Source of the DNA: Escherichia phage Lindwurm
Sequence record: NC_134264.1
Strand: one strand, 5' to 3'
Length of the DNA: 64,000 nucleotides
How positions within the stretch are numbered: position 1 is the stretch's first letter; each line of letters starts with the position of its first letter. Below the pieces are notes generated by a model. That model saw only the letters and a program-made list of their open reading frames with translations, was not told the DNA's origin and ran no database searches. A program made the translations under genes and the position numbers. Below are positions 1-64,000 of this stretch, one piece after another.

Positions 1-1317
1 ATGGAAGTATCAAGACCTTACGTTAACACAGTTGATGTTATTGATTTCGGAATAGATAAACGTTTCTTTCGTCTACCTGTTTCGGGAATACTAGCACAAG
101 AAGGTATTACACCTAATGGTCCTCAAATAGCGATTATCAATGCGCTAGAAGACCCTAGACATCGTTTTGTAACGGCGTGTGTATCACGCCGTGTGGGTAA
201 ATCCTTCATCGCATATACTCTTGGGTTCCTAAAATTGCTGGAACCCAATGTGAAGGTACTAGTAGTTGCTCCTAACTACTCACTGGCCAACATCGGATGG
301 TCTCAGATTCGTGGTCTTATTAAAAAATATGGCCTACAAACCGAACGTGAGAATGCTAAAGATAAAGAGATTGAGTTAGCTAATGGTTCTCTGTTTAAAC
401 TAGCTTCTGCGGCGCAGGCTGACTCCGCAGTTGGACGTTCATATGACTTTATCATCTTCGATGAGGCGGCAATTTCCGACGTTGGTGGTGATGCCTTTAG
501 AGTTCAGTTGCGTCCTACTCTAGATAAGCCTAATTCTAAGGCTCTATTTATCTCTACTCCTCGTGGGGGTAACTGGTTTAAAGAGTTTTATGCCTATGGA
601 TTTGATGATACATTACCTAACTGGGTATCTATTCATGGTACATATCGTGATAACCCACGTGCTGATCTGAATGACATCGAAGAAGCACGTCGTACAGTTA
701 GTAAAAACTACTTCCGCCAGGAATACGAGGCTGACTTCTCCGTATTCGAAGGTCAGATCTTCGATACCTTTAATGCTATTGATCATGTTAAAGATCTTAA
801 AGGTATGCGTCACTTCTTTAAAGATGATGAAGCATTCGAAACGTTGCTTGGTATTGACGTTGGTTATCGTGATCCTACAGCAGTTCTTACTATTAAGTAC
901 CACTATGATACAGATACCTACTATGTATTAGAAGAGTACCAGCAGGCAGAGAAAACTACAGCGCAACATGCTGCGTATATTCAGCACTGTATAGATCGTT
1001 ATAAAGTTGATCGTATTTTTGTTGACTCTGCAGCAGCTCAGTTCCGTCAGGACTTAGCTTATGAACATGAAATTGCATCAGCTCCAGCTAAAAAATCTGT
1101 CCTAGATGGTCTAGCATGTTTACAGGCACTATTCCAACAGGGAAAGATTATTGTAGACGCTTCATGCTCTTCATTAATCCATGCATTGCAGAACTACAAG
1201 TGGGATTTCCAAGAAGGTGAAGAGAAATTATCACGTGAAAAACCACGTCATGATGCTAACTCTCACCTCTGTGATGCGCTGCGCTATGGAATTTACTCTA
1301 TTTCCCGTGGTAAATAA
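1..1317 (+). CDS. terL: terminase large subunit (438 aa)
   Basis: Walker B-like DFIIFDEAA, C-terminal nuclease-like region, position before portal; length matches T5-type TerL as I recall it. Confidence 0.9.
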   Translation: MEVSRPYVNTVDVIDFGIDKRFFRLPVSGILAQEGITPNGPQIAIINALEDPRHRFVTACVSRRVGKSFIAYTLGFLKLLEPNVKVLVVAPNYSLANIGWSQIRGLIKKYGLQTERENAKDKEIELANGSLFKLASAAQADSAVGRSYDFIIFDEAAISDVGGDAFRVQLRPTLDKPNSKALFISTPRGGNWFKEFYAYGFDDTLPNWVSIHGTYRDNPRADLNDIEEARRTVSKNYFRQEYEADFSVFEGQIFDTFNAIDHVKDLKGMRHFFKDDEAFETLLGIDVGYRDPTAVLTIKYHYDTDTYYVLEEYQQAEKTTAQHAAYIQHCIDRYKVDRIFVDSAAAQFRQDLAYEHEIASAPAKKSVLDGLACLQALFQQGKIIVDASCSSLIHALQNYKWDFQEGEEKLSREKPRHDANSHLCDALRYGIYSISRGK

Positions 1318-1431
1318 ATAAGTATAGGATGGGATACTACTCAGTTGGTATCCCATTCCTGCATTTTAAAATCCCCTTTACAAATTCGATACGATTATGT
1401 ATACTATATTCATACAGTTGAGGAGAACACT

Positions 1432-1869
1432 ATGGCAAGCAATATAAAATATAAACGCGATGCTATATCCCTTATGAGAGACGGAATAAAAAGTCAATAT
1501 AAAAAAGACTCTCAATGTGCTATCTGCGGTTGTGCTGAAGAATTAGAGCTTCATCATTACCATACGGTGTCTCTACTAGTTAAAAAATTTGCTAAAGAAC
1601 TCCAACTGGATTTCACTGACGAAGAAATAGTCCTTTCAAATAGGACGGCATTCTATGATCGATATAGGCATGAGCTAGTAGAAGACACTGTTACCCTTTG
1701 TGTACACCATCACCAATTATTACATAAGGTTTACACAAAAGAACCTCCTTTATTTTCTGCTAATAAGCAAAAAGTGTGGGTTCAAAAGCAGAAAGACAAA
1801 TTACAGAATCCTCAAGAAAAGACACAAGTCAAGACTGAAACAAAATCAGGATTCGCAAGGTTCTTATAA
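1432..1869 (+). CDS. small HNH endonuclease (terminase-associated)
   Basis: CxxC...HH...CxxHH motif (CAICGC, LELHHYH, CVHHHQLLH); start moved to ATG 1432 preceded by AGGAG; lies between terminase and portal. Confidence 0.7.
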   Translation: MASNIKYKRDAISLMRDGIKSQYKKDSQCAICGCAEELELHHYHTVSLLVKKFAKELQLDFTDEEIVLSNRTAFYDRYRHELVEDTVTLCVHHHQLLHKVYTKEPPLFSANKQKVWVQKQKDKLQNPQEKTQVKTETKSGFARFL

Positions 1870-3086
1870 TGGGTTTTAAAAGCTGGATTACTGAAAAGCT
1901 AAATCCGGGTCAACGTATTATAAGAGACATGGAACCAGTTAGTCATCGCACTAACCGTAAGCCTTTTACCACTGGACAAGCCTACAGTAAAATTGAGATT
2001 CTCAATAGAACTGCTAATATGGTTATAGATAGTGCGGCAGAGTGTTCTTATACTGTCGGAGATAAATATAATATTGTCACGTATGCCAATGGCATCAAGG
2101 CAAAGACTCTAGACACTCTCTTAAATGTACGACCTAATCCATTCATGGATATAAGCACATTCCGTAGACTTGTAGTCACTGACCTACTTTTTGAAGGTTG
2201 TGCATACATCTATTGGGATGGCACAGCACTTTATCATGTCCCTGCTGCACTAATGCAAGTAGAGGCAGATGCCAATAAGTTTATCAAAAAATTTATATTT
2301 AATAATCAGATAGACTATCGCGTAGATGAGATTATCTTTATAAAGGATAACAGTTACGTGTGTGGCACAAATTCTCAAATTTCTGGACAATCTCGTGTTG
2401 CTACTGTTATTGACTCTCTTGAGAAGCGTTCTAAGATGCTTAACTTTAAAGAGAAGTTCCTCGATAACGGAACCGTGATTGGTCTTATTCTTGAGACGGA
2501 TGAAATCCTGAACAAGAAATTGCGTGAGCGTAAACAAGAAGAATTACAACTAGATTATAATCCTAGTACTGGTCAGTCCTCTGTCCTGATTCTAGATGGT
2601 GGTATGAAAGCTAAACCGTACTCCCAAATATCCTCTTTTAAAGATCTAGACTTTAAGGAAGACATTGAAGGATTTAATAAATCTATCTGTCTAGCCTTTG
2701 GTGTTCCGCAAGTGTTACTTGATGGCGGTAATAATGCGAACATTCGACCAAACATCGAACTGTTCTACTACATGACTATCATTCCTATGCTGAACAAACT
2801 GACTAGTTCTCTTACTTTCTTTTTTGGTTATAAGATTACTCCTAATACTAAGGAAGTAGCTGCATTAACACCAGATAAAGAAGCTGAGGCTAAACATTTA
2901 ACCTCATTGGTTAATAATGGTATTATGACTGGTAACGAGGCTCGTTTAGAGCTGAACCTTGAACCTTTAGATGATGAGCAGATGGATAAGATTCGTATTC
3001 CTGCTAACGTTGCTGGTTCTGCAACAGGTGTATCTGGTCAAGAAGGTGGCAGACCTCAAGGTTCCACCGAGGGAGATAAAGAATGA
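1869..3086 (+). CDS. portal protein (405 aa, T5 pb7-like)
   Basis: Size and position after terminase; start overlaps upstream stop (TAATG). Confidence 0.8.
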   Translation: MGFKSWITEKLNPGQRIIRDMEPVSHRTNRKPFTTGQAYSKIEILNRTANMVIDSAAECSYTVGDKYNIVTYANGIKAKTLDTLLNVRPNPFMDISTFRRLVVTDLLFEGCAYIYWDGTALYHVPAALMQVEADANKFIKKFIFNNQIDYRVDEIIFIKDNSYVCGTNSQISGQSRVATVIDSLEKRSKMLNFKEKFLDNGTVIGLILETDEILNKKLRERKQEELQLDYNPSTGQSSVLILDGGMKAKPYSQISSFKDLDFKEDIEGFNKSICLAFGVPQVLLDGGNNANIRPNIELFYYMTIIPMLNKLTSSLTFFFGYKITPNTKEVAALTPDKEAEAKHLTSLVNNGIMTGNEARLELNLEPLDDEQMDKIRIPANVAGSATGVSGQEGGRPQGSTEGDKE

Positions 3087-3565
3087 TTGATTATAATGGT
3101 CTAAAGACCATTTTTGGTGAAAAACTACCAGAATCTCATATCTTCTTTGCTACGGTTGCTGCGCATAAATATGTTCCTAGCTATGCTTTTCTGCGTAGAG
3201 AATTAGGACTTTCATCTGCGCATACTAACCGTAAAGTATGGAAGAAATTTGTAGATGCATATGGTAAAGCAGTTCCTCCTGCTCCACCATTAACTCTTTC
3301 TAAAGATTTAACTGCTAGCATGTCCGTTGAAGAGGGAGCAGCATTAACACTTTCTGTTACTGCAGCTGGTGGTACTGGTCCATATACTTATGCATGGACT
3401 AAAGATGGCTCTCCGATTCCGGATGCTTCAGGAGCTACCTATACTAAGCCTGCAGCAACTACTGATGATTCTGGAGTCTATAAAGTAACGGTTACAGATA
3501 GCAAGAAAGTTAGTAAACCTTCTACTGCATGTACAGTAACGGTTAATCCAGGTGTTGGAGGCTAA
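3083..3565 (+). CDS. capsid decoration protein with Ig-like domain (T5 pb10-like)
   Basis: Ig-like segment TAAGGTGPYTYAWTKDGSPI...GVYKVTVTD; position between portal and protease. Confidence 0.7.
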   Translation: MIDYNGLKTIFGEKLPESHIFFATVAAHKYVPSYAFLRRELGLSSAHTNRKVWKKFVDAYGKAVPPAPPLTLSKDLTASMSVEEGAALTLSVTAAGGTGPYTYAWTKDGSPIPDASGATYTKPAATTDDSGVYKVTVTDSKKVSKPSTACTVTVNPGVGG

Positions 3566-3568
3566 TAA

Positions 3569-4201
3569 ATGACACAAGCTGCTATTGACTATAACAAGTT
3601 AAAATCAGCACCGGTTCATTTAGATGCTTATATTAAATCTATTGATAGCGAATCTAAAGAAGGTGTTGTAAAAATCCGTGGATTCGCTAATACAATTAGT
3701 AAAGATCGCGCTGGTGATGTAATTCCTGCTTCGGCATGGAAAACATCTAATGCACTTGCTAACTACATGAAAAACCCGATTATTCTTTTCGGACACGACC
3801 ATCGTCGTCCAATCGGCAAGTGTATTGATCTTAACCCTACTGAAATGGGTCTCGAAATCGAATGCGAGATCTATGAAAGTTCTGATCCGGCTATCTTTTC
3901 ACTAATTAAAAACGGTGTACTGAAAACTTTTAGTATCGGATTCCGCTGCCTAGATGCAGAGTGGGATGAAGCTACTGATATATTTATTATTAAAGATTTA
4001 GAACTATACGAAGTTTCGGTAGTTTCTGTACCTTGTAATCAGGACTCAACATTCAATCTCGCTAAGAGTATGAATGGGCATGATTACACTGAATGGCGCA
4101 AATCTTTTACTGCAATAAGTTCTAAAGCTGTCCCAGCTCAAGAACGTAATCTTTCTGAACTAGAAAAACTTGCGATAGCTTTAGGCTACGTTAAAGAATA
4201 A
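3569..4201 (+). CDS. prohead maturation protease (210 aa, T5 pb11-like)
   Basis: Position directly upstream of major capsid gene; length as recalled for T5 pb11. Confidence 0.75.
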   Translation: MTQAAIDYNKLKSAPVHLDAYIKSIDSESKEGVVKIRGFANTISKDRAGDVIPASAWKTSNALANYMKNPIILFGHDHRRPIGKCIDLNPTEMGLEIECEIYESSDPAIFSLIKNGVLKTFSIGFRCLDAEWDEATDIFIIKDLELYEVSVVSVPCNQDSTFNLAKSMNGHDYTEWRKSFTAISSKAVPAQERNLSELEKLAIALGYVKE

Positions 4202-4218
4202 CGGAGAATTATTTAAAA

Positions 4219-5595
4219 ATGACTATTGATATTAATAAGCTGAAAGAAGAACTTGGTCTGGGTGATCTGGCTAAATCTCTGGAAGGTCTGACCGCTGCTC
4301 AGAAAGCTGCTGAAGCTGAACGTATGCGTAAAGAGCAGGAAGAAAAAGAACTGGCTCGTATGAATGATCTGGTTTCTAAAGCAGTTGGCGAAGATCGTCA
4401 GAAGCTAGAAGAAGCTCTGGAACTGGTTAAATCCCTGGATGAGAAATCTAAGAAGAGCGCAGAACTATTTGCACAGACTGTAGAAAAACAGCAGGAAACT
4501 ATTGTTGGTCTTCAGGATGAAATTAAATCTCTGCTAGCAGCTCGTGAAGGCCGTTCCTTCGTTGGTGATAGTGTAGCTAAAGCACTGTATGGTACTCAGG
4601 AAGCTTTTGAAGATGAAGTTGAAAAACTGGTTCTTCTGTCTTATATGATGGAGAAGGATGTATTTGAAACTGAACATGGTAAAGCCCACGTTAAGGCTGT
4701 TAATGGTTCTTCTTCCGTTTCTATGTCTAGCGAAGCATATGAAACTATCTTCTCCACTCGTATTATCCGTGACCTGCAGAAAGAATTAGTAGTTGGCGCA
4801 CTGTTCGATGAACTGCCAATGTCCAGTAAAATTCTTACTATGCTCGTTGAACCAGAAGCTGGAAAAGCTACTTGGGTGGATGCTTCCAAATTCGGTACTG
4901 ACGAAACTGTTGGTGACGAAGTTAAAGGTACTCTGACTGAAATCAGCTTCAAAACTTACAAGCTGGCTGCTAAGTCCTTCATCACTGATGAAACTGAAGA
5001 AGATGCAATCTTCTCCCTGCTGCCTCTGCTGCGTAAGCGTCTGATCGAAGCACATGCCGTTTCTATCGAAGAAGCGTTTATGACTGGTAATGGTACTGGT
5101 CAGCCGAAAGGTCTGTTGACTCTGGCTAGTGAAGATAGTGCTAAAGTTACCACCGAAGCTAAAGCTGATGGTTCTGTACTAGTAACTGCTAAAACCATTT
5201 CTAAACTGCGTCGTAAACTGGGCCGTCATGGTCTAAAACTGAGCAAACTGGTACTGATCGTATCTATGGATGCTTATTACGATCTGCTGGAAGATGAAGA
5301 ATGGCAGGATGTTGCACAGGTTGGTAACGATGCTGTTAAACTGCAAGGTCAGGTTGGTCGTATTTATGGTCTGCCAGTTGTAGTTTCTGAGTACTTCCCA
5401 GCTAAAGCAGCAGATAAAGAATTCGCAGTTATTGTTTATAAAGATAACTTCGTAATGCCGCGTCAGCGTGCTGTTACTGTTGAACGTGAGCGCCAAGCTG
5501 GTAAACAGCGTGACGCGTACTACGTTACTCAGCGTGTTAACCTGCAACGTTACTTTGCAAATGGTGTTGTATCCGGTGCTTACGCTACCGCTTAA
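4219..5595 (+). CDS. major capsid protein (458 aa, T5 pb8-like)
   Basis: Length, N-terminal coiled-coil delta/scaffold-like segment rich in E/K, followed by strong terminator. Confidence 0.9.
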   Translation: MTIDINKLKEELGLGDLAKSLEGLTAAQKAAEAERMRKEQEEKELARMNDLVSKAVGEDRQKLEEALELVKSLDEKSKKSAELFAQTVEKQQETIVGLQDEIKSLLAAREGRSFVGDSVAKALYGTQEAFEDEVEKLVLLSYMMEKDVFETEHGKAHVKAVNGSSSVSMSSEAYETIFSTRIIRDLQKELVVGALFDELPMSSKILTMLVEPEAGKATWVDASKFGTDETVGDEVKGTLTEISFKTYKLAAKSFITDETEEDAIFSLLPLLRKRLIEAHAVSIEEAFMTGNGTGQPKGLLTLASEDSAKVTTEAKADGSVLVTAKTISKLRRKLGRHGLKLSKLVLIVSMDAYYDLLEDEEWQDVAQVGNDAVKLQGQVGRIYGLPVVVSEYFPAKAADKEFAVIVYKDNFVMPRQRAVTVERERQAGKQRDAYYVTQRVNLQRYFANGVVSGAYATA

Positions 5596-5615
5596 TACAG
5601 GCTTTTCAGCCGATA

Positions 5616-5640
5616 AGGAGAGCTTCGGCTCTCCTTTTTT
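5616..5640 (+). terminator. rho-independent terminator after major capsid gene (UUCG-loop hairpin + T6)
   Basis: AGGAGAGC-TTCG-GCTCTCCT followed by TTTTTT. Confidence 0.8.
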
Positions 5641-5654
5641 ATTGGGAAAAATAA
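5635..5654 (+). promoter_or_regulatory. conserved post-terminator motif copy 1 (TTTTTTATTGGGAAAAATAA), abuts ATG 5655
   Basis: Identical 16-mer TATTGGGAAAAATAAA also at 10645..10660; related copy at 14375..14392. Confidence 0.5.
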
Positions 5655-6167
5655 ATGCAAATCATCACAGCCGAAGATTATAGATTATATGGCGGTTTAA
5701 AACGACCTGAATTAGAATCTGGTGTAGAAATGATGATTACTGCTGCCAATGCGCTGATTACGAGCCTTCTAGGCATGGATGATGCTGATGTGGTAGACCA
5801 GTTAATCAATACAAAACCTACACGTAGGAAATATTTTCTGAGCTCACCATCTGCTACCTCCGTAACTAAAGTGACGATTAACGATAATGAGATTGACCCA
5901 GAGCAGTATAAGCTATACTCTGATGGTATTATCCTTCTCAAATTTAATCCTCCAGAAGGTTATATGGATGTAGCATATACACAAGGTGGATTCAATCCAA
6001 TGCCCGAAGATCTTAAGCTAGCAGCATGTATGCTAGTAGATCATTGGCATAAACAAGATTACCGCCAAGCTAAAACAATTGGTGGTGAAACAGTAACCTT
6101 CAATAATACTAAATCTGGTATTCCAGAGCATATTCGTACTATTATTGAAGTATATAGGAGAGTATAA
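5655..6167 (+). CDS. head completion / head-tail adaptor protein (putative)
   Basis: Position after capsid gene; 170 aa; function inferred from synteny only. Confidence 0.45.
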   Translation: MQIITAEDYRLYGGLKRPELESGVEMMITAANALITSLLGMDDADVVDQLINTKPTRRKYFLSSPSATSVTKVTINDNEIDPEQYKLYSDGIILLKFNPPEGYMDVAYTQGGFNPMPEDLKLAACMLVDHWHKQDYRQAKTIGGETVTFNNTKSGIPEHIRTIIEVYRRV

Positions 6168-6934
6168 TGTCTCTTTCCGATCTAGCTAAACAAATTATTA
6201 AAGAGCAGCTAGATACTGCAGGACGATCTGAAAATAATAAGAATACTGTTGTGTACTCTGTTGAAACAGGGCTAAAAGATCCTACCAGAGATGGTACTGT
6301 TGCTCAAGTATCTTTTAAGTTTTCAAAACCTGTATCCCAAGATCTTCTTGATGTTAGAACAGCCTCTATACTAAAAGCTGTATCCTCTAGTTTAGATCTT
6401 TCGGGGGATTTAGGTGCTCTAGAAAACCTAATACAAGCAACTGCTGGTAAAAAATCCTCAGTAGGTAAAAAACGTTCTACAGGCAGAGTACAGGTAAACT
6501 TTGGAGATCCTAAAGACGTAGAGGATGGATACTCAGGTGCAATAACAGGTGCTTCCGGACGTTTCGTGTCTAATAGCAATATGAAGGTTATATTAGAGAT
6601 AGTTGCTAAAGAATACTTAATAAAGGATATGAAAAAGACAGGAGCGCCATTAAAATTTAGAACCGGTCGCTTTGCAAATTCTCTAAAAATTAAGGATGTT
6701 ATGCTTAGAGACGCAGAGACTAGTAAAGGTTCTCCTGAATTGAACGTAACATATAATTATATGACTCGTCCATATTCTGTGTTCAATCCCGCAGTATCTA
6801 CATATAGAAGATTATCTCTACGACCTTATCCTGGCGCTAGAAACCCTCAAAAACTTATTGGTGAGGCTATAGCAAAAGCTGCAAGAGACCTGATTCACTC
6901 CAGATATAAAATTAAGGTTAATCAAGGAACCTAA
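6167..6934 (+). CDS. neck/tail completion protein (putative)
   Basis: Synteny between head and tail tube genes; ATGA start/stop overlap with upstream gene. Confidence 0.4.
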   Translation: MSLSDLAKQIIKEQLDTAGRSENNKNTVVYSVETGLKDPTRDGTVAQVSFKFSKPVSQDLLDVRTASILKAVSSSLDLSGDLGALENLIQATAGKKSSVGKKRSTGRVQVNFGDPKDVEDGYSGAITGASGRFVSNSNMKVILEIVAKEYLIKDMKKTGAPLKFRTGRFANSLKIKDVMLRDAETSKGSPELNVTYNYMTRPYSVFNPAVSTYRRLSLRPYPGARNPQKLIGEAIAKAARDLIHSRYKIKVNQGT

Positions 6935-6937
6935 TAA

Positions 6938-7423
6938 ATGGACCATAGAACAAGTATTGCACAAGCTATGGTTGACCGAATCTCTAAACAAATGGATGGT
7001 TCTCAACCTGACGAATATTTTAATAACCTATACGGAAACGTTTCTCGTCAAACTTATAAATTTGAGGAAATACGAGAGTTTCCGTATGTGGCAGTTCATA
7101 TCGGAACTGAAACTGGGCAGTATCTTCCTTCGGGCCAACAGTGGATGTTTTTAGAACTTCCAATCCTGGTGTACGATAAAGAGAAAACAGACATTCAAGA
7201 GCAACTTGAAAAACTCGTAGCGGATATAAAAACCGTTATTGACACAGGTGGAAATTTAGAATATACTGTTAGTAAACCTAATGGATCGACCTTCCCATGT
7301 GAGGCAACTGATATGATCATTACATCAGTTAGTACAGATGAGGGTCTACTGGCCCCATATGGTTTAGCAGAAATAAATGTAACAGTGAGGTATCAGCCTC
7401 CACGTAGGTCACTTCGCAGATAA
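6938..7423 (+). CDS. tail completion/terminator protein (putative)
   Basis: 161 aa ORF immediately upstream of tail tube gene. Confidence 0.4.
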   Translation: MDHRTSIAQAMVDRISKQMDGSQPDEYFNNLYGNVSRQTYKFEEIREFPYVAVHIGTETGQYLPSGQQWMFLELPILVYDKEKTDIQEQLEKLVADIKTVIDTGGNLEYTVSKPNGSTFPCEATDMIITSVSTDEGLLAPYGLAEINVTVRYQPPRRSLRR

Positions 7424-7449
7424 GTTACAGATTAGGAGAAAATAATTAA

Positions 7450-8844
7450 ATGTCTTTACAACTATTACGTAATACTCGAATCTTCGTGTCTACGGTTAAG
7501 ACCGGTCATAATAAGACCAACACGCAAGAGATTCTAGTTCAGGATGATATTTCTTGGGGTCAGGACAGTAACTCAACAGATATTACTGTTAATGAAGCTG
7601 GTCCGCGTCCAATTCGTGGTTCTAAACGTTTTAATGACTCTTTAAACGCGGCTGAGTGGAGTTTCTCTACTTACATCCTGCCCTACATCAATAAAGAGGA
7701 TCAGAAGCAAATCGTTCCTGACTATATGTTATGGCATGCACTTTCTAGTGGTAAAGCTATTAACTTAGAAGGTAATACAGGGGCACACAATAATGAAGCT
7801 AACTTTATGGTTAACTTCAAAGATAACTCTTATCACGAGTTAGCAATGTTACATATTTATATTCTGACTGATAAAGCATGGAGTTATATCGATTCCTGTC
7901 AGATTAATCAGGCAGAAGTTAACGTTGATATCGAAGATATTGGCCGTGTAACTTGGTCTGGTAATGGTAACCAGCTTATTCCTCTGGATGAGCAACCATT
8001 TGACCCAGATGTAGTAGGTATTGATGATGAAACTTATATGACTATCCAGAGTTCTTATATTAAGAACAAACTTACTATCCTAAAAATTAAGGATATGGAT
8101 TCTGGTAAAGCATATGATATTCCTATTACTGGTGGTACTTTCACTATTAATAACAACATCACGTACCTAACCCCGAATATTATGTCTCGTGTTAATATTC
8201 CAATTGGTTCCTTTACTGGTGCTTTTGAATTAACTGGTTCATTAACTGCTTATCTGAATGATAAATCTCTTGGTTCTATGGAGCTATACAAAGATCTTAT
8301 CAAAACTCTGAAGGTAGTTAACCGCTTCGAAATTGCTCTAGTACTTGGTGGTGAATACGATGAAGAACGTCCTGCGGCTATTCTGGTAGCTAAACAAGCA
8401 CACGTTAATATTCCTACTATTGAAACTGATGATGTACTTGGTACTTCAGTAGAGTTTAAAGCTATTCCATCTGATCTGGATGCTGGTGATGAAGGTTACT
8501 TAGGCTTCTCTAGTAAATATACCAAAACAACTATTAATAACTTGATTGTTAATGGTGATGGTGCTACTAATGCTGTAACCGCAATTACTGTTAAATCTGC
8601 TGGTGATGCTACTACAGTAAACAACTCGGCTACTCTTCAAATGAGTGTTGAAGTTACTCCCTCTTCCGCAAAGAATAAGGAAGTTACTTGGGCTATCACT
8701 GCCGGTGATGCAGCTACTATCAGTGCAACCGGACTGTTAACAGCAGATGCTATTAAAACTGGTGCAGTTACTGTAGAAGCTACTGCTAAAGATGGTTCTG
8801 GAGTTAAAGGTACTAAACAGATTACTGTAACAGCAGGTGGTTAA
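7450..8844 (+). CDS. major tail tube protein with C-terminal Ig-like (Big_2-type) domain (464 aa, T5 pb6-like)
   Basis: Length; C-terminal TAITVKSAGDATTV...VTWAITAGDAATISATGLLTA...ITVTA Ig-like repeat. Confidence 0.85.
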   Translation: MSLQLLRNTRIFVSTVKTGHNKTNTQEILVQDDISWGQDSNSTDITVNEAGPRPIRGSKRFNDSLNAAEWSFSTYILPYINKEDQKQIVPDYMLWHALSSGKAINLEGNTGAHNNEANFMVNFKDNSYHELAMLHIYILTDKAWSYIDSCQINQAEVNVDIEDIGRVTWSGNGNQLIPLDEQPFDPDVVGIDDETYMTIQSSYIKNKLTILKIKDMDSGKAYDIPITGGTFTINNNITYLTPNIMSRVNIPIGSFTGAFELTGSLTAYLNDKSLGSMELYKDLIKTLKVVNRFEIALVLGGEYDEERPAAILVAKQAHVNIPTIETDDVLGTSVEFKAIPSDLDAGDEGYLGFSSKYTKTTINNLIVNGDGATNAVTAITVKSAGDATTVNNSATLQMSVEVTPSSAKNKEVTWAITAGDAATISATGLLTADAIKTGAVTVEATAKDGSGVKGTKQITVTAGG

Positions 8845-8848
8845 TTAA

Positions 8849-9748
8849 ATGTACTACTCTCTAATGAGAGAGTCAAAAGTTATAGTTGAGTATGATGGTA
8901 GGGTATTTCATTTTGATGCCCTATCAAACTATGATATACAGACTTCCTACGAGGAATTCAAGACTCTTCGTAGGACTGTTCATCGTAGAACTAACTATGC
9001 AGACTCTATTATAAATGCTCAAACTCCCTCTTCTATCTCTCTAGCAGTAAATTTCAGCAATACTCTTACGGAGGCTAACTTCTTTGAATGGTTAGGTTTT
9101 GATAGAAAAGGTAATACTTTCTTACTCCCACTATATAGCAATAATATTGAACCTATTATGTTCAATATCTATATAGTAAACAAAGATAATAACTGTGTAT
9201 ATTTTGAAAACTGCTATGTATCTACAGTAGATTTTTCTTTAGATAAGAATATACCAATTCTTAATGTTGGTATTGAGTCTGGGAAATTCTCAGAAGTATC
9301 TACATATAGAGAAGCAGCTTCTATTATACAGGGTGAAGTAATGTCTTACAGCCCAGTAATAGCTTCTACTAATGGTAGCATCTTACCCGGTCTTATTTCT
9401 GCCTCTTTATCTTTCCAACAGCAGTGCTCCTGGAGAGAGGATAAGAGTGTTTTTGATATAAATAAAATTTATAATAATAAAAGAGCCTATGTAACTGAAA
9501 TGAATGCTTCGGCAACCATTTCTCTGTACTACTTAAAACGTTTTGCAGGAGATATGGTTTATAATATAGAACCGGAGACAGATGTACCTTTAACGATAAG
9601 AAATAATAATATTTCTATAGATTTTCCTTCAGCACGTATTACAAAACGCCTAGAGTTCTCAGATGTGTATAGAGTTGAGTGGGATATTATACCTACTGCT
9701 TCTTCAGACCCAGTGAGAATAGATTTCTTTGGAGAAATTAAAAAATGA
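8849..9748 (+). CDS. tail protein (T5 p140-like, putative collar/tube-associated)
   Basis: 299 aa ORF between tail tube and chaperone genes; call by synteny. Confidence 0.45.
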   Translation: MYYSLMRESKVIVEYDGRVFHFDALSNYDIQTSYEEFKTLRRTVHRRTNYADSIINAQTPSSISLAVNFSNTLTEANFFEWLGFDRKGNTFLLPLYSNNIEPIMFNIYIVNKDNNCVYFENCYVSTVDFSLDKNIPILNVGIESGKFSEVSTYREAASIIQGEVMSYSPVIASTNGSILPGLISASLSFQQQCSWREDKSVFDINKIYNNKRAYVTEMNASATISLYYLKRFAGDMVYNIEPETDVPLTIRNNNISIDFPSARITKRLEFSDVYRVEWDIIPTASSDPVRIDFFGEIKK

Positions 9749-10149
9749 TTAATTTAAAAGATATTACTCTTGATACTCGTACTATTACCCTTTCCTACCC
9801 AGGTATGCCGAACTTTAAACTAGAACTTAACTATATGTCTCGTGCTACCTCTAAACGTGTTATTTCTTCTGCTAAACGCGATGAATGGGTTAACGGTACT
9901 TTGGTTCAGGTACAGGATGATGATAAGTTCATTGAAGCCTTCGTTGATGCTGCGATTAAAGGTTGGACTGGTTTGACTGTAGGTGACGTTGAAAAACTGA
10001 TGCTGATTGAAACAGATGCTGATCCTGAGACTGAAGTTCCTTTTAGTCGCGATAATGCTGTAATGCTTATGCAGAACTCTGCTGCGTTTGATTCTTGGAT
10101 CAACCAGACAGTGTTCCACTTAGACACTTTTCGTAGCTCAAAAGCGTAA
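9745..10149 (+). CDS. tail assembly chaperone (upstream ORF)
   Basis: Small acidic ORF directly upstream of tape measure; +1-frame ORF overlaps its 3' end. Confidence 0.55.
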   Translation: MINLKDITLDTRTITLSYPGMPNFKLELNYMSRATSKRVISSAKRDEWVNGTLVQVQDDDKFIEAFVDAAIKGWTGLTVGDVEKLMLIETDADPETEVPFSRDNAVMLMQNSAAFDSWINQTVFHLDTFRSSKA

Positions 10150-10210
10150 AGAACTTCTAGATGCTGTTGCTGATTTTGCAGATAAATGTATTAAAAGCTC
10201 AGCATCTAAA

Positions 10211-10579
10211 ATGACCAAACAACAATATTTAATACTTTGTGAGTCAATGGGTATAGAGCCGGATCCTAAGGCTATGCCCGTTGAACTTGAGGATTTTCCA
10301 CCTATTGTAGCTATTAGTATGAATATTTATAACAGTCTAATTGACTGTTTCATACCGGGTGACTTTCCTATTTTTATAGGTAAGGATAAGGCTGCATTAG
10401 GTGTTTTATTTGATATTTATGGGATTACTGATCCTATAGAAAAAGAATTTGTTCTACACATTATCAATATATTTGATGCTAAAGCTGTAGATGCTGCACG
10501 TAAACGTGCTGAGAAGCATAAACCGCAAAACGGAAGGATTCCTAACGTTAAGCCACATGCTAGGTCTCGCGCACGGTAA
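10211..10579 (+). CDS. tail assembly chaperone, downstream part (frame open from 10124; possible frameshift fusion)
   Basis: No Shine-Dalgarno before ATG 10211; reading frame is open from 10124 and overlaps 9745..10149 by 26 nt in +1 frame. Confidence 0.5.
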   Translation: MTKQQYLILCESMGIEPDPKAMPVELEDFPPIVAISMNIYNSLIDCFIPGDFPIFIGKDKAALGVLFDIYGITDPIEKEFVLHIINIFDAKAVDAARKRAEKHKPQNGRIPNVKPHARSRAR

Positions 10580-10614
10580 AAGTTTCCTCCAATGGGCGTT
10601 CCACGATGAGGCTT

Positions 10615-10645
10615 GGCTCTGGGTGATTTGCCCAGAGCCTTTTTT
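10615..10645 (+). terminator. rho-independent terminator upstream of tape measure gene
   Basis: GGCTCTGGG-TGATTTG-CCCAGAGCC followed by TTTTTT. Confidence 0.75.
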
Positions 10646-10660
10646 ATTGGGAAAAATAAA
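10640..10660 (+). promoter_or_regulatory. conserved post-terminator motif copy 2
   Basis: TTTTTTATTGGGAAAAATAAA, 2 nt before ATG 10663. Confidence 0.5.
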
Positions 10661-10662
10661 AC

Positions 10663-13600
10663 ATGACTGATAAGCTAATACGAGAATTACTAATAGACGT
10701 TAAACAGAAGGGGGCAACTCGTACTGCAAAGTCTATTGAAAACGTATCTGATGCGTTGGAAAATGCTGCTGCTGCTTCCGAACTGACAAATGAGCAGTTA
10801 GGTAAAATGCCCAAAACTCTTTATTCCATTGAGAGGGCAGCAGACAGAGCAGCGAAAAGTCTTACTAAAATGCAGGCAAGCAGAGGCATGCTTAGTGTTA
10901 CTAAATCTATAAATGATATAGGAGCTAAGTTAGATGATCTCGCTATTACAATGATTGAAGTAGCAGATAAGTTAGAAGTCGGATTTGATGGGGTTTCTAG
11001 ATCTGTTAAAACAATGGGTAATGATGTTGCAGCTGCAACAGAAAAAGTCCAGGATAGATTATACGATACTAATAGAGCATTAGGTGGCACAGCTAGAGGT
11101 TTTAACGATACTGCTGGTGCTGCTGGCAGAGCTTCTAGAGCTATTGGTAATACTTCTGGTTCCGCGCGCGGTGCAACTCGTGATTTTGCGGCAATGGCTA
11201 AGATCGGTGGTAGTTTACCTATTATGTATGCAGCTCTTGCTTCCAACATCTTCGTTTTGCAATCTGCATTCGAACAGCTTAAACTAGGTGATCAGTTAAA
11301 TCGTCTAGAAAAATTTGGTGTTATAGTAGGTACTCAGACAGGTACTCCTGTTCAGACCCTTGCTAGATCACTACAAGAAGCTGCTGGATATGCTATTTCT
11401 TTTGAGGAAGCAATGAGACAGGCATCTTCAGCATCTGCTTATGGATTTGATGCCGAACAACTTAATAAATTTGGTTTAGTAGCTCGTCGTGCGGCTGCTG
11501 TTCTTGGCGTTGATATGACTGATGCACTTAACCGTGTAATTAAGGGCGTATCTAAACAAGAAATCGAACTTCTGGATGAACTTGGTGTCACCATCCGTCT
11601 TAATGACGCATACGCTGATTATGTTAAACAGTTAAATGCTGCAAACACAGGTATAACATATAATGTTAATAGTCTTACCACTTTCCAGAAGCAACAAGCA
11701 TACGCTAACGCGGTAATTGCTGAATCTACTAAGCGGTTTGGCTACCTAGATGAAGTACTACGTGCAACTCCATGGGAGCAATTTGCTGCTAATGCAGATG
11801 CTGCACTAAGAAAAATACAACAAGCTGCTGCTAAGTATTTAGGGCCAGTAATTGATGCTATCAACACAGTATTTTATACATCTCAGGCTTCTATATCTGC
11901 TGAGGCAGCTAGAGCTCAAGAAAAAACTAATAGACAGATAGACCCTACCAACGTTGGTGCTGTTGCTTTAAGTTTAGCTGCTTCTGAAGAAGGCTATAAT
12001 AAAGCTCTAGATATGTATAAGGAATCTCTTGATAAGCGTAATAAGCTAAAATCTGAGTTCGATAAACGAATGGAACAAGCAGATTTCTATACAAAACTAG
12101 CTATACGTCAAGTTGGTGAAGGTATTCCTATTGGTCTTGCAGCAGCAGGTGCTTCGGAGGCCAATAAGCAATTTGTAGCAGAAACTGCAGCTATGGGTCT
12201 ACAAGTAACTAGACTTGGTAAGGAAGTAGAGGATTCTACAGAGAATCTCAATGCTTGGAAATCAGCGTATCAAGCTGCTGGAGCCGCTGCTGCAAAGGCT
12301 AGTCCAGAGTTTCAGAAGCAAATTAATCTACAGAGAGATACTACTGATCCTGATGCTGTATACGATTTTAACTCTACTGTATTAAAAGGACTAACTGAGC
12401 AGCAGAAAGCGTATAATCAGACTAAGAAAACTGCTAGTGACTTAGCTAATGATATACAGAACGTTGCTCAGAGTACAGATACTGCTGCTAAAACTAGTGC
12501 TACTTTAGCAGATGCTATAAAAAACATAGAATCTCTATCTCTAGGTACTGGTAAGAGTGCTGATGAGTACGTTAAAAATCTTAACCTAGGCTATAACACT
12601 CTGTCTGAAATGAAAACTGCGTCTCAGGCCTTATCTGAATATGTTAAACTAACTGGTAATGAAACTAAAAATCAGTTAGCAGTTCAACAGAAGATAGCTG
12701 ATGTATATAACCAAACTAAGGATAAAGAAAAAGCACAGGAAGCTGGTAGACGTTTAGAACTCCAACAGTTAGAAGAGCAAGAAACTGCTTTACGCCGTGT
12801 TCTTCAAACAAACCAGGGAAATAAAGCTGTTGAGAAAGAAATTGAAAAAATTCAGCTGGAGAAACTTAAACTCACCAATCAGGGTATGGAAGCTCAGAAG
12901 AAGGTCAAGGATTACACAGATAAAATCCTGGGTGTAGATCGTGAGATAGCTCTCTTAAATAACCGTACTATGACAGATACCCAGTACCGTCTAGCACAGT
13001 TAAATCTTGAATTGACCATTGAAAAAGAGAAGTATGAATGGTATACAAAACAAGCTGATAAGCAGAAAGAAGCTGAGCAATCTAGACGTGCTCAAGCACA
13101 GATAGAGCGTGAAATCTGGAAATTCCGCCAAGATCAGATTGCTTCAATGGCTGCTGGTAGAGAGGAAGAACAGCAAAGACAATTTACTGCTAAACCATTA
13201 ATGGGAAATGCGGAGCGCTTACAGGAACAGCTAAAATTATATGAAGACTTAAAGCAGAAAACATTAGGTAATGCTGCGGCACAAGCGGAATATAATAAAA
13301 AGATAGCTGAAACTAGGGCACAACTAGCAGGTTTAAGGGCACAGAGAAATGCGGAGATGCAAGCTTCTGTTGGATCTTCTTTAGGTGCTGTGTACACTCC
13401 TACAACTGGACTATCTGGAGAAGATAAAGATTTTGCTGATATGGGAAATAGAATGGCTTCTTATGATCAGGCAATTTCTAAACTATCTGAGTTAAATTCC
13501 GAAGCAACTGCTGTAGCTCAAAGCATGGGTAATTTAACCAATGCTATGATTCAGTTCTCTATGGGGTCTTTAGACACTACTTCCACGATCGCAGCAGGTA

Positions 13601-14343
13601 TGCAGACTGTGGCCTCTATGATTCAATATAGTACTAGTCAACAGGTTAGTGCAATTGATCAGGCTATTGCAGCAGAGCAGAAACGAGATGGTAAATCTGA
13701 AGCATCTAAAGCTAAACTGAAAAAGTTAGAAGCTGAAAAGCTGAAGATTCAACAAGACGCAGCTAAGAAGCAGATTATCATCCAAACTGCAGTAGCTGTA
13801 ATGCAGGCGGCAACAGCTGTTCCATACCCGTTCTCTATCCCTCTGATGGTAGCGGCAGGTTTAGCAGGTGCTCTGGCCCTCGCCCAAGCATCCTCTGCAT
13901 CGAGTATGTCGAGTATTGCTGATTCTGGAGCTGATACAACTAGTTACTTAACCTTAGGAGAGCGTCAAAAGAATATAGATGTGTCCATGTCTGCTAATGC
14001 AGGTGAACTATCTTATATTCGTGGCGATCAAGGTATAGGTAGTGCCAACTCTTTCGTTCCTCGTGCTGAGGGCGGTAATATGTACCCAGGGGTTAGTTAC
14101 CAAATGGGTGAACATGGTACAGAAGTAATTACCCCTATGGTTCCTATGAAAGCTACACCTAATGATGAGCTAAAAACCTCATCTAACTCAACTTCAGGAA
14201 GACCTATCATCTTGAATATTAGTGCTATGGATGCTGCAAGTTTTAGAGAGTTTGCTTCTAGTAATAGTGGTGCTCTAAGAGACGCAGTAGAATTAGCTCT
14301 GAATGAGAACGGTGCTAGTTTGAAAACATTAGGAAATTCTTAA
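10663..14343 (+). CDS. tape measure protein (1226 aa, T5 pb2-like)
   Basis: Length, extended coiled-coil/Ala-Gln-rich composition, hydrophobic segment near C-terminus, position. Confidence 0.9.
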   Translation: MTDKLIRELLIDVKQKGATRTAKSIENVSDALENAAAASELTNEQLGKMPKTLYSIERAADRAAKSLTKMQASRGMLSVTKSINDIGAKLDDLAITMIEVADKLEVGFDGVSRSVKTMGNDVAAATEKVQDRLYDTNRALGGTARGFNDTAGAAGRASRAIGNTSGSARGATRDFAAMAKIGGSLPIMYAALASNIFVLQSAFEQLKLGDQLNRLEKFGVIVGTQTGTPVQTLARSLQEAAGYAISFEEAMRQASSASAYGFDAEQLNKFGLVARRAAAVLGVDMTDALNRVIKGVSKQEIELLDELGVTIRLNDAYADYVKQLNAANTGITYNVNSLTTFQKQQAYANAVIAESTKRFGYLDEVLRATPWEQFAANADAALRKIQQAAAKYLGPVIDAINTVFYTSQASISAEAARAQEKTNRQIDPTNVGAVALSLAASEEGYNKALDMYKESLDKRNKLKSEFDKRMEQADFYTKLAIRQVGEGIPIGLAAAGASEANKQFVAETAAMGLQVTRLGKEVEDSTENLNAWKSAYQAAGAAAAKASPEFQKQINLQRDTTDPDAVYDFNSTVLKGLTEQQKAYNQTKKTASDLANDIQNVAQSTDTAAKTSATLADAIKNIESLSLGTGKSADEYVKNLNLGYNTLSEMKTASQALSEYVKLTGNETKNQLAVQQKIADVYNQTKDKEKAQEAGRRLELQQLEEQETALRRVLQTNQGNKAVEKEIEKIQLEKLKLTNQGMEAQKKVKDYTDKILGVDREIALLNNRTMTDTQYRLAQLNLELTIEKEKYEWYTKQADKQKEAEQSRRAQAQIEREIWKFRQDQIASMAAGREEEQQRQFTAKPLMGNAERLQEQLKLYEDLKQKTLGNAAAQAEYNKKIAETRAQLAGLRAQRNAEMQASVGSSLGAVYTPTTGLSGEDKDFADMGNRMASYDQAISKLSELNSEATAVAQSMGNLTNAMIQFSMGSLDTTSTIAAGMQTVASMIQYSTSQQVSAIDQAIAAEQKRDGKSEASKAKLKKLEAEKLKIQQDAAKKQIIIQTAVAVMQAATAVPYPFSIPLMVAAGLAGALALAQASSASSMSSIADSGADTTSYLTLGERQKNIDVSMSANAGELSYIRGDQGIGSANSFVPRAEGGNMYPGVSYQMGEHGTEVITPMVPMKATPNDELKTSSNSTSGRPIILNISAMDAASFREFASSNSGALRDAVELALNENGASLKTLGNS

Positions 14344-14350
14344 AACTGGA

Positions 14351-14377
14351 GGAGGACTTTGAGTCCTCCTTTTCTTT
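14351..14377 (+). terminator. rho-independent terminator after tape measure gene
   Basis: GGAGGAC-TTTGA-GTCCTCC followed by TTTTCTTT. Confidence 0.75.
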
Positions 14378-14392
14378 ATGGAAAAATAAAAA
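14375..14392 (+). promoter_or_regulatory. conserved post-terminator motif copy 3 (TTTATGGAAAAATAAAAA)
   Basis: Variant of the motif, here ~60 nt upstream of ATG and followed by a sigma70-like promoter. Confidence 0.45.
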
Positions 14393-14396
14393 TTTC

Positions 14397-14425
14397 TTGA
14401 TAAAATTTTCTAATACTATTATAAT
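14397..14425 (+). promoter_or_regulatory. sigma70-like promoter upstream of distal tail protein gene
   Basis: TTGATA, 17 bp spacer, TATAAT; then AAAGAGGAGAAATTAACTATG ribosome-binding region. Confidence 0.6.
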
Positions 14426-14452
14426 ATTGTTATTAAAGAGGAGAAATTAACT

Positions 14453-15067
14453 ATGAGATTACCAGACCCATACACGAATCCAGAACTTTCAGGATTAGGA
14501 TTCGAAAGTGTTAACCTGATTGATAATGACCCAGTAATTCGTGATGAGTTACCAAATGGTAAAGTTAACGAAGTTAAGGTATCTGCTCAATACTGGGGTA
14601 TAAATATTTCTTATCCAGAATTATTTCCAGATGAATATAATGTTCTAGATGCTTTTATTCTAGAATACAAAAGGACTGGTAGTTATATAGATGTTATATT
14701 ACCACAATACGAAGCTTTTAGGGTTAGAGGTAATACTAGTCTAGTAAATATACCTGCTGGACAGAAGGGTTCTAATATAACTATGGATACAAAAGGACTT
14801 CTTATCGGTACTCCAAAACCGGGGGATCTATTTAAGCTATCTAACCATCCAAAAGTATATAAAATAACATCATTCAATAAATCAGGCAATACGTGGTCTA
14901 TAAACTTATACCCTGATTTATTTATAACTACTACTGGGACTGAGAAACCAGTGTTTAACGGAATACTATTTAGAACAAAACTCATGAATGGTGATGCTTT
15001 CGGGTCTACATTAAATAATAACGGAACATATTCCGGCATCTCATTAAATTTACGGGAAAGTTTATGA
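14453..15067 (+). CDS. distal tail protein (204 aa, T5 pb9-like)
   Basis: Position after tape measure, before baseplate hub; length. Confidence 0.7.
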   Translation: MRLPDPYTNPELSGLGFESVNLIDNDPVIRDELPNGKVNEVKVSAQYWGINISYPELFPDEYNVLDAFILEYKRTGSYIDVILPQYEAFRVRGNTSLVNIPAGQKGSNITMDTKGLLIGTPKPGDLFKLSNHPKVYKITSFNKSGNTWSINLYPDLFITTTGTEKPVFNGILFRTKLMNGDAFGSTLNNNGTYSGISLNLRESL

Positions 15068-17913
15068 AGAAAATACTAGATAGTGCTAGAAACTACTTAA
15101 AAAATAATAGCAGAATAAAAACTGCTAGTCTAATTTCCCTAGAATTACCTGGCTCTACTGGTACTAGTACTGCTTTTATTTATTTAACTGATTATTTTAG
15201 AGATGTACTATATAATGGTATTTTGTACCAGGCCGGTAAGGTTAAGTCCATTAGCACACATAAACAAAATAGAGATTTATCTATTGGCAGTCTATCTTTT
15301 ACTATTACAGGTACAGCGCAGGATGAAGTACTGAAATTAGTGCAGAATGGTGTGTCCTTTTTAGATAGAATAGTAACAATCCACCAAGCAATTATTACAG
15401 AGGATGGTTCTATTTTACCTGTAGACCCAGACACAAATGGCCCTTTATTATACTTTAGAGGGAGAATTACCGGTGGGGGTATTAAGGACAATATTAGTAC
15501 TTCTGGGGTTGGAACCTCCACAATTACTTGGAATTGTTCTAACCAATTCTATGATTTTGATAGGGTTAATGGTAGATTTACTGATGATGCTTCTCACAGA
15601 GGGCTTGAAGTTGTGGCAGGACAATTAGTTCCATCTAACGGGGCTAAAAGACTTGAATACCAAGAAGATTATGGGTTCTTTCATGCTAATAAAAGTATCT
15701 CTATTTTAGCAAAATATCAGGTACAGGAAGAAAGATACAAGCTAAAGTCTAAGAAAAAGCTATTTGGCTTATCTAGAAGCTATAGTCTTAAAAAGTATTA
15801 TGAGACTGTTACTAAAGAAGTAGATATAGATTTTAACCTTGCTGCTAAGTATATACCAGTAGTTTATGGCGTACAGAAAATACCGGGAATACCTATTTTT
15901 GCGGATACGGAACTACACAATCCTAATATAGTTTACGTAGTATATGCTTTTGCTGAAGGAGAGATAGACGGTTTTCTTGACTTTTCCTTCGGGGATAACC
16001 CTATGATTTGTATGGACTCTAATGATAGCTCTGCTAGAACCTGTTTCGGTGTTAAAAAAGTAGCAGGAGACACCATGCAAAGAATAGCATCAGGAGTATC
16101 TTCTAGTAGTCCTTCTGTGCATGGTCAGGAATATAAGTATAATGATGGTAATGGTGATATAAGGATTTGGACTTATCATGGAAAAGCAGACCAAACGGCT
16201 TCTGAAGTATTAGTAGACATAGCGAAAGAACGTGGGTTCTACCTTCAAAATATGAACGGTAATGGGCCTGAGTACTGGGATGCTAGGTATAAGCTATTAG
16301 ATACTGCATACGCGGTAGTACGCTTTACTATTAATGAAAATAGAACTGAGATCCCAGAAGTTAGTGCTGAGATTCAGGGTAAGAAGGTAAAAATCTATCA
16401 TTCTGATGGTAGAGTAACTGCTAACAACACTAGTTTAAATGGTATCTGGCAAACACTTGATTACTTAACTTCAGATAGATACGGTGCTAACATTACCATT
16501 GATCAATTCCCTCTTCAACAATTGATACAAGAAGCTGCTATCCTAGATATTATAGATGAATCTTACCAAGTATCCTGGCAGCCATACTGGAGATACGTTG
16601 GGTGGACTGATCCATTAGCAGAAAATAGACAAATAGTACAAATGAATACTATTCTAGATACATCTGAATCAGTATTTAAAAATGTGCAAGGTTTGCTAGA
16701 GTCCTATGGCGGGGCTATTAACAACTTATCTGGCCAGTATAGGATTACTGTAGAAAAATACTCTAATACTCCATTAGAGATTAATTTTCTGGATACTTAT
16801 GGTGATTTAGAGCTATCAGATACTACTGGTAGAAATAAATTCAACTCAGTTCAAGCATCTATCGTAGACCCAGCTCTTAGCTGGAAAACTAACTCTATTA
16901 CCTTTTACAACTCTAAATATAAAGAGCAAGATAAAAATTTAGACAAAAAATTACAATTATCTTTTGCAAATATAACTAACTACTATACTGCTAGAAGTTT
17001 TGCAGACAGAGAGCTTAAAAAATCTAGGTATTCTAGAACCCTCTCATTTTCTTTACCATACCAATTCATTGGTATTGAGCCTAACGATGCTATTGCATTT
17101 ACATACGACCGTTATGGGTGGGATAAGAAATACTTTTTAGTAGATGAAGTAGAAAACTCTAGAGAAGGAAAGATAAACGTCACCCTACAGGAGTATGGAG
17201 AAGATGTATTTATCAACTCTGATCAAGTAGATAATAGTGGCAATGATATACCAGATATTAGTAACAATGTTCTTCCTCCTAGAGATTTTAAATATACTCC
17301 TACACCTGGTGGTTTAGTTGGTTCTATAGGAAAAAATGGTGAGTTATCTTGGCTTCCAAGTTTAACTAATAATGTAGTTTATTACTCTATTGTGCATTCC
17401 GGTCATGCTGAGCCTTATATTGTGCAGCAACTAGAAACAAACCCCAATGAACGCATGATCCAAGAGATAATTGGAGAGCCTGCAGGTTTAGCAATATTTG
17501 AAATAAGGGCCGTGGATATAAACGGTAGAAGAAGTTCTCCAGTAACATTATCTATAGAACTTAACTCTGCTAAAAACCTAAGTGTAGTATCTAATTTTAG
17601 GGTAACTAATACGGCTTCTGGGGATGTAACTGAGTTTGTAGGCCCAGATGTAAAACTAGTTTGGGATAGGATACCAGAAGAAGATATAATAGAAAGTATA
17701 TTCTATACTCTGGAGATCTATGATTCTCAGAATAGAATGCTAAGAAGTGTACGTATTGAAAATCAGTATACTTATGACTATTTATTAATGTATAATAAGG
17801 CAGATTTTGCTCTTCATAACAGCGATGCTCTAGGAATCAATAGAAAACTATATTTTCGTATTAGAGCAGAAGGAGATGATGGAGAACAGTCTGTGGAATG
17901 GGCATCCATTTAA
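15064..17913 (+). CDS. baseplate hub / tail-associated protein (949 aa, T5 pb3-like)
   Basis: Length and synteny. Confidence 0.75.
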   Translation: MKKILDSARNYLKNNSRIKTASLISLELPGSTGTSTAFIYLTDYFRDVLYNGILYQAGKVKSISTHKQNRDLSIGSLSFTITGTAQDEVLKLVQNGVSFLDRIVTIHQAIITEDGSILPVDPDTNGPLLYFRGRITGGGIKDNISTSGVGTSTITWNCSNQFYDFDRVNGRFTDDASHRGLEVVAGQLVPSNGAKRLEYQEDYGFFHANKSISILAKYQVQEERYKLKSKKKLFGLSRSYSLKKYYETVTKEVDIDFNLAAKYIPVVYGVQKIPGIPIFADTELHNPNIVYVVYAFAEGEIDGFLDFSFGDNPMICMDSNDSSARTCFGVKKVAGDTMQRIASGVSSSSPSVHGQEYKYNDGNGDIRIWTYHGKADQTASEVLVDIAKERGFYLQNMNGNGPEYWDARYKLLDTAYAVVRFTINENRTEIPEVSAEIQGKKVKIYHSDGRVTANNTSLNGIWQTLDYLTSDRYGANITIDQFPLQQLIQEAAILDIIDESYQVSWQPYWRYVGWTDPLAENRQIVQMNTILDTSESVFKNVQGLLESYGGAINNLSGQYRITVEKYSNTPLEINFLDTYGDLELSDTTGRNKFNSVQASIVDPALSWKTNSITFYNSKYKEQDKNLDKKLQLSFANITNYYTARSFADRELKKSRYSRTLSFSLPYQFIGIEPNDAIAFTYDRYGWDKKYFLVDEVENSREGKINVTLQEYGEDVFINSDQVDNSGNDIPDISNNVLPPRDFKYTPTPGGLVGSIGKNGELSWLPSLTNNVVYYSIVHSGHAEPYIVQQLETNPNERMIQEIIGEPAGLAIFEIRAVDINGRRSSPVTLSIELNSAKNLSVVSNFRVTNTASGDVTEFVGPDVKLVWDRIPEEDIIESIFYTLEIYDSQNRMLRSVRIENQYTYDYLLMYNKADFALHNSDALGINRKLYFRIRAEGDDGEQSVEWASI

Positions 17914-19970
17914 TGATTTCGAATAATGCACCAGCCAAAATGGTCTTAAATAGTATAATGACTGGATATACAATGGCATATGTCCAGCACTCTATATATA
18001 CTGACTATGACGTTATTGGTAGATCTTTTTGGTTAAAGACAGGAGAAAGTATAGATAGACGTGATTATACTGGTATAGATACTTTCTTCGTAATGATTAA
18101 TAACCTGACCCCTTCAACCTCTTATGAGATTCAAGGGGCTTTTTATGATTCTATTATAGATTCTGAGCTACTAGAGGCTAAAATTGGTATCATTCTATCT
18201 AATGAAACCAATTTTAAGACAAAAGAAAAGCCAACAATTGTTGCAGCAAGATCTGAGTCAGAACCTGTAGATGTTGGGGTGGGCTCACCAATAGTTGTTG
18301 TGGAAACAGCAGGTGAAGCGAGCTACTGTACTATTGAGTTAAAAAGTACAGCCTCTGAAGATACCCCATGGGTTAAATATTATATTGGGGCTCTCAGCTC
18401 TACTATTAAATTTGGGGGAGTTCCTATTGGGGATTATAAGATCAGAATATCCGGTCAAGTAACTATGCCTGATGGTGTTACAATTGATTCTTCCGGTTAC
18501 TATGAATTCCCTACTATTCTAACTGTAGCATATAATTTTGTTCCCCCTACCGCACCTATCAATATTGTTTTTAAAGCTGCACGAATTGCAGATGGTAAAG
18601 AACGGTATGATGTTAGAATTGAGTGGGATTGGGAACGCGGTGTTGGTGCTAATGTTCGTGAGTTCTTGGTTACTTATATAAACTCCGAAGAATACGCTAA
18701 GACTGGCTGGGCTAAAGCTCAAAAGATAAACGTTGGTGCTGCTAGAGCTGCAACGATTATATCATTCCCATGGAAAGTTGAACATACTTTTAAGGTATCA
18801 TCAATTGCCTGGGGACCAAATAGGCAGGATATAACAGACTCTACAGTACAGACTTTTATACTAAATGAAGATACTCCTCTAGATAACAGTTTTGTTAATG
18901 AGACTGGTATTGATGTTAATTATGCCTTTATTAAGGGTAGTATGAAAGAGGGAGAAATATGGAGACAGACATTCTTAATTGATGCAGCTACTGGTGCTGT
19001 TAATATTGGTCTGCTAGACGAAGAAGGTAAAGCACCTATTTCTTTCGACCCTATAAATCGTATTGTTAACGTTGACGGTAAAGTAATTACTAGAGATATT
19101 AATGCCGCTAACTTTATCATGACTAACTTGTCTGGTAAAGATAATCCAGCAATTTATACTCAAGGTAAATCTTGGGGGGATAATAACTCCGGTATTTGGA
19201 TGGGTATGGATAATACTTCTGCTAAGCCAAGGTTAGATATAGGTAATGCTACCCAATGGATACGTTATGATGGTGATACTCTTCGTATCTCTAGTGGAGT
19301 TATTATAGGTACTCCTAATGGTGATATAGATCTGGGTACTGGTATGCAAGGTAAGCAAACAGTATTTGTTTATAAGTTAGCAACATCTCTACCTGCTAAA
19401 CCACTAGAACAAGATTATCCGCCTCCTGGTTGGTCAAAAACTCCACCTAACCGTACAGATATGACACAAAATATCTATGCGACTACGGGTACACTTGATC
19501 CAGTTACTAACAAACTTCTTGAAGGTACTAGCTGGTCTGATGTAGTTCAGTGGAGTGGTACTGAAGGTACTATTGGTGCAGATGGTCAAAGGGGTCCTGG
19601 CATGTATTCTTTAGGTATTCCTGGTCTTGGTGGTTGGGATGATGGGCAAGCTAATACCTTTTTCCAGAATAACTTTGGTAGTCCACCAGTTAGATATGAT
19701 GTATTGACTGAGTTTAATAGTAATGCTCCGCAATCCGCGTTTACTCGTCAATGGAATGGTTCCGGTTGGGTTAACCCAGCAATGGTACTGCACGGTGATA
19801 TGATCGTTAATGGTACGGTAACTGCTAGTAAAATTGTTGCTAATAACGCTTTCTTATCACAAATTGGTGTAAATATTATATATGATAGGAACGCTGCATT
19901 ATCTGATAACCCGGAAGCCTACTACAAGATGAAGATAGACCTGCAAAATGGGTACATTCATATAAGGTAA
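17898..19970 (+). CDS. central straight fibre protein (690 aa, T5 pb4-like)
   Basis: Length and synteny; beta-rich repeat composition. Confidence 0.7.
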
Positions 19971-19974
19971 AATA

Positions 19975-20397
19975 ATGAGTACTGAAAATAGAGTTATAGA
20001 TTTAGTAATAGACGAAAATGTACCATATGGTCTAATGATGCAGTTCTTAGACGTTGATGATAGTACTTATCCTCCTACAAATACTCCTGTTAACTTAACC
20101 GGATATTCTCTAAGAGGTACTGTAAAAAATAGCCTAGATGAGAATGCGGAGATATTAGCATCCTTTACTACTAATATTATTGATGCTGCTCAGGGGGCTG
20201 TAGCTATAAGTTTGCCAGTAGAATCTGTGGAAAATATAGGAGCTAAAGCATCTAAAGATAGAGATAAATATAACCCCCGTCAGCGATTCGCAGGATACTA
20301 TGATATAATTATGACTAGAGATGTTATAGGATCTGCAATTAGCTCCTTTCGTATAATGGAGGGTAAAGTATTTATCAGTGATGGAGTAACTAAATAA
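19975..20397 (+). CDS. collar protein (140 aa, T5 p132-like)
   Basis: Small ORF immediately upstream of lateral fibre gene. Confidence 0.6.
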
Positions 20398-22826
20398 TGG
20401 CAGTAACTACTAAAATTATTGTACAGCAGATATTAAATATTGATGATACTAAAGCTACTGCTAGTAAATTTCCTAGATATACAGTAGCTCTAGGTAATTC
20501 TATTAGCTCTATTACCGCAAGTGAGTTAGTATCTTCTATTGAGGCAGCAGCTAAGTCTGCTGCAGCTGCAAAAGATTCTGAGATAGCGGCTAAAACTTCG
20601 GAACTTAATGCTAAGAACTCTGAACAGGAAGCTGCTATTTCTGCTGGAGCTTCTGAAACTTCTGCTACTCAGTCCGCTGCATCCGCTACTCAGTCTGCAG
20701 CATCAGCAACTGCTGCTAAAACATCTGAGGCTAACGCAAAGGCTAGCGAAGTTAGTGCTGCTGAGTATGCTGCCGCTGCTAAAACTTCTGAGACTAATGC
20801 AAAGGCTAGCGAAGTTAGTGCATCTGGATATGCTGATTCAGCAAAAACTAGTGAAACTAATGCAAAAACTAGTGAAACTAATGCAAAAACTAGTGAGACT
20901 AATGCAAAAACTAGTGAGACTAATGCAGCTGCATCTGCTTCTAGCTCTAGAGGATCCAGGGATGAGGCAGAAGTATTCGCAACACAAGCTGCCGCATCAG
21001 CAGCAGCAGCAAAAAATTCGGAAAGTAATGCAAGTGCTAGTGAGATTAATTCAAAAGCTAGTGAAGATGCTGCCAAGCAAGCGCAAGTAGATGCTGCTGG
21101 TTCTGCCAACACTGCATCACAAGCTGTAAACACAATTCAAGGTCTTAAATCAGAGGTTGAGCAGTTAAAAACAGACACACAGGGTATTAAGGATAGTGCA
21201 GTAAGGGAAACTACTGCGTTAAAAGATGCCACCGCTGCATCAGCTGCACAAGCTATAACCACAATTGAAGGTCTTAAATCAGATGTTGAACAGTTAAAAA
21301 CCGACACCCAGAGTATTAAGGACAATGCAGTAACGGAAACTACAGCGCTAAAAGACGCTGCGGCTGCTTCAGCTACACAAGCAAGTAATAGCGCTACCGA
21401 AGCGGGACAACAAGCCAGCAATGCTGCTGGTAGTGCAAATAGCGCTAAGGGTGACGCTGACCGTGCAAATGCAGAAGCAGACCGTGCGGAAGTTGCAGCT
21501 AATAGGGCTCCTGATCTTCAACCATTCCCTGATGTATGGATTCCATTTAATGACTCGCTTGATATGCTTGCAGGTTACTCGCCAGGGTATAAGAAAATAA
21601 CAGTTGGTGAAGATGTTATTACAATGCCTTCTGATAAGGTTGTTAGTTTCTCGCGTGCGTCAAATGCAACATACATAAATAAGCATGGTGAATTTTGTAT
21701 TGCTAATATCGATGAACCCCGATTTGAAAAGCAAGGACTCTTGATTGAAGGCCAGAGGACAAATCACATTACTTTCAGTAATGACCCAGCTTCATTAAAT
21801 ACAGATAAATACCGTAGTGATGTTACTTATAGTGTTGATAAGTATGGTTTTGCATATGCAACGGCGACAGCAAACGAAAAGTCACAAGGTGTGTATCCTT
21901 CATTATTTTATTGTGAAACCGTAAATGCAATCAACTGTCAGCAAAATGAATACGTTTCTTTATCTATACGAGTAAAGGCAAACTTGGATATCTATATCAC
22001 CCCACAATTTTATTTAGTAGGTGAGGATGGAGGTCTTATTCTTGGAGCTAGATCTTTCATAAATTGCGAAACCGGCGAAGTTTCTTCTGTAGTAGAAGGG
22101 AGGGGGACTATAGCACATAGAATATATAGAGAAGACAACGGATGGTTGAAAGTTGAAGCTATGTGTAAATTTGTAGAACGTGGAGGTAGTTCTATTGGAT
22201 CTGTAAATTATTGTCGGAATAATGATCAACCTGCGCAAGTTGGGGATACAATATCATTTTGTACTCCTCAATTTGAAAAAGGTTTTTGTGCATCCTCCTT
22301 CATTATTACGGGAAGCACGCCTGCAACAAGGGCTCTGGATTATGTTACTATACCTGCAAGAAATAATTTCTCAGGGACGAATATTTCATTCCTTGCTGAG
22401 GTAAGTATCAACTGGGATAGCTTTCAATTAGCTAATACATATCCAATGATAATGGACAACAATAAATATGATATAGCCGGAGAATCTTTTGTATCTGAGA
22501 TGATTATATCTACAATGCAGCCCAACGTTTACTTTTTAAATAAAGAAACTGGTAGCCCCATTGGTTCGAATGGAGCTTCGTTTAGCGGGGTAGGCGTCCC
22601 CTCTGTATGGGGGTTTATACATACAAAAAATGGGGATGTAACATCGTTTTTGAATGGTTTTAAGAATATAACATCCTCCGGTTCAACGTGGGAAGGACTA
22701 TCTCCGGATTCCTTGCTGGAGATAGGCGGTAGACCTTCAAATTCAACTAAATTGTATGGTCATATTCGTAACCTTAGAATATGGAATCGAGTATTAACGG
22801 ATAGTCAAATGAGGGAGAGAGTTTAA
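20397..22826 (+). CDS. lateral tail fibre protein, proximal subunit (809 aa), pb1-like N-terminus with heptad/43-aa repeats
   Basis: N-terminus resembles T5 L-shaped fibre as recalled (ITASKFPRYTV, KTSETNA repeats); distinct C-terminal domain. Confidence 0.8.
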   Translation: MAVTTKIIVQQILNIDDTKATASKFPRYTVALGNSISSITASELVSSIEAAAKSAAAAKDSEIAAKTSELNAKNSEQEAAISAGASETSATQSAASATQSAASATAAKTSEANAKASEVSAAEYAAAAKTSETNAKASEVSASGYADSAKTSETNAKTSETNAKTSETNAKTSETNAAASASSSRGSRDEAEVFATQAAASAAAAKNSESNASASEINSKASEDAAKQAQVDAAGSANTASQAVNTIQGLKSEVEQLKTDTQGIKDSAVRETTALKDATAASAAQAITTIEGLKSDVEQLKTDTQSIKDNAVTETTALKDAAAASATQASNSATEAGQQASNAAGSANSAKGDADRANAEADRAEVAANRAPDLQPFPDVWIPFNDSLDMLAGYSPGYKKITVGEDVITMPSDKVVSFSRASNATYINKHGEFCIANIDEPRFEKQGLLIEGQRTNHITFSNDPASLNTDKYRSDVTYSVDKYGFAYATATANEKSQGVYPSLFYCETVNAINCQQNEYVSLSIRVKANLDIYITPQFYLVGEDGGLILGARSFINCETGEVSSVVEGRGTIAHRIYREDNGWLKVEAMCKFVERGGSSIGSVNYCRNNDQPAQVGDTISFCTPQFEKGFCASSFIITGSTPATRALDYVTIPARNNFSGTNISFLAEVSINWDSFQLANTYPMIMDNNKYDIAGESFVSEMIISTMQPNVYFLNKETGSPIGSNGASFSGVGVPSVWGFIHTKNGDVTSFLNGFKNITSSGSTWEGLSPDSLLEIGGRPSNSTKLYGHIRNLRIWNRVLTDSQMRERV
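20844..20927 (+). repeat. 4 x 21-bp perfect/near-perfect tandem repeat inside fibre gene (encodes KTSETNA heptads)
   Basis: AAAACTAGTGA(A/G)ACTAATGCA repeated head-to-tail four times. Confidence 0.9.
21120..21377 (+). repeat. 2 x 129-bp imperfect direct repeat inside fibre gene (43-aa module)
   Basis: CAAGCTGTAAACACAATTCAAGGTCTTAAATCAG... vs CAAGCTATAACCACAATTGAAGGTCTTAAATCAG... Confidence 0.85.
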
Positions 22827-22827
22827 A

Positions 22828-23094
22828 GTGAAAGATATTAGCTTGCAATTTAAAGACGAAAAACATTATCGGGATGTTGTCATTAGTAGTGAGTGGCTTA
22901 AGACAAACTACGGTAAAGTGTTTGTAGATGAAATTGGTTTTGTCCTCATAGTAGATGACCCGAAAAGTAAGACTCCAGTTGTCATTGGAAAAGAGGGCTA
23001 TTATATAAACATAAGAATAATAGGGGACGATGTGGACTTGTCAGATCTTGAACAATTTATTATTAAGAATCCCTGCGTACGTAAATGGGCATAA
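22828..23094 (+). CDS. small protein between fibre genes (88 aa, GTG start), possible fibre adaptor/assembly factor
   Basis: GTG start 7-10 nt after GAGGGAGAGAG; tightly packed between two fibre genes. Confidence 0.45.
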   Translation: MKDISLQFKDEKHYRDVVISSEWLKTNYGKVFVDEIGFVLIVDDPKSKTPVVIGKEGYYINIRIIGDDVDLSDLEQFIIKNPCVRKWA

Positions 23095-23104
23095 GAGGTG
23101 ATCA

Positions 23105-24865
23105 ATGACTACTTATACTAGTATTCCCCAGGATATTACAAAACTTAAAAACGAGTCTCTTAATAAGAATAATAACTTAAGCGACTTAGCAGATCGCGCA
23201 GCTGCGTGGCTAAATGTTCGTCCTATTGGATCTACTCCCCTTGCGGGAGACCCTGTTAATGATTATGATGCTGTAACTAAGCGTTGGGTGGAGAACAAAA
23301 TTAATACTGGTACAGTAGGACCCACAATGAATGGTGTTATGAACTACGGGGTAGGGGATTTTCATCTTCGAGATAGCCGTGCGTATATTCAACCTTATGA
23401 GGTAGTTTCTGATGGGCAGCTTCTTAACAGGGCTGACTGGCCGGAGCTTTGGGCTTACGCTCAAATGGTGGGGGCAATTAGTGATGACATTTGGGTGTCT
23501 GATACCAAACAACGTGGGAAATATTCTACGGGAGATGGTACCACTACTTTCCGCGTCCCAGATCGTAATGGTGTGCAACTAAATTCAATCAAAGGGTTAT
23601 TCGCTCGTGGTGACGGTGGGGGAGATGCTGGTCAAGCTGGTTCAATATCAGAAGCTGCAGCACCCAATATTACTGGTAGTTTTCCTGGCGCTATTGCTGG
23701 TGCGTATGAATCCGCAATTAACGTATATTCATCACAAAAAGGTCTTCCCGGTGCGCTCAATGGGGAAAATGGATTAGGTGTTGATAGGGACGGTTTAAGT
23801 AAATCTGGCACTGTACCTGCACCGGATAATACATACGGATTTAGCTTTGATGCTAGTAGAGCTGACCCTGTTTATGGACGTTATGGAATAACAGGTACTA
23901 TTATTCCAAATAACTTTATAGGTGTCTGGGTAATCCGCGCATCAGGCGGGTTCGTTGCTGCGAATACATCGTGGAGTGTTAAGAACGCCGATAAAAGCGC
24001 ACCTCCGCTCGGCACTGTCGTCCGTGGCGGTGAGGTGGTATCGGAATATTCCAACCCAGAATCTAAGAAGTTCGCCCGTCTGTACTCAAGCTCTGTATGG
24101 GGTTCTCCTAACGCGGCTGTTGTTGAATCTCAAGGGGCAGATATGCACCCATTCAGGTTCTATGAGAACGGTAACATGGACTTCCGAAAGTCCGGTCATG
24201 GAAACGCTTTGGGGATGTATTCTGTCCAGGTCTCCTGGGATCCGTTACTCCGTGCGGGGACGTCCAACTTGGTTACGGGCGGGGTTGATCGTGTGTCGGA
24301 AGGTGCTGGCTCGGATATCGTAGTAGTTGGTTATTCACTTGGTGCGGTTGGCCCAACAGGGTATCCAACCAAAGTAGGATTCCACCAATACATGCCGGGA
24401 AGTCCTGCATTCGGTTCGGCGGTCATTACTGTTGGTGGTGATAACAATAATTGGGCGCGGTACTTCTTTGATATCACCGGGCAGATTTACGGGGCTACAA
24501 GCAACGGCGAGTTCAGCTACACGCGTAACGGTGTATCTGATGAGCGGGTTAAGCATGACATCTCCCCTGTAGGTGTTGATAAGTCGTACTCTAATATTCA
24601 AGGTCTGGAGTTTGTAAAGTTCGTCTACAATAACGACGAGCAGGAGCGCGTCCGGCATGGTGTAATCGCGCAGCAGGCGGAGACTGTTGAACCTCTATAC
24701 GTTAAGACCCGTAAGTACGTGGGTATTAATCCAGGAGAGGTTGTGGAGCAGAAGGAACTGGACACCACGCCGATGCTTCTGGATACCATGCACGTTGTGC
24801 AAGTATTGATGCAGAGAATCGAATCGATGGAAGCTGAGATTGCTGAATTAAAGGCAAGTAAGTAA
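23105..24865 (+). CDS. tail fibre protein, distal subunit (586 aa) with phage tail-collar-type motif and C-terminal intramolecular chaperone (peptidase S74-like) domain
   Basis: N-terminal fibre motif DPVNDYDAVTKRWVE; FRVPDRNGVQ...RGDGGG; C-terminal SDERVKHDIS... chaperone signature. Confidence 0.8.
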   Translation: MTTYTSIPQDITKLKNESLNKNNNLSDLADRAAAWLNVRPIGSTPLAGDPVNDYDAVTKRWVENKINTGTVGPTMNGVMNYGVGDFHLRDSRAYIQPYEVVSDGQLLNRADWPELWAYAQMVGAISDDIWVSDTKQRGKYSTGDGTTTFRVPDRNGVQLNSIKGLFARGDGGGDAGQAGSISEAAAPNITGSFPGAIAGAYESAINVYSSQKGLPGALNGENGLGVDRDGLSKSGTVPAPDNTYGFSFDASRADPVYGRYGITGTIIPNNFIGVWVIRASGGFVAANTSWSVKNADKSAPPLGTVVRGGEVVSEYSNPESKKFARLYSSSVWGSPNAAVVESQGADMHPFRFYENGNMDFRKSGHGNALGMYSVQVSWDPLLRAGTSNLVTGGVDRVSEGAGSDIVVVGYSLGAVGPTGYPTKVGFHQYMPGSPAFGSAVITVGGDNNNWARYFFDITGQIYGATSNGEFSYTRNGVSDERVKHDISPVGVDKSYSNIQGLEFVKFVYNNDEQERVRHGVIAQQAETVEPLYVKTRKYVGINPGEVVEQKELDTTPMLLDTMHVVQVLMQRIESMEAEIAELKASK

Positions 24866-24868
24866 ATA

Positions 24869-24902
24869 AAAACCCCAAAGGGATATCCCTTTGGGGTTTT
24901 TT
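24869..24902. terminator. bidirectional terminator between convergent fibre and dUTPase genes
   Basis: 14-bp perfect stem AAAACCCCAAAGGG/CCCTTTGGGGTTTT flanked by A-tract and T-tract. Confidence 0.85.
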
Positions 24903-24926
24903 ATTATTACTTAACTAATGGGTGGA

Positions 24927-25373
24927 TTATTTACTTCCTGAACTTCCAAATCCACCTTCCCCACGATCAGTCTCCCCTAGTTTATCAACTATTTCAAAAT
25001 TATGCGTTGAGTAGTGCGGTACTACTACTAGTTGACAAAGTCTTTCAAAATTCTCCAGAGTTTGAATTTCAGAACCATAGTTATAGAGGTTCATCTTAAT
25101 AGTTCCACGATAGTCTGAGTCGATCACTCCTGTGGTATTTGCAATCATCAAATGACGTTTACCTAAAGAACTACGAGGAACTACCAAACCGAACCAACCT
25201 CGCGGAATTTCCACCGCGACACCGGTGTCAATCATTAAGGATTTGCCGGGTGCAATAGCACGTAAATCTGCAGCAGGGTTAGTACCAAAGAATGCTCGCA
25301 GATCCATACCTGCAGCATCTTCGGAACCAATCTTAGGCATACAATCTGGATGAGTTAACTTAATTTTAATCAT
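24927..25373 (-). CDS. dut: dUTPase
   Basis: Motifs RSSLGK, GVIDSDYRG typical of trimeric dUTPases. Confidence 0.9.
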   Translation of the reverse strand: MIKIKLTHPDCMPKIGSEDAAGMDLRAFFGTNPAADLRAIAPGKSLMIDTGVAVEIPRGWFGLVVPRSSLGKRHLMIANTTGVIDSDYRGTIKMNLYNYGSEIQTLENFERLCQLVVVPHYSTHNFEIVDKLGETDRGEGGFGSSGSK

Positions 25374-26245
25374 TGTTCTGCAATCTCCAAAATATCTTTT
25401 GTAAACTTATCTAATACATCTTGACCTACAGCAGCAATAGCGTCTACACAGTAGGTTGGTAAATCAACCAGAATTAGGTTTCGGTAAAGCAATTCTTCCG
25501 AAGCATTTAAATTCTGTATATACTTCTGTTTTCCGGGCAAGGGAAGCTGATCAATAATATCCAGAACGTTACCAAATTCACGAATAATATTATACCCGCG
25601 TTTTGCTCCAATACCTTCAACACCACGGATATTATCCCCTAAATCACCCATAATTGCTTTTAGGGAGATAAACTGCTCTACATCGTCAACATTATGATGC
25701 TCATACATATCACGAAGATGGTATTCACGACGTGTTGTGAAAGAGAATCGAGAAACTTTATCAGTTAATAAAGTATCCCAGTCACCATCAGTAGAAATCA
25801 ACCAAACGTGATCATACAGATGTCCAATGAGTTTAACGATATAAGCCGCCATATCATCTGCTTCTACACCACGAATAGTGAATGTTGGGAATGTAGTTTC
25901 ACATAATTCGAAAGCATCTTTCAAGTACTCGAAGAACTGCTCATCTAACGCTTTCTCCTCTTCCGTGCGCTGAGAGTATTTCTCATCTCGATTCCCTTTA
26001 TACTCGGGGAGATGCTCTAAGCGGAATGCGGACTTCCCTTTATCTCCTAAAACTATTGTGGTTCTAGCAGAATAAGATTTTGCTAGAGATTGAATAGTGG
26101 AGACATAACTTGAGGCAAATGGTTTTTTACTATTGTTATGCTTGAAGCGAAAGCCTAAGTTAGTTCCATCGACAATCATTAGGTTACGACGGGAAGCCAT
26201 TTCAGCTTCCTCTTCTTCAATAAATTTTCCCCAGGATTTACTCAT
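25370..26245 (-). CDS. flap endonuclease / 5'-3' exonuclease (291 aa)
   Basis: N-terminus MSKSWGKFIEEEEAEMASRRNLMIVDGTNLGFRF matches T5 D15 exonuclease as I recall it; FEN acidic residues present. Confidence 0.9.
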   Translation of the reverse strand: MSKSWGKFIEEEEAEMASRRNLMIVDGTNLGFRFKHNNSKKPFASSYVSTIQSLAKSYSARTTIVLGDKGKSAFRLEHLPEYKGNRDEKYSQRTEEEKALDEQFFEYLKDAFELCETTFPTFTIRGVEADDMAAYIVKLIGHLYDHVWLISTDGDWDTLLTDKVSRFSFTTRREYHLRDMYEHHNVDDVEQFISLKAIMGDLGDNIRGVEGIGAKRGYNIIREFGNVLDIIDQLPLPGKQKYIQNLNASEELLYRNLILVDLPTYCVDAIAAVGQDVLDKFTKDILEIAEQ

Positions 26246-26727
26246 TATTTAATTAAGTCCTCAACAGATGCATGATGTAGCCACGGCTCAAATAAACCAA
26301 TTACGATTTCCATGTCTTTCTTATTTAACACCATATGGGTACGACTCATTAAGTTGTCAACCATCGGGTCTGAGCTATCCAAAGCTATTAACCACTGTCC
26401 TCTGTCTTTTTTGAATATTAATGCAGGTTTGGAGTTCATCTGCTCACCCTCACGTGAGCACTGCTGCCACCACTTCTCTAGAGTGGATTCACCAACATTA
26501 AATAAATTACTTGATATATTATCATCTTTATACCACTTAACTTCGAAGCAGTATTTACTAATGTGTCCGCTTTGTGGTGGAAGGTAGATGTCACCTTTCA
26601 GTCCGTGGCTCTGGCCAAAAGCACCAGAACCAGGAACACGTTCCCACTCAAGACCTGTACGTTCACGTAAAATATCTCTTACCTGATATTCACCACGTTT
26701 ACCTTTCTCTCTACTATCTACGGCCAT
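26245..26727 (-). CDS. Hjc-like Holliday junction resolvase / PD-(D/E)xK nuclease (putative)
   Basis: KGKRGEYQVRDIL...GSG...GDIY...CFEVK pattern resembling archaeal-type Hjc resolvases. Confidence 0.5.
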   Translation of the reverse strand: MAVDSREKGKRGEYQVRDILRERTGLEWERVPGSGAFGQSHGLKGDIYLPPQSGHISKYCFEVKWYKDDNISSNLFNVGESTLEKWWQQCSREGEQMNSKPALIFKKDRGQWLIALDSSDPMVDNLMSRTHMVLNKKDMEIVIGLFEPWLHHASVEDLIK

Positions 26728-26730
26728 GTT

Positions 26731-28569
26731 TTATTCTAAGTAGGAAAATCCTTCTGCATCTTTTTTGACAGTAATCTTATGAGCTAATGGATGCGTATGC
26801 CCATGAGAAACAATGATAGAATTTAGACTTTCTTCCTCATTTAATAGTTCAACGAGAGTATCAAGTCCTTTAGTATCAATAAAGCTAATTACTTCATCAA
26901 GGAATAGTAAATTAATATTAACTTTACTAATAGATGTTAGTAGCATTCGAATAGCTAACAGAGTTGCTAGGTTGATTCGACTTTGTTGACCAGTAGAGCA
27001 GTTCTCCATACTGGTACGATTTCCATCATTGAAGATTACTACTTGTAATTTTGTTTCATCAAGTTCAAATCCAAGTGCGAACTTACCACCAGTCATAATG
27101 GAAAGGTATTTATTGATAAGCTCTTCAAATACTTTCACACTATGCTCTAGCTTATATCCTACCAGATTCTTTAATGCAGCGATCAGAATATCGAGATCAG
27201 CAACAGCTTCTGATACCTCATCCAGTTTGGAAGTAATCTCAGACATTTCTGCCTCAGCTTTCTCAATCTGTTCTAGTTTCGCTTTATATTTTGCATTGGC
27301 TAATTCGACATTTGCATTATGCTCTTTGGCAATTGCAACCTTAGAACGGCCATCAGCGATTTCCTGTTCTAATTGTCGGATTTGCACCTGTAGGATTTGC
27401 ACATTGAGTTCTTCAAAAGAAGCATCACTCATTGAGTTTTTGAACTCGTCTCTAGCTGTTACTGCCTTATCCAAAGCATCCTTTGCTCTAGTATATGCAG
27501 TGTATTCAAGTTGTTCTTTCTTCAGCTGTTCTAGCTTAGCTTCTAGAGATTGCTTCTCTTTGAACAGAGGATCATATTCTGTTCTAGCCATATCCATTGC
27601 TTTTTGAGCAGCGGTTGTATCCAGATGAGTACCACAAGTAGGACATTCAGTATTTGAAGCTTCTTGCTTGAACTTCTGATAACGTTTCTTGACTTCGCCC
27701 GCACGTGAGGTCACAATCGTTAGGTCACACGTAACACTTGAGATCTCTTCGTTTTGGTCGGTGGGCGCAGGTAAATTTTTGAAAGGCTCGAAAGATTGTT
27801 CGGCAACTTGTACAGCTTTGTCCAAATTACGCAATTTAGTAATATTAGCCTCTTGTGACTTGGCTAATGCCGCCTTAATTTTCGATTCAGTAAGTTCTTG
27901 TGCTAATGGCTCTTCATCAAACTCAGGCACTTCTACAGGTTCCTGCAAAGTTCCCAGATTATTCTTTCCATTAAGGATTTTCGTAATTACAGCCATTTGG
28001 CCCTGCAAATTATTCAAGGTATTTGCTATTTCTTTACGGTCAGCCTTAATAGTTTCTGACATTTCTTTGTACTGTTCTTGATTGAACAAGTTAACAAGGA
28101 AAGCCTTACGTGTTGCATCCGTTGCTTTTAGAAAGTCTAGATTGGAACCCACTGATTGATAAATTAGTTTGGTGAACGTTTGGAAGTCACCTCCCATAAT
28201 CTCTTCAATCATCTTGTATGTTTGAGTTGCCGTGTGTCCACTAATATCTTCTCCATTCTTAATAAGAGTTACTTTAGCAGTTGATTTAACTACTTTATGC
28301 AGTTCGTACTCATCTTCATCTTTCGAGAAGTAAGCGTGCATATCATACTCTTTTTTAGGAGAAGACCAAGAGAACAGAGCATCCTTCTTAATACCACGTG
28401 AGTTCTTATTATAGAATAGTTCTTCAATAACAGTGGCGATGGTGGATTTCCCTAGCCCATTGCCGCCAATTAATTGAGTAACTGGATTCTTATCGAAATG
28501 AATTACGATGTCCTTACCGTAAGACATAACGTTACTAAATTTTAGTGTTTTAATTGTAATCTTTGACAT
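26731..28569 (-). CDS. SbcC/Rad50-like recombination ATPase
   Basis: Walker A GGNGLGKST, long central coiled coil, Walker B LLFLDEV; start moved to ATG at 28569 (MSKITIKTLKF). Confidence 0.8.
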   Translation of the reverse strand: MSKITIKTLKFSNVMSYGKDIVIHFDKNPVTQLIGGNGLGKSTIATVIEELFYNKNSRGIKKDALFSWSSPKKEYDMHAYFSKDEDEYELHKVVKSTAKVTLIKNGEDISGHTATQTYKMIEEIMGGDFQTFTKLIYQSVGSNLDFLKATDATRKAFLVNLFNQEQYKEMSETIKADRKEIANTLNNLQGQMAVITKILNGKNNLGTLQEPVEVPEFDEEPLAQELTESKIKAALAKSQEANITKLRNLDKAVQVAEQSFEPFKNLPAPTDQNEEISSVTCDLTIVTSRAGEVKKRYQKFKQEASNTECPTCGTHLDTTAAQKAMDMARTEYDPLFKEKQSLEAKLEQLKKEQLEYTAYTRAKDALDKAVTARDEFKNSMSDASFEELNVQILQVQIRQLEQEIADGRSKVAIAKEHNANVELANAKYKAKLEQIEKAEAEMSEITSKLDEVSEAVADLDILIAALKNLVGYKLEHSVKVFEELINKYLSIMTGGKFALGFELDETKLQVVIFNDGNRTSMENCSTGQQSRINLATLLAIRMLLTSISKVNINLLFLDEVISFIDTKGLDTLVELLNEEESLNSIIVSHGHTHPLAHKITVKKDAEGFSYLE

Positions 28570-29527
28570 ATTTCGCAGCTCTAGCCAAGATTCTATCAAT
28601 GTCGCCTTGAGATAGCTTCTCGACTTCACGGAAGTAAAGTTCAAGTTCACCTAACATATCAAGATCAACAAGATTTAACTTAGCGTCTTTAGTAACTCGA
28701 TGGTTAATCTTCTTATCTAATAAATCAGAGTCTTTGATAGACTTTAATTGAACAACGTCACCAGTAACCTCATAGACTACACGATCATAATCACTAGGTT
28801 CCATCTCTTCACCAGCTCCGATTGTTTTACGAATCAGTTGTGGTAAATCACCGAGTTCAATCCATTCTACTTTTAATGTATTGGTATCAACGATAAAGCA
28901 ACCATTTGTACCTTTTGTGCGTTCTCTATGGAACGATGTAGTTAATGGAGACCCTGGGTAGAGAAGTCTAGTAGATCCGATAGTCTGGCTATTAGTATAA
29001 GAATGTAAATCGCCAGCAATTACAGTATCATAACAGTTGTACTTAGTTAGATCAATTTCTGGTTTTACATGCGGAGGGATTTCACCGCGAACATGCGTGA
29101 AACATAGTTTTGATTCAGATGGTTTCCACTTAGATTTATGGATTTCATCATATGGAACAATATCAAATTCAGGGGAACGATATGGTTTGGTAATTACTTC
29201 CCACTTCCCACTAGTTACTTTATTAATAACTCCTGCATAGTGATACAGACATGAAATGGTTTTAGTTAGCATTTCATGATTTCCAGTAAAGATTTTGCCT
29301 GGATGGTCAAGTCTTGACATGAACTGTTCAAGCAGTTCTATTTCTTCTGACGACGGGTCGGCAACATCAAGTATATCACCACCAGCAATATGAAGATCAC
29401 AGTTATGATTATGGAATATATCATTTAACCGTTCTCCTAGCATCAGGAAGCGACGCTTCTGCCATTCCTTTGGAACTTTATCTTGTCCTAGTTTGATATG
29501 ATGATCAGCACTAAATAATATTCTCAT
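28550..29527 (-). CDS. SbcD/Mre11-like nuclease
   Basis: Metallophosphatase motifs ADHH, GNHE, GDLH. Confidence 0.8.
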   Translation of the reverse strand: MRILFSADHHIKLGQDKVPKEWQKRRFLMLGERLNDIFHNHNCDLHIAGGDILDVADPSSEEIELLEQFMSRLDHPGKIFTGNHEMLTKTISCLYHYAGVINKVTSGKWEVITKPYRSPEFDIVPYDEIHKSKWKPSESKLCFTHVRGEIPPHVKPEIDLTKYNCYDTVIAGDLHSYTNSQTIGSTRLLYPGSPLTTSFHRERTKGTNGCFIVDTNTLKVEWIELGDLPQLIRKTIGAGEEMEPSDYDRVVYEVTGDVVQLKSIKDSDLLDKKINHRVTKDAKLNLVDLDMLGELELYFREVEKLSQGDIDRILARAAKYVKDYN

Positions 29528-29531
29528 TGGT

Positions 29532-29556
29532 TAAAAAGAAAGGGGCCGAAGCCCCT
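29532..29556 (-). terminator. hairpin (UUCG loop on - strand) between ssb-like gene and sbcD-like gene
   Basis: AGGGGC-TTCG-GCCCCT then TTTCTTTTT on - strand. Confidence 0.6.
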
Positions 29557-29563
29557 CTATTTA

Positions 29564-30337
29564 TTAGTCGTCCAGATCGCTTGCAGCTTCTGTGTCAATA
29601 CCTTTCTGGGAGCCTGCATTGCTATTACCAGATTTGGCATCATCATCTTTATTCTCACGACCCTCCATGAAGGCTTGAATTGCTTCTTTCTGCTCTTCAT
29701 AGGTAGGAACCGGATAGGTTTGTTCCAGAGAAGGAACTTTTTCGAACTTAATGATGTCGCCATCTTCATCACACATAGCTTCACCGATCAGATCTACATC
29801 TGCAGCATATTGCTTAGATTCCGCACTGTTAGGATCTTGCAGCTTAATCTGGAACTGCATAGCAGCAATCTGCTGTACATCATACTCAGTATCGAAACCT
29901 TTACCTTTTTTCTCGATAGAAATATCAATATCAAACGGAGTCGCCAGATTCAACTGCTTCATGATAGACTGGATGCCTTTCAGAATAGTAGCCTTGACTT
30001 CCATTACTTTCAGTTTGTTATCAGAACGGTCGATAACAAAAGCGATATAGTTTTTCTTCGGTTTCAGCGGAACACGATTACCATCTTTATCCAACTCTTT
30101 CTCGAAGAAGCCCATCTCATGAACTGGATCAGCTTTACCACGAACAAAGCTCTCTTTGTCACGGTTAAAACGGAGACATTCGAAAGGAGCTACGTTACCC
30201 TCTTTATTAGTCAGCCAATAGACATAACGTGGAAGAACGCCAGAAACGATACGAACACGAGTGATACCGTTGTTGAACTTCAGGAATTCGATTTTATCGT
30301 TAGAACCGCCAGTAGTTTCGCCCCAAGACTTAGCCAT
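29564..30337 (-). CDS. putative ssDNA-binding protein
   Basis: Acidic C-terminal tail (ASDLDD) and position among replication genes; weak inference. Confidence 0.4.
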   Translation of the reverse strand: MAKSWGETTGGSNDKIEFLKFNNGITRVRIVSGVLPRYVYWLTNKEGNVAPFECLRFNRDKESFVRGKADPVHEMGFFEKELDKDGNRVPLKPKKNYIAFVIDRSDNKLKVMEVKATILKGIQSIMKQLNLATPFDIDISIEKKGKGFDTEYDVQQIAAMQFQIKLQDPNSAESKQYAADVDLIGEAMCDEDGDIIKFEKVPSLEQTYPVPTYEEQKEAIQAFMEGRENKDDDAKSGNSNAGSQKGIDTEAASDLDD

Positions 30338-30614
30338 ATTTTATTTCCTCTTTAAAGATTAATTTCGATTTGTTAATTGCGATTAGTGGGTTAGTGTCGA
30401 TTACTAAACGTGGTATCCATACTGGAACATATTGTATGTCCAAACTAGGATCGTTTGTAAACTTGTATTCGGCATAATTTCGTAGACTTAAAATTCCTAG
30501 ATATTCTGCCAGTTGTCTATTAGACAATTTATTTGGATTATCAACTATTGTTGATTCATTCAAAATGAATGAGGAACCGACCAATAATTGGTGAGCATCA
30601 GGCTCTGTAAGCAT
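30330..30614 (-). CDS. hypothetical protein (94 aa)
   Basis: ORF downstream of tandem promoters; no recognisable motif. Confidence 0.4.
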   Translation of the reverse strand: MLTEPDAHQLLVGSSFILNESTIVDNPNKLSNRQLAEYLGILSLRNYAEYKFTNDPSLDIQYVPVWIPRLVIDTNPLIAINKSKLIFKEEIKYG

Positions 30615-30721
30615 TCTTTTGAATAGCTTAATAATTAGGTCGGAATTTCCTCTAGCTAGTAAGTATAGCTTTTCATAATCGAAGAATTTAATTTTTGTTT
30701 TCTCCTCGAATTTATGTATAT

Positions 30722-30751
30722 ATTATACTAGATTTCGAGAGAATTTAGCAA
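30722..30751 (-). promoter_or_regulatory. sigma70-like promoter (TTGCTA-18-TATAAT)
   Basis: Read on - strand; followed by conserved CATAAATT leader. Confidence 0.6.
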
Positions 30752-30822
30752 CTAAAATTTTTATTTTTCTGCTTCGGACTTTCTTATCAATCCGAAACTT
30801 TCTCTCTCAAATTTATGTATAT

Positions 30823-30851
30823 ATTATACATCATTTATGAGCTATTGCCAA
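30823..30851 (-). promoter_or_regulatory. sigma70-like promoter (TTGGCA-17-TATAAT) overlapping helicase stop
   Basis: Read on - strand; leader CATAAATTTGAGAGAG. Confidence 0.6.
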
Positions 30852-32187
30852 ATGCAATTTTAGCTAATTGAACTGCTTTCTCCGGAGTCATAGTAATAGT
30901 TTTCCACCCGTTATTACGATATACTGCCATACGTCCAGAAGCCTGTCTTAGTCCAGTGCCGCCTTTCATAATTAAATCTACAACAATAGGGTCGAGTTTA
31001 CCATCGACAATACGTTGAACACGTCCTGCAAGCTGTTCAATGAGAGATTCATTATTAATGAGACTTCCCATTATTAAACAAGATAGCTCATTAAGGGAAA
31101 TACCTTCAGAGAAGATACTTTGAGCGGCTGCAAGTACACAAGGTCCACCTTTTGCTATATCTTCCTGAATTTTTAATCGGTCATCTAAGTGGGTTGCCCC
31201 TATAATTTCATGTGTTGTAACACCACGCTGTGCAAGAGCTTCTAGTACTGTTTGGATTAGCTCTGTTCTGTCACTTACAATGAGTACTTTATGCCCCATA
31301 TTCACGTATAAATGTGCTAGATTTATAATAGTCTCTCGATATTCAGGATGGTTGTACACATCATTAGCACGTAATGCCCACGGTACGTTTTGGTTTCCTG
31401 ATAACTCAACAGGCACGGAGTACCTATGGATTGTAGGTGCAACAGTATTATTAACCGGTGGGCTAAAGATCTTATATCCAAAGAAATCTTTGAACATAAC
31501 TTGTAGACCATCTTTTCGTTTTAATGTACCGGATAGTCCAATCTTATAGCGAGCACATGATATTTCTAGGAAGTTAGTGAAAGTTGTAGCCACACAATGG
31601 TGAACCTCATCAACTATAACAGTACCGAATACTTTAGAAAGATTATTCGCATGTTTATTCACTGTTTGAATATTACTGACCACAATTGGTGGATCAATAT
31701 TGTATTTCCCAGAACCTATGATGCCTGGTTCAAACCCAAACCATTTACGAACTTCTGCCGCCCACATCTCACGAATGGATGTATTCGTACATATTACCAG
31801 AGTTTTCTGTCCAAATTTATACGCAAGTGCAAGGGCTAAGATAGTTTTACCAAACCCAGGCTTACCATTAATAATACAGGTATCATCACACTCTTCATAT
31901 ATTGGGAGCTGGTCTTCTTCACGCAGTTTGAACTTAGGTTTTGGTATATCTACTGGAGCTAATGTGCGTTTATCGACTAATTCGTATTTTACTCCTTTAG
32001 CATCTAGTAAATCCAGACGCGTAATAGGAATCCACTTAATCTCTTTGGCAACAACACCACTATTCTTATACATAATAGGGTATTTACTAGTCATTGTCTC
32101 TATGTGATAAGTGGTTTGCTTACTACAATAATCCCAAAGTTCATCATCGGGCTTGAAATAGGCTTTATTAGATATAACAACCTTCAT
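30835..32187 (-). CDS. SF2 DNA helicase (450 aa)
   Basis: Walker A GKPGFGKT, DEVH box (VIVDEVHH); length matches T5 D10 helicase as recalled. Confidence 0.8.
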   Translation of the reverse strand: MKVVISNKAYFKPDDELWDYCSKQTTYHIETMTSKYPIMYKNSGVVAKEIKWIPITRLDLLDAKGVKYELVDKRTLAPVDIPKPKFKLREEDQLPIYEECDDTCIINGKPGFGKTILALALAYKFGQKTLVICTNTSIREMWAAEVRKWFGFEPGIIGSGKYNIDPPIVVSNIQTVNKHANNLSKVFGTVIVDEVHHCVATTFTNFLEISCARYKIGLSGTLKRKDGLQVMFKDFFGYKIFSPPVNNTVAPTIHRYSVPVELSGNQNVPWALRANDVYNHPEYRETIINLAHLYVNMGHKVLIVSDRTELIQTVLEALAQRGVTTHEIIGATHLDDRLKIQEDIAKGGPCVLAAAQSIFSEGISLNELSCLIMGSLINNESLIEQLAGRVQRIVDGKLDPIVVDLIMKGGTGLRQASGRMAVYRNNGWKTITMTPEKAVQLAKIAFGNSS

Positions 32188-32681
32188 AATTTTATTCTAA
32201 GTCTAGGAATTTCAGGCTCCTCTTGATGGACTTGGTAAATAACAGGGCTATTATTTACCAGAATATAGCTTATATAAGCTGGAACATAGGATAATACAAA
32301 TGGATATGGAACTTTAGCTACATAGCATTGGTATTTTCCGTTATAAATTCTAGCTGAATGCAAAACTTTAGAGGTGACAACATCATAGAACGTAGTTTTC
32401 TTCCAGTTAATAAGATTTCCATCAGAATCTATAAATTGGCTACGTTTTGACCCAACTAGTTGAGACAACATTGATATTCTACCTCTAATAGGATAGAGCT
32501 TGTATGGTAATTCTTTCCGTTTCTCAAATAGAATAAGTCTACGTTGAGAAAATGTGCCAGGCAACTTCCTGTTATCTAGCACATATTTATTATATCTTGT
32601 TGTAATTACGGAATAATCACCTTCTTGCTCAATTGATACAAACGCCCGTAAAGCATATATGGGCAATTTGAAATCAAGCAC
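32184..32681 (-). CDS. hypothetical protein (165 aa) between polymerase and helicase
   Basis: Start overlaps polymerase stop, stop overlaps helicase start; no motif recognised. Confidence 0.5.
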   Translation of the reverse strand: MLDFKLPIYALRAFVSIEQEGDYSVITTRYNKYVLDNRKLPGTFSQRRLILFEKRKELPYKLYPIRGRISMLSQLVGSKRSQFIDSDGNLINWKKTTFYDVVTSKVLHSARIYNGKYQCYVAKVPYPFVLSYVPAYISYILVNNSPVIYQVHQEEPEIPRLRIKL

Positions 32682-35241
32682 CGAGAATCCTTCTCACGTT
32701 ATCCAAATCTTTACATACAGCAATAAACTTATCATCCTTGTATTTGCTATGATCTGGATGCTCTTTATCCATTGCAGCTAGTTTCTTATACTCGAACTCT
32801 GCATCAAGTAATACACCCTTGACATAACGAGTATATTCATCATCATCAATACAAGCGATTGATGGGTGCTGTTTCTTCATCTTACCACAAGAATAGTCAC
32901 GAGAACCTCCAGCTTCAGAATCTGAATCAATACCAATCGGGCAACCAGGAATACTGATACCACGGTCTTTCTGAATATTACGAATCAGGATTTCATTGTA
33001 TTGGTCGATCAAATCCTCACGAACAATAGCAACTACGGAGTCGTGAACCAGCATAACAATCTTCATCTCTTGTTCTAGGCCAAGAGAAATGATCTCATTA
33101 TCTGCATCTACAGCACCTAAAAGGAGACTATCAGAAGAAGCAGACTGAATGATTGCGTTAAATCCAGAGCGGATTTCTTCACCCTGAACACCACGGTCTT
33201 CGGAATGGATATTATGCAGACGACGTTTACGCCCAAAGTGGCTATAGATAAATCCATGATTCTTGATCTGGTCGTGACACTTATCAATCCAACGCTTAAG
33301 CTGCGGGAACTGACCGAAGTAAGTTTCAATGTACTCTTTAGCATCTGCAACAGTACACTCTACAAACGGTTCACCTGTCTTAGCAGCTTGTTCCAGAAGA
33401 GCTTCGTTAACAGAATGAGCTACTTTAGCTGGGCCAGAACCATACAAAATACCGAAGGTAATTGCCTTAGCAGCCTGGCGCAGGGCTGGGAATAATTTTT
33501 TAACATCACGAGGTTCGCATTGTAGCTTAAATACCATATGTGCGATGTTAGAGTGGAAGTCAGGGTATTTATCAGGTTCATTTCTCATGTTGATAAATAC
33601 CTGTTGCATATTTCTATCACCAGATAGAACAGCAGCATAATAAACTTCCGCAGTTGTTAAGTCCCATGCGATTACACGATACCCGGGAGGGGCTACTACA
33701 CAACCCTTGATAATAGATTCATCACGAGGTAACTGTTGCAGGTTCAGTTTACCAGAAGAACTCAGACGACCAGAAGTAGTCATATGTTCATGGAAGCCAG
33801 TACGAATGCAACCATCAGCATCAATGCTCAGAAGAATCTTCTCAACGTAAGTAGAGATCAGCTTAGTCAGCTTACGAATCTCTAGTAGGGTCTTAGCAAT
33901 TGGATGCTGCGTAGACAATTCGTTCAGAGCTTCTGCATCTGTAGAGTCTGCTCCAGTATCCGTCAATTTACCTGTTGGAGTTAAGCCAACATAATCAAAC
34001 AGAAGAACACGGAGTTGTTTAACAGAGTTTGGGTTAAACGCTTCGTTCTGATCTTTCTCTAGCTGAACGACTTCTGGGTAAGTATACAGCTTCTCACGGG
34101 CTTTATTCAGATTATGAGTTAACTGATACTGAGCTTCTTTCAAGCGATCAATAGAAATTGGTACACCACGATCCTCAACACGCTGGAGAAATACACAACC
34201 AGGCATTAGAACATCATAATACAGACTGCAAAGTTTTTCATTCTTCTCAATTTTTGGTAAGAAGAAGTTGTGCAAACGTATGGTTGCATCGGTATCTTTC
34301 GCAGCGTAAGGCCACATAATATCAAACGGAATTAAATCATAGGTGAAATCTTCTTTCTTGATTTTATGTGCTTTGCAGTAATCCTCTTTGAACTTATCTA
34401 GTTCGAAGTCATAGTCACCCATATCGGTATACTTCATTGCTAGAGATTTCAAGCCATGAGTACCACGACGTTCATCTAGAACATAATGCTGCAACATAGT
34501 ATCATGGAGCCTGCGTTCTTTATGTGCTTTATCAAAAGTAAGTCCCAGATGGTACTTATAAAAGTGCATATCAAACTTCAAGTTGTGAAAAACAATAGTG
34601 TGGTTTTCACTATCCAGAATTTTCTGGAGATAATATACTGCAACCTCTGTGAGACAATCAGAATCGATATATACACCCTGATACTCTTGGTGAGACATAG
34701 AAACACCAAGCAGATAACCATCTCGACAGTATAGTGCTGAGGTTTCGGAGTCGAATGCGACAGGTCCGATAACCATATTATACACCATCTTGATATATTC
34801 TTCTGCCTCCTCAGGGTCAGTAATAGGACGATAATCACCAGCTTTTGCAACCTTCTCACGACCATTGATAATATCGTGGATATTTTCTACTGTTGCATCG
34901 AAAACTGGTTTCATTTCAGGTTTAAAGTGTAACTGGGCTGGGCTGATACTCGCAATCCAGTTAGCATATCCATTATACTCTACACGTTTACCAGTATAGT
35001 CACCAATGCCTTTCTTACCTGCGAAATACAGGAAAGGTTCAGCACCTACTAGTATAACAAAATCATAATCATTCGGATCAAATGGGTTTTCTGGTGTTCC
35101 AATAGTAATGTGCTTTTTAAGCAAACGACCAGATAACTTCTCGTTACACATATGGAATACATCAACTTCCTCGCCGTATAGCTGGAAATGTTTATCGTAA
35201 CGAGTGTTGTTTAGGGCTTTATCAACTACTGCGATTTTCAA
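32674..35241 (-). CDS. DNA polymerase, family A, with 3'-5' exonuclease domain (855 aa)
   Basis: Exo I FDSETSAL; Pol A motif B RQAAKAITFGILYGSG; motif C LVHDSVV; length equals T5 polymerase as recalled. Confidence 0.95.
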   Translation of the reverse strand: MKIAVVDKALNNTRYDKHFQLYGEEVDVFHMCNEKLSGRLLKKHITIGTPENPFDPNDYDFVILVGAEPFLYFAGKKGIGDYTGKRVEYNGYANWIASISPAQLHFKPEMKPVFDATVENIHDIINGREKVAKAGDYRPITDPEEAEEYIKMVYNMVIGPVAFDSETSALYCRDGYLLGVSMSHQEYQGVYIDSDCLTEVAVYYLQKILDSENHTIVFHNLKFDMHFYKYHLGLTFDKAHKERRLHDTMLQHYVLDERRGTHGLKSLAMKYTDMGDYDFELDKFKEDYCKAHKIKKEDFTYDLIPFDIMWPYAAKDTDATIRLHNFFLPKIEKNEKLCSLYYDVLMPGCVFLQRVEDRGVPISIDRLKEAQYQLTHNLNKAREKLYTYPEVVQLEKDQNEAFNPNSVKQLRVLLFDYVGLTPTGKLTDTGADSTDAEALNELSTQHPIAKTLLEIRKLTKLISTYVEKILLSIDADGCIRTGFHEHMTTSGRLSSSGKLNLQQLPRDESIIKGCVVAPPGYRVIAWDLTTAEVYYAAVLSGDRNMQQVFINMRNEPDKYPDFHSNIAHMVFKLQCEPRDVKKLFPALRQAAKAITFGILYGSGPAKVAHSVNEALLEQAAKTGEPFVECTVADAKEYIETYFGQFPQLKRWIDKCHDQIKNHGFIYSHFGRKRRLHNIHSEDRGVQGEEIRSGFNAIIQSASSDSLLLGAVDADNEIISLGLEQEMKIVMLVHDSVVAIVREDLIDQYNEILIRNIQKDRGISIPGCPIGIDSDSEAGGSRDYSCGKMKKQHPSIACIDDDEYTRYVKGVLLDAEFEYKKLAAMDKEHPDHSKYKDDKFIAVCKDLDNVRRILGA

Positions 35242-35302
35242 ATTTAATCTCCTCTTGGTAAGTAAGTATAACTTCAGTGTTTCTTCTCTAACTTACCAAT
35301 AT

Positions 35303-35331
35303 ATTATATCAAAATATTGGGATAATAGCAA
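35303..35331 (-). promoter_or_regulatory. sigma70-like promoter upstream of DNA polymerase (TTGCTA-17-TATAAT)
   Basis: Read on - strand. Confidence 0.65.
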
Positions 35332-35334
35332 ATA

Positions 35335-35664
35335 CTATTTATAGGTGTGAAGTAATTTACGCATTTCATTGCGATGCTTTTCTAGTACCCGAAATTCTTC
35401 ATCTATACGCAGAAAAGCATCTAGCGCTTTCATAGATTGCTCAGTATTTTCTACAACAGCCCAATCATATGTTAGGTATACCTCTTGACCTGTATCTTTT
35501 ACTTTAAAGTAAATATAAGATGCAGGTAATTTAGGATCACCAAATAAATGGAAATTCTTTCGTTTATTAAGGGACTCCAGTGTTGTAAACCGCTCTAGTT
35601 TAACCTCTTTGTGTGTTACACTATCATACACTGGAACATCCGCATAAATATATACATATTCCAT
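35335..35664 (-). CDS. hypothetical protein (109 aa)
   Basis: TATAAT and GAGGAG upstream; no motif. Confidence 0.5.
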   Translation of the reverse strand: MEYVYIYADVPVYDSVTHKEVKLERFTTLESLNKRKNFHLFGDPKLPASYIYFKVKDTGQEVYLTYDWAVVENTEQSMKALDAFLRIDEEFRVLEKHRNEMRKLLHTYK

Positions 35665-35690
35665 AGTAGCTCCTCAGTTATTTAGGACTA

Positions 35691-36581
35691 TTATACCAAA
35701 TCTTTAAGCGATTCAGCAACTAAAATTTCAATACGTTTTGCTAACATATCAATTTCATCTTTGTTTAAATCACCCGGATCTTTGCCTTCGGGCAGAAGAA
35801 AGTTAGCAACTACAGGTGTTAAACGCGTTTTTGTACGAATTAACTTGGCCAATGCTTGTGCAGCTTTATTACCAGAAGCATCATTATCTAGTAAGATAAC
35901 AACAACTTTTACACCAGCAATAATATAAGGACTGAACTTATCTGCAATGTTATCCGAAGTAAACTGATGTGTACCAAAGCAGCAAGAAGCATAGTCTATA
36001 CCATTATCCTCTAGGTTCAGCATATCAAAGATACCTTCAACTAGAATAAGAACTGGAGTATTATATCGTACAGGGAAAATCGGTGGTGAAACTTGTTTTG
36101 GTTTTACTAAGTATTTAGGAGGGGCAGAACTGTTTATAGAACGACCCAAAAATAGGATATTGCGTCCAACAGCATCTGTGATTGGAAATACAATTCTGCC
36201 TTCCCAGTCTGCTTGGTGTTGGAAAGCAAAATATTTCTTCAAGGTCTTAGAACTTATACCTCGGAAATCACCTTCGAAAAGGTAAGCAGATTCAGGAATT
36301 GCAAGATTCGTTGATCCATTCCTAATCTCTGAAATCTTTTTGCGTACTTGCGATAGCCTTGGGGACTGTAGGTACTGAGTCTCATTAAAATAATGGTAAA
36401 TGCTCGGTATACCTTTACCGAAGCCACAACTCAAGCAGTGCATAATACCTGTTTCAGGATCAATACGCAAACTTGGGTGTTTATCGTCATGATCTGGATT
36501 GAGACAACAGATGAGGATGTCCCCACCTGTGTCTTTATATTCAATGCCTTTCAGATCAAGTAGTTCTGTTATTCTACTCAT
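35691..36581 (-). CDS. DNA primase (DnaG-like, zinc finger + TOPRIM)
   Basis: CLNPDHDDKHPS...HCLSCG zinc-binding motif; TOPRIM-like EGIFD and LLDNDASG. Confidence 0.8.
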   Translation of the reverse strand: MSRITELLDLKGIEYKDTGGDILICCLNPDHDDKHPSLRIDPETGIMHCLSCGFGKGIPSIYHYFNETQYLQSPRLSQVRKKISEIRNGSTNLAIPESAYLFEGDFRGISSKTLKKYFAFQHQADWEGRIVFPITDAVGRNILFLGRSINSSAPPKYLVKPKQVSPPIFPVRYNTPVLILVEGIFDMLNLEDNGIDYASCCFGTHQFTSDNIADKFSPYIIAGVKVVVILLDNDASGNKAAQALAKLIRTKTRLTPVVANFLLPEGKDPGDLNKDEIDMLAKRIEILVAESLKDLV

Positions 36582-38050
36582 ATATCGCTGGCCTGTTCAC
36601 CTGTTGAATTTTCAGCTTTGTCTTTCTTAGCACGTTTAGGTTGAGCCGGCTTATCCTTCTCAATAGGGATAACGAACTCAGCTTCCATTTGAGATATATC
36701 TTCCATTGCTAGGTTGGTAGTGTTATCCATTCGCAGAGTTTCCCAGTTCATTTTAGGCATAAACTTCACGCTATCAGAAGAACGAGTCTTAACGAAGTCA
36801 AACATAATAGCACCTTGACCATTATCAGCTTTTGCAGCGTTAAGATTAGCAGCCATGTCTGCGGAATCAAGAATCCCCTTTGACATACGTGTTCTACCAT
36901 CTTGATCGATCTGGTAAGGAGCTACACCAGCCACGTTATGTTTCTGGCAGATAGATTTGAAAGACGAGCTAACAACCATCTGTTCTTTCCAGTCATACAT
37001 ATCAATGGTTTTAGAGTCTGGAAGTCTGGTTTGGTTAATATAGTCCAGTAAAGCTACTGTAACTTTATCTCCATATCTAGCAACTAATTTATTTAATTCT
37101 ACGTCAACTGTTGTAATAGACAGCTCAGGGTCATAAACAATAATCATAGGAGTATGTAGCTCATACCCTTCTATTAGCTTACTTTCCATATCGTAGAAAT
37201 CACTCATCTTAGCCATTGTGTACTGTTTAACGAAGTTATCGAAAAGCTCTTCACCACCATTAAACATTCTAGCTCTAGTTCTGGCTAATCTCAACAGAGC
37301 TGCACCTTCTAGAGTATTATTACGCATTGCTAGTGCTGATACACCAGCTAACATGGCTAGATTACGCCTAAATACTTCATGTTCTTTCATCTCAATTGAG
37401 AAGTATGGAGCAATATCTCCATTCAAATATTGCTGAACCTGTATGTTTGAACAGATAATGGATTTACCAGTACCACGCCAACCACCAAGCAGTAACGTTT
37501 CTGTGCGAGCTAAACCAATTTGAGCGTCGAACTCATTACAAATACCAAGAGCGATTAAGTTCAGTTTGGTATCTTCTTCTCTCTGGAAAATACGCATGTT
37601 ATCTGCGTTGAATACTTTTCCAGTATTCGTTACTTTCTCTTCTAATTTTAAGTGAAGGGAGGCAACTCGGTTGAGAATTTCTCCCTGATCCAGCATTGTT
37701 AAATCTTGAAGCACGTCTGTTTCTAGAAGCTTCAGGAACAAATCCTGCGTATATTCGGCCTCTAGGACTTCAAGTGCCTGTTCCATGCTCACTTCTGGAA
37801 TTTGAGTGTTAGCTAAGACGACTAGAGCTTGAGAAAGGCGGGCGTTCCTATTAGCTTCAAGCATAAGTGCGTCAATGGACGGCATTGTGTTATATTTTTT
37901 ATAATAATTCTGGACGGCTTGGTAAATTGAGGAGAAAGCGTCATTAAAATGATCTTTATGCAGTTTTGAGAATGTTTCCAATGCTATTTGCTTCTGTTCG
38001 GAAGCTAGAAGCATCTTCAACACTACAGCTTGCACGTTAAACAAGGTCAT
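36578..38050 (-). CDS. DnaB-like replicative helicase
   Basis: Walker A GGWRGTGKS, RecA-like C-terminal domain; start moved to ATG 38050 preceded by AAGGAGA. Confidence 0.8.
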   Translation of the reverse strand: MTLFNVQAVVLKMLLASEQKQIALETFSKLHKDHFNDAFSSIYQAVQNYYKKYNTMPSIDALMLEANRNARLSQALVVLANTQIPEVSMEQALEVLEAEYTQDLFLKLLETDVLQDLTMLDQGEILNRVASLHLKLEEKVTNTGKVFNADNMRIFQREEDTKLNLIALGICNEFDAQIGLARTETLLLGGWRGTGKSIICSNIQVQQYLNGDIAPYFSIEMKEHEVFRRNLAMLAGVSALAMRNNTLEGAALLRLARTRARMFNGGEELFDNFVKQYTMAKMSDFYDMESKLIEGYELHTPMIIVYDPELSITTVDVELNKLVARYGDKVTVALLDYINQTRLPDSKTIDMYDWKEQMVVSSSFKSICQKHNVAGVAPYQIDQDGRTRMSKGILDSADMAANLNAAKADNGQGAIMFDFVKTRSSDSVKFMPKMNWETLRMDNTTNLAMEDISQMEAEFVIPIEKDKPAQPKRAKKDKAENSTGEQASDI

Positions 38051-38132
38051 TCTCCTTTGCACGCTTTCGTGCCTTCTAAATGCAAAAAGGGGAAGGAGCA
38101 TAGCCCCCTCCCCTTAGGTTTAATTTACCAGA

Positions 38133-38900
38133 TTATTCAGCAGCCGCAGCTTTTGCATCCAGTTTAGCACGCTTAGCGGCACCATCATAGTCCTTAGCAA
38201 CCAGACCACGACGAGACAGCATAGATTTAACACCCCGCTCAGACTTACCAGTTTTCTCAGCAATCTCAGCAACAGTCATGTTAACCAGATCCAGACCTTC
38301 TAACAGATCTTCACGAGTTTTAGCACTTGAAGTTTCCTGTACCGGCATAGCAGCAATACGACCTTCACGAAGCAGACTCAGAGCTTTACCACGGATCTGC
38401 TTAATATTGCGACCGAAGTGAGCAGCGATAGCTTCAATAGTAGCACCAGCAACAACCTGATTAACAAAATCAGTTTCTTCATCCGGAGTGAAGGAACGAA
38501 CAGCAGCAGCTTTTTCAGTTGGCTTAACAGAAGCAGTCATTTCCAGACTCAGAATCTTACCTTGTACCTGCTTAGCACCGAACTGACCACCAGCTACAGC
38601 AGCAGCGATTTCAGCATAGGTATACTGACCAGCATGAGCGTTCAGGAAATCAACCAGTTCAGCTTCCTGCTCAGGAGTCCACGGAGATTTCTGCACTTCG
38701 TTAGCTTTTTGTACTTCAAAACCTTCTTTACGCAGTTTAGAGCCAACAGAGCGAGCAGTAACATCTTTGCCGGTTTCCGCAGCCAGTTCAGCAGCGATAG
38801 CAGCTACTTGTTCTTGAGAGATTACAGCAACACCCAGAGCAGTGGCTTTTGCTTTCAGAGACTCGGTTACACCTTCTACGTTCCAGTTCAGTTTAGACAT
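38133..38900 (-). CDS. DNA-binding protein built from four ~30-aa helix-rich repeats (T5 D5-like, putative)
   Basis: Internal repeats (e.g. TYAEIAAAVAGGQFGAKQVQGKILSL / ATIEAIAAHFGRNIKQIRGKALSL / MTVAEIAEKTGKSERGVKSML). Confidence 0.55.
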   Translation of the reverse strand: MSKLNWNVEGVTESLKAKATALGVAVISQEQVAAIAAELAAETGKDVTARSVGSKLRKEGFEVQKANEVQKSPWTPEQEAELVDFLNAHAGQYTYAEIAAAVAGGQFGAKQVQGKILSLEMTASVKPTEKAAAVRSFTPDEETDFVNQVVAGATIEAIAAHFGRNIKQIRGKALSLLREGRIAAMPVQETSSAKTREDLLEGLDLVNMTVAEIAEKTGKSERGVKSMLSRRGLVAKDYDGAAKRAKLDAKAAAAE

Positions 38901-39675
38901 TATTATTTTTCTCCAATAGTTCTTTAATCGACAGGATTTCTATCCCATTCGTTTCGGCTTTCTTATAAGATGAGGAAGAACGCTTCGATTCATCCTCACA
39001 GATTAGGTATTTGACGTCTTTAGTAACGGATTTCTTAACCGTATATCCTAGACCTTCTAAATAGTTTGTTGCATCCGTTCGATTTGCAAAATCTTGCAAA
39101 GATCCGGTAATACATACCGCGATTCCATTTGGCTGGGCAATTAATTCATCTGTAATGATGACGTCAGCTTTAGTGCCCTTAATACCGGTTGAAAATTTCC
39201 ACGGTAGTTCGATAACATCCTTGCCTTGTGGGGAATTTAGCCAGGCTTTATAATTTTCTCCAGCCTTGCCGTCAGCCTTCACATCGTGGAAGCTAGTGCA
39301 ATTTTGGGATAATTTCTTTGCTGCAACCTCTCCAATTAGAGAGATTCCTAAAGAACCGAGAACTGAACCAAAGTCAATGTCTCCGCGAACTTTAGTATTT
39401 AATTCGCTAATTAGCTTAGCGGCAACCTTGCTACCCACGGCTCTAACCAAATCTTCTTCGGTTAGGTAAAATAGTTCTGAAATCTTCGTCAGCTCCAGCT
39501 TCTCAATAGTTTTTGGGCCAAAGCCCTTTAACTTCATTTTTGTACAGAAGTTCTCAATTAACTTACTTGATTGCGCTGGACAGTTGGACTTATTCCGACA
39601 GAATAATTGTCCGTTGACAAGATCTAGCTTAGAACCACAAGAGGGACATTGTGTTGGAATTTCGATTTTCATCAA
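38893..39675 (-). CDS. NAD-dependent DNA ligase, C-terminal subunit (Zn finger, HhH, BRCT-like)
   Basis: CPSCGSKLDLVNGQLFCRNKSNCPAQ zinc ribbon at N-terminus; HhH-like GFGPKTIEKL; own promoter upstream. Confidence 0.8.
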   Translation of the reverse strand: MMKIEIPTQCPSCGSKLDLVNGQLFCRNKSNCPAQSSKLIENFCTKMKLKGFGPKTIEKLELTKISELFYLTEEDLVRAVGSKVAAKLISELNTKVRGDIDFGSVLGSLGISLIGEVAAKKLSQNCTSFHDVKADGKAGENYKAWLNSPQGKDVIELPWKFSTGIKGTKADVIITDELIAQPNGIAVCITGSLQDFANRTDATNYLEGLGYTVKKSVTKDVKYLICEDESKRSSSSYKKAETNGIEILSIKELLEKNNNV

Positions 39676-39702
39676 ATTTCTTCCTTATCAATTTATATAA
39701 AT

Positions 39703-39731
39703 ATTATAGCAAGTATTTAAGCATTTAGCAA
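39703..39731 (-). promoter_or_regulatory. sigma70-like promoter inside the split ligase locus (TTGCTA-17-TATAAT)
   Basis: Read on - strand; followed by AAGGAAG RBS and ATG of the C-terminal ligase subunit. Confidence 0.7.
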
Positions 39732-39874
39732 CTACAATTTTAACTAACTTTGCTTACCCTCGCCATAACTTTCTATCCCTCAACTGAATGATAATAGTAT
39801 ATACCTAAGCGGCGAAAATGTCAATAACCACTTTATAATTCCGATATGGTAGATGGGTAGCAAAGGGTTATGTA

Positions 39875-40846
39875 TTAATCGTATACTCGCTCTACTATGC
39901 ACGGGATTACACCACCAGCACGAATTACTCGAATCTGGCAACCGATCTCTAGATCGAGAGAGTTAATATAATCAACGTTATTAAGGGTCGCTTTAACAAT
40001 TGTAGCATCATCAATAATTACCGGCTCGAAATAACCAACTGGAGTTACTTTACCAGAAGCCCCTACCTGCCACTCAACTTTAGTAAGAGTTGTAATCTCG
40101 CCTTCTTCATCCTCTTTAATAGCGAATGCTCCACGAGGGAATTTATTAGTCCAGCCTTCACGGAAGAATTTGTTGTTGTCATTAATACGAACAACTTTAC
40201 CGTCCGTCGGAATCCATTTAAAGAAGGAACGCACATTAACAACTGTTAAGAAGTCCTCATTCTCTAGCCAAAGCATATCTTTTAAATATGCTTCTGTAAT
40301 ACCTACAGATTCAGCAGAACACTGGATACCGTATGCAACGAAGATTAGACCACCTTCTCCGATACGTTGTACGAAATCATCACTATCTTTGAGGTTAATA
40401 GCACCAGAGGCAAAGTTACGTTTATTTTCTACTTCTTTTGTAATTAGAACTTCACCAGTGATTTGAGTAGGTACTTTTTGGGAAATCTTTTTAGGAATAT
40501 TCAGCAATCTTACGTTGCTTGTGACATCATTCCCTAGAATACCATTACCACGAGTTAGTGCTTGAACAAATTCTCCATTAATATATAACAGAGAAATCGC
40601 ACAACCATCTAACTTATCAGTTTCTACTTGACCTAATGGGTTAAACGGAGGTTTATCCCCACGATTATAATAAACTTTCTGTAAAGAATACATACGATAC
40701 AGATGTGGGATATCTCCTTTAGGCCCAATCTCTTCCTCTATTGGGAATCTTTTAATAAGACGATCATATTCTTCATCAGAGATTAAAGACATTCCCTGGT
40801 AATACGCTTCTTGACAACGTTTAATAAAGTCTTTTACATTAGTCAT
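39875..40846 (-). CDS. NAD-dependent DNA ligase, N-terminal adenylation/OB subunit
   Basis: KxDG adenylation motif (ETDKLDGCA), LigA-type Ia/NTase features. Confidence 0.85.
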   Translation of the reverse strand: MTNVKDFIKRCQEAYYQGMSLISDEEYDRLIKRFPIEEEIGPKGDIPHLYRMYSLQKVYYNRGDKPPFNPLGQVETDKLDGCAISLLYINGEFVQALTRGNGILGNDVTSNVRLLNIPKKISQKVPTQITGEVLITKEVENKRNFASGAINLKDSDDFVQRIGEGGLIFVAYGIQCSAESVGITEAYLKDMLWLENEDFLTVVNVRSFFKWIPTDGKVVRINDNNKFFREGWTNKFPRGAFAIKEDEEGEITTLTKVEWQVGASGKVTPVGYFEPVIIDDATIVKATLNNVDYINSLDLEIGCQIRVIRAGGVIPCIVERVYD

Positions 40847-40877
40847 TTATTTATATCTCTCATCAATTTATATAAAT

Positions 40878-40906
40878 ATTATATAACAAAACTGAGTTGA
40901 AAGCAA
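40878..40906 (-). promoter_or_regulatory. sigma70-like promoter upstream of ligase adenylation subunit (TTGCTT-17-TATAAT)
   Basis: Read on - strand. Confidence 0.65.
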
Positions 40907-40914
40907 ATACATTT

Positions 40915-40948
40915 ATAAAGAAAAAGCCAAGAACTAGGCATTCTTGGC
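40915..40948 (-). terminator. hairpin terminator after PC4-like gene
   Basis: GCCAAGAA/TTCTTGGC stem then T-rich tract on - strand. Confidence 0.55.
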
Positions 40949-41242
40949 TTTGAGTTCTTCAGCTCGTTTCTGTACTTCATGTAAAACCTCAGATTCGCTA
41001 AGAATCTGTGTAAACGCATAGAAAAGCTGTGATGTTGTTTCTAGGGTGTAAGGAAAAGAGAAGCCAGATTTCGTTGGAAACCACTCATCATTAATATCAA
41101 GAAGCCAGTAACGAATACCCATGTATAGATTCCCACGAAATTCAGATACTGTTAATCTTACTTGTTCTCCCTCCTTCTCCCAAAGTATGATGGACTGGTC
41201 ATCAACGTGTCCTTCATAGTTTTGATTTACCTGTTCGCTCAT
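40934..41242 (-). CDS. PC4/YdbC-like ssDNA-binding protein (putative)
   Basis: SEFRGNLYMGIRYWLLDINDEWFPTKSGFSF resembles PC4-type fold signature. Confidence 0.5.
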   Translation of the reverse strand: MSEQVNQNYEGHVDDQSIILWEKEGEQVRLTVSEFRGNLYMGIRYWLLDINDEWFPTKSGFSFPYTLETTSQLFYAFTQILSESEVLHEVQKRAEELKAKNA

Positions 41243-41258
41243 TTACATATCCCAAATA

Positions 41259-41282
41259 CACAAAAAGCCCCATATAGGGGCT
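41259..41282 (-). terminator. hairpin terminator
   Basis: AGCCCC-ATATA-GGGGCT then TTTTTG on - strand. Confidence 0.6.
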
Positions 41283-41292
41283 AATTGGTTTC

Positions 41293-41589
41293 TTATCGGC
41301 CTACTGGAGAAGCACGATCTAACTCTGATTGGAGGCTAGTCACACGACGGACTTTCTCGACAGGAATAAAACGGAAGCTATCATTAGTACGAGAGAAGAC
41401 AAGGATTTCATCATCTTTCGCTTTACGAATACGTTCACGTTTAATACGCTCAGCCAGATATTTATCTTGGGCTGGATCAAATTCCATCGTACCCTGAAGG
41501 TACGTGGTTCCTTTCTGACGAAGTTTCTCGTAATGAAGATAAAACTCACCAAATTTTTCACATTGTGCGATAATTTCAGCTTTGGTCAT
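41293..41589 (-). CDS. hypothetical protein (98 aa)
   Basis: ORF followed on the - strand by hairpin terminator 41266..41282. Confidence 0.45.
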   Translation of the reverse strand: MTKAEIIAQCEKFGEFYLHYEKLRQKGTTYLQGTMEFDPAQDKYLAERIKRERIRKAKDDEILVFSRTNDSFRFIPVEKVRRVTSLQSELDRASPVGR

Positions 41590-41625
41590 AACTGTGTTCC
41601 TTTTGTTGGTGGATTTATCTAAAAA

Positions 41626-42036
41626 TTACTTAGTGATAGCTCGGATTGCTTCTGCCAGATGAGCGGCTGCTTTACCGGTCAGTTTGTCGATAATTGCATC
41701 ATCCAGAAAATCTGGTGCTAGGCCAGCATCAGAGAATGCTGAACGAAGATCGGCGTGGGCTTGGGCTTTGGAAGTACGAGAACCACCAGAAGCTTTTTCT
41801 CCAGTAGATGCGCTAGATTTAGAAGCGGAGCCCGCAGCTTTCTTGATATACAAACCTGCTTTAGTCAGCTTCATACGAAAACCGTTCGGAGTTACACCAT
41901 TTTCCTGGGCAATTTCGCTAACAATTTCCATGCTAACGCCTGGACGTTCATCCTCTGGAAATTGCTCCATACGAGCAACGTATTCGGAAGACATTTTTTC
42001 GAACAGTTCATCAGTCCACTGAGTTGGAGTAGTCAT
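41626..42036 (-). CDS. hypothetical protein with D5-like repeat module (136 aa)
   Basis: Shares the ~30-aa repeat seen in 38133..38900 (EIVSEIAQENGVTPNGFRMKLTKAGL). Confidence 0.5.
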   Translation of the reverse strand: MTTPTQWTDELFEKMSSEYVARMEQFPEDERPGVSMEIVSEIAQENGVTPNGFRMKLTKAGLYIKKAAGSASKSSASTGEKASGGSRTSKAQAHADLRSAFSDAGLAPDFLDDAIIDKLTGKAAAHLAEAIRAITK

Positions 42037-42093
42037 ATTTTATATTTCCTTAATTAAGAATTAAACAGAATAGTTCTTTCAAACTATGAGAAT

Positions 42094-42122
42094 ATTATAT
42101 CAAGAATTATAGGATTAAGCAA
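42094..42122 (-). promoter_or_regulatory. sigma70-like promoter (TTGCTT-17-TATAAT)
   Basis: Read on - strand, upstream of 41626..42036. Confidence 0.6.
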
Positions 42123-42139
42123 CTGAAATTTTTAAGTAG

Positions 42140-42415
42140 TTACTCCACTAGGCCAACAGCGAGCATATCATCGATGCTGGCAACCTCCCAATCGTCCGCA
42201 ATAGCTTCGCATACTGTTAATGCGACAACCTCGCTATACGGATAGTTACCAGCTACCCAAGTATGCTGAGTAACTACATCTGAGTCAGCATCTAGAGTTA
42301 GTAATACTAAGCCATTATTATCATTATCCCAGCTTCTACGATACAGAGTTTTTACTTCCCCATCTTTAAGCAAATCTGTTAGCTTACTCACGGCGTTTTC
42401 CTTTTTCTTTATCAA
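42140..42415 (-). CDS. hypothetical acidic protein (91 aa)
   Basis: ORF with start overlapping upstream gene end. Confidence 0.4.
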   Translation of the reverse strand: MIKKKENAVSKLTDLLKDGEVKTLYRRSWDNDNNGLVLLTLDADSDVVTQHTWVAGNYPYSEVVALTVCEAIADDWEVASIDDMLAVGLVE

Positions 42416-43088
42416 GTTTCAGGGCAGCCTTAACAGCTTCGTTAATCAACGTAATAATTTCTTCACGAGTCCACTTATATCCTAGAGATTTTACGTCAAC
42501 CCCTAGCTTTTCCAGATGTTTAACAGAAGCCAGCTCGTAATTCATATAATGAACGTTCTGTTGTTTGCCTTCTGATAGAAGCCATACACGGTAACAACCA
42601 ACAGGATTATCCATTGCTTTTTTGATTTCACCGATACACTGGTATCCAGGAACCCAAACAAGCTCACCAACTGCAAATTCTTCTGCTACAGCATCATCAG
42701 GAATAATTGGAGGATTCAATGGATCTACAATATCGTTCAAACGAAGCAGAGCACCGTATCGTTCCAGAACAGATTTAACCATTGCTACAGAGCGATAATT
42801 ACGATCGGCAATTTCTTCGAAAGAATCACCAGATAAATACTGCTCAATAACGTTAGCTAACTCAATGCCTTCAATAAGTGTGCCGCGTTTCTTTTTCTTC
42901 ATTTCGGCAACTTGAATCTGACGGTCTTGCCATTCTTCAATCATCCTTTCCATAGTTGGATTGGATGATACGCCGAGCATTTCACATGCTGCTTTCTTAG
43001 TACCACCGTTCTCCAGATGCTCTATAACCTTTTTAAAGACTTCATCGGGGATTTCATGGATATGTTTCTTTCTACGAGAACCAGCCAT
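42384..43088 (-). CDS. putative HTH transcriptional regulator (234 aa), first gene after PN25-like promoter
   Basis: N-terminal HTH-like GGTKKAACEMLGVS; strong promoter and AGGAG RBS upstream. Confidence 0.5.
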   Translation of the reverse strand: MAGSRRKKHIHEIPDEVFKKVIEHLENGGTKKAACEMLGVSSNPTMERMIEEWQDRQIQVAEMKKKKRGTLIEGIELANVIEQYLSGDSFEEIADRNYRSVAMVKSVLERYGALLRLNDIVDPLNPPIIPDDAVAEEFAVGELVWVPGYQCIGEIKKAMDNPVGCYRVWLLSEGKQQNVHYMNYELASVKHLEKLGVDVKSLGYKWTREEIITLINEAVKAALKLDKEKGKRRE

Positions 43089-43119
43089 ATTTAAACTCCT
43101 CTCTCAAATTTATGAATCT

Positions 43120-43148
43120 ATTATACAGAAATTTTTTCCTGAAAGCAA
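43120..43148 (-). promoter_or_regulatory. strong early promoter resembling the classical T5 PN25 promoter
   Basis: - strand reads TTGCTTTCAGGAAAAAATTTCTGTATAATAGATTCATAAATTTGAGAGAGGAGTT, nearly identical to PN25 as I recall it. Confidence 0.8.
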
Positions 43149-43156
43149 ATAAATTT

Positions 43157-43615
43157 TTAATTTGGATAGAGTTCGGACTTAAAATTAGCCCTAACTTTTT
43201 TAGCCTCTTCTATAGTATTGCACTGCTGGTACTTACGAATAGATCCTTTCTGCATTAGCACACAATATTTATCGCCCCTCATGTAAATATTAGGCTCGCC
43301 CAACTTATTGTCTTTACGTACATTAATATTGTGCATTTGCTTAGATCTATTGGAGTCTTCTAGATTCTCTATAAAGTTGCAATCTTTAATCCTGTTTTTG
43401 TGATCTATCTCTTCTGGTATATATCCCTTATGGTATAAGAATACCAACTGATGCTCTCCCCAGTGCCTACGCTTAAACCCTATTCTTATATACCCTTTAT
43501 GTTTACCACCGGCAAACTTACCTACTAGACCCTTCTGTCTTGTTTTCTTCCATTTAAGGTGGCCTGTTTCAGGATCATACTCAAAAGCCTCTCTAACCTC
43601 TTCCTGTGTTATCAT
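43157..43615 (-). CDS. HNH homing endonuclease (152 aa)
   Basis: YDPETG...FLYHKGYIPEEIDHKNRIKDCNFIENL; paralog of 59013..59561. Confidence 0.8.
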   Translation of the reverse strand: MITQEEVREAFEYDPETGHLKWKKTRQKGLVGKFAGGKHKGYIRIGFKRRHWGEHQLVFLYHKGYIPEEIDHKNRIKDCNFIENLEDSNRSKQMHNINVRKDNKLGEPNIYMRGDKYCVLMQKGSIRKYQQCNTIEEAKKVRANFKSELYPN

Positions 43616-43853
43616 TTTCTTTAATCAATTCTCCCAATTCTCTATAGATTTGATCTAACTCAAAAGATATACGTAGTGATACACTTTGCTTTCTCTGCTT
43701 TAGCAACCATGCGCCTATGCCATTTATGGATGCTAGTCTAGCAGGAACCACCCTACATAGCTTCTCCGTAGTATCATAAACAGGAACTTTACGTTCTTTT
43801 ACTGGGAACTTCCTTGTTTCCCATTTTTTATTCTTCACTGTCATTTCTAGCAC
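43593..43853 (-). CDS. hypothetical small protein (86 aa)
   Basis: ORF overlapping both neighbours; weak. Confidence 0.3.
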   Translation of the reverse strand: MLEMTVKNKKWETRKFPVKERKVPVYDTTEKLCRVVPARLASINGIGAWLLKQRKQSVSLRISFELDQIYRELGELIKENDNTGRG

Positions 43854-46617
43854 CTAGCTCTGCCATTGCTTCATCATGCATATGTTTTTCCTCATCAGTC
43901 ATAAACTTATACGGGATTGGCATACACTCGATTTTACAATAGGTTCTGTACCAGTCTACAATATTCTCCGTGTTCATATCCTTACCAATACCCATCATAC
44001 CAAGATACATTCTTGCATATTTTGGGTTAGCACTCTGACCTGTTTTAAGGAAGAAATCTTTCTTCTTACCTTTCAGGGCTTCTATGAATGGTTTGATAGT
44101 GACATTTGAACACTTCTTAATATCTTCCCAGAACATCTCGTGCATTTTATGGAAGAATGCCGCTCGATCATTCGGTTTATCCTTGATATATTGTTCGACA
44201 TGCTCAACTGTTACATCTTTAATAGACTCAAGATGATAGTAGCGAACAAGAAGTAGTTTAGCTTCATACGCATCTGCATGGCGTGGAGCACAATAATCAG
44301 GAGTTGAATACAAAATAGCTTTGATTCGCTCTTCCGTATATTCCTTACCAGCACCTTCGATAGTTCCCCAGCTTTCACTGAAAATATCAATAGTTGCACC
44401 CTGATCAAGCAAGTAATAACGTAAAGTACTAGTATAGTTTCTAGATTCCAGCTCTCTACGACGTGCGTATAATTGCTGTGCTAACTCTAGCCAACCTTCA
44501 TCAATGTTATATTGCTCAGAACCTGCGGAGAATCCACTCGTAGATTTATCAATAAAATAATAAATGTTCTGAGCGCCGCGGTCGCGCCTGATTGCTTGAA
44601 AACGCATGTTTGGCGCTTGGTTGCTGGTTCTAGTAATAACGAATACGTTATCAAAGTAGTTGAAGTCAACGCCACTCGTTACGGATGGACTACATAATAA
44701 GCAATCAATTTGTTGGTCAATCAGCTCATTAGTTGTGTAATCCAGAATACGTCGAATATCTACATCGGATGTAGAATTTGAGTGGATTTCCTTAACTAAC
44801 GCACCCGTATTACGACGCAATGCCATGCCCTTCTCATTCAGTTCATCCGGTCCACAGTCAGATACTAGGATAGATTTCTCACCCATCTCTAGAGAGGTCT
44901 GAAGTGCAACCCAAATACTAGATTCATCAGGGAACTCATAAGCATGGGCTTTTGACAGCATTTTACGGTGATGATTATAAAATGCAACCGGTTTATCAAA
45001 CTCAATCAAAGAACCATATGCTTCAATTGTTTCTGCACTAATATCCCCATCAGATAATATAATGATTTTTGCAGTTGCAAGAATATCCCGAAGAACCTGA
45101 ATACATTCACGACGTTGTTTAACAACCGGGGCGAATAATAGGTCATTCATTACAGCATCACATTCATCGATAAAGATTGCATCAATTTGACCAATAAAAC
45201 TCTTGAACTTATGCAAAGAGTGAATAGTTGTGGACATACGGTCAATAGCACCACGCTTAAAATTAAGCATATCTACAGACTTATCATATTGCCCTGCACT
45301 AAATTTCTTAGCATTTGAAGATACCAGTGCTCGAGTATTGGTAATTGCTAAGAAATTACCTTTAATAACTCCTGAATCTAACCAACGCACAACCGCCGTA
45401 GTTTTACCTGTACCTAGACTTGCTTTTACAAAAGTCATATAACCTTCTGGTGGTACAGTATTTAATTTCAAGAAGTTATCAGTTTCTAGAGAATTAGTTT
45501 CTAGCTTTTTAAGTGGAATACCTTTTAAAACATCAGGTATATCGCGTTTAGAATTATTAACAAACGCTTTCAGAGCCTGTTTACGACCGTTATTAAAGTA
45601 ATCTTGAATATTACGACTATTATCTTTAGTTGCAATATATTCTGATAAGGCTGGACGGATTTCTTTTTCTAGCCATGCAAAATCAACACCATCCTCTAAA
45701 GCTCTGTGATAGAGTTTAGGAATAATACGTAGATACACTCCATCCTCAGCTTCTTCTAGTTCGCTGATAGTTTCCTCTACTTTATCAGAGGCAGCTTTTT
45801 TACCTTTAATTTGGTCGAGTAAAGAGTAAAACTCCTCCTTAAACTCACCTCTAGTTGTTTCATAGTCAACCAGATTATTGGGTAAATTTACTTTAGAACC
45901 CTTAACAAATACCAGACGTGAAGCACCCTCCGCTTTAAACGGATCTACTATACCATCGGTAAATAACGGATCTGCAAAATAATGGAGCTGTACGGAAGAG
46001 TAATAAGCTAAGTCGGCAATATCAAAGCCATACTTTTGTCTACTACTTTCGTTGATAGATGTAAATAAGAATTTGATTTGACCCTGAGTTACTTTAACAT
46101 TAGATTCTAGTATTAAGTGCATTCGGATACCTGGTTTTAGCCCAGCCGAAGACGATGCATGAGCGATAAACCCTGCATCAAGGGGAAACATGTCCTCACT
46201 AATACTATTTAACATTCTAATAATATGTCGAGCCATGCCAACAAGATCAAACTTGTTACAACCACCTGTATCTACAATACCATCCACATCCATTGCAATT
46301 ATATGACTTGGGTTAGATACATTAAAGTTGCCCTTCTTACGTCGCACATTATTTTTAGGTGCAAGACATCGACCTCGTACCGCAACGATATGAGGGTCAG
46401 ACGTTAAACGTCTCATAAGAGGAAGCATTTCTACTAGGGTTTGAGGATCAACTTCATCAATTACATCAAACTTGAAGGGCATTGAAGCTGGTTTACCTTC
46501 AGGATGCTTTGAAGAAAATCTTTTAGCAAAAAGATAGTCTTCTGCTTTAACTTCTCGCCAATTGCCTGTGGCTAAATCGCGATGAAATCCTGCATGACCT
46601 TGTAGGATTGAGAACAC
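43828..46617 (-). CDS. SF2-type helicase / replication origin-binding-like protein
   Basis: Walker A SLGTGKTT, Walker B IFIDECD; start moved to GTG 46617 7 nt after AGGAG (first-start call at 46695 is TTG without RBS). Confidence 0.65.
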   Translation of the reverse strand: MFSILQGHAGFHRDLATGNWREVKAEDYLFAKRFSSKHPEGKPASMPFKFDVIDEVDPQTLVEMLPLMRRLTSDPHIVAVRGRCLAPKNNVRRKKGNFNVSNPSHIIAMDVDGIVDTGGCNKFDLVGMARHIIRMLNSISEDMFPLDAGFIAHASSSAGLKPGIRMHLILESNVKVTQGQIKFLFTSINESSRQKYGFDIADLAYYSSVQLHYFADPLFTDGIVDPFKAEGASRLVFVKGSKVNLPNNLVDYETTRGEFKEEFYSLLDQIKGKKAASDKVEETISELEEAEDGVYLRIIPKLYHRALEDGVDFAWLEKEIRPALSEYIATKDNSRNIQDYFNNGRKQALKAFVNNSKRDIPDVLKGIPLKKLETNSLETDNFLKLNTVPPEGYMTFVKASLGTGKTTAVVRWLDSGVIKGNFLAITNTRALVSSNAKKFSAGQYDKSVDMLNFKRGAIDRMSTTIHSLHKFKSFIGQIDAIFIDECDAVMNDLLFAPVVKQRRECIQVLRDILATAKIIILSDGDISAETIEAYGSLIEFDKPVAFYNHHRKMLSKAHAYEFPDESSIWVALQTSLEMGEKSILVSDCGPDELNEKGMALRRNTGALVKEIHSNSTSDVDIRRILDYTTNELIDQQIDCLLCSPSVTSGVDFNYFDNVFVITRTSNQAPNMRFQAIRRDRGAQNIYYFIDKSTSGFSAGSEQYNIDEGWLELAQQLYARRRELESRNYTSTLRYYLLDQGATIDIFSESWGTIEGAGKEYTEERIKAILYSTPDYCAPRHADAYEAKLLLVRYYHLESIKDVTVEHVEQYIKDKPNDRAAFFHKMHEMFWEDIKKCSNVTIKPFIEALKGKKKDFFLKTGQSANPKYARMYLGMMGIGKDMNTENIVDWYRTYCKIECMPIPYKFMTDEEKHMHDEAMAELGARNDSEE

Positions 46618-47116
46618 AACAATACTCCTGTGTTGGAAATGAAATAAGTTTTCTTTAGGACTATTCAGAAAGAATAGAACAACTGTTACTGTCAATTTCT
46701 CAACAAATTAATTGCAAATACTGAAGTGGGGTGGCAACTTCCACTTTCACGCTGCGCTGCTGCTTTGCTATACCGCACAAATCCTTGAGGATGGCCGCTA
46801 AGCCAGATTTGCTCACCTAATGCTTCATATACTAGCTCATACTAGATGCAATATAACTTACAGAATCACGTCTCGGAGTTTTTCACTCCTCCCGTCTCAC
46901 TTCACAACCACCTCTATCTAGGTTGCTTCGAGGCCTTACCAGGGTTCCTACGGGACGCAGATCGCTAAGTATTCTATTAACTATTTGTTTAAAAACTAAC
47001 ACGTAACAGTTAAAACAACCCTTAATGGGGCAGCCTAACTGTTCCGTATCGCGGATTGTAAACAAGAAAAATTAGCAAAATCAATTTTTACTAATGTCTC
47101 TCAATTCAATATAAAT

Positions 47117-47145
47117 ATTATATCAAGATTTTGGGCATCCTGCAA
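47117..47145 (-). promoter_or_regulatory. sigma70-like promoter (TTGCAG-17-TATAAT) at head of long non-coding leader
   Basis: Read on - strand; transcript would run ~500 nt before next CDS. Confidence 0.55.
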
Positions 47146-47236
47146 GTAAAATTTTCCGGATGGTGCTATCATTGGTCTTGAGTACGGATAAAACCGAGCC
47201 AAAATGACTCGGTAATCAGAGTTCAGCTAATAAAAA

Positions 47237-47629
47237 TCATTCATCATTTAATCCCGGAACATAGATCCCAACACGGTTTAATTGTTCTTTAGCTTCTTTG
47301 AGAATATCTGGAGTGTACTCCCAAATATCATCTTCCACCTGTAAAAGATGGGGCGAACAACCATCATCCGGCACACGACATATGGCCAAACCACGTGGAT
47401 GGAACAAAGAGAAGTTTAGGGCAACAATCAAGCCCATAGCAGACAATTCATTCCAATCCAATTCCCATTCCCCCGCGTAGCCGGATAGGAAAACACCAAC
47501 ACAGGGATCATCTGTTTGCTGCTCAGGAAAAGTGAAGGAGGCTTGTCTTACCCCCAACCAACGTTGTAGCAGCTTCTCCGCACGTTTCACCAAACTAGGG
47601 TCAATCTGACGCCAATATACTTGTTCCAT
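47237..47629 (-). CDS. hypothetical protein, paralog A (130 aa)
   Basis: Paralogous to 47639..48067 (PCVGVFLSGYAGEWELDW...MGLIVALNF vs PCIGLIVQVEEDLEEIVGWKELDEMGLVFALNY). Confidence 0.55.
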   Translation of the reverse strand: MEQVYWRQIDPSLVKRAEKLLQRWLGVRQASFTFPEQQTDDPCVGVFLSGYAGEWELDWNELSAMGLIVALNFSLFHPRGLAICRVPDDGCSPHLLQVEDDIWEYTPDILKEAKEQLNRVGIYVPGLNDE

Positions 47630-47638
47630 TATGCCTCC

Positions 47639-48067
47639 TTAGGCAGTTAAACCTGGGATCATATACCCGAAACGTCGAAGTTTCTGAATCCCCTCATTTA
47701 CTTCTTCCGGTGAGTAAGACCAACCATAACGTTCATTAATCTGAAAACCAGGAGATTCACTAGTTTTATAGTTAACAACTAGGCGATGCTTAGCAGGCAT
47801 AAACAGCTTATAGTTTAACGCAAAAACTAAGCCCATTTCGTCTAACTCTTTCCAGCCCACAATCTCTTCAAGATCCTCCTCTACCTGAACAATTAAACCA
47901 ATACAGGGAGCCTCATCAATATCATCTTTAAAAGCAAAGGAGATTTCGTTATTCTCACACCATATTTTCAAAGAGTTAATAGCCTCATTATACAGGCTAG
48001 CCGGGAGAGTACGCCAAAAGTTAACTAAAATTGGGTTAGCTTCTTTAGAGAATACATTATTGAACAT
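47639..48067 (-). CDS. hypothetical protein, paralog B (142 aa)
   Basis: Tandem paralog of 47237..47629; C-terminal RFGYMIPGLT vs RVGIYVPGLN. Confidence 0.55.
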   Translation of the reverse strand: MFNNVFSKEANPILVNFWRTLPASLYNEAINSLKIWCENNEISFAFKDDIDEAPCIGLIVQVEEDLEEIVGWKELDEMGLVFALNYKLFMPAKHRLVVNYKTSESPGFQINERYGWSYSPEEVNEGIQKLRRFGYMIPGLTA

Positions 48068-48069
48068 AT

Positions 48070-48582
48070 TTACACCTTAAATTGTTGCAAGGATTTACAC
48101 ATTTCAAGATTTGGGCTAAATTCTAGCATATAGCTAACAGCTTTTAAATCTTGAAGATTTATCCCAGTCCTACCGTTGACTATAACCGTTGGATACTGAT
48201 ACATCATAGCACCCGCATCATCAAGCACACACCAATGTTTGAGCTTATGCTTTTCAACGAAGCGAAGAACAGAATTACCCCTAGATAATCCACCCCCAGT
48301 AAAATCCGTTGTACCAAGAAAACGATCGATAAGACCTAATCCGGTCATAATCTGAATGTTCTCCATCTCATTTCTGACAGAGAACCAAGATGATACTCCA
48401 ACAATCATTATTGGAGAAGGACGAATAAAGTCCTGAAAAGCCTTGAGAAGCGGTTTGAAAACCCAATCACTTCCAAAGAAAATCTTTTCATCATCAGGCG
48501 CATGATATTGGGAGATGCTCGAATTGAGCACCCCATCAATGTCTAGAAAAATAATTGGAGTATTACTTATTTCCTGACACAT
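48070..48582 (-). CDS. HAD-superfamily hydrolase (possible nucleotidase/phosphatase)
   Basis: HAD motif I FLDIDGVLN near N-terminus; ~170 aa. Confidence 0.6.
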   Translation of the reverse strand: MCQEISNTPIIFLDIDGVLNSSISQYHAPDDEKIFFGSDWVFKPLLKAFQDFIRPSPIMIVGVSSWFSVRNEMENIQIMTGLGLIDRFLGTTDFTGGGLSRGNSVLRFVEKHKLKHWCVLDDAGAMMYQYPTVIVNGRTGINLQDLKAVSYMLEFSPNLEMCKSLQQFKV

Positions 48583-49378
48583 AAGGTCTACCCTCTAAAT
48601 GAGCTTCTACACGAGCAATAAAATCAGGATCACTGAAAGCATCTACCGCACCTTTACTCCAGTAAGGGATACCGCGTTCTTCCAGCTGGTACATCTCACT
48701 ACGAGTCATACCTTGATAGCTCGGTTCCGCCGCTAGGGCACTATCATAGTAGTTAACAACCATTAGCTTGGCAGCAGTCAAATTAAGAACAGGAAATAAT
48801 TCCCAGTAGAAGTTAATTACTTGGTTAGAGCAACCAACCACAACGATCATATCTTGACTGGTAATACCATCAAAAACATTGTACATTTCTGCGTACGCTG
48901 GAGCATGCTCCCCAAAAAAGATTACATTAGGTTTAACCCATTTATAATCGTCTGGATCAATAGAATTGTACCCTACATCAATAATCCGTTTATTGCTACT
49001 ATTGTAGCTATCAGCTACAACAACCTCTTTTAAATATCCGTGAATGTGCAGAATGTCACTATGTGGAACGCCAGCACGCTCAATAAGGTCATCAACGTTG
49101 GTAGTCAAGTTTACTACTTGGCCTGGATATTGTTTATACCATTCACCAATACGCAAATGCGCAAGATTGGGTTCAACAGTTTTTAGCTCTTCACGACGCT
49201 TGTTGTAAAACATATGGGTTTTATGATAAAAATTACCACGAAAGGCATGAATATTACATACCTCTTCTAGATCATAATCATCCCACAATGCTTTACCGCT
49301 AGCAGTATCAGTACGAAAAGCTCGTACACCACTTTCAACACTCAAACCTGCACCACTAATAATAATTAATCTACGCAT
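48563..49378 (-). CDS. Sir2-like (sirtuin family) protein lacking the zinc-ribbon module
   Basis: GAGLSVESGVRAFR, TTNVDDL, HIHG, PNVIFFGE, VVVGCS motifs; no CxxC pairs. Confidence 0.75.
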   Translation of the reverse strand: MRRLIIISGAGLSVESGVRAFRTDTASGKALWDDYDLEEVCNIHAFRGNFYHKTHMFYNKRREELKTVEPNLAHLRIGEWYKQYPGQVVNLTTNVDDLIERAGVPHSDILHIHGYLKEVVVADSYNSSNKRIIDVGYNSIDPDDYKWVKPNVIFFGEHAPAYAEMYNVFDGITSQDMIVVVGCSNQVINFYWELFPVLNLTAAKLMVVNYYDSALAAEPSYQGMTRSEMYQLEERGIPYWSKGAVDAFSDPDFIARVEAHLEGRPYVSGNK

Positions 49379-49592
49379 TTTTCACCTGTTCTCTGAAGTT
49401 TTGCCCAATACTGTCTAATAGCTCAGCTAATTCTTTATTGCCTTTCTCCATTAAGGTATTAGCAATAACTTCTAGCATAGTAGCACAGGATTCAACACCA
49501 TCCTTATAGCCAGTTTCCCACTGCTGCATTAATGCGTTTTCCAAAGCGTCGTTTAAACCCTTATCTGGTAGCATCGGCTTCGAGAATGCCAT
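49371..49592 (-). CDS. hypothetical protein (73 aa)
   Basis: Translationally coupled ORF in Sir2 operon. Confidence 0.4.
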   Translation of the reverse strand: MAFSKPMLPDKGLNDALENALMQQWETGYKDGVESCATMLEVIANTLMEKGNKELAELLDSIGQNFREQVKNA

Positions 49593-49785
49593 AAAGTTTC
49601 TCCTCTAGTTCCATAACACGATTTTCATAAGAGGCACGCAACTTTTCAATTGCCAGCGCACGCACTGTAACCTCATTAGAATTAATAGCTAATTGGGCCA
49701 GATCTTCTGTTTCCATACGTCCGTTGTAAATTAAGCGATATTTAAGGTGTTTCACATTCTTAGTCATTATTAAACTCCACTGCAA
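49561..49785 (-). CDS. hypothetical protein (74 aa)
   Basis: Translationally coupled ORF in Sir2 operon. Confidence 0.4.
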   Translation of the reverse strand: MQWSLIMTKNVKHLKYRLIYNGRMETEDLAQLAINSNEVTVRALAIEKLRASYENRVMELEEKLYGILEADATR

Positions 49786-50140
49786 CTGTTTCTAGGTCTT
49801 CATCAGAAAAATTAGAGTATACATCTTTAAGGTATTGTTTAATGTCTTCAGTAATATCTTCGTATCCCTCAGGAATACGTTGGTATACTTTTAGTACTCT
49901 ATTATAAACAAATTCAATATCATACTTTATTTCACCCTCATCCTCGTCAAACAAGCAATCTGAGTTATACGGTGATACATCTAGATTTGTTTCTACCCAA
50001 TCACCAATAATTGATGGATATCCAATACCCTCTAGATGGGAATAATCTCCAGTAGATGCAAAAATAGCTTCTCTAAGATCGTCTACGCCAAGATGGAAAC
50101 CACCACATGTAGACTCAACTATATAGGGCTTTAATTCCAT
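49760..50140 (-). CDS. hypothetical strongly acidic protein (126 aa), first gene of Sir2 operon
   Basis: Directly downstream of promoter 50169..50197 with GAGGAG RBS; D/E-rich. Confidence 0.55.
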   Translation of the reverse strand: MELKPYIVESTCGGFHLGVDDLREAIFASTGDYSHLEGIGYPSIIGDWVETNLDVSPYNSDCLFDEDEGEIKYDIEFVYNRVLKVYQRIPEGYEDITEDIKQYLKDVYSNFSDEDLETVAVEFNND

Positions 50141-50168
50141 ACCTTTCTCCTCTCAAATTTATAAATCT

Positions 50169-50197
50169 ATTATATATAAATTTTTGGCTGAAAGCAA
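50169..50197 (-). promoter_or_regulatory. sigma70-like promoter of Sir2-like operon (TTGCTT-17-TATAAT)
   Basis: Read on - strand; leader TTTATAAATTTGAGAGGAG then ATG 50140. Confidence 0.7.
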
Positions 50198-50239
50198 ATA
50201 AAATAAAAGCCAGGTCGACTAGCAACCCGGCTGATTAGC

Positions 50240-52114
50240 TTATTTAGCTCGAATATCCTGATGTTTCACTCTGCCCATCACCTCGTGCTGTTTACCGGGG
50301 TTAAATGGACGAGCACCCGGATTTCCAAGATACCCACAAACTCGACGAGTTACTTCAAGAGTTTCGGGGTCATGATTACCACAGATAGGGCACTTAAATC
50401 CATCTTCGGATGCTATTGTTTCACCTAAGAATCCACATTTACCACAAGAATCCACCGGAGTATTAATACCGAAGTAATGAACCTTACTAGCAGCATAATT
50501 AATAACCCATTCCAATGCATCTGGGAATCGTTTCATATCCGGTAATTCTACATAGGAAATACACCCACCAGAAGCAATCGGAGTAAAGTTAGATTCATAA
50601 TCAAATTTGACGTTAGGAGCAACTTTACGTTCCACATCAAGGTGGTGAGAGTTAGTGTAGTATCCTTTGGACAGAATATCTTCATGCTCCGGGAAATATT
50701 CACGGTCTAGACGACAAAAACGGTCACATAGGGATTCTGATGGTGTAGCATACAGGCTATAACCTAACTTAGTCTCTTCCTTCTTTTGATCGACCCTATC
50801 TCGCATGTACTGCAATACACGCTGAACAAACTTGATGCAGGTCTCGGACATTGTATCTACATCTTTGCCAAACATGAACTGTAGCATTTCATGGCAACCA
50901 ATATACCCTAGAGATACAGAAGCACGGTTATAGAAATGATCGAATACATATTCATCAGGCCCCAAGCGTAACCCAAAGGCTCCTGACATATAGAGGATGG
51001 GTGCAGCTTTAGCTTGAATGTATTTTAAGCGATCAACTCTCCACTCCAACGCTTTTAATGCTGTATCCACACGTAGCTCAAGCAAATCAAAGAATAGGTC
51101 AATATTTCCCTCAGCTTCGATAGCAATTCTAGGCAAGTTTACAGAAACAACACCTAAGTTATTACGACCGGCAGTTTCACCATCTTCTGTAGCAGCTAGG
51201 AATGAACGACAGCCCATAGAAACTTTATAGTCTCCAGTAACTTCTACAACCTTGTCATAACTGATATAATCTGGATACATACGTTCAGCAGTACATTTCA
51301 TAGCTAATTTCTTGATGTCATAATTAACATCTCCTGGTTTCATATTTACGCCATCACGAAGTACAAATACCAGTTTCGGGAAGATAGCTGTACGTTTATT
51401 GATACCTAAACCATCCATGCGTACTTTCAGTATTGCCCTCTGTACTAGACGTGCTTCCCAAGAAGTTCCTAGACCAAAACCAAAGGTAATAAATGGACTC
51501 TGACCATTAGAGTTGAACATGGTATTGATTTCATATTCTAAACCCTGACAAGCGTCATAGACTTCTTTTTCAGTCATCTCCGTAGCCATTACGGATGCTT
51601 TGGCTTCATCCTTAGTCCAACGTTTTGCAAACGCATGATTTTTATCATAGGATTTACGAACATAAGGGGCTAATACTTCATCAAGGCGATCTACAGAAGT
51701 ACCACCATACTGATGGGAGCTAACCTGAGTGATAATCTGAGCAGTAATAGCCGCCGCAGTAGTAATAGAGTTTGGAGTGCTAATTTCAGCATTACCAACC
51801 TTCATACCATTCTTCAACATATCTTCCAGAGCTACCAGACAACAGTTAGTCATGCCTAATGCAGCATAATCAGCATCATGGAAATGAATATCCCCAATCA
51901 TATGAGCATTTCGAATCTGAATTGGCATTTCTTCTAGAATCAGATACTTACTCAATTCACCTGCAAGCATATCCCTTTGTGTAGGGAAACGTTCTGAGGG
52001 TTTATTGGCATTATTAAATAGCAGCTCTTCATCTGCTGACCCTTCGATAATCTCTTTGCAGTTTCTAATTAACGCCTGCATTTCTTTATATTTTAGTTCT
52101 TCGTTACGATTCAT
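50240..52114 (-). CDS. nrdD: anaerobic ribonucleoside-triphosphate reductase
   Basis: C-terminal glycyl-radical motif RRVCGYLG; Cys-rich C-terminal Zn site; perfect consensus promoter upstream. Confidence 0.9.
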   Translation of the reverse strand: MNRNEELKYKEMQALIRNCKEIIEGSADEELLFNNANKPSERFPTQRDMLAGELSKYLILEEMPIQIRNAHMIGDIHFHDADYAALGMTNCCLVALEDMLKNGMKVGNAEISTPNSITTAAAITAQIITQVSSHQYGGTSVDRLDEVLAPYVRKSYDKNHAFAKRWTKDEAKASVMATEMTEKEVYDACQGLEYEINTMFNSNGQSPFITFGFGLGTSWEARLVQRAILKVRMDGLGINKRTAIFPKLVFVLRDGVNMKPGDVNYDIKKLAMKCTAERMYPDYISYDKVVEVTGDYKVSMGCRSFLAATEDGETAGRNNLGVVSVNLPRIAIEAEGNIDLFFDLLELRVDTALKALEWRVDRLKYIQAKAAPILYMSGAFGLRLGPDEYVFDHFYNRASVSLGYIGCHEMLQFMFGKDVDTMSETCIKFVQRVLQYMRDRVDQKKEETKLGYSLYATPSESLCDRFCRLDREYFPEHEDILSKGYYTNSHHLDVERKVAPNVKFDYESNFTPIASGGCISYVELPDMKRFPDALEWVINYAASKVHYFGINTPVDSCGKCGFLGETIASEDGFKCPICGNHDPETLEVTRRVCGYLGNPGARPFNPGKQHEVMGRVKHQDIRAK

Positions 52115-52143
52115 TACACCCTCCTTCTCTAACTAAGACTACT

Positions 52144-52172
52144 ATTATAACTCATTCGAGGGCGGATGTCAA
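52144..52172 (-). promoter_or_regulatory. perfect consensus sigma70 promoter for nrdD (TTGACA-17-TATAAT)
   Basis: Read on - strand; AGGAG RBS before ATG 52114. Confidence 0.8.
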
Positions 52173-52223
52173 CAATATTTTACTATAAAGTTCTGTAACA
52201 TGATCTGAGTCAAAAAATTTTAT

Positions 52224-52252
52224 TTGCCAACCTCTATTAAAAATTGTATAAT
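52224..52252 (+). promoter_or_regulatory. sigma70-like promoter (TTGCCA-17-TATAAT)
   Basis: Divergent intergenic region between nrdD and phoH. Confidence 0.6.
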
Positions 52253-52364
52253 CACGCACTCGTGTATGCGATATAAAATGATTATCTAGTATCACACATC
52301 TCCCGTTAAAAGCAAGCAAATTTTTTATTTAAATGCAATATCATAGGCTTATTTAAAATTGTAG

Positions 52365-52393
52365 TTGCTTTTTACTGTATATATTGGTATAAT
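52365..52393 (+). promoter_or_regulatory. sigma70-like promoter upstream of phoH (TTGCTT-17-TATAAT)
   Basis: Followed by TTGATAAACAAG leader and AGGAG RBS. Confidence 0.7.
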
Positions 52394-52466
52394 ATATTTG
52401 TAAGTTGATAAACAAGATCTTTTTGTTGATCCTCTGTTAGCGAAGTACACTATAGGAGTGTTATTT

Positions 52467-53219
52467 ATGGGAAAAGCACGTCAAAAAAGAGAGAACCGCA
52501 ATGGTTCAAGAAAGTGTGGCAACAAATATGAGAATAACGTAATTCAGGCTGATTTTTCTAATGATTACGCTAACCCAGTTGCTAAATCCCTAGTAGGTAA
52601 AAACCGCGAGCAAAAATCATATATCAATATGATCAAGAACAACACAGTGACTGTGGGTATCGGTGAGCCAGGTACTGGTAAAACCTTTATTCCGTCCGTT
52701 CTTGCAGCTCAGGAACTCGTAGACATTCACTCAGATATTGAGCAAGTGATCCTCGTACGTCCTAATGAACCTCTAGGTAAGTCTCTTGGTATGCTTCCTG
52801 GTGATCTAGCGGAAAAGCTAGAGCCTTGGTTGGAGCCAATAGCTGATGGTATGAAATGGGCCATCGGCGATCATGCATATAAGGGATATGTCGAACGTCA
52901 GAAAATTAAATTTTTGGCTATCGAACATGCTCGTGGCAGAACTTTCAACAACTCCTATGTAATTGTCGATGAAGCTCAGAATATTTCCGTTGAGGCAATG
53001 ATTTGTCTCCTAACTCGTGTAGGACAAGACTGCCGTTTAATTATCTGCGGAGATATAGCTCAGAAAGACATTAAAGGTGACTCAGGTCTAGCACTCCTTA
53101 TGGAAGTCTATGAGAAATACGAAAATGCCCCATTCTCAATGATCGAATTGATTGATAACGTTCGTTCTGTTGAGTCTAAAGCATTCTATGATATTTTTAA
53201 AGACATGGGGAAGGTGTAA
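52467..53219 (+). CDS. phoH: PhoH-like ATPase
   Basis: Walker A GEPGTGKT, Walker B VIVDEAQN; ATG 52467 after AGGAG. Confidence 0.85.
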   Translation: MGKARQKRENRNGSRKCGNKYENNVIQADFSNDYANPVAKSLVGKNREQKSYINMIKNNTVTVGIGEPGTGKTFIPSVLAAQELVDIHSDIEQVILVRPNEPLGKSLGMLPGDLAEKLEPWLEPIADGMKWAIGDHAYKGYVERQKIKFLAIEHARGRTFNNSYVIVDEAQNISVEAMICLLTRVGQDCRLIICGDIAQKDIKGDSGLALLMEVYEKYENAPFSMIELIDNVRSVESKAFYDIFKDMGKV

Positions 53220-53220
53220 T

Positions 53221-53442
53221 ATGGGAAACGTCGTTCATCTGAGCCGTAAAACTAAAATACATCGTACTTCACTGAGTGCTGCTAATATGATTACACGTAA
53301 GGAAGGGGAAGAAAGTCCTAAGACAACCCTAGCGTGGAAAATTGTAACCTCAAATCCAAATAAACCATTCAATTATAACGAGCTGAGCACCTCCATAGAT
53401 ATTCTATTAAAAGAAGTAGCTAGAGCTAAAGTAATTGAATAA
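53221..53442 (+). CDS. hypothetical small protein (73 aa)
   Basis: ATG at 53221 right after phoH stop. Confidence 0.4.
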   Translation: MGNVVHLSRKTKIHRTSLSAANMITRKEGEESPKTTLAWKIVTSNPNKPFNYNELSTSIDILLKEVARAKVIE

Positions 53443-53584
53443 GCTAAAAAGCTAGACTGGTAGTATACAGGGCCTGAGTATGAAAATACTCGGGCCTTTT
53501 CTATCAGAAAATTTTATTTGCCTAATGACCGATAATAAAGTAGAATATTCCTTAAATCCTGATAACTATAAAAAGGAAAGCCAA

Positions 53585-55915
53585 ATGAGCCATCGCATTG
53601 AAAAAGTAATTAAACGTGACGGTACTGTAGAAGACTTTGCTCCTGAAAAACTCAATGGTTGGGCAGAGTATGGTTGCAAAACAGTTGATGTAAGTTGGTC
53701 AGCCATTACTATGGCTGCTCAAAAAACTCTGCCTAAAGGGGTTGTAGATTCCGACACTCTGATGGATGCATTAATTAAAGCTGCTGAAAGTCTTATCAAA
53801 GATAACCCAGCATACGATGTACCAGCAAAGGAATTACGTCTTGCGCAAATGCGTAAACGCCTTTATGACTCTTTCGAACCACCTTCTCTACGCTTCTTCC
53901 ATGACCATATGGTTAGCGTAGGTGCATGGGAAGACATGAGTGCATGGATTACAGATGAGCAATTTGAAGCTCTGAATCAGGTTATCGACCATGATCGTGA
54001 CCGTCTTTTTACTAGTGGTGGACTGAAGCAGTTCTTTGATAAGTATTCCCGTCGTAACATAGCCACTGGTGAAATTTACGAAACTCCGCAGTTTGCCTAC
54101 ATGGGTATGGCAATGGCGATGCTATCTCAACCTAACTGGACAATTCTAGATGCAATCGATCTCTACAACGCAATGTCACTCCACAAAATCAACGTTCCTA
54201 CGCCGCCACTGGTTGGTCTGCGCTCTAGTGACCGTGGATTTGCTAGTTGCTGCCTCGTGGATTCCACTGACACGTTGGATTCAATCGACACCGCCGAGCA
54301 CATCGTCTTCAAAATGGTCGCAGCCAGAGCGGGAATCGGGTATCATCTTGAAAGCCGATCAATTGCTGATCCGGTGCGAAATGGGGCATTCCCGCATTCC
54401 GGAAAACTGCCATATTATCGACACATTGACCGCTCAGTAAAGGCCAATACTCAGCAAACTCGTGGTGGTTCTGCTACAGTGTCTTATCCATACTTCGACC
54501 CTGAAATCATTCAATTGATGCAGGTTAAGCAACAACGTGCTACAGATGAGAATAAAATCGATAAGATGGATTATTCTCTGAGCTTTAACAATCTTTTGTT
54601 AAAACGTTATCTTAAAAACGAAGATATTACGCTAATGTCATACTTCTATGCTCCAGAAGTTCATGAAGCGTTTTATAGTGATGACGAGGCTAAATTTGAA
54701 GAAATCTACGTGGCAGCGGAGAAACGTGTGGCATCTCTTACAAAGATCGACCACGAAGGAAGAACAGTTCCTGCAGCTCCTAAAGTCTCTGCAAAAGAAA
54801 TCCTAGATACTTGGCTACGTATCCGAATGGAAACAGGACGTATGTATGCTCATCACATCGGGGAATCTAACCGTCACGGTAACTTCCTTGATCCGATCCG
54901 TATGACAAACCTTTGTGTTGAAATTACTCAGCCTACACGCCCGTTCCATCATATCACGGAACTGTATAAGACAAAAGAGCAGCTTGATCAAATGAAGCCG
55001 GAGGATATCGGTGAAGTATCTCTGTGTAACTTAGGTGGTGTTGTACTTGGACGCATGGAATCTCTGGCTGAGTGGGAAAAAACTTGCTACATCCTTCTGA
55101 AATTCGTTGATACAATTATTGAAATTCAGGATTATCCATTCCCAACTATGGAGTATACGGCTAAGAAACGTCGTAATGTTGGTATTGGCCTGATGAACGC
55201 AGCAGGTGCAATGGCAGCAGAAGGTCTGGCTTACGAAGGTATTGAAGCTCGTAACTGGATCCACCGTGAGGCTGAAAAACTGTCTTACTTCCTGCATAAA
55301 GCCTCTGTACGCCTAGCTAAAGAACAGGGCGCATGTGAGTGGTTTGATCGTACTAAACCGTCTAAAGGAATTCTGGTAATCGACACGTACAAGAAAACTG
55401 TTGATGAACTGGTATCCGTAGGTCTAGAAATGGATTGGGAGTCTCTGCGTGCAGATATTCTGAAATATGGTATGCGTAACTCTGTTCTGACTGCTCAGAT
55501 GCCAGGAGAAAGTTCTTCTGTTCTGTTAGGTGTTACTAACTCTATCGAACCACCTCGTAAGATTGTATCTATCAAGGGTAGTGCAGTAAATAAAGTAATT
55601 GCAATTGCTCCGGGTGCAACCGATTGGGAAACGTTAATGAGCTATAAACTGGCTTATGATGTAGATCGTATCGAGTGGATCAAGTGGGTAGCAACTATGC
55701 AGAAATTCTTCAGTCAGTCTATCAGTACGAATATGTATTATGACTACACCAAGTTTGAGAATGAAATCATTCCTGGCCCAGTAGTAGTTCGTGATTTCAT
55801 GACTGCTGTTAAGTATGGGTGGAAAACTTGGTATTATGCTAACTTCAATACCGCAAATGGTGGAGGTGCTGGAGAAGAAGCAGCCGGTTGTGCATCCGGT
55901 GGTTGTACTATTTAA
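53585..55915 (+). CDS. nrdA: ribonucleotide reductase class Ia large subunit
   Basis: ATP-cone N-terminus (IEKVIKRDGTVEDF), catalytic-site regions, C-terminal CASGGC; ATG 53585 after AAGGAAA. Confidence 0.9.
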   Translation: MSHRIEKVIKRDGTVEDFAPEKLNGWAEYGCKTVDVSWSAITMAAQKTLPKGVVDSDTLMDALIKAAESLIKDNPAYDVPAKELRLAQMRKRLYDSFEPPSLRFFHDHMVSVGAWEDMSAWITDEQFEALNQVIDHDRDRLFTSGGLKQFFDKYSRRNIATGEIYETPQFAYMGMAMAMLSQPNWTILDAIDLYNAMSLHKINVPTPPLVGLRSSDRGFASCCLVDSTDTLDSIDTAEHIVFKMVAARAGIGYHLESRSIADPVRNGAFPHSGKLPYYRHIDRSVKANTQQTRGGSATVSYPYFDPEIIQLMQVKQQRATDENKIDKMDYSLSFNNLLLKRYLKNEDITLMSYFYAPEVHEAFYSDDEAKFEEIYVAAEKRVASLTKIDHEGRTVPAAPKVSAKEILDTWLRIRMETGRMYAHHIGESNRHGNFLDPIRMTNLCVEITQPTRPFHHITELYKTKEQLDQMKPEDIGEVSLCNLGGVVLGRMESLAEWEKTCYILLKFVDTIIEIQDYPFPTMEYTAKKRRNVGIGLMNAAGAMAAEGLAYEGIEARNWIHREAEKLSYFLHKASVRLAKEQGACEWFDRTKPSKGILVIDTYKKTVDELVSVGLEMDWESLRADILKYGMRNSVLTAQMPGESSSVLLGVTNSIEPPRKIVSIKGSAVNKVIAIAPGATDWETLMSYKLAYDVDRIEWIKWVATMQKFFSQSISTNMYYDYTKFENEIIPGPVVVRDFMTAVKYGWKTWYYANFNTANGGGAGEEAAGCASGGCTI

Positions 55916-55924
55916 TAAAAACAA

Positions 55925-55951
55925 GGAGATCTTCGGGTCTCCTTTTTCTTT
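55925..55951 (+). terminator. rho-independent terminator after nrdA (UUCG loop)
   Basis: GGAGATC-TTCG-GGTCTCC then TTTTTCTTT. Confidence 0.8.
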
Positions 55952-55961
55952 GAAATTTTAC

Positions 55962-55990
55962 TTGCTAATCGCTACCAGATTTGCTATAAT
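55962..55990 (+). promoter_or_regulatory. sigma70-like promoter upstream of nrdB (TTGCTA-17-TATAAT)
   Basis: Direct read. Confidence 0.7.
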
Positions 55991-56021
55991 ATTCCTGAAA
56001 TAGTGAGAAAGAGGAAAATCA

Positions 56022-57167
56022 ATGACTACTTTACTAAACCTGAATTGGGATCATACTAACGCTGACCTTTTCCTGGGAGATTCTCTCGGTATCGCAGATT
56101 ATGTACGTGTAGCACATCCAGAACTAGAGCGTCTGGCACTTCTGCAACGCTCTCAATTTTGGACTGAAACTGAAATCAGTCTGGAAGCAGATAAGAAACA
56201 ATGGCCTAATCTCCCACGGGAAATTCAGGAAATTACACTCCTGAACTTAGCCTGGCAGACTCAAACAGATTCCTTTATCAGTCGTGCTCCTGAAGCAGCT
56301 ATTATGCCGCTTGTAAGTCGTCCAGAATTGGAAGGTATGCTCAAGCAGTGGAGCTACTTCGAAGATCTGCATAGTCGTGCTTATAGCAATATTATTCGTA
56401 ATGTGCTAACTGATCCAGCAGAATTTATTGATTCTGTAACCAAAAACCAAGAAGCATTCGCACGCATCGCTGATTCTGTTGAACTATTCGATGAACTGTA
56501 CCAGTTAGGTCAGTATTTCATCGCAGTACGCGATCATCGTGGCGACAATACATATCCAGAAACTGAGTTCCCTGAAGTTAAACGTGAAACTCAGGCTAAG
56601 CTATTAGATGCTTACTTTGCGATCTACGGTCTGGAAGCAATGCAGTTTTACGCATCCTTTGCATGTACCTTTGCACTAGCAGAGAACGATATTCTGCAAG
56701 GTATTGCTAAAAATCTGCAATTAATCGCTAAAGATGAAGCTCTGCACACTCAGATGTCCAAAGCAATCATCCAGATTATGTTCCAGCAGTTTGACAAAGA
56801 TCTGGTGGATGAAGCAGTGGCTAAAGCACCAGCACAGCTCCTGAAAACTCTGAAAACTGAAATTGAATGGGGTCATTTCATTTTCAAAGGTCGTAGTCTG
56901 ATTGGCTTGAATGCAGAACTTCTAGAAGAATATCTGTACTTTGTGGGGCGTAATGCGTTTATGCACATTGGTGTAGAATGGCCTAGTCATTTACCAGTAA
57001 TCACCAAAAACCCTATTCCGTGGATCATGAACTGGTTGGATACCACTTCTTTACAGCCTGCTCCACAAGAAATCCAGATTGGTGCAGCCTACCGTGTAGG
57101 TCAGGTAACTGAGACCTCTACGGATACTCTAAAAGATCTGGGCAATGAATTTGGAGATTTCTTATGA
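56022..57167 (+). CDS. nrdB: ribonucleotide reductase class Ia small subunit
   Basis: Di-iron ligand motifs (DEALH, FACTFALAE), position after nrdA. Confidence 0.9.
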   Translation: MTTLLNLNWDHTNADLFLGDSLGIADYVRVAHPELERLALLQRSQFWTETEISLEADKKQWPNLPREIQEITLLNLAWQTQTDSFISRAPEAAIMPLVSRPELEGMLKQWSYFEDLHSRAYSNIIRNVLTDPAEFIDSVTKNQEAFARIADSVELFDELYQLGQYFIAVRDHRGDNTYPETEFPEVKRETQAKLLDAYFAIYGLEAMQFYASFACTFALAENDILQGIAKNLQLIAKDEALHTQMSKAIIQIMFQQFDKDLVDEAVAKAPAQLLKTLKTEIEWGHFIFKGRSLIGLNAELLEEYLYFVGRNAFMHIGVEWPSHLPVITKNPIPWIMNWLDTTSLQPAPQEIQIGAAYRVGQVTETSTDTLKDLGNEFGDFL

Positions 57168-57697
57168 TAACGGCATTATATGCAGTTGGGCCGAATGGGG
57201 AGTTCGGCCTCCGAGGTAAACTCCCCTGGGGTTCCTTCAGAGAAGAACTAGATGCTTTCTACTCTCAACTGGACGTGTTGAACCCAGATAACATCATCAT
57301 TGGTGCGGGTACTTATTTAGCACTTCCAGAAGTTGTTCGGCAACGTATGATTGGAGAATCTGACCTCTTTATTCGTGCGGATCGTCCTCTGCCTGATGAT
57401 ATTAAACATGGTATCTATACCCCAATTTCAAAGATTGGGGATACATTACCTACGTTCTTAAAAGATCAGCAGACAGTGGTTTTAGGTGGTGCAACATTAC
57501 TGTACGAAATGTATATTCATGGACATATTGAAAGTGCTTTTGTATCCACAATCTTTAGTACTCAAAAACTAGAGGCAGATGTATATCTGGATAATACGAT
57601 TCTAGATTACAACTATGAATCTACTCGTTTAGTTTACGCAACTGGCGCAAACAGTGATAACAGCCTGCGATTTGTACAGGAATTGGTTACTTATTAA
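57164..57697 (+). CDS. folA: dihydrofolate reductase
   Basis: GKLPW motif, GGATLLYEMY region; located immediately upstream of thyA. Confidence 0.8.
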   Translation: MITALYAVGPNGEFGLRGKLPWGSFREELDAFYSQLDVLNPDNIIIGAGTYLALPEVVRQRMIGESDLFIRADRPLPDDIKHGIYTPISKIGDTLPTFLKDQQTVVLGGATLLYEMYIHGHIESAFVSTIFSTQKLEADVYLDNTILDYNYESTRLVYATGANSDNSLRFVQELVTY

Positions 57698-58536
57698 TGC
57701 AACAATATTTAAAAATTCTAACAGATGTAATTTTACTGGGTGAACCACGTAACGATCGTACAGGGACAGGCACGGTTTCAATTTTTGATTCCTATGCTAA
57801 GTTCGACCTACGTGAAGGATTTCCCGCCGTAACCACTAAACGTCTAGCTTGGAAATCAGTAGTTGGAGAACTCCTATGGTTTTTATCTGGATCTACAAAT
57901 CTCCATGATCTGCGAGTATTCACATTTGGGCGTGACGAAGGACAGTGGACTATCTGGACTCCAAATTATGAAGACCAAGCTATAAGTATGGGCTATGACA
58001 ACGGTAATCTAGGACCAGTATATGGTAAACAGTGGCGTAACTTTGGCGGACGAGATCAGATTCTAGAACTCATTGAGGGTCTCAAGAATAATCCACATGG
58101 TCGTAGACACCTAGTATCTGCATGGAACGTAGCTGAACTGGATAAGATGGCATTACCACCATGTCACTATGGTTTCCAATGTTACGTAAGTAATGATGGA
58201 TACTTAGACCTTAAATGGACACAACGTTCTGTAGACTGTTTTCTAGGCCTACCTTTCAATATTGCTAGTTATGCTTTATTAACACATATCCTAGCAAAAT
58301 TGACTGGATTAAAACCTCGTTATCTCATCTTTAGTGGTGGAGATACACATATCTACAGTGATCATATAGAGCAAGTAGAGGAGCAAATGAAACGTAAACC
58401 ACGTCCTTTGCCAACTCTAGTAATGCCAGAGTTTGTAGATCTCTATGATTTATTAGAGAATAATACTGCGGCTTGGTCTTTCAAGCTGGAAGGGTATGAT
58501 CCGCATCCAGCTCTTAAAGCTAAAATGTCCTCTTAA
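57697..58536 (+). CDS. thyA: thymidylate synthase
   Basis: NDRTGTGT, LLWFLSG, catalytic PPCH motif. Confidence 0.9.
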   Translation: MQQYLKILTDVILLGEPRNDRTGTGTVSIFDSYAKFDLREGFPAVTTKRLAWKSVVGELLWFLSGSTNLHDLRVFTFGRDEGQWTIWTPNYEDQAISMGYDNGNLGPVYGKQWRNFGGRDQILELIEGLKNNPHGRRHLVSAWNVAELDKMALPPCHYGFQCYVSNDGYLDLKWTQRSVDCFLGLPFNIASYALLTHILAKLTGLKPRYLIFSGGDTHIYSDHIEQVEEQMKRKPRPLPTLVMPEFVDLYDLLENNTAAWSFKLEGYDPHPALKAKMSS

Positions 58537-58542
58537 CTTAAG

Positions 58543-58567
58543 TAGCCCTTCGGGGCTATTATATTTG
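58543..58567 (+). terminator. rho-independent terminator after thyA (UUCG loop)
   Basis: TAGCCC-TTCG-GGGCTA then T-rich tract. Confidence 0.7.
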
Positions 58568-58576
58568 AAATTGTAC

Positions 58577-58606
58577 TTGCTTATTAAGTACAATTTCAAA
58601 TATAAT
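58577..58606 (+). promoter_or_regulatory. sigma70-like promoter (TTGCTT-18-TATAAT) embedded in a 12-bp-arm palindrome
   Basis: GAAATTGTACTT gcttatt AAGTACAATTTC spans 58567..58597 and overlaps the -35 element. Confidence 0.6.
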
Positions 58607-58635
58607 ATACTCAATAAGTACAAAAGGATAATAAA

Positions 58636-58698
58636 ATGAGTAGAGAAATTGAATTAGAACAAGCCCTTCTGAATTTACTCCAATTACTTGCAGGGTGA
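58636..58698 (+). CDS. short leader ORF (20 aa) with strong RBS; +1-frame ORF overlaps its 3' end
   Basis: AAAAGGATAATAAAATG with promoter upstream; stop TGA at 58696-58698. Confidence 0.3.
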   Translation: MSREIELEQALLNLLQLLAG

Positions 58699-59020
58699 TA
58701 AAGAAACTATTACTAAGGAACAGGTATTATTAATACTAGACTCTATCACTTCTAAATTCAGGACTTTAGAAGACTACTACTCTGTAGGCAATGGAGATGA
58801 GAAGGTAGAGTTATGTCTAAATCTCCTAGAAGATATGGGTTGGGATGAGGAAGATCAAGTAGGATATTTAGGTATATCTACAGAAATTCTAGAAAATACA
58901 GAGCATGAAAATATACTTGAAGTAAAGAGCAGAAGTGCTATTCGGTATAATACTTATGGTACAGGTATTACAGGAATAAAAGCATTACTTAGTATAGATA
59001 TAGGATGGTTAGATGAATAA
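58688..59020 (+). CDS. hypothetical protein (110 aa; TTG start in track; frame open from 58673)
   Basis: No independent RBS; may be expressed by +1 frameshift from leader ORF or may be a frameshifted gene. Confidence 0.4.
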   Translation: MQGDKETITKEQVLLILDSITSKFRTLEDYYSVGNGDEKVELCLNLLEDMGWDEEDQVGYLGISTEILENTEHENILEVKSRSAIRYNTYGTGITGIKALLSIDIGWLDE

Positions 59021-59561
59021 AAAGTTACCTAGCCAAGAAAGATTAAAAGAATTATTAATCTATGATCCAGATACCGGTATATTTACTAATAAGGTAAGTC
59101 GTGGTAGGGGAGGAAAAGCAGGTTCACCCGCTGGATACCTAAGAAAAGATGGCTATATAACTATTAAGATAGATAAAATAGATTATTTAGCACATAGACT
59201 AGCCTTTCTATACATGACAGGATCAATACCAGATTTAATAGACCACAAAAATAGGATTAGGTCAGATAATAGGTGGATAAACCTAAGAGAAGCTACAAGC
59301 CAGTCTAATAATAGAAACTGTACCGCATCGAGTAAATCTGGATATCTAGGTGTACACTGGAACAAACAATTACAGAAATGGCAAGTACAGGTGATTGATA
59401 ATAAAGGTAAAAATATTTATGGGGGTGTTTTTGACTACTTAGACCTAGAAAGTGCGGTCATAAAGGCTAATGAACTGAGAAAAACACTTCATGGTAGCGA
59501 AGCAGTTATAGAAGATTTCTATACTAACTATTACCCACCAGTAGAGGAACTTAATAAGTGA
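59013..59561 (+). CDS. HNH homing endonuclease with AP2-like C-terminal DNA-binding region
   Basis: YDPDTG...FLYMTGSIPDLIDHKNRIRSDNRWINLREAT; GYLGVHW...KWQ; between thyA and rnhA. Confidence 0.8.
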   Translation: MNKKLPSQERLKELLIYDPDTGIFTNKVSRGRGGKAGSPAGYLRKDGYITIKIDKIDYLAHRLAFLYMTGSIPDLIDHKNRIRSDNRWINLREATSQSNNRNCTASSKSGYLGVHWNKQLQKWQVQVIDNKGKNIYGGVFDYLDLESAVIKANELRKTLHGSEAVIEDFYTNYYPPVEELNK

Positions 59562-60034
59562 GCGTTTTCCACATTTACACAGATGGTGCTTGTAAGTCTA
59601 ACCCAGGTCCAGGTGCTTGGGGTTTTATTGTCTATGATGATAACGACGATCGTTTAGGTTCTAAATCTGGTTATAATCCTAAAACTACAAATAATGAGAT
59701 GGAACTCACAGCTATTGTAGAAGCTCTACGTTGGTCTGTTAAAAAAGATAATAGACCAATTGCTATCTATACTGACTCTGCTTATTGCAAAAACGGCATG
59801 GAAAGTTGGATGTTTTCTTGGCAAAGGAAAGGCTGGAAGAAAGCAGATGGTGAAGTTCCTCTTAATCTAGAACTTTGGCAGGAAGCATTTAAATTAACAC
59901 AGCAGTATATCAACTTTCATAATACTAATCCTACCTTTATTAAGGTTAAAGGACATTCTGGTATTAGTGGTAATGAAGCTGTAGATGCATTGTGTAATAC
60001 TGTTATTACTGAGCAAGAACTTGCCGAGATGTGA
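59558..60034 (+). CDS. rnhA: ribonuclease H (RNase HI-type)
   Basis: YTDGACKSNPGPGAWG, ELTAI, YTDS, HSGISGNEAVDAL motifs. Confidence 0.85.
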   Translation: MSVFHIYTDGACKSNPGPGAWGFIVYDDNDDRLGSKSGYNPKTTNNEMELTAIVEALRWSVKKDNRPIAIYTDSAYCKNGMESWMFSWQRKGWKKADGEVPLNLELWQEAFKLTQQYINFHNTNPTFIKVKGHSGISGNEAVDALCNTVITEQELAEM

Positions 60035-60054
60035 TAAATAAATTAAAAATTTTC

Positions 60055-60083
60055 TTGCTTAAAGCCCTCTAATTTAGTATAAT
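60055..60083 (+). promoter_or_regulatory. sigma70-like promoter of small-protein/NADAR cassette (TTGCTT-17-TATAAT)
   Basis: Direct read; inverted repeat AAAGCCCTC (60061..60069) / GAGGGCTTT (60102..60110) brackets -10 and RBS. Confidence 0.7.
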
Positions 60084-60110
60084 ATTCGTATTGAAAGTGA
60101 GGAGGGCTTT

Positions 60111-60395
60111 ATGCGGATTTATAACTCAAATTCATTAGGATTTAAACCATTGAGAAAACGTGCACAATCACCTCGTCAAATAAGAAAGGCTAATATTGGT
60201 GAGCCAGAGACACGACTTCCACCTCCTCCAGAACAACGTTTAGTTTATCTGGACGAAGAATTAGCGGAACGCGAAAGAAAAGCTCAAGAAGAGATTGAGC
60301 GTAAGAAAATGTGTACTGCTCCAGCCTACTCCAAAGGGGCTTATCAGTATATCTATACAGCCGAGGAGGCTAAAGATGCGGGGCGTAAAAAATGA
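60111..60395 (+). CDS. hypothetical basic/Pro-rich protein (94 aa), coupled to NADAR gene
   Basis: Promoter 60055..60083 and GAGGAG RBS; stop overlaps NADAR start (ATGA). Confidence 0.5.
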   Translation: MRIYNSNSLGFKPLRKRAQSPRQIRKANIGEPETRLPPPPEQRLVYLDEELAERERKAQEEIERKKMCTAPAYSKGAYQYIYTAEEAKDAGRKK

Positions 60396-60841
60396 AGATT
60401 ACCGAATTTAAAGGTACTTATAGTTTCTTATCTAACTTTTATTTATCACCAATCACTTTCGAATACCTAAACGAGATATGGCATGCTGATACTGTAGAAC
60501 ATGCTTTTCAGGCTATGAAATCCGACCAAAAAGATGATGTAGCTCATGTACTGCGCTCCCTAAATGCAGGAGTTGCCAAACGTAGAGGACGTAAATTAAC
60601 TCTACGCTCTGACTGGGATAAGGTAAAAGATGATGTAATGCTAGAGCTTTTACGGTTAAAGTTTGCAATACCTGATTTGAGAGACAAACTGTTAGCAACA
60701 AAAAATGCAACTTTGATCGAAGGAAATACCTGGGGAGATACATATTGGGGTGTTTGTCGAGGCATCGGGGATAATACTCTAGGTGTTCTTTTGATGCAGG
60801 TAAGGTCTGAAATTAAAAGAAGCTTACAGTTAATAAATTAA
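60392..60841 (+). CDS. NADAR (YbiA-like, DUF1768) family protein
   Basis: FLSNF, EHAFQAMK, KFA..LRDKLLAT, YWGVCRGIGDNTLGVLLM motifs align with E. coli YbiA as recalled. Confidence 0.75.
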   Translation: MKITEFKGTYSFLSNFYLSPITFEYLNEIWHADTVEHAFQAMKSDQKDDVAHVLRSLNAGVAKRRGRKLTLRSDWDKVKDDVMLELLRLKFAIPDLRDKLLATKNATLIEGNTWGDTYWGVCRGIGDNTLGVLLMQVRSEIKRSLQLIN

Positions 60842-60849
60842 AAATTCAT

Positions 60850-60878
60850 TTGCTAAACGCTTCAAATTCTCGTATAAT
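60850..60878 (+). promoter_or_regulatory. sigma70-like promoter (TTGCTA-17-TATAAT) with conserved leader
   Basis: Leader ACTTCATAAATTGATAAACAAAAAGGAAAACAAATA before ATG 60917. Confidence 0.75.
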
Positions 60879-60916
60879 ATACTTCATAAATTGATAAACA
60901 AAAAGGAAAACAAATA

Positions 60917-61432
60917 ATGGCTAAGCAGAAAAACGCAAAAACTCAAGCAGCTCCGGCAGTTAAAACTTTCCCGCAGACCGAGGCTAATCGCAAAGCTCGC
61001 CTGGAACGTCACCTGCGTAAGCATCCTACCGATACCCAGGCTGCGCAAGCACTGAATAATCCGGCTCCGATTCGTAAGAAGCCTAAAGCTAAAAATGCCG
61101 CCCGTAAATCCTACAAAATGGTTATGTATGTAGAAAATTACGGACACAAATCTGTCCCAGTTTCCCTGAGCTTCAACGCTGGGGCTGAATTGTTCTCTCG
61201 TAATGGTATGTCTATGAAAGACTATGAGAAGGCAGTTAACCAGAAGCGTAAACCAACAGCAGATGTATTGCGTGATACTCGTGGACAGTTTGGTTCTGTT
61301 AAGCCAAATATCCTTGGCGTAGAGTATAGTAAAGATAATGTTCGTGCTCTGTGTTACGGTGTAGGCATTAAATTCACTGGTGATTCTGCTCGTAAATCTG
61401 CTAAACCAGCTCGCAAGCGTAAAGCGAAGTAA
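60917..61432 (+). CDS. hypothetical highly basic protein (171 aa)
   Basis: Strong promoter and conserved leader; Lys/Arg-rich termini. Confidence 0.5.
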   Translation: MAKQKNAKTQAAPAVKTFPQTEANRKARLERHLRKHPTDTQAAQALNNPAPIRKKPKAKNAARKSYKMVMYVENYGHKSVPVSLSFNAGAELFSRNGMSMKDYEKAVNQKRKPTADVLRDTRGQFGSVKPNILGVEYSKDNVRALCYGVGIKFTGDSARKSAKPARKRKAK

Positions 61433-61495
61433 CAGGTAAATAGGGGCGAAAGCCCCTACAATCGACTAATTCTCTAACTAATCAAGGATATTTTT

Positions 61496-61711
61496 ATGTT
61501 CTCTAAGAAACCACGTTCTGTTACTGAAATCGTTGCTTCCTTTACCACTATCACTGATGAGCTTCAAGCTCGTATTGAGGCTGATCAAAAAATCGCTGCT
61601 GATATTCAGAAACAGCAGGAAGAACTCGCTTTAAAGTTGGCTGAAACCAACAAGAGTGAAAAATCTGCCCAAACTATTAAGGAAAATATCCTTAAACTGC
61701 TGGGCAAGTGA
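61496..61711 (+). CDS. hypothetical coiled-coil protein (71 aa)
   Basis: AAGGA RBS. Confidence 0.4.
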   Translation: MFSKKPRSVTEIVASFTTITDELQARIEADQKIAADIQKQQEELALKLAETNKSEKSAQTIKENILKLLGK

Positions 61712-61752
61712 TTTAGATCAGGGGGCGAAAGCCTCTCTTATTTGGAGAAACT

Positions 61753-61974
61753 ATGCGTAATTTTGTAGCAAAGAATGATTTTAACCGTGCTAGCACCCAT
61801 AAGTCAGCTAGGGATTATACACGACTTTCTAGTCATGAGGTAATGGATCTAGCAGTGGATGAGTTAGACTTAGATGACCTCTATATGGAAGAAAACTGGG
61901 ATGTCAGTGAGGATATGCTTCCTGGTTTTAAAGACCCCAAGAAGTGGGAGTCTATTAAAGAGACAGCTCTTTAA
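61753..61974 (+). CDS. hypothetical protein (73 aa)
   Basis: GGAG RBS. Confidence 0.4.
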   Translation: MRNFVAKNDFNRASTHKSARDYTRLSSHEVMDLAVDELDLDDLYMEENWDVSEDMLPGFKDPKKWESIKETAL

Positions 61975-62002
61975 TAGTTTTCTACACAATAAAGGATAAG
62001 TT

Positions 62003-62704
62003 ATGAAAGTAAAACCATTTGGTATGCTAGATATTGAATCTCTAGGAACTCCAGGAGATTGTGGTACTACTCATATCGCAATGCCTTCTTTCGCTTTTGT
62101 GGCTATGCATGGAATTGATAAAGACCCTGACTTAGTATTTGTTACTTTGGATGTGCAGGATCAGCTTAATTCTGGTGCCAAAGTTACAGCATCTACTCTA
62201 GCATTCTGGATGGATCAGGCTAAACATAGCCCGTCTGCTATCCACATTATGGAAGCTATGAATGAGCGTAATCCAAAACTGATTGCCTTCCAAAATGGTA
62301 AACATCATTGCACTAATAAACTTGGCTCTAACCATGCTGCCTTCTCTATGGCTCAAAATATTATGGAGTTGGCTCTAGGCGAAAATGCTTTGTATTATGG
62401 CAATGGCCCAGAGTTTGATATGACTATCTACTCTGCAAACACTTTCCATGCTGGAACCAATGAAGAAATAGTTCCGTGGAAATTCTGGAACTTGGGTAAT
62501 GTTAGATCTCTTCGTAATCTCTGGATGCAAACTGGCTATAGTTATAAAGCTCTAGAAACCGAAGGTATTAGCTGGGCAATAGCTAAAATGGAGAAGATGG
62601 ACACCATTCGTTATGGGATCTATCCGGTTAAGCACGATCCAGCATTCGATGCCCTAGTTGAGAGCTATTGTGTTGCAGCTATGATCGAAAAAGTGAAAAT
62701 TTGA
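62003..62704 (+). CDS. DEDDh-type 3'-5' exonuclease (putative)
   Basis: Exo I-like MLDIESLGT and Exo III-like HDPAFDA motifs. Confidence 0.55.
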   Translation: MKVKPFGMLDIESLGTPGDCGTTHIAMPSFAFVAMHGIDKDPDLVFVTLDVQDQLNSGAKVTASTLAFWMDQAKHSPSAIHIMEAMNERNPKLIAFQNGKHHCTNKLGSNHAAFSMAQNIMELALGENALYYGNGPEFDMTIYSANTFHAGTNEEIVPWKFWNLGNVRSLRNLWMQTGYSYKALETEGISWAIAKMEKMDTIRYGIYPVKHDPAFDALVESYCVAAMIEKVKI

Positions 62705-62705
62705 T

Positions 62706-62734
62706 TTGCTTCCGGCTCCAAAATTCTGTATAAT
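62706..62734 (+). promoter_or_regulatory. sigma70-like promoter (TTGCTT-17-TATAAT) with conserved leader
   Basis: Leader ATATTCATAAATTTGAGAAAACAATAAAAGGAAAACAAAT before ATG 62775. Confidence 0.75.
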
Positions 62735-62774
62735 ATATTCATAAATTTGAGAAAACAATAAAAGGAAAACAAAT

Positions 62775-62957
62775 ATGCCAGTATCTAAAAATGTTCGTAA
62801 AAATGGTAAGAAAGCTACTCGTAATCTGGGTATCCGTCGTATGGCTGAACGTCAATCAGGTATCCAGAAAATCTTTGATCTGCTAAATCGTGCTAATCCT
62901 AAAATTGATAACAGTAACGATACTGTTCTGCGCACTCTGCTGGCAATTGGTCTGTAA
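62775..62957 (+). CDS. hypothetical small basic protein (60 aa)
   Basis: Consensus promoter and conserved leader upstream. Confidence 0.45.
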   Translation: MPVSKNVRKNGKKATRNLGIRRMAERQSGIQKIFDLLNRANPKIDNSNDTVLRTLLAIGL

Positions 62958-63010
62958 TAGACCAAATTTAAACAAATTCAAATCTCAAACTTCATATAAG
63001 GAAGCAAATA

Positions 63011-63649
63011 ATGACTACTCGTATCTCTAAAACTCGCGCTCTGGCAACTATCAAATCTCTGGAAGCTAAAATCCGTAAAGCTACTGAACAGCAGCTTCTG
63101 ATTGCTGTTGGTGAAGGTAAGGATAAAAACCAGGTTGTAGTTGGCGCTGCAATCGAAGTAGCTGATCTGTCTACCCGTATTAAGACTGATTTCCAATCTC
63201 TACTGGATATGATGTCTCAGCGTGATCGTATCAAATCTGCTCTGATTAAGAGCAATGCAGAAACAATCGTTAAGATTGGTTCTCGTAAAATGACTGTTGC
63301 GGAAGCAATTGAAGCTAAGCGTTCTATGGAGCTTAAAGCTCAACTGCTGGCTAACATGCGTAAGCAGTTCCATGCCGCTACGGTTAAATTTAATACGCAG
63401 AAAGCACAGTTTGATGCTAAATATGAGCGTTTACAGGATAGCATGGCTACCCGCGATAAGAAAACTTCCGAAGATGAAGTTAAAATGCAGCTCAACCTGC
63501 TGGAACTCAAGAATACTCCATTCTTGATTGATCCGCTGGAACTGGAGAAGCTGATTAAGCAGCATGACGAGGAATACCAGGACTTTGCAACAAATGTTGA
63601 CTTTGTTCTGTCCGAGTCTAACGCTTCTACCTTCATTGAAGTAGAGTAA
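63011..63649 (+). CDS. hypothetical protein (212 aa), coiled-coil rich
   Basis: TAAGGAAG RBS; no catalytic motif. Confidence 0.5.
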   Translation: MTTRISKTRALATIKSLEAKIRKATEQQLLIAVGEGKDKNQVVVGAAIEVADLSTRIKTDFQSLLDMMSQRDRIKSALIKSNAETIVKIGSRKMTVAEAIEAKRSMELKAQLLANMRKQFHAATVKFNTQKAQFDAKYERLQDSMATRDKKTSEDEVKMQLNLLELKNTPFLIDPLELEKLIKQHDEEYQDFATNVDFVLSESNASTFIEVE

Positions 63650-64000
63650 TAATTTAAAAGCTAGTAAATCGGTAGACGAAAGCCCAAGCATCTTACCTCG
63701 CACCAGTGGTTGAAATACGAGGTTAAATAAGACCGCTGACCATACTATAAAGTATAATCTATTGGAGATTATGTTTATTACACCAGCCTTTTAAGCTGAC
63801 ACGTAAAAACAAAGCGTCGTTGATATTACCGACACAACTTCAAAGATCAACATTTAAGTATGAAAGCTGAAAAGTTTAAAGAACTCAAACTTCTAAACTT
63901 CTAAAGCTAAAAGATGCAAAGTATTCGTTGATGATTCAAACCCTAGATCAAAGGTACATGGCTCATAAGATATGGCCTGTGGCGCCTCTAGGCTGTTTAT

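Follow-up and report, generated by a model that had tools for sequence, protein, structure and literature searches.

A probable heterodimer-type, two-gene NAD-dependent DNA ligase in the T5-like Escherichia phage Lindwurm

We investigated the NAD-dependent DNA ligase locus of Escherichia phage Lindwurm (NC_134264.1) within a window of 64,000 nucleotides, which is the whole stretch of DNA analyzed here. The locus is very probably a two-gene ligA/ligB ligase of the heterodimer type, as in T5-like phages, with an adenylation/OB subunit A and a Zn-finger/HhH/BRCT subunit B encoded by separate genes on the minus strand. Judged from its sequence, the window is that of a T5-like phage (Demerecviridae, Tequintavirus), and the locus is its ligA/ligB pair. 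The ligase split is already known as ligA/ligB of T5 (T5.116/T5.117) and is real but ordinary: it has been present in GenBank annotation and the literature since 2004–2005, and subunits A and B are annotated separately in hundreds of phage genomes. PMC1684257, citing Wang et al. [quoted passage not shown] The original prediction correctly recognized an adenylation/OB ORF and a Zn/HhH/BRCT ORF, both supported by Pfam, but regarded their separation as unusual, whereas the pair was found in T5 and in every member of Demerecviridae examined.

Results

Domain content, homology and conservation of the two proteins were read directly from the locus. Subunit A (ligA, 39875..40846, minus strand, 323 aa), identified by its ORF, Pfam matches and homology to T5 LigA, carries domain Ia, an adenylation domain (DNA_ligase_aden, PF01653, E = 3.5e-23) and, after this NTase domain, an OB fold (DNA_ligase_OB, PF03120, residues 252–321, E = 3.6e-22). 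Motif I (KxDG) is present as KLDG at residues 78–81, and K78, D80 and G81 were invariant in 31 homologues. The N-terminal helices of domain Ia were seen in an AF2 model of the subunit (pLDDT 87), which had TM scores of 0.81–0.84 to chain A of PDB 9i5i/9hu3, and the subunit A stretch EAYYQGMSLISDEEYDRL aligned with a 20-residue stretch of E. coli LigA (671 aa). In the LigA family, Tyr and Asp residues of domain Ia bind NMN and confer NAD+ specificity; here, Y15 and Y27 did not vary among the 31 homologues, and Y16 and D28 hardly did. Subunit A matched chain A of 9hu3 with E = 5e-104 and shared 98.8% protein identity with T5 LigA.

Subunit B (ligB, 38893..39672, minus strand, 259 aa from ATG), identified by its ORF, Pfam and homology, consists of a Cys4 Zn finger, an HhH region and a BRCT domain. 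The BRCT match (PF00533, E = 9e-8) was above the Pfam cut-off, and the HhH match (PF12826, E = 4e-4) was weak and below the curated cut-off. Its N-terminal C9, C12, C25 and C31 aligned with the Zn-finger cysteines of E. coli LigA, and this Cys4 set, like the KxDG and domain Ia residues of subunit A, was invariant or nearly so among the 31 homologues. Residues 3–122 aligned with residues 402–529 of E. coli LigA (PDB 2owo, E = 1e-10), and the full protein matched chain B of 9hu3 ("DNA ligase subunit B") with E = 3e-79 and shared 96.9% protein identity with T5 LigB. The start of ligB is most likely the ATG at 39672 rather than the TTG at 39675, because relatives lack a start codon one triplet upstream and because the Shine-Dalgarno sequence AAGGAAG, read at 39680..39686 on the minus strand, lies 7 nt 5' of that ATG. 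This ribosome-binding site, which had been proposed for the second gene, is invariant among T5-like relatives and also occurs in Sugarland. The gap, given as 199 bp together with a B ORF reaching 39675, measures 202 bp (39673..39874) with the likely ATG.

The neighborhood follows the T5 map, as judged from Pfam matches of the adjacent genes: a PC4-like gene, ligA, ligB, D5 and the D6 helicase. The PC4-like ORF (40934..41242, minus strand, Pfam) lies upstream of ligA, and a hairpin scan placed a terminator-like hairpin after it (40923..40951, minus strand), ahead of the ligA promoter. That promoter (TTGCTT-17 nt-TATAAT, 40878..40906, minus strand) was read from the sequence and is annotated in T5 records and in Bf23; with only 3/6 matches in its −35 box, it falls under the threshold of the consensus scan. 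Downstream, the gene for transcription factor D5 (38133..38900, minus strand) was recognized from its ORF, a Sigma70_r4_2 match and the T5 D5 annotation. D5 and ligB share 8 nt, at the start of the one and the stop of the other, so that D5 is co-transcribed with ligB. A strong terminator-like hairpin with 13 pairs and a T run, also found by the hairpin scan, follows 18 nt past D5 (38087..38115, minus strand) and is likely the end of the ligA-ligB-D5 unit.

We then located the split on the single-chain enzyme. Subunit A residues 214–320 aligned with E. coli LigA (2owo) residues 284–390, and subunit B takes up the alignment from residue 402, so that the break falls exactly in the linker between the OB fold and the Zn finger. 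Both proteins end or begin at native domain borders, and a global alignment to E. coli LigA showed no ligase residues lost at the junction. As originally stated, the arrangement differs from single-chain bacterial LigA in having two ORFs instead of one polypeptide; with its domains distributed over two polypeptides, the enzyme is a split variant of the LigA family and not a canonical LigA.

The ends at the split were conserved in 14/14 relatives compared, with subunit A terminating in ...GGVIPCIVERVYD and subunit B beginning with MKIEIPTQCPSCGS. The two termini were kept to the residue in Tequintavirus, Epseptimavirus, Sugarlandvirus, Priunavirus, Erwinia phage KEY and the Vibrio Ermolyevavirinae, where ligA precedes ligB as a gene of its own and the division falls in the same linker; this constancy across the family speaks for one ancient separation. 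The best 120 homologues of A were 307–337 aa long except for one partial sequence, and the best 120 of B were 247–263 aa long except for three truncated entries. No fused ligase was found among the best 120 of either half. That all of these are stand-alone proteins indicates that the split is ancestral to the clade.

The 202-bp spacer between the genes (39673..39874, minus strand) was non-coding by three-frame translation. Two promoters lie within it, at positions that follow the T5 annotation. P-K28b (TTGACA-17 nt-TATACT, 39796..39824, minus strand) matches the consensus at 11/12 positions, and P-K28a (TTGCTA-17 nt-TATAAT with an extended TG, 39703..39731, minus strand) at 10/12; both were found by the consensus scan and carry T5 annotations ("promoter P-K 28b" and "promoter P-K 28a"), and the names used here are those of GenBank. 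By alignment, the 75-nt T5 features map to 39770..39844 for P-K28b and 39677..39751 for P-K28a. A single near-consensus promoter had been proposed for the gap; that site is P-K28a, and the second and stronger P-K28b had been missed. In this AT-rich region, consensus matches were not enriched (6 found vs 7.5 ± 2.9 in shuffles), and it is annotation and conservation that identify these sites as promoters. Both −35/−10 pairs are retained in Sugarland and PR1, and the PR1 annotation places a promoter in its own spacer. From T5 and PR1 we carry over the expectation that the ligB promoters would be active in Lindwurm.

A repeat search also returned a 25-nt direct repeat, of which copy 1 (39684..39708, minus strand) covers the −10 box and initial transcribed region of P-K28a and copy 2 (40859..40883, minus strand; 24/25 identical) covers those of the ligA promoter. 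A 22-mer of this repeat has two exact occurrences in 64 kb against 0.01 expected. We also considered whether an 8-codon mini-ORF following P-K28b encodes a leader peptide and rejected the idea: the mini-ORF is absent in Sugarland, and its peptide differs in PR1.

The spacer was 100% identical to those of T5, KPP2018, HK6 and SPLA5b. In every close relative compared, it was more conserved than the coding DNA on either side (identities of, for example, 97.5% vs 90.2/94.2%, or 94.6% vs 82.6/90.4%), and third codon positions in this comparison were 78–88% identical. Length differences of 179 and 272 bp in KPP2018 and HK6 are not spacer variation; they map upstream of ligA. Because the spacer is conserved beyond its coding flanks and its promoters persist in relatives at 56–72% protein identity, it is, as far as comparison of sequences can tell, functional regulatory DNA and not a decaying scar.

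Discussion

The original prediction had also suggested that the gap could be the scar of an excised mobile element. A homing-endonuclease gene, an intron or an intein-like element would then have split a single-chain ligase, with the promoters acquired together with or after it. HNH endonuclease genes are plentiful in T5-like genomes, hegI and hegJ lie nearby in T5, and the site does accept insertions: at the ligA/ligB junction, smaug has a 64-aa ORF, Erwinia phage KEY a 108-aa ORF, Vibrio phage Cody a 112-aa ORF and a DprA-like 186-aa protein, and Vibrio phage D237 ORFs of 98 and 43 aa. These unrelated small ORFs show that the site tolerates insertions in distant relatives. However, Pfam and PHROGs searches with the inserted ORFs from KEY, Cody and D237 found no homing endonuclease, the only recognizable protein being the DprA-like one of Cody; the others are orphans, and none aligned with one another. 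In Lindwurm itself, ORFs of at least 20 aa in the spacer were just short overlapping frames without support and without endonuclease similarity, and neither an intron nor an intein was found at the break. No Rfam match appeared at E ≤ 1 in a scan of 38700..41100, the predicted RNA fold of the spacer was indistinguishable from shuffles (z = −0.78), and the repeat search found no inverted repeats in the region. The constraint on the spacer, stronger than that on neighboring coding DNA, is the opposite of decay. Furthermore, the insertions of relatives sit within the ligA-proximal ~45 nt and leave the promoter block untouched. We consider an excision scar unlikely. The insertions seem to have arrived after the split, and the ligA-proximal edge of the spacer is a place where small accessory ORFs have landed repeatedly.

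The two proteins might also be independent, with A acting as a minimal stand-alone ligase and B, no subunit of it, as a BRCT/HhH protein that binds DNA or serves as a scaffold. B is transcribed with D5 from two promoters of its own, so its amount probably differs from that of A, and BRCT domains often mediate protein recruitment. Nevertheless, this is very improbable. All relatives examined have both A and B, in the same order, and the structure of the PR1 homologues contains the two as a heterodimeric DNA ligase bound to nicked DNA. Single-chain enzymes truncated to an A-like form adenylate and do not ligate; among them, a truncation of Haloferax LigN prompted by the T5 split ligase adenylates normally and cannot ligate. 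By analogy with this truncation and the PR1 structures, the second ORF is unlikely to be dispensable for ligation.

Frameshift artefacts often account for split genes in raw sequence, and the relative GSW6 does have a genuine 1-nt indel within ligB, but a single-chain gene broken by sequencing error or mutation is excluded here. Several stops interrupt every frame of the gap and ligA and ligB lie in different frames, so a single frameshift cannot join them, and the junction lacks no ligase residues. Hundreds of genomes sequenced independently share this architecture, purifying selection acts on both halves (protein identity exceeds DNA identity), and the two-chain enzyme of PR1 has been seen in a crystal structure.

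The ligA/ligB pair as read here is closest to that of T5 (AAU05253/AAU05254), which has the same genes, order and split point, an identical 202-bp spacer with P-K28b and P-K28a, and matching neighbors (a PC4-like gene on the upstream side, with D5 and the D6 helicase following ligB). The two phages differ only at the strain level in nucleotides, with DNA identities of 94.9% (A) and 96.8% (B). The ligase of Providencia phage PR1 (PDB 9hu3 and 9i5i, released in January and February 2026) is a two-chain enzyme with the same domain split and about 56% protein identity to that of Lindwurm; chain A of 9hu3 is 100% identical to the PR1 protein. Its spacer is of similar size (192 bp) and includes a promoter, but it has an annotated terminator after ligA, where the scan of the Lindwurm window found none. 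A physical A–B heterodimer has been shown for the PR1 homologue only, by the titles of both entries ([quoted passage not shown]), and is predicted for Lindwurm.

Single-chain LigA (E. coli, PDB 2owo/5tt5; T. filiformis, 1dgs) has the same order of Ia, NTase, OB, Zn, HhH and BRCT and shares KxDG, the NMN-binding residues of domain Ia and the Cys4 Zn finger with the Lindwurm pair. In contrast, E. coli LigA is one chain of 671 aa, whereas Lindwurm has two chains of 323 and 259 aa, with only about 25% identity and with shortened NTase and HhH regions. Jumbo-phage single-chain NAD+ ligases such as gp125 of Klebsiella phage N1M2 have homologous C-terminal domains (about 25% identity to B), but gp125 is an unsplit ORF of 657 aa and only distantly related.

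Single-chain LigA encircles the nick with a clamp that its Zn-finger/HhH/BRCT half closes. Subunit B would be the corresponding DNA-binding half in Lindwurm, associating non-covalently with A, and together the two would seal nicks and Okazaki fragments of phage DNA. Heterodimer formation, the need for subunit B and the use of NAD+ are inferred from the T5 and PR1 homologues; NAD+-dependent nick-joining by A and B is predicted on the same grounds, the PR1 enzyme having been crystallized on nicked DNA. The separation of ligA and ligB would have happened once, in the family ancestor, at the OB/Zn-finger linker. The spacer would be a working regulatory region with tandem early promoters and the ligB ribosome-binding site, from which P-K28b and P-K28a would drive ligB and the translationally coupled D5, besides read-through from the ligA promoter. 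As a doubtful extension, the split may have been kept because it uncouples expression, ligB and D5 being read from three promoters (the ligA promoter, P-K28b and P-K28a) vs one for ligA. B may then be in excess and have a second job, such as labeling or shielding the site-specific nicks found in T5-type genomes or bringing in partners through its BRCT domain, and the 25-nt box would tune the relative output.

As a discovery the finding is of little value, since the split has long been on record and a homologue is now solved on nicked DNA. For users of the locus, it provides useful corrections: the presence of two promoters, the constraint on the spacer, the position of the break point and the landing site for accessory ORFs.

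Results and discussion

The original prediction of an NAD-dependent DNA ligase divided between two genes agreed with the domain content of both ORFs, which lie on the minus strand. Subunit A, encoded by ligA (39875..40846; 323 aa), matched the domain profiles for the NAD-dependent ligase adenylation domain (E=3.5e-23) and the OB domain (E=3.6e-22), and the expected KLDG motif was found at residues 78-81. Subunit B, encoded by ligB (38893..39675; 260 aa from TTG, 259 aa from ATG at 39672), has four cysteines at its N-terminal start (C9, C12, C25, and C31), a weak HhH match, and a BRCT domain (E=9e-8). Among 31 homologues, Y15, Y16, D24, Y27, and D28 of domain Ia, together with K78, D80, G81, and many OB residues, were invariant or nearly so, and the AlphaFold model of subunit A was confident (pLDDT 87). 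The AAGGAAG ribosome-binding site ascribed to ligB is present (39686..39680) and is followed after 7 nt by the ATG at 39672, one triplet 5' of which relatives have no start codon in the multiple alignment. This ATG is the likely start of ligB, rather than the end at 39675 first proposed, and the spacer between the genes is therefore 202 bp (39673..39874), not 199 bp.

Alignment to solved structures paired residues 214-320 of subunit A with residues 284-390 of E. coli LigA, and residues 3-122 of subunit B with residues 402-529. In a global alignment of both subunits against E. coli LigA (a sequence of the correct length, 671, and consistent with the PDB coordinates), the split fell in the short linker that joins the OB fold to the Zn finger, and every domain and motif was accounted for.

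The split arrangement is already known. The observation holds with minor corrections, and its interpretation is partly supported: for the split and the internal promoter, but not for a scar. Of the 442 phage records that the region matched, 428 aligned along most of its length (80-99% identity), and ligA and ligB are annotated in T5 reference genomes as T5.116 and T5.117. The T5 proteins are 98.8% (LigA) and 96.9% (LigB) identical to subunits A and B, and T5 has the same neighbours, namely the PC4-like gene upstream and the D5 transcription factor and D6 DnaB-like helicase downstream. The split NAD+-dependent ligase of T5 was reported in 2005 (Virology 332:45, Wang et al., as cited in PMC1684257), and its discovery led to an A-like truncation of Haloferax LigN, which adenylated normally but did not ligate (PMC1684257). 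Both subunits also matched a two-chain PDB complex (A, E=5e-104; B, E=3e-79), whose chain A matches Providencia phage vB_PreS_PR1 (Demerecviridae) at 100% identity. By the entry titles in the fold search, 9hu3 (released 2026-01-14) is the PR1 heterodimeric DNA ligase with 21-mer nicked DNA carrying the phage nick sequence, and 9i5i (released 2026-02-18) is the PR1 ligase on a random-sequence nick.

The internal promoter predicted at 39703..39731 corresponds to P-K28a, one of two promoters annotated between ligA and ligB in T5; the other, P-K28b, had been missed. Mapped from the T5 annotation through the window-T5 alignment, P-K28b (39770..39844, minus strand) and P-K28a (39677..39751, minus strand) enclose the region's two best promoter-like sites in a consensus scan, TTGACA-17-TATACT (39824..39796) and TTGCTA-17-TATAAT with TG (39731..39703), both on the minus strand. 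The multiple alignment showed that Sugarland has kept the leader, the ribosome-binding site, and both -35/-10 pairs, all of which were recognisable in PR1, and variation was limited to about 45 nt adjoining ligA. The PR1 spacer is 192 bp, compared with 202 bp here, and its own annotation gives one terminator and one promoter. An 8-codon mini-ORF (MARVSKVS*; 39740..39766, minus strand) lies just 3' of P-K28b and is preceded, at 9 nt, by GAGGGA; a 9-codon mini-ORF (MADKPDGNE*) occupies the equivalent place in PR1, but Sugarland has no start codon there. The mini-ORF is probably due to chance, though it might be a leader peptide.

The spacer had been suggested to be the scar of an excised mobile element, but its conservation argues for functional DNA. 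In every close relative, it was more identical to the window than the ligA and ligB flanks were: T5 (spacer 100%, ligA 94.9%, ligB 96.8%), phagemcphageface (97.5%, 90.2%, 94.2%), GSW6 (94.6%, 82.6%, 90.4%), and Sugarland (70.1%, 67.5%, 66.3%). Third codon positions in phagemcphageface were only 78% (ligA) and 88% (ligB) identical. Searched for endonuclease or intron remnants, the spacer gave no Rfam match, no unusual folding energy, and no credible internal ORF. Its ligA-proximal edge tolerates insertions, and the interval is an insertion hot spot among relatives: Salmonella phage smaug (locus L014, 1594..1788; 64-aa ORF), Erwinia phage KEY (L006, 2014..2340; 108-aa ORF), Vibrio phage Cody (L007, 1452..2344; 112-aa ORF and a DprA-like protein, phrog_768, E=6e-49), and Vibrio phage D237 (L008, 2051..2511; two small ORFs). 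All inserted ORFs sit between ligA and the conserved promoter block; no two are related, and none is an endonuclease. A mobile element could conceivably have caused the original split, but the present sequence bears no sign of it. A sequencing frameshift separating one gene into two was ruled out, since three-frame translation of the spacer gave several stop codons in every frame and ligB differs in frame from ligA, so that no single frameshift can fuse the ORFs.

Upstream, the PC4-like gene is followed by a terminator-like hairpin (40951..40923, minus strand; scan) and then the ligA promoter TTGCTT-17-TATAAT (40906..40878, minus strand), where T5 and Bf23 also have an annotated promoter. Downstream, the ligB stop and D5 start overlap by 8 nt (38893..38900, minus strand), which suggests translational coupling, and D5 is followed by a strong hairpin with a 13-bp GC-rich stem and T run (38115..38087, minus strand). 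These features indicate a putative unit P(ligA)-ligA-P-K28b-P-K28a-ligB-D5-terminator, and the overlap and the final hairpin imply that D5, which regulates replication and late transcription, would be read from the spacer promoters as well. A 25-nt box that runs from the -10 hexamer through the initial ~19 transcribed bases is common to the ligA promoter and P-K28a (24/25 identical); its exact 22-mer has no other copy in the 64 kb (expected 0.01). The looser form TATAAT-N6/7-ATAAATTGA has one further occurrence, with N7, at 60873..60894 on the plus strand, opposite to and far from the ligase genes; the box is thus a recurring feature of early promoters, and its identity between the two ligase genes is incidental. 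P-N25, the classic T5 early promoter underlying the 'T5 promoter' of expression vectors, was located at 43101..43148 (minus strand, 2 mismatches), directly 5' of a D2-like ORF (42384..43088) and in the same relative position as in the T5 annotation.

In Salmonella phage GSW6 (locus L013, 1481..2261), two overlapping CDSs annotated 'NAD-dependent DNA ligase' make up the 781-nt ligB, which bears a 1-nt indel around codon 120; either the gene is a true pseudogene or its sequence contains an error. KPP2018 (L001, 3640..3828; 189 nt) and HK6 (L002, 3648..3920; 273 nt) have an extra small ORF directly 5' of ligA, absent from T5 and from the window around 40847..40933, which accounts for their BLAST length differences of 179 and 272 bp. 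Three T5-type ligase subunits (proteins P0012, P0142, and P0121; 96-100% identity) are listed in public databases as proteins of Enterococcus faecalis, Brucella melitensis, and Salmonella enterica; contamination of the bacterial assemblies by phage, or carry-over into them, is the likeliest explanation.

Subunit B homologues occurred in 959 phage records, and the split ligase was found in every group opened: Tequintavirus, Epseptimavirus, Sugarlandvirus, and Priunavirus PR1, and likewise Erwinia phage KEY, Vibrio Ermolyevavirinae, and related Vibrio phages. The C-terminus of subunit A (GGVIPxIVERVxD) and the N-terminus of subunit B (MKIEIPTxCPxCGS) were conserved at the residue level across all these groups. 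In a collection of 5.8 billion proteins, the best 120 homologues of A (identity down to 46%) comprised adenylation and OB domains only, at 307-337 aa, except for one partial 240-aa sequence; the best 120 of B (down to 49%) were stand-alone proteins of 247-263 aa, except for three truncated entries. Neither set contained a fused A-B protein, and the only single-chain phage ligases to appear were those of jumbo phages (for example N1M2), at ~25% identity, which suggests a single ancient split at the root of the family. Domain content, break point, homology, and conservation were observed directly here, as were promoter positions by way of the T5 annotation. By analogy with homologues and established knowledge of LigA, subunit A would bind NAD+ through domain Ia and form the lysyl-AMP adduct at K78, and subunit B would supply the Zn/HhH DNA-binding surface and BRCT. 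Subunit A alone would adenylate without ligating, as for LigN-deltaC, and the two subunits would form a non-covalent complex around the nick, like that of PR1.

Follow-up and report, generated by a model that had tools for sequence, protein, structure and literature searches.

The N-leader of phage lambda and the RNase III sites of the T7 early mRNA are long structured leaders that are processed at a double-stranded stem. The untranslated leader of the helicase gene of Escherichia phage Lindwurm (sequence record NC_134264.1) resembles them in that it follows an early sigma-70 promoter, heads an early operon and carries, between its 5′ end and the first gene, a long double-stranded stem with imperfections (here 30-41 bp); by analogy, it would couple processing to the expression of the gene downstream. 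However, it is 2-5 times larger and contains a multi-helix core of ~210 nt that the lambda and T7 elements lack, and no nut-like boxes of the kind present in the lambda N-leader were recognised. The targets of T4 gene 32, gene 43 and RegA offer a second comparison, since here too an RNA element stands ahead of a replication-protein gene and could allow autoregulation. Those operators are 20-40 nt long and overlap the ribosome-binding site, whereas the fold described here ends 50-284 nt upstream of the start codon. The Lindwurm leader can form a hairpin that covers its Shine-Dalgarno sequence and start codon, but this is weak and not conserved, and the idea of a conserved hairpin there was rejected. 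In its size (>300 nt), its many covariation-supported helices and its conserved loop motifs the leader resembles OLE, GOLLD, ROOL, HEARO and raiA, RNAs whose function was likewise unknown at discovery and some of which are phage-borne. It differs from these in matching none of their Rfam models and in being fixed as the 5′ leader of one gene in one phage family, with a centre that is exchanged as a cassette.

The leader lies in a gap (46618..47236) of the 64,000-nucleotide stretch that was analysed (the window), between a DUF7415 paralog (47237..47629, minus strand) and the helicase gene (43828..46617, minus strand). The latter encodes a D2/"origin-binding" SF2 helicase and is the first gene of the replication cluster. 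Its Shine-Dalgarno sequence AGGAG (46625..46629) and GTG start (46617..46615) span 46615..46629 on the minus strand, and its length matches that of annotated homologues. The N-terminal 390 aa of the helicase gave no match in Pfam or PDB; a primase-like reading of this part is a candidate lead. Originally described as GC-rich, the gap has a GC content of 0.388, equal to the average across the 64-kb window (~0.39), and its local peak is only 0.445. A non-coding gap of 590-860 bp, with a strong promoter ahead of it, lies directly 5′ of the helicase gene in every Demerecviridae genus examined, the comparison covering Tequintavirus, Epseptimavirus and the Klebsiella, Pectobacterium, Providencia, Proteus and Vibrio T5-like phages. 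Which gene adjoins the gap on its upstream side differs between T5-like lineages.

The upstream DUF7415 operon ends in an intrinsic terminator (47185..47213, minus strand; inverted repeat I19), CCGAGUCAUUUUGGCUCGG followed by UUUUAUCC, and the homologous site is annotated as rho-independent in T5 records and in HdH2. Downstream of it lies an early-class sigma-70 promoter of the form TTGCAG-17-TATAAT (47117..47145, minus strand; -35 at 47145..47140, -10 at 47122..47117), exactly where the original prediction had placed one. This promoter is homologous to the one that the T5 annotation places at NC_005859 58999-59073 and to 'T5P32', and it carries an A/T-rich upstream tract together with an ATATT discriminator, which has been reported as a signature of early promoters (PMC7472727). 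A simple promoter scan misses it because the -35 hexamer matches at only 3/6 positions. Perfect-consensus promoters occupy the same position in the Proteus and Providencia phages (TTGACA-17-TATAAT in Proteus). Transcription would start at ~47110 on the minus strand and give an untranslated leader of ~490 nt before the helicase GTG (first put at ~500 nt). Scanning 46618..47110 revealed no terminator-like site, so that the RNA runs on into the GTG start, and no plus-strand promoter-like site. The absence of a terminator-like site in this interval argues against a terminator-based attenuator or riboswitch; moreover, the sole alternative pairing, leader positions 64-75 with 99-110, is not maintained by covariation.

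No known RNA family accounts for the leader. The Rfam scan that had been proposed for it, carried out with Rfam 15 (4227 models, including riboswitches, RNase P, tmRNA, 6S, group I/II introns, OLE, GOLLD, ROOL and HEARO), gave no match at the gathering threshold, and the sole match at E≤10 in 45500..48500 was a 16-nt chance match (E 8.3). Seven related loci likewise gave no gathering-level match. An RNase P-like reading, suggested by the motifs ACAGAAC..GGCU and GGCUUA, was rejected, as no RNase P model scored even at E≤10. ARAGORN found 0 tRNA/tmRNA genes in the whole 64-kb window, consistent with the earlier failure to fold any part of the gap into a tRNA. The leader RNA is absent from the annotation of three T5 GenBank records, and the searchable literature describes no T5 leader RNA, no origin at this site and no transcriptome. 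The leader is therefore a candidate new phage RNA, previously unannotated.

Comparison of the related sequences shows a predicted fold made up of a 5′ hairpin (P1), an invariant domain (P2), a rod (P3) enclosing a domain of ~320 nt and, within this, a helix (P4) enclosing the ~210-nt multi-helix core with P7. P1 (47064..47102, minus strand; leader 9-47) is placed at the extreme 5′ end of the transcript and has 16 pairs, 100% paired in 29 sequences. A hairpin within the first 60 nt is a feature of 7/7 lineages (z -2.6 to -6.9) despite their different sequences. P2 (47015..47059, minus strand; leader 52-96) bears the conserved motif ACGGAACAGUUAGGCUGCCCC, which is found once in the 64-kb window. 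Across 30 sequences of types A and B the domain shows no variation, and the motif is retained in the Klebsiella and Pectobacterium phages, with a G-C to A-U compensation in Klebsiella. The 5′ arm of the long-range rod P3 (46968..47012, minus strand; leader 99-143) pairs with the 3′ arm (46680..46722, minus strand; leader 389-431). The duplex has an energy of -33.5 kcal/mol here (z -6.4, RNAduplex), and the corresponding arms in 7/7 lineages form 30-41 bp at -28 to -38 kcal/mol (z -3.0 to -7.2). Within the rod, position 104:431 covaries between A-U, G-C and G-U among the 29 sequences, and in the relative L017 four substitutions in the 3′ arm all swap U-A and U-G, changes that are neutral on the transcribed strand only.

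A second complementary pair noted in the original prediction (~47001..47047) does exist in the sequence (12 nt, 92%), but the comparative data assign each of its arms another partner. Leader positions 99-108 pair instead with 422-431, where the covariation at 104:431 falls, and the pairing first suggested is disfavoured because position 104 is A, a mismatch there, in 15/29 sequences. The other complementarity, UCCCGU with ACGGGA (46950..46955 with 46890..46895), proved to be helix P5, with a compensatory G-C to A-U change in three relatives. It forms part of a three-way junction which, with the hairpin P6, occupies 46875..46955 on the minus strand (leader 156-236). Compensatory G-C to A-U changes were seen in P5 and in P6, both inside type A, and the P5-P6 fold is also present in the Pectobacterium phages DU_PP_V and My1. 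Enclosing this region, P4 joins CUGCGU (46955..46960, minus strand; leader 151-156) to GCGCAG (46752..46757, minus strand; leader 354-359). Its forms GCG/CGC, ACA/UGU and GUG/CAC co-occur perfectly. A wide-window energy test for P4 was non-discriminating; the helix is drawn solely from these anchored compensatory changes, and its placement in the Providencia and Proteus phages is tentative.

The hairpin P7 (46777..46812, minus strand; leader 299-334) bears the invariant CUUAGCGG at 46795..46802 and consists of an inner stem of 4 bp, an outer stem of 8-9 bp and a 3′ bulge. Compensatory changes affect 4/8 pairs of the outer stem, and the outer arms fold below the shuffled mean in 7/7 lineages. 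P8 (46724..46746, minus strand; leader 365-387) has the loop AAGUUGCCACC, a motif retained in the Klebsiella and Pectobacterium phages, and within type A shows a U-A to G-C compensation (AAGUGG/CCACUU to AAGGGG/CCCCUU). Between the rod and the ribosome-binding site lies P9, a hairpin of the form CUAUUC-UUUCU-GAAUAG (46661..46677, minus strand) that is invariant in 29 sequences; a hairpin is also found at this position in Klebsiella (CUAUC/GAUAG) and in DU_PP_V (CUUUCC/GGAAAG). Other exact copies of GCTTAGCGGC (at 38171 and 39414) were judged coincidental, as both are antisense within coding genes.

The fold was evaluated on an alignment (A3) of 29 distinct coliphage and Salmonella-phage sequences. 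Scored on the same alignment from which it was derived, the consensus of 93 pairs has 99.8% of cells paired, compared to 36-49% with partners slid. Compensatory changes occur in 19 pairs, as against 1-4 in the slid controls, although these counts are not independent events, since types A and B are two deep clades that contribute part of the signal. The observed covariation score was reached by 0/500 shuffles. Each centre type taken alone has compensatory changes (6 and 4 pairs), with 3/585 and 2/320 cells broken. The longest single contiguous long-range helix, tested against shuffles, was not beyond chance; this test does not discriminate because 10-12 bp are expected by chance, and it was replaced by the anchored arm-duplex test. 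Scanning the column pairs of a cross-genus MAFFT alignment de novo for covariation yielded mostly noise from misalignment.

Moreover, the conserved pairing is specific to one strand. G-U accounts for 17.2% of paired cells in A3 and A-C for 0.07%, with G-U in 46/259 P3 pairs. On the sense strand the consensus fold has 93 pairs and reaches -65.5 kcal/mol; on the antisense strand it has 80 pairs and reaches -52.1 kcal/mol. In 7/7 lineages the sense strand has the more negative fold z-score, and the antisense arms of P3 are 5-23 kcal/mol weaker than the sense arms. The transcribed strand is thus favoured by all three measures, the G-U pairs, the fold z-scores and the arm energies, which points to an RNA, not a DNA element. 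Compensatory substitutions maintain the secondary structure on that strand, as is expected of a structured non-coding RNA. Structure prediction and comparison with T5-like relatives have thus borne out a structured RNA, one of the options originally put forward, with a fold conserved through compensatory base changes; a regulatory role is a candidate only.

Conservation is uneven along the leader. Positions 9-103 are invariant, whereas the adjacent helicase gene is 70-90% identical at the nucleotide level, and the centre, unlike the invariant first ~100 nt, is exchanged as a cassette. Leader type and helicase sequence type segregate together. All seven Enterobacterales-phage lineages have the CUUAGCGG motif, and its distance to the promoter and to motif 1 is fixed, the spacing between motif 1 and CUUAGCGG being 218-228 nt despite <50% identity between them. 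A covariance model of the P5-P6 sub-domain (R1) recovered its seed lineages only, even with filters off, and had no match in the T5-type, Klebsiella, Providencia, Proteus or Vibrio phages; this sub-domain is therefore lineage-specific. The structured P7 model (R2) gave weak matches (E 0.3-1.3) at the true sites in DU_PP_V and the Providencia and Klebsiella phages, but missed My1 and Proteus and gave no E-value <0.3 in held-out lineages. A sequence-only model of P7 (R3) had no matches in the held-out lineages, and the contrast between R2 and R3 may lend weak support to P7 in distant lineages. Pattern scans of metagenomes and IMG/VR returned only T5-like contigs and chance matches, with no new lineage, and the leader RNA was never found away from the helicase gene.

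We tentatively favour a reading, falling just short of probable, in which the leader RNA acts in cis as a processing and regulatory leader. Behind the terminator of the upstream operon, the early sigma-70 promoter would start the minus-strand transcript, and the compact, G-rich and C-poor fold may shield the long untranslated stretch from Rho and nucleases. The rod may then offer an RNase III-type processing site: in 7/7 lineages its 30-41 bp are longer than the imperfect double-stranded RNA of at least ~20 bp expected of a leader stem cut by RNase III. Cleavage in P3 would detach the helicase mRNA from a stable structured RNA, and we propose that it would therefore set the amount of helicase and of the downstream replication protein. 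A phage or host factor may contact the RNA at its invariant 5′ domain and at the CUUAGCGG loop. The distance from rod to start codon varies, from 50 nt here to ~170 nt in the Providencia phage and ~284 nt in the Proteus phage, and the latter has a second perfect promoter 36 nt ahead of the helicase start. Both observations count against a direct role in helicase translation, and the second Proteus promoter fits an RNA with its own role at least as well.

Such a role might be played in trans, by an independent stable non-coding RNA whose domain of ~330-420 nt is excised or accumulates; it could be a helicase or replisome partner or a host-factor decoy that sits upstream of the helicase through synteny or co-expression only. 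The size and complexity of the fold are typical of large non-coding RNAs, not of simple leaders, the core-to-start distance varies, the Proteus helicase has its separate perfect promoter, and a U-rich tract follows the rod in the Providencia phage. Furthermore, the loop motif is invariant and conservation over the first 100 nt exceeds that of the coding DNA nearby, which suggests sequence-specific recognition. We nevertheless consider this rather unlikely: no terminator-like site follows the RNA here, in the Providencia or in the Proteus phage, the RNA is always found beside the helicase gene, and no target is known. No related sequence was found in E. coli chromosomes or plasmids, and so nothing suggests mimicry of a host RNA.

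It is about as doubtful that the leader is an origin transcript, a structured RNA which forms a persistent R-loop or a pre-primer for the family-A DNA polymerase and at which the D2 helicase loads. The parallel is with ColE1 RNA II, the T7 primary origin and T4 oriF/oriG, where a strong promoter similarly drives a structured untranslated transcript of ~500 nt beside replication functions, and the polymerases that extend those primers belong to family A, as does the phage enzyme. The arrangement expected for an R-loop or pre-primer, a promoter and then a long structured untranslated transcript, is present at this locus and adjoins the gene of the proposed initiator helicase. The association of leader and helicase is kept throughout the phage family, their types co-segregate, the last ~55 nt ahead of the Shine-Dalgarno sequence are A/T-rich, and T5 origins are so far undefined. 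However, the leader contains no antisense (RNA I-like) promoter, no recognisable hybrid-forming site and no sequence mark of an RNA-to-DNA transition. The gap has no iterons or significant direct repeats, and GC skew, negative on both sides of 47 kb, has no inflection there; its switches at ~25 and ~52 kb track gene orientation. Lastly, recombitron strand bias suggests that replication is mainly unidirectional from one genome end (PMC10055335), which is at odds with an internal origin transcript of the ColE1, T7 or T4 kind. A broader proposal, which we also regard as unlikely, is that the leader represents a new class of large (>400 nt) phage RNA working directly in replication initiation, either as pre-primer or R-loop former or as a recruiter and positioner of the bipolar D2 helicase. 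If the RNA does act in initiation, the swappable central cassette would be a specificity determinant that co-evolves with the helicase.

That the gap works as a DNA-level element (a double-stranded origin, a protein-binding array or a cruciform), with the RNA fold irrelevant, is very improbable. The gap does adjoin a gene annotated 'replication origin binding' and inverted repeats are present in the DNA, but G-U pairs are tolerated and interconverted within the helices, and these would be mismatched (A-C) on the other strand and in duplex or cruciform DNA. The direct repeats are only two-copy, 8-17 nt, imperfect and of chance quality, without a binding-site array, and the centre is replaceable by unrelated sequence of equal length and fold. 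With no direct-repeat array of the iteron or DnaA-box kind, no GC-skew switch and G-U pairs kept in the helices, the DNA replication origin offered as an alternative in the original prediction finds no support here.

The gap can hardly hold missed small protein-coding genes. OR896837 annotates three 'hypothetical proteins' here, and open reading frames of 33-60 codons are present, the largest being the 60-aa TTG frame that had already been dismissed as not credible. Yet this frame has no ribosome-binding site, acquires stop codons even among relatives with 99% identity and is missing from the T5, Klebsiella and Pectobacterium phages; none of the frames is conserved among relatives, as a small protein gene would be, and substitutions track base-pairing, not codon structure. 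A functionless spacer with chance complementarity, for which it could be said that chance alone should yield a single contiguous long-range helix of 10-12 bp at such a sequence size, is the least credible reading of all: different genera share the gap, the motif spacing and the fold, compensatory changes greatly exceed those in the controls and the flanking genes are less conserved than the first 100 nt, so that the gap ahead of the helicase is not a mere spacer.

T5 is a founding model phage in which the start of replication, the control of the D2 helicase and the roles of early leaders remain questions. An RNA of ~490 nt with more than a dozen conserved helices, unannotated in the records examined, heads its replication gene cluster; hundreds of sequenced T5-like phages have it, and many of these are candidates for therapy or biocontrol. 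The spurious "hypothetical proteins" called in the gap of some genomes should go, and for the engineering of T5-like phages the gap ahead of the helicase is not a neutral insertion site. Few phage or bacterial RNAs as large as this have a conserved structure, and each has so far pointed to unusual biology. A role in initiation, if true, would pinpoint the long-sought T5 origin and reveal an RNA-guided initiator in a classical model phage.

In this T5-like coliphage the genes flanking the gap (window 46618..47236) are all on the minus strand, with two DUF7415 paralogs on one side (47237..47629 and 47639..48067, minus) and, downstream, the gene for a 929-aa helicase (43828..46617, minus), whose GTG start at 46617 is preceded by AGGAG. 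The gap is 99.8% identical to that of Escherichia phage phiAPCEc03. The original prediction that these 619 bp hold no credible gene was borne out: the 60-codon TTG ORF is interrupted by stops in 99%-identical relatives and is not present in T5, Klebsiella or Pectobacterium phages, and no other ORF is common to the relatives. Its description as GC-rich did not hold (GC 0.388 versus ~0.39 for the window), and no tRNA could be found, as had been stated. Helicase residues 394-533 match the herpesvirus origin-binding-protein helicase family and the protein is a homologue of T5.108/obp, which was biochemically characterised by Wong et al. as the bipolar SF2 helicase "D2" and put forward as a replication initiator (PMC3632103). 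The 3′ end of its gene is overlapped by an HNH endonuclease gene (Pfam HNH_3) and a small ORF (43157..43615 and 43593..43853, both minus), the same arrangement as hegI (T5.109) in T5; both are likely homing elements, since their presence differs among relatives.

At the minus-strand head of the gap, a terminator hairpin with a U-tract (47185..47213, minus) is followed by the predicted promoter (TTGCAG-17-TATAAT, 47145..47117, minus). Both are annotated at homologous places in T5 records, the promoter as "putative early promoter T5P32", and nothing is annotated in those records from there to the helicase gene. The -10 region, TATAATATT, includes the ATATT discriminator reported in all known T5 early promoters (PMC7472727). 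A simple scan misses this promoter because its -35 hexamer matches at just 3 of 6 positions; in Proteus and Providencia phages the promoter sited here is consensus or close to it. No terminator-like sites were found in the leader, the ~490-nt untranslated RNA, which would be co-transcribed with the helicase gene.

Helicase homologues were found in 908 phage records (tblastn). Across the T5-like genera examined, there is a stretch of 590-860 bp with no credible ORF immediately before the helicase (Klebsiella 598 bp, Pectobacterium 590-600, Providencia 711-715, Proteus 820 and several Vibrio lineages 636-860), beginning with a strong promoter in those lineages where one was sought and found, while the genes farther upstream vary. 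The gap is missing from more distant, metagenomic helicase homologues (33-37% identity). Pattern scans of IMG/VR and metagenomes placed the RNA motifs in T5-like contigs only, chance matches aside, and E. coli genomes and plasmids contain nothing similar to the leader. In five relatives (loci L013, L018, L040, L077 and L079) the upstream gene, terminator and promoter have been exchanged for other sequence; the junction lies just upstream of the first transcribed hairpin (AUAAAUGAGAGAC against AUUGAAUUGAGAGAC), so that the RNA 5′ end is kept while the promoter is swapped. The 610-750-nt leaders of Vibrio T5-like phages likewise combine a promoter and a 5′ hairpin with covarying hairpins and a centre that is swapped, and their homology to the enterobacterial type could not be demonstrated. 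In one group of these, the VspSw_1-like phages, a ~130-nt module occurs twice in tandem in the leader upstream of the helicase gene (L060 ~230-420, L067 ~250-500, L068 ~240-430).

Numbered from the inferred start (leader position n = window 47111-n), the leaders of 30 coliphages and Salmonella phages fall into two types, A, which includes this window, and B, which includes T5 and S114. Common to both are an invariant 5′ part (9-103) and a near-invariant 3′ part (about 422-496), whereas the ~300-nt centres, nearly equal in length, are <50% identical and are swapped as a cassette. Positions 9-103 (window 47008..47102) are 100% identical in the 30 phages, in which the adjacent helicase gene (43828..46617) has 70-90% nucleotide identity. 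One leader (L038) joins a type B centre to a type A 3′ tail, a mosaic that points to recombination within the leader. The spacing from ACRGAACAGUNNGGCUGC (64-81) to the invariant CUUAGCGG (309-316) is 218-228 nt over type A, type B, Klebsiella and Pectobacterium phages, and Providencia and Proteus phages have CUUAGCGG at the corresponding site too. Two more exact copies of the hairpin motif core, GCTTAGCGGC, occur at 38171..38180 and 39414..39423 (plus). Both are antisense within minus-strand genes that encode ligase subunit B homologues and a Myb-like factor, and are probably coincidence. An insertion of ~97 nt separates helices P1 and P2 in three relatives, of which two are type A and one is type B (leader ~48-145; L012 3411-4003, L029 3410-4003, L039 3413-4003). 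It has duplicated UUUUUCUU on its flanks and a covarying stem of its own (AUUUACGG/CCUGUAAAU against CCCGUAAAU), and appears to be an RNA module that is optional or mobile.

RNAalifold gave a consensus fold of 93 pairs on the 30-sequence alignment. Pair statistics were counted independently of RNAalifold on the same alignment, with the partner slid by 1-3 columns as a control. Standard pairs made up 99.8% of cells (slid, 36-49%), 19 pairs were altered on both sides (slid, 1-4) and the covariation score was 0.243 (slid, 0.024-0.059), a score matched by none of 500 shuffles. In the clearest cases the alignment is fixed by invariant bases on the flanks. Helix P4 (151-156 with 354-359), for example, occurs in three forms (CUGCGU/GCGCAG, CUACAU/GUGUAG and CUGUGU/GCACAG), pair 104:431 of P3a is G-C, G-U or A-U, and 4 of the 8 pairs in the P7 outer stem are exchanged between types A and B. 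P6 changes from G-C to A-U in four sequences and P8 from U-A to G-C. The complementarity of UCCCGU and ACGGGA noted originally is helix P5, with G-C replaced by A-U in three sequences; the second one (64-75 with 99-110) exists in the sequence, but it is another helix that evolution has kept. Each centre type is structured in its own right: type A alone has 65 pairs, 6 compensatory, with 3/585 cells broken; of the 64 pairs in type B alone, 4 are compensatory and 5 are one-sided (all via G-U), and 2/320 cells are broken.

Between lineages sequence similarity is mostly gone, and for two Pectobacterium phages the BLAST alignment covers the first 103 nt only. Three features were present in all seven lineages examined: the hairpin at the transcript 5′ end (z -2.6 to -6.9), the P3 duplex arms and the CUUAGCGG hairpin. 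The P3 arms form an interrupted duplex of 30-41 bp, sited ~55 nt before P4 and ~60 nt after P8, with energies of -28 to -38 kcal/mol (z -3.0 to -7.2) that were equalled by 0/300 shuffles in six lineages and 2/300 in the seventh. The longest single long-range helix was within chance expectation. The inner 4-bp stem of the CUUAGCGG hairpin covaries (GGCU/GGCC, GACU/GGUC, GCCU/GGGU), and in 7/7 lineages the arms on either side of it pair better than shuffles do on average (individual p 0.008-0.14). A P7 model built from types A and B gave weak matches in other lineages (E 0.3-1.3), a sequence-only P7 model gave none outside these types, and matches to a P5-P6 covariance model were confined to its seed lineages. 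For Providencia and Proteus phages, P4 can be placed only tentatively. Given these limits of the cross-genus evidence, we regard P1, P3 and P7, probably with P4, as the family-wide core and its interior as lineage-specific.

Several lines of evidence identify the conserved element as RNA, not DNA. G-U accounts for 17.2% of paired cells and A-C for 0.07%. The antisense mirrored consensus fold is weaker (-52.1 kcal/mol, 80 pairs) than the sense fold (-65.5 kcal/mol, 93 pairs), the sense strand has the more negative fold z-score in 7/7 lineages, and the P3 arms are 5-23 kcal/mol weaker in antisense. In one relative (L017) the 3′ arm of P3 carries four substitutions, every one of them a U-A/U-G switch, which is neutral only for RNA of the transcribed strand. 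Of the options raised originally, a structured RNA is upheld by compensatory changes among relatives, and a DNA element finds no support here, with G-U pairs kept in the helices, no iterons in the gap and no skew switch at the locus.

The leader RNA has no family in Rfam 15, even at E<=10. It is unannotated in three T5 records and the other records inspected, some of which have spurious small ORFs annotated in the gap, and no description was found in the searchable literature. We class it as a new family of a known kind, that of 5′ leaders or large non-coding RNAs with structure.

Lastly, three observations bear on function. The distance from the P3 rod to the start codon ranges from 50 to 284 nt; the start-codon hairpin is weak and not conserved; and in a Proteus phage (L035 3935-3964) a perfect sigma-70 promoter (TTGACA-18-TATAAT), the second at this locus, lies downstream of the structured RNA and 36 nt before the helicase start, so that the helicase there need not rely on the leader promoter. 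These keep alive a stable trans-acting RNA, which we consider unlikely, and, just as doubtfully, an origin transcript of the ColE1 RNA II, T7 or T4 kind. T5 origins are still undefined, which leaves room for the latter, but the one recent functional hint is of replication from a genome end (PMC10055335). The same three observations count against a simple translational operator of the helicase.

We infer, tentatively and at slightly less than an even chance, that the leader acts in cis. In this role its compact fold may shield a long untranslated stretch, and RNase III-type processing may take place at the long P3 rod, much as the lambda N-leader and T7 early mRNAs are processed at a double-stranded stem. 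Such processing would set expression of the helicase and downstream replication genes. The N-terminal 390 aa of the helicase (45448..46617, minus) have no match in Pfam or PDB, and some GenBank records label the protein 'DNA primase C-like'. Within this part, motifs such as IAMDVDG and SSSAGLKPGIRMHL resemble those of archaeo-eukaryotic primases, a candidate reading that, if true, would bear on how replication is primed.

What the first reader, a model, noticed from the sequence alone, without database searches (positions are those of the whole stretch)
47237..50197. Seven-gene operon centred on a zinc-less Sir2-like protein and a HAD hydrolase: candidate NAD/ADP-ribose-directed module
From promoter 50169..50197 (- strand), seven ORFs are arranged with overlapping or near-abutting starts and stops: a strongly acidic 126-aa protein, two ~73-aa proteins, a Sir2-family protein (GAGLSVESG...FR, TTNVDDL, HIHG, PNVIFFGE, VVVGCS) that lacks the zinc-ribbon cysteines of canonical sirtuins, a HAD-superfamily hydrolase (FLDIDGVLN), and two tandem paralogs of unknown function. 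Zinc-less Sir2 domains occur in NAD-consuming bacterial defence systems. In a virulent phage this combination could instead manipulate host NAD/ADP-ribose metabolism or counter NAD-depleting defences. Function is unassigned from sequence.
Basis: partly seen in the sequence, partly recalled or inferred. Interest (0 to 1): 0.7.

Follow-up and report, generated by a model that had tools for sequence, protein, structure and literature searches.

The report
Known T5 sirtuin–phosphatase early operon
This is the conserved early operon of T5-like phages that pairs a zinc-less sirtuin with a small HAD phosphatase. It is real, but it is already annotated and was already predicted in 2022, without experiments, to be an NAD-using RNA-repair or ADP-ribose-processing module.

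Summary
The window is a T5-like phage (about 97% nucleotide identity to sequenced Tequintaviruses). Positions 47237-50197 (minus strand) hold one early transcription unit: a T5-type promoter, seven tightly packed ORFs and a terminator.

- **Sirtuin:** ORF4 keeps every NAD-binding and catalytic motif and lacks the four zinc cysteines, as does its whole phage clade.
- **Phosphatase:** ORF5 is an intact HAD phosphatase of the "Swiss-army-knife RNA repair" type.
- **Paralogs:** ORF6 and ORF7 are DUF7415 paralogs with no recognisable fold.

The sirtuin is not the defence NADase kind. Its closest relatives are CobB, SIRT5 and Sir2Af, and it matches no defence-system model.

This sirtuin–HAD pairing in T5-like phages was described by Iyer et al. 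2022. They proposed a KptA-like, NAD-dependent removal of RNA 2'-phosphates. Nobody has tested this.

I add four points:
- T5-like genomes carry no detectable Rnl1-type RNA ligase or end-healing kinase.
- The closest HAD relatives sit next to this sirtuin or inside NARP1 NAD-rebuilding operons.
- Only Sir2, HAD, ORF2 and the DUF7415 pair are constant.
- In a published knockdown screen of T5, only the last gene scored as important.

Verdict: already known, function untested, moderate interest.

The parts
50208..50232 (-). Terminator hairpin plus T-run ending the upstream nrdD gene. It marks the 5' boundary of the unit.
   Evidence: 10-bp stem, 6 GC, T-run. T5 annotates a rho-independent terminator at the homologous site.
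50164..50197 (-). T5-type early promoter, TTGCTT-17-TATAAT followed by AGATT.
   Evidence: Sequence. The motif occurs 5 times in the window against 0.11 expected. The homologous site is annotated 'putative early promoter T5P31'.
49760..50140 (-). g1: acidic 126-aa protein (T5.100/ORF094 family, phrog_11748). Variable slot.
   Evidence: pI 4.05. Homologs lie between HAD and Sir2 in L007, L103 and L104. It is replaced by unrelated genes in phiP4 and SuperGirl, and g1 was not detected in many of the T5-like loci fetched.
49561..49767 (-). g2: 68-aa protein of unknown function (phrog_5236, T5.101).
   Evidence: Present in all 27 close T5-like loci examined (L024-L050; not detected in the more distant L051).
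49371..49592 (-). g3: 73-aa protein of unknown function (phrog_5827), with two divergent alleles among relatives.
   Evidence: 90-97% identity in most loci that carry this allele, against 31-36% in the other allele class.
48563..49378 (-). g4: zinc-less sirtuin of a phage-specific clade (T5.102, 'cobB'). CobB/SIRT5-like, with GAGxS, FR, YxxR, TNVDD, HG, FGE, GxS and N intact.
   Evidence: Structure model pLDDT 90.9. Best structural match is CobB 1S5P.
48070..48582 (-). g5: capless HAD phosphatase, HAD_SAK_2 type (T5.105), with DxD, SS, R and DD motifs invariant.
   Evidence: Related genes are found in 498 phage records.
47639..48067 (-). g6: DUF7415 protein (T5.106).
47237..47629 (-). g7: DUF7415 paralog (T5.107). 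Its T5 ortholog is one of only 17 'Fit' genes in a knockdown screen.
47188..47213 (-). Terminator hairpin (9 bp, 3-nt loop) followed by TTTTAT, ending the unit.
   Evidence: T5 annotates a terminator at the matching position.

Best explanation
Shown: this is the conserved early transcription unit of T5-like phages, T5.100 to T5.107 in T5 numbering (T5.103 and T5.104 have no counterpart in this window). Its constant core is a phage-clade sirtuin that has lost the zinc module but keeps all NAD-binding and catalytic residues. Next to it is a small intact HAD phosphatase of the RNA-repair ('Swiss-army-knife') type, followed by two DUF7415 paralogs.

Inferred mechanism, essentially that proposed by Iyer et al. 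2022:
1. The sirtuin uses NAD+ to attack an anionic group on a nucleic-acid end. The most likely target is the 2'-phosphate left on RNA (tRNA) cleaved by host metal-independent nucleases.
2. The chemistry would parallel KptA/Tpt1: nicotinamide is released and the phosphate leaves on ADP-ribose as ADPr>P or ADPr-1''P.
3. The HAD phosphatase then removes a phosphate. I favour the ADP-ribose-phosphate by-product as its substrate over the RNA end, because the same HAD subfamily is built into NARP1 operons that need plain ADP-ribose.
4. Sealing would have to be done by host enzymes, because the phage has no detectable RNA ligase.

The role of DUF7415 is unknown and may be separate.
For: Identity:
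- About 97% nucleotide identity to Tequintaviruses; 204 phage records cover at least 80% of the region.
- The T5 reference annotates promoter T5P31 and terminators at the same places.

Sirtuin:
- PF02146 at 87.6 bits.
- Invariant in 60 phage homologs: G9-A10-G11, S13, S16, G17, F21, R22, Y58, R61, N94, D96, H113, G114, F154, F155, E157, G182, S184, N209.
- Y58 and R61 align with the YNAR segment of CobB in the printed alignment. I identify these as CobB Y92/R95, the class III anion-binding pair, from my recollection of CobB numbering and of the class III YxxR motif. I take this as compatible with a phosphate or an acidic acyl group.

Phosphatase: the HAD catalytic motifs are invariant in 23 sequences.

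Context:
- The same sirtuin clade sits in operons with Rnl1-type RNA ligase, cREC and a P-loop kinase in rV5 and SSE121; a Mydovirus locus has the same ORF sizes and order but was not scanned. This reproduces Iyer et al. independently.
- HAD homologs lie near RnlA in Aeromonas T4-like phages. A DUF7415-like ORF starts 9 nt after RnlA there.
- HAD also lies next to Rnl1-like genes in L066 and near a phosphoesterase-Rnl1-kinase cluster in L071/L072.
- HAD-g1-Sir2 linkage is kept in a different gene order in L007, L103 and L104.
- HAD-Adps-Namat operons occur in ChuuTotoro, ABPH49 and a JGI contig. The Adps there is 42% identical to that of Vibrio phage Gary, whose NARP1-AP operon was characterised experimentally.

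Phenotype: knock-down of Sir2 and HAD in T5 gave no fitness defect on a laboratory host, as expected for a conditional function.
Against: - No experiment shows any sirtuin acting on RNA phosphates. By sequence and fold the protein looks like an ordinary class III deacylase.
- tblastn (E <= 0.1) found no Rnl1-type RNA ligase, cREC, polynucleotide-kinase-like kinase, rV5-type MazG or rV5-type phosphoesterase in the window or in the complete genome of a close relative. No RNA ligase or 2H enzyme is annotated there, although an unrelated calcineurin-like phosphoesterase (gp173) is. Rnl2- and RtcB-type ligases were judged from annotation only. The pathway would therefore be incomplete without host enzymes.
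- All T5-like phages share whole-genome synteny, so hundreds of genomes count as roughly one observation of the Sir2-HAD adjacency.
- An unbiased Pfam census of the two genes on each side of 32 non-redundant distant HAD loci showed no recurrent partner. RNA ligase, cREC and PTH2 each appeared once, as did thymidylate synthase, dUTPase and dCTP deaminase.
- The T5 knockdown screen is insensitive. Known essential genes also scored 'Not Fit', so it cannot prove dispensability.
Confidence: 0.35

Rival explanations
1. The sirtuin is simply a phage copy of a CobB-like NAD-dependent protein deacylase, probably preferring acidic acyl groups such as succinyl or malonyl. It would strip acyl marks from host or phage proteins early in infection. 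The HAD and DUF7415 genes would be unrelated neighbours in the same early transcript.
For: - The nearest sequences and structures are CobB, Sir2Af and SIRT5.
- The best NCBIfam matches are deacylase models.
- All catalytic residues and the class III YxxR pair are conserved.
- This is how published genome papers read it.
Against: - Scores are far below the CobB equivalog cut-offs (100 bits against 243).
- The whole clade has lost the zinc module.
- The clade repeatedly sits in operons with RNA ligase, cREC, kinase or HAD phosphoesterases in unrelated phage groups. A general deacylase role does not explain this.
- The host already has CobB.
Confidence: 0.3
2. This is the first reader's idea, refined: the pair works on soluble NAD/ADP-ribose metabolites as a counter-defence, with no RNA involved. 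For example, the HAD enzyme could dephosphorylate ADP-ribose-1''-phosphate made by RES-type NAD phosphorylases, as a non-homologous analogue of the macro-domain Adpp. The sirtuin could consume or convert an NAD-derived molecule.
For: - The closest non-T5 HAD relatives (35-40% identical) are the first gene of HAD-Adps-Namat operons.
- A macro-domain phosphatase in that operon position has been shown to feed ADPR to NARP1 against aRES.
- The window also encodes a NADAR protein and an NAD-dependent DNA ligase, so NAD matters to this phage.
Against: - T5-like genomes have no Adps or Namat, so ADPR could not be rebuilt into NAD+ by the phage.
- A sirtuin consumes NAD+, which is the opposite of what a phage facing NAD depletion needs.
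- The HAD-NARP1 loci share synteny and represent one lineage.
- T5 is reported as sensitive to DarTG2.
Confidence: 0.15
3. The sirtuin is an NADase of the kind used by bacterial defence systems. Here the phage would use it to drain host NAD+ or to shut off the host.
For: Only the shared loss of the zinc module with defence SIR2 domains.
Against: - No match to any PADLOC defence model.
- It matches PF02146, and Pfam reported no other family, including SIR2_2, at E <= 1.
- The structural neighbours are deacylases.
- The phage itself needs NAD+ for its DNA ligase.
Confidence: 0.05

Closest known systems
Sirtuin-centred phage 'RNA repair' neighbourhood, type 3 (Escherichia phage SP15 type), Iyer, Burroughs, Anantharaman & Aravind 2022, Viruses 14:1977 (PMC9503650)
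   Same: Same sirtuin clade next to the same 'Swiss-army-knife-like' HAD phosphatase in a T5-like phage. The SP15 DUF7415 protein is 90% identical to g6.
   Different: Nothing material; this window is another instance. That paper does not discuss DUF7415, the g1 family, the absence of a ligase in these genomes, or the HAD-NARP1 link.
E. coli CobB and human SIRT5 (class III sirtuins)
   Same: Rossmann fold, GAGxS, FR, YxxR, (T/Q)NxD, HG, FGE and GxS motifs. Best PDB match is 1S5P (E 2e-17, TM 0.70/0.84).
   Different: No zinc-binding cysteines. Only about 25% identity. Scores below the CobB family cut-offs. It has an extra C-terminal region of about 60 aa, and its gene context is phosphoesterases and RNA ligases.
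KptA/Tpt1 RNA 2'-phosphotransferase
   Same: Proposed to work alike: a nucleophilic oxygen attacks C1'' of NAD+, nicotinamide leaves, and the ribose 2''-OH then resolves the intermediate. This rests on established enzymology and on the proposal.
   Different: Unrelated fold (ART against Sir2). The activity is not demonstrated for any sirtuin.
NARP1-AP (Adps, macro-domain Adpp, Namat), Osterman et al. 2026 preprint
   Same: A phosphatase gene is embedded in an NAD-rebuilding operon. HAD relatives of g5 occupy such a position in ChuuTotoro-like phages.
   Different: The characterised phosphatase is a macro domain, not HAD. The T5-like genomes have no Adps or Namat.
Defence-associated SIR2 domains (ThsA, DSR1/2, SIR2-HerA, SIR2-APAZ)
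   Same: They lack the zinc module and use NAD+.
   Different: No profile match. They are not among the structural neighbours. Those proteins are NADase effectors fused or coupled to sensors, whereas this is a stand-alone phage early protein.
T4 Pnkp 3'-phosphatase domain / HAD_SAK_2 family
   Same: DxDxT-type HAD phosphatase associated with RNA end healing. A weak HAD-IIIA match was also seen.
   Different: No kinase domain and no partner ligase in the genome. The substrate is unknown.

Membership tests
Sir2 family (Pfam PF02146) | Profile score above the curated threshold | tested here: met
   87.6 bits against a cut-off of 24, matching positions 1-178 of the 180-position profile.
Sir2 family (Pfam PF02146) | NAD-binding and catalytic residues: GAGxS, FR, N and D of TQNxD, catalytic His of HG, FGE, GxS | tested here: met
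   All present, and invariant in 60 phage homologs. Q is replaced by T93.
Sir2 family (Pfam PF02146) | Four-cysteine zinc ribbon in the small domain | tested here: not met
   No Cys between H113 and F154. No 4-Cys site anywhere in 119 homologs.
CobB orthologs (NCBIfam equivalogs) | Score above the curated cut-off | tested here: not met
   Best 100.4 bits against a cut-off of 243; CobB equivalog 89.5 bits against 320.
Class III sirtuins (SIRT5/CobB type) | YxxR pair that binds an anionic acyl group | tested here: met
   Y58 and R61 align with the Y and R of the YNAR segment of CobB in the printed alignment. They are invariant in the clade. The Y92/R95 numbering is my own count.
Class III sirtuins (SIRT5/CobB type) | NAD-dependent lysine deacylase activity | not testable with these tools
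   Needs an enzyme assay.
Defence-associated SIR2 NADases (ThsA, DSR, SIR2-HerA) | Match to defence-system SIR2 profiles, or structural closeness | tested here: not met
   No PADLOC hit at E <= 0.1 except an irrelevant restriction-enzyme model. The top 50 Foldseek hits are all deacylase sirtuins.
HAD superfamily, HAD_SAK_2 (PF18143) | Profile score above threshold, plus motif I DxD, motif II S/T and motif IV DD | tested here: met
   71.8 bits against a cut-off of 27.5. D14, D16, S64, S65, R101 and D121 are invariant and D122 is nearly so (at least 90%) in 23 sequences.
Phage sirtuin-HAD neighbourhood (Iyer et al. 2022, type 3) | Sirtuin of the distinct phage clade adjacent to a SAK-like HAD gene in a proteobacterial phage | tested here: met
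   g4 and g5 overlap by 20 nt. The same family as in SP15-type phages.
Complete RNA heal-and-seal system (T4 Pnkp/Rnl1 type or rV5 type) | RNA ligase plus 5'-kinase encoded by the phage | tested here: not met
   tblastn with three Rnl1-type ligases, two kinases and two cREC proteins found nothing at E <= 0.1 in the window or the whole phiP4 genome. None is annotated there.
NARP1 NAD+ reconstitution pathway | Adps and Namat genes | tested here: not met
   No tblastn hit in the window or the phiP4 genome.
DUF7415 (PF24187) | Profile score above threshold | tested here: met
   121 and 108 bits against a cut-off of 27. The family has only 59 representative clusters among 1.84 billion proteins.

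The most novel reading that the evidence does not exclude
The sirtuin would be the first Sir2-fold enzyme that removes nucleic-acid phosphates by NAD-dependent ADP-ribosyl transfer, making it a KptA analogue. Its HAD partner would be a non-macro ADP-ribose-phosphate phosphatase. In other phages the same HAD would be plugged into NARP1 to turn phosphorylated ADP-ribose back into a substrate for NAD+ rebuilding. That would make it a second, unrelated solution to RES-type defence.
Probability: 0.15. Interest if true: 0.75.

Novelty: already known. Interest (0 to 1): 0.35.

Why it matters
More than a thousand sequenced phages carry this zinc-less sirtuin, and its biochemical role has never been tested. 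If it really acts on RNA phosphates, it would extend sirtuin chemistry beyond proteins. It would also add an NAD-dependent arm to phage counter-measures against tRNA-cleaving defences.

The HAD link to NARP1 operons suggests a cheap experiment that bears directly on the current NAD+ arms-race work. As a genome-scan finding, however, it adds no new object: the genes, the operon and the leading hypothesis are all already in the literature.

Tried and rejected
- **Defence-type Sir2:** rejected. There is no PADLOC hit and the structural neighbours are deacylases.
- **The 116-aa genes next to Sir2/HAD in rV5, L007 and L011 as one family:** rejected. They do not align. The rV5 protein is cREC, the L007 protein is a g1 homolog, and the L011 protein is unrelated.
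- **DUF7415 next to distant HAD genes:** not found by HMM in the first loci. It was found only after RnlA in Aeh1-like phages.
- **Unbiased neighbour census of distant HAD loci:** no recurrent family.
- **Non-coding features:** Rfam and tRNA scans of the window found nothing.
- **Literature for experiments on the T5 sirtuin:** none found.
- **NARP1 and aRES papers:** they do not mention a HAD partner.
- **Unavailable resources:** the afdb50 fold library and the 2016 RNA-repair paper.


Full report
**What is there**

The window is a T5-like phage. The 3.4 kb around the finding is 97% identical to Escherichia phages NG_A1, SUT_E1520 and slur09. Of 529 matching phage records, 204 cover at least 80% of it.

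Seven co-directional ORFs lie on the minus strand between nrdD and the replication-origin-binding helicase gene. Their starts and stops overlap or nearly abut.

The unit is bracketed as follows:
- The nrdD terminator hairpin lies at 50232-50208.
- A promoter TTGCTT-17-TATAAT lies at 50197-50169.
- A 9-bp hairpin with a T-run lies at 47213-47188.

The promoter is not a chance match. TTGCTT-N17-TATAATAGATT occurs five times in the window against 0.11 expected. The T5 reference record annotates 'putative early promoter T5P31' and terminators at the homologous positions. From memory, the sequence is nearly the classic T5 PN25 early promoter.

**The proteins**

*g4, the sirtuin*
- It matches Pfam Sir2 at 87.6 bits.
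- It matches NCBI's CobB-type deacylase models only below their cut-offs.
- Its best solved relative by sequence is E. coli CobB (1S5P, E 2e-17).
- A confident model (pLDDT 90.9) is closest to CobB (TM 0.70/0.84), then Sir2Af and SIRT5. No defence SIR2 appears in the top 50.
- It matches no PADLOC defence model.
- In an alignment of 60 phage homologs the NAD-binding and catalytic residues are invariant. So are Y58 and R61, which align with the YNAR segment of CobB. I identify these as CobB Y92/R95, the class III pair that binds an anionic acyl group; that numbering and role come from my own knowledge.
- The four zinc cysteines are missing in the whole clade.

*g5, the HAD phosphatase*
- It matches HAD_SAK_2, 'HAD domain in Swiss Army Knife RNA repair proteins', at 71.8 bits.
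- It keeps DxD, SS, R and DD invariant across 23 relatives.

*g6 and g7, the DUF7415 paralogs*
- They are 31% identical paralogs of DUF7415.
- The family is tiny: 59 representative clusters among 1.84 billion proteins.

*g1, g2 and g3*
- g1 is strongly acidic, with pI 4.05.
- g2 and g3 are small proteins with no family beyond PHROGs of unknown function.

**What is constant and what is not**

In 28 T5-like loci from IMG/VR, nrdD, Sir2 and HAD are present in every one. g2 and both DUF7415 genes are detected in the 27 close relatives. The more distant L051 shows a g1-like gene and a single DUF7415. g1 is absent or replaced in many loci, and g3 has two alleles.
- phiP4 and SuperGirl carry unrelated small genes in the g1 slot.
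- T5, slur09 and SuperGirl have about 340 bp between Sir2 and HAD. Two small ORFs are annotated there in slur09 and SuperGirl, and in the T5 re-annotation of Adler et al.. This window lacks them.

In three more distant Demerecviridae-like metagenomic contigs the order is HAD, a g1 homolog, then Sir2. These contigs have no DUF7415, g2 or g3. The durable association is therefore Sir2 plus HAD, often with the g1 family, rather than a seven-gene module.

**What it is most likely for**

The sirtuin clade occurs in about 1,000 phage records. In Vequintavirinae it sits inside tightly packed operons with a T4-type RNA ligase, a cREC 'cyclic-phosphate processing' protein and a P-loop kinase. rV5 adds a calcineurin-like phosphoesterase and a pyrophosphohydrolase.

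I then found that Iyer, Burroughs, Anantharaman and Aravind (2022, PMC9503650) had already described exactly this. They report a distinct phage sirtuin clade in three neighbourhood types. The third is a T5-like phage (SP15) with the SAK-like HAD phosphatase. They propose that the sirtuin acts like KptA/Tpt1, removing RNA 2'-phosphates with NAD+. In their scheme the phosphoesterases either open cyclic phosphates or process the ADPr>P product. No experiment exists.

**What I add**

1. *No detectable ligase or end-healing kinase.* The window and the complete genome of a close relative contain no detectable Rnl1-type RNA ligase, cREC, polynucleotide-kinase-like kinase, rV5-type MazG or phosphoesterase, Adps or Namat. 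No RNA ligase is annotated in the relative's genome. In T5-like phages the proposed repair pathway would therefore depend on host enzymes.
2. *Closest HAD relatives are NAD-linked.* Outside the Tequinta- and Epseptimaviruses, the closest HAD relatives (35-42% identity) are linked to one of two partners. Some sit next to this sirtuin. Others are the first gene of HAD-Adps-Namat operons in Serratia phage ChuuTotoro, Acinetobacter phage ABPH49 and a JGI contig. That Adps is 42% identical to the Adps of Vibrio phage Gary, whose NARP1-AP operon was characterised experimentally. A macro-domain phosphatase in that operon position was recently shown to convert ADPr-1''P to ADPR so that NARP1 can rebuild NAD+. 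This favours an ADP-ribose-phosphate substrate for the HAD enzyme over an RNA end.
3. *Other HAD and DUF7415 contexts.* In Aeh1-like Aeromonas phages, HAD lies about 700 bp upstream of RnlA, and a DUF7415-like ORF starts 9 nt after it. An unbiased census of 32 distant HAD loci shows no recurrent partner, so distant contexts carry little weight.
4. *Published knockdown data.* In the T5 CRISPRi-ART screen, T5.100 to T5.106 (including Sir2 and HAD) are 'Not Fit'. T5.107, the g7 ortholog, is one of only 17 'Fit' genes. The screen is insensitive: nrdA, obp (T5.108) and pri also scored 'Not Fit'. Even so, the result hints that DUF7415 has its own role.

**Rivals**

- An ordinary CobB-like deacylase remains nearly as likely, because sequence and fold point that way.
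- A purely metabolite-level NAD/ADPr counter-defence role is possible but weakly supported. The phage cannot rebuild NAD+ itself.
- A defence-like NADase role is unlikely.
- T5 is reported as sensitive to DarTG2.

**Verdict**

The object and the leading hypothesis are already known, and the function remains untested.

Noticed in passing
window 46696-47236 (minus strand): About 540 nt lie between the operon terminator and the origin-binding helicase gene, with no convincing ORF. In T5 the homologous stretch carries promoter T5P32 followed by a leader of about 470 nt. No Rfam family matches. It could be a long structured leader or a replication-related region.
   Followed up: partly
window 48563-48582, compared with L001 4567-4925, L005 4830-5178 and L015 3175-3498: There is an insertion polymorphism between Sir2 and HAD. 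This window has none, and the two genes overlap by 20 nt. T5, slur09 and SuperGirl carry about 340 bp there, with two small paralogous ORFs (phrog_5116; T5.103 and T5.104).
   Followed up: partly
window 49760-50140, and the same slot in L006, L005 and L024-L050: The first gene after the promoter is a hypervariable slot. Close relatives have the acidic 126-aa family (about 80%, about 50% or, in one locus, 66% identity alleles), unrelated 70-aa or 93-aa genes, or no detectable g1.
   Followed up: partly
window 47237-47629 (g7; T5.107 ortholog): The second DUF7415 paralog's T5 ortholog is one of only 17 genes scored 'Fit' in the T5 CRISPRi-ART screen. Its paralog T5.106, Sir2 and HAD are not. No function is known for it.
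   Followed up: partly
window 60392-60838 (+), 39878-40846 (-) and 38896-39672 (-): Other NAD/ADP-ribose-related genes lie in the same window: a NADAR (YbiA-like) protein and an NAD-dependent DNA ligase split into A and B subunits.
   Followed up: no
window 50240-52114 (nrdD), compared with L025, L027, L037, L043-L045 and L049: The neighbouring nrdD gene exists as two alleles, about 99% and about 60% identical at the protein level, among otherwise near-identical T5-like phages. This indicates mosaic exchange next to the operon.
   Followed up: no
window 43115-43148 (-), 52365-52398 (+), 62706-62739 (+) and 35298-35331 (-): Four further copies of the T5 early-promoter motif TTGCTT-N17-TATAAT(A/T)(G/A)ATT. 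The copy at 43115 is, from memory, almost identical to PN25.
   Followed up: no
L009 5001-8217, L010 5001-8222 and L011 4001-7569: NARP1 operons (Adps-Namat) in ChuuTotoro-like phages carry a HAD_SAK_2 gene as their first, overlapping gene. The NARP1 and NARP1-AP papers I read do not mention such a partner. It is a candidate non-macro ADPr-phosphate phosphatase.
   Followed up: partly
P0216 (515 aa): A DUF7415 domain is fused to a thymidylate kinase domain in one metagenomic protein. This is the only informative domain fusion found for this family.
   Followed up: no

Follow-up and report, generated by a model that had tools for sequence, protein, structure and literature searches.

How a reading frame with a strong start comes to end after only 20 codons, upstream of and overlapping a longer frame in another register, is the question raised by a small locus in the genome of Escherichia phage Lindwurm (NC_134264.1), of which a 64,000-nucleotide stretch, referred to here as the window, was analysed. 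The sequence and the list of its open reading frames agree with the original prediction in describing a frame on the plus strand that runs from ATG 58636-58638 to TGA 58696-58698 behind a good Shine-Dalgarno sequence (AAGGA, 58624-58628, read from the sequence, with a 7-nt spacing to the ATG and a GGA core that is invariant in 10 phages). The peptide of this frame, with 20 sense codons, is MSREIELEQALLNLLQLLAG. In the +1 frame a stop at 58670-58672 is followed by an open stretch from 58673 up to TAA 59018-59020; as had also been stated, the earliest start codon within it (counting ATG, GTG and TTG) is the TTG at 58688, which, read by eye, has no Shine-Dalgarno-like sequence and which opens a 110-aa ORF (58688-59020). 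Three readings had been offered for this arrangement, namely a +1 translational frameshift that produces a fusion protein, a frameshift mutation or sequencing error, and a regulatory leader peptide.

Comparison with related phages makes it very probable that the locus holds an ordinary frameshift lesion, or a sequencing error, in a conserved T5-like gene, and neither a recoding site nor a leader peptide. Judged from the alignments, the 20-codon and 110-codon ORFs have not come together by chance but represent a single conserved gene cut in two. The feature is thus of an already-known kind: a conserved accessory gene broken by a one-base insertion.

The window is a segment of a Tequintavirus (T5-like, Demerecviridae) genome, and for the 24 kb between 40000 and 64000 the listed whole-length phage matches are about 95-97% identical. 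The local gene order is nrdB, frd (DHFR), thy, the 127-codon gene considered here, an HNH endonuclease gene, and rnh. Synteny is fixed by the upstream neighbour, the thymidylate synthase gene thy (57697-58536, plus strand, a 279-aa ORF), orthologues of which are annotated in VSe12, phiLLS, Bf23, HMD-P5 and PH204. Downstream, on the same strand, lies the HNH gene (59013-59561), whose product matches Pfam HNH_3 (PF13392; E 9.6e-14, 51.2 bits against a cutoff of 24.8) and whose orthologues in VSe12, phiLLS and Bf23 are annotated as HNH homing endonuclease or hegE. The ATG of the HNH gene overlaps the 3' end of the broken gene (ATGAATAA), and since its own AGGA can be read 7 nt 5' of that ATG, the HNH gene would not need to rely on translational coupling to the broken gene. 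A literature search on T5 homing endonucleases near thy yielded nothing specific. When 601 nt around the broken gene were used as a query, 110 phage records matched, with whole-query matches 78-99% identical and the best match, at 98.8%, in Salmonella phage VSe12.

Among these relatives the gene is found in one piece. VSe12, phiLLS and Bf23 each have one annotated 384-nt CDS that starts at the same ATG and encodes a 127-aa hypothetical protein, and a tblastn search with the intact protein returned a single-piece, in-frame match to residues 1-127 in all 35 phage records that carry the gene. The uninterrupted orthologous ORFs measure 384-387 nt, and the frame is kept even in DaisyDussoix, where amino acid identity is about 74-75%. 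The same picture emerged from a search of 5.8 billion protein clusters, in which all 35 homologous clusters were 127-128 aa long with 100% coverage and in which neither truncated forms nor distant relatives were found. One cluster member, P0042 (from Logan/ENA, in the cluster of P0001), is listed at 130 aa instead of 127, which is probably due to an alternative upstream start call or to small N- or C-terminal variation. Between the repaired gene and its counterpart in phage H8 there are 43 synonymous and 17 non-synonymous codon differences, a ratio that argues for purifying selection on a real protein-coding gene read in a single frame.

The family corresponds to PHROG 26840, which has no assigned function; queried with the VSe12 protein, which differs from the repaired window protein at a single residue, its profile was matched over positions 1-127 of 127 with an E value of 1.1e-84. 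Members of PHROG 26840 such as those of VSe12 (vse12_098, QEA09909.1), Bf23 (BF23_00110) and SSP1 (SSP1_137) are, like the repaired window gene, 127 aa long and occupy the same slot, in the order thy, gene, HNH hegE and rnh; clustering at 90% identity groups the repaired window protein with those of SSP1 and VSe12. Unlike these members, the window copy has an extra T that prevents its translation as one protein, and it also carries the replacement K3R. Pfam and NCBIfam searches with the 127-aa protein gave no match, and a profile search of the PDB gave only a chance-level match (E 0.22). An AlphaFold2 model based on a shallow alignment of 17 sequences was poor (mean pLDDT 59, pTM 0.44); it suggests a pair of helices at the N-terminus and, after them, a beta region of low confidence, the first helix being predicted, likewise at low confidence, for residues 3-18. 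In the 17-sequence family alignment residues Y14, Y17 and L18 are invariant.

The lesion itself can be placed to within three bases. In an alignment of the window with nine orthologous loci the single gap column within the gene is an extra T, in codon 14, at 58674-58676, where the window has TTT and all relatives have TT; the window reads GAATTTACTCC, and the nine relatives read GA(A/G)TTAC... or a diverged equivalent. Against VSe12 and HMD-P5 the gap at 58674 is again the only one in the broken gene. With one T deleted, a 384-nt ORF of 127 aa is restored, and its product differs from that of VSe12 by K3R only; past codon 3 there is not a single codon difference from VSe12. Codon 3 (58642-58644) is AGA (R) in the window and AAA (K) in nearly all relatives. 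Since the intact proteins P0001 and P0036 also carry R3, this residue is a natural polymorphism and no second lesion.

P0036 matches the repaired 127-aa protein residue for residue. Its coding sequence lies on a Logan contig of 1,923 nt, SRR23581745_50035, from a public assembly of run SRR23581745. Compared with window positions 57670-59593, this contig has 26 substitutions, none of them beyond 58542; over the 1,051 nt between 58543 and 59593, which take in the promoter region, the entire broken gene and the entire HNH gene, the sole difference is the T at 58674. The suggestion of a frameshift mutation or sequencing error in the gene is thus supported, both by the uninterrupted orthologues and by a contig that is one base different over more than 1 kb. 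Orthologues with a single uninterrupted ORF one base different had been named beforehand as the outcome that would point to an error or pseudogene, and that outcome was obtained.

The most economical account of the locus would then run as follows. A single Tequintavirus accessory gene, situated between thy and the HNH gene, would have a promoter of its own, with translation beginning at ATG 58636. The extra T in codon 14 (TT to TTT, 58674-58676) would shift the frame, and ribosomes that enter at ATG 58636 would read seven wrong codons and halt at TGA 58696-58698, with a 20-aa peptide as the product. The truncated frame (58636-58698, plus strand) is accordingly composed of the true start codon, 13 native codons, seven out-of-frame codons and a premature TGA, and in keeping with this the alignment to the orthologues holds for residues 1-13 of the 20-codon ORF and breaks down over residues 14-19. 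The remaining 114 codons would be left unread in the +1 frame; this remainder (58673-59020, plus strand) corresponds to native codons 14-127 and the stop, and contains the 110-codon TTG ORF (58688-59020). The gene product would presumably be lost, and its loss would be tolerated if, as seems likely, the gene is dispensable. Some near-full-length protein could still be made, either by low-level spontaneous +1 slippage or by re-initiation at TTG 58688. In its properties the window gene resembles other genes disrupted by a frameshift, be they young pseudogenes or products of a single-base indel error: an intact orthologue exists in every relative, there is a single non-triplet indel with an early stop a few codons on, and the remainder in the other frame is undecayed. 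Nothing substantive sets the window gene apart from this class.

The next question is whether the extra T is present in the phage or in the record alone. Because the gene, the promoter and the HNH gene otherwise match an intact public allele, the lesion must be either very young or confined to the record. We slightly favour, on the strength of the sequence comparisons, a genuine and very recent loss-of-function mutation, a preference that rests on the clean assembly of the rest of the window and on the accessory nature of the gene. The competing view, that the 127-aa gene is intact in the phage DNA, with TT, and that the extra T is an artefact of sequencing or assembly, is somewhat less probable and is still to be taken seriously. 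It draws on the insertion allele being unique to the window sequence, on the extra T lengthening a short homopolymer, and on the surrounding 1,051 nt being otherwise identical to the intact public allele; that the downstream part is wholly undecayed is also in its favour, although a very recent mutation would account for this equally well. A 25-mer with the insertion was absent from IMG/VR and from GTDB genomes, and the wild-type 24-mer had five matches in IMG/VR. Among JGI metagenome contigs neither the insertion 25-mer nor the wild-type pattern was found, which makes that negative uninformative.

Against an artefact stands a census of indels relative to HMD-P5 and VSe12 over about 45 kb, in which the one at 58674 was the only uncompensated non-triplet indel within coding sequence, despite many longer A/T runs. 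The other non-triplet indels were compensated in divergent patches, were intergenic or, in one case (26733), lay at a gene's extreme 3' end, where its stop codon is. It follows that the assembly is not apparently prone to homopolymer errors, and a run that grows from two to three T would in any case be an unusual site for a consensus-level error. Several stretches of 5-10 kb, including 24926-35313 and 35689-40858, align with HMD-P5 free of gaps. Elsewhere in the window, a short patch at about 61850-61885 is highly divergent from both VSe12 and HMD-P5, its small gaps amounting to a net in-frame deletion of 15 nt in the window, and at about 55917 an A-run differs by 2 nt in length from that of HMD-P5, upstream of nrdB (start 56022) and apparently in the nrdA-nrdB intergenic region.

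Among the readings that would rescue a function from the two frames, termination followed by re-initiation survives best, and even so it is very unlikely. It holds that the lesion is real and that ribosomes, having finished at UGA 58696, start again on the UUG at 58688, which overlaps the short ORF, to yield an N-terminally truncated protein of 110 aa with some function. Short-range re-initiation after termination is established in bacteria, and the TTG, the earliest start of the +1 frame, lies 8 nt 5' of the stop. However, a UUG that lacks a Shine-Dalgarno sequence makes a poor site for re-initiation, the start is used by no relative, and no 110-aa form of the protein, as would be expected of the TTG product, occurs in the protein database. 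The product would moreover lack the first predicted helix (residues 3-18), including the invariant Y14, Y17 and L18. Re-initiation at UUG 58688 is compatible with the frameshift-lesion explanation. A related scenario takes the extra T as genuine and has the phage still obtain protein, a useful amount of the 127-aa form by spontaneous +1 slippage at GGG-UGA-U or a 110-aa form from UUG 58688; it would amount to a recently arisen, still unoptimised recoding or rescue event in a T5-like phage, and is a shade less credible again.

Programmed +1 frameshifting is more doubtful still, and we regard it as extremely unlikely. It proposes that a shift takes place within 58673-58695, where the one plausible site is GGG-UGA-U, with peptidyl-tRNA-Gly moving from GGG to GGU, and that a 127-aa fusion is the intended product. 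The original prediction had put the fusion at about 125 aa; the lesion proves to be the extra T at 58674-58676, and not the GGG-TGA at the end of frame 0, and the fusion would be exactly 127 aa, a length that, together with the strong start of frame 0 and the short overlap of the frames, can be counted in favour of recoding. The peptide across the junction of such a fusion would be LLNLLQLLAGDKETITK (...NLLQLLAG-DKETITK...). It is also conceivable that a GGG followed by a stop is prone to shift, as a stop codon in the A site is slow to decode and two of the three re-pairing positions are kept, as at sites of the prfB or antizyme type. The two-frame layout, however, was seen in none of the 35 phage records and in none of the 35 protein clusters, and the candidate site is not conserved, being, when read in the frame of the window, GAG-TGA in phiLLS and NBSal005, TGG-CGA in Bf23 and different again in DaisyDussoix; on these two grounds the idea of a +1 translational frameshift that produces a fusion had to be abandoned. 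The fusion would furthermore replace Y14 and Y17, invariant in 17 sequences, and alter S15, N16 and Q19, and an allele exists that is intact in frame and identical except for the T. The parallel with prfB (RF2), where CUU-UGA-C is preceded by a Shine-Dalgarno-like stimulator, is instructive in this respect. Both combine a short frame-0 ORF closed by UGA with a main body in the +1 frame, and in both the final sense codon might re-pair, though only in part, after a +1 shift. The GGG-UGA-U of the window, on the other hand, is not among the classical shift motifs; by eye there is no Shine-Dalgarno-like stimulator at the spacing found in prfB, the AGGG that is present overlapping the shift codon itself; neither the two-frame organisation nor the shift site is conserved, and there is no autoregulatory logic. 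The likeness is therefore superficial.

That the 20-codon ORF evolved as a regulatory leader peptide for the ORF downstream has a practically negligible chance of being correct, for although it is short, strongly initiated and placed directly upstream of a longer ORF that it overlaps, its first 13 codons encode what in all relatives is the conserved N-terminus of the 127-aa protein, no relative has a separate short ORF, and it arose through one inserted base. Transcriptional slippage was considered from the sequence and set aside, as a run of three T is too short for it.

The region upstream of ATG 58636 contains, as predicted, a promoter-like segment, which from its sequence may act as a promoter. 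Two hexamers on the plus strand, TTGCTT (58577-58582) and TATAAT (58601-58606), are separated by an 18-nt spacer, and both are invariant in 10 aligned phages; a promoter scanner predicted instead TTGAAA-18-TACAAT at 58565-58594, which overlaps them, and the annotation of Bf23 has a predicted early promoter at the equivalent site. Ahead of these elements and 3' of thy, a G+C-rich hairpin, GTAGCCCT-TC-GGGGCTAT (58542-58559, plus strand), is followed by a T-rich stretch. A consensus fold for nine phages, with one compensatory CG>GC pair, supports the hairpin, which is likely to be the thy terminator; the annotation of Bf23 has a rho-independent terminator at the equivalent place, and a simple terminator scan did not call it.

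Directly 3' of this hairpin there is also a perfect 22-nt inverted repeat, with arms at 58557-58578 and 58586-58607 and a 7-nt loop. The promoter-like hexamers lie inside it, TTGCTT being formed by the end of the left arm and the loop, and TATAAT being part of the right arm. Among nine aligned T5-like phages, two-sided changes keep complementarity in four of its pairs, for example GC>AU, GC>UA and UA>CG in Bf23 and DaisyDussoix. The repeat (58557-58607) could form a hairpin in read-through transcripts or in DNA, or it could serve a dimeric regulator as a palindromic operator.

The contents of the thy-rnh slot vary among Tequintaviruses; the window and about 35 records have the 127-aa gene and the overlapping HNH_3 gene. 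Only 34-35 of the 110 flank-matching records carry the 127-aa gene, and in Salmonella phage PH204 a single 93-aa gene (2633-2914 of the PH204 sequence, L012) replaces both it and the HNH gene. The PH204 protein is unrelated to the 127-aa protein (BLASTP E 7.2), and from this replacement and the patchy distribution it can be concluded that the gene is accessory. The overlapping HNH gene was found beside the 127-aa gene in all inspected loci and is the only contextual clue to its function; the two genes may travel together as a homing cassette.

The value of the locus lies mainly in annotation, and it does not represent a new kind of feature. It should be annotated as one frameshifted gene, or be corrected should the reads lack the extra T; neither a recoding site nor a 20-aa ORF followed by a 110-aa ORF initiated at TTG would be a fitting description. 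A genuine mutation would make the phage a natural knockout and would mean that this isolate can propagate without a conserved Tequintavirus accessory gene, which is a modest but useful fact about the gene.
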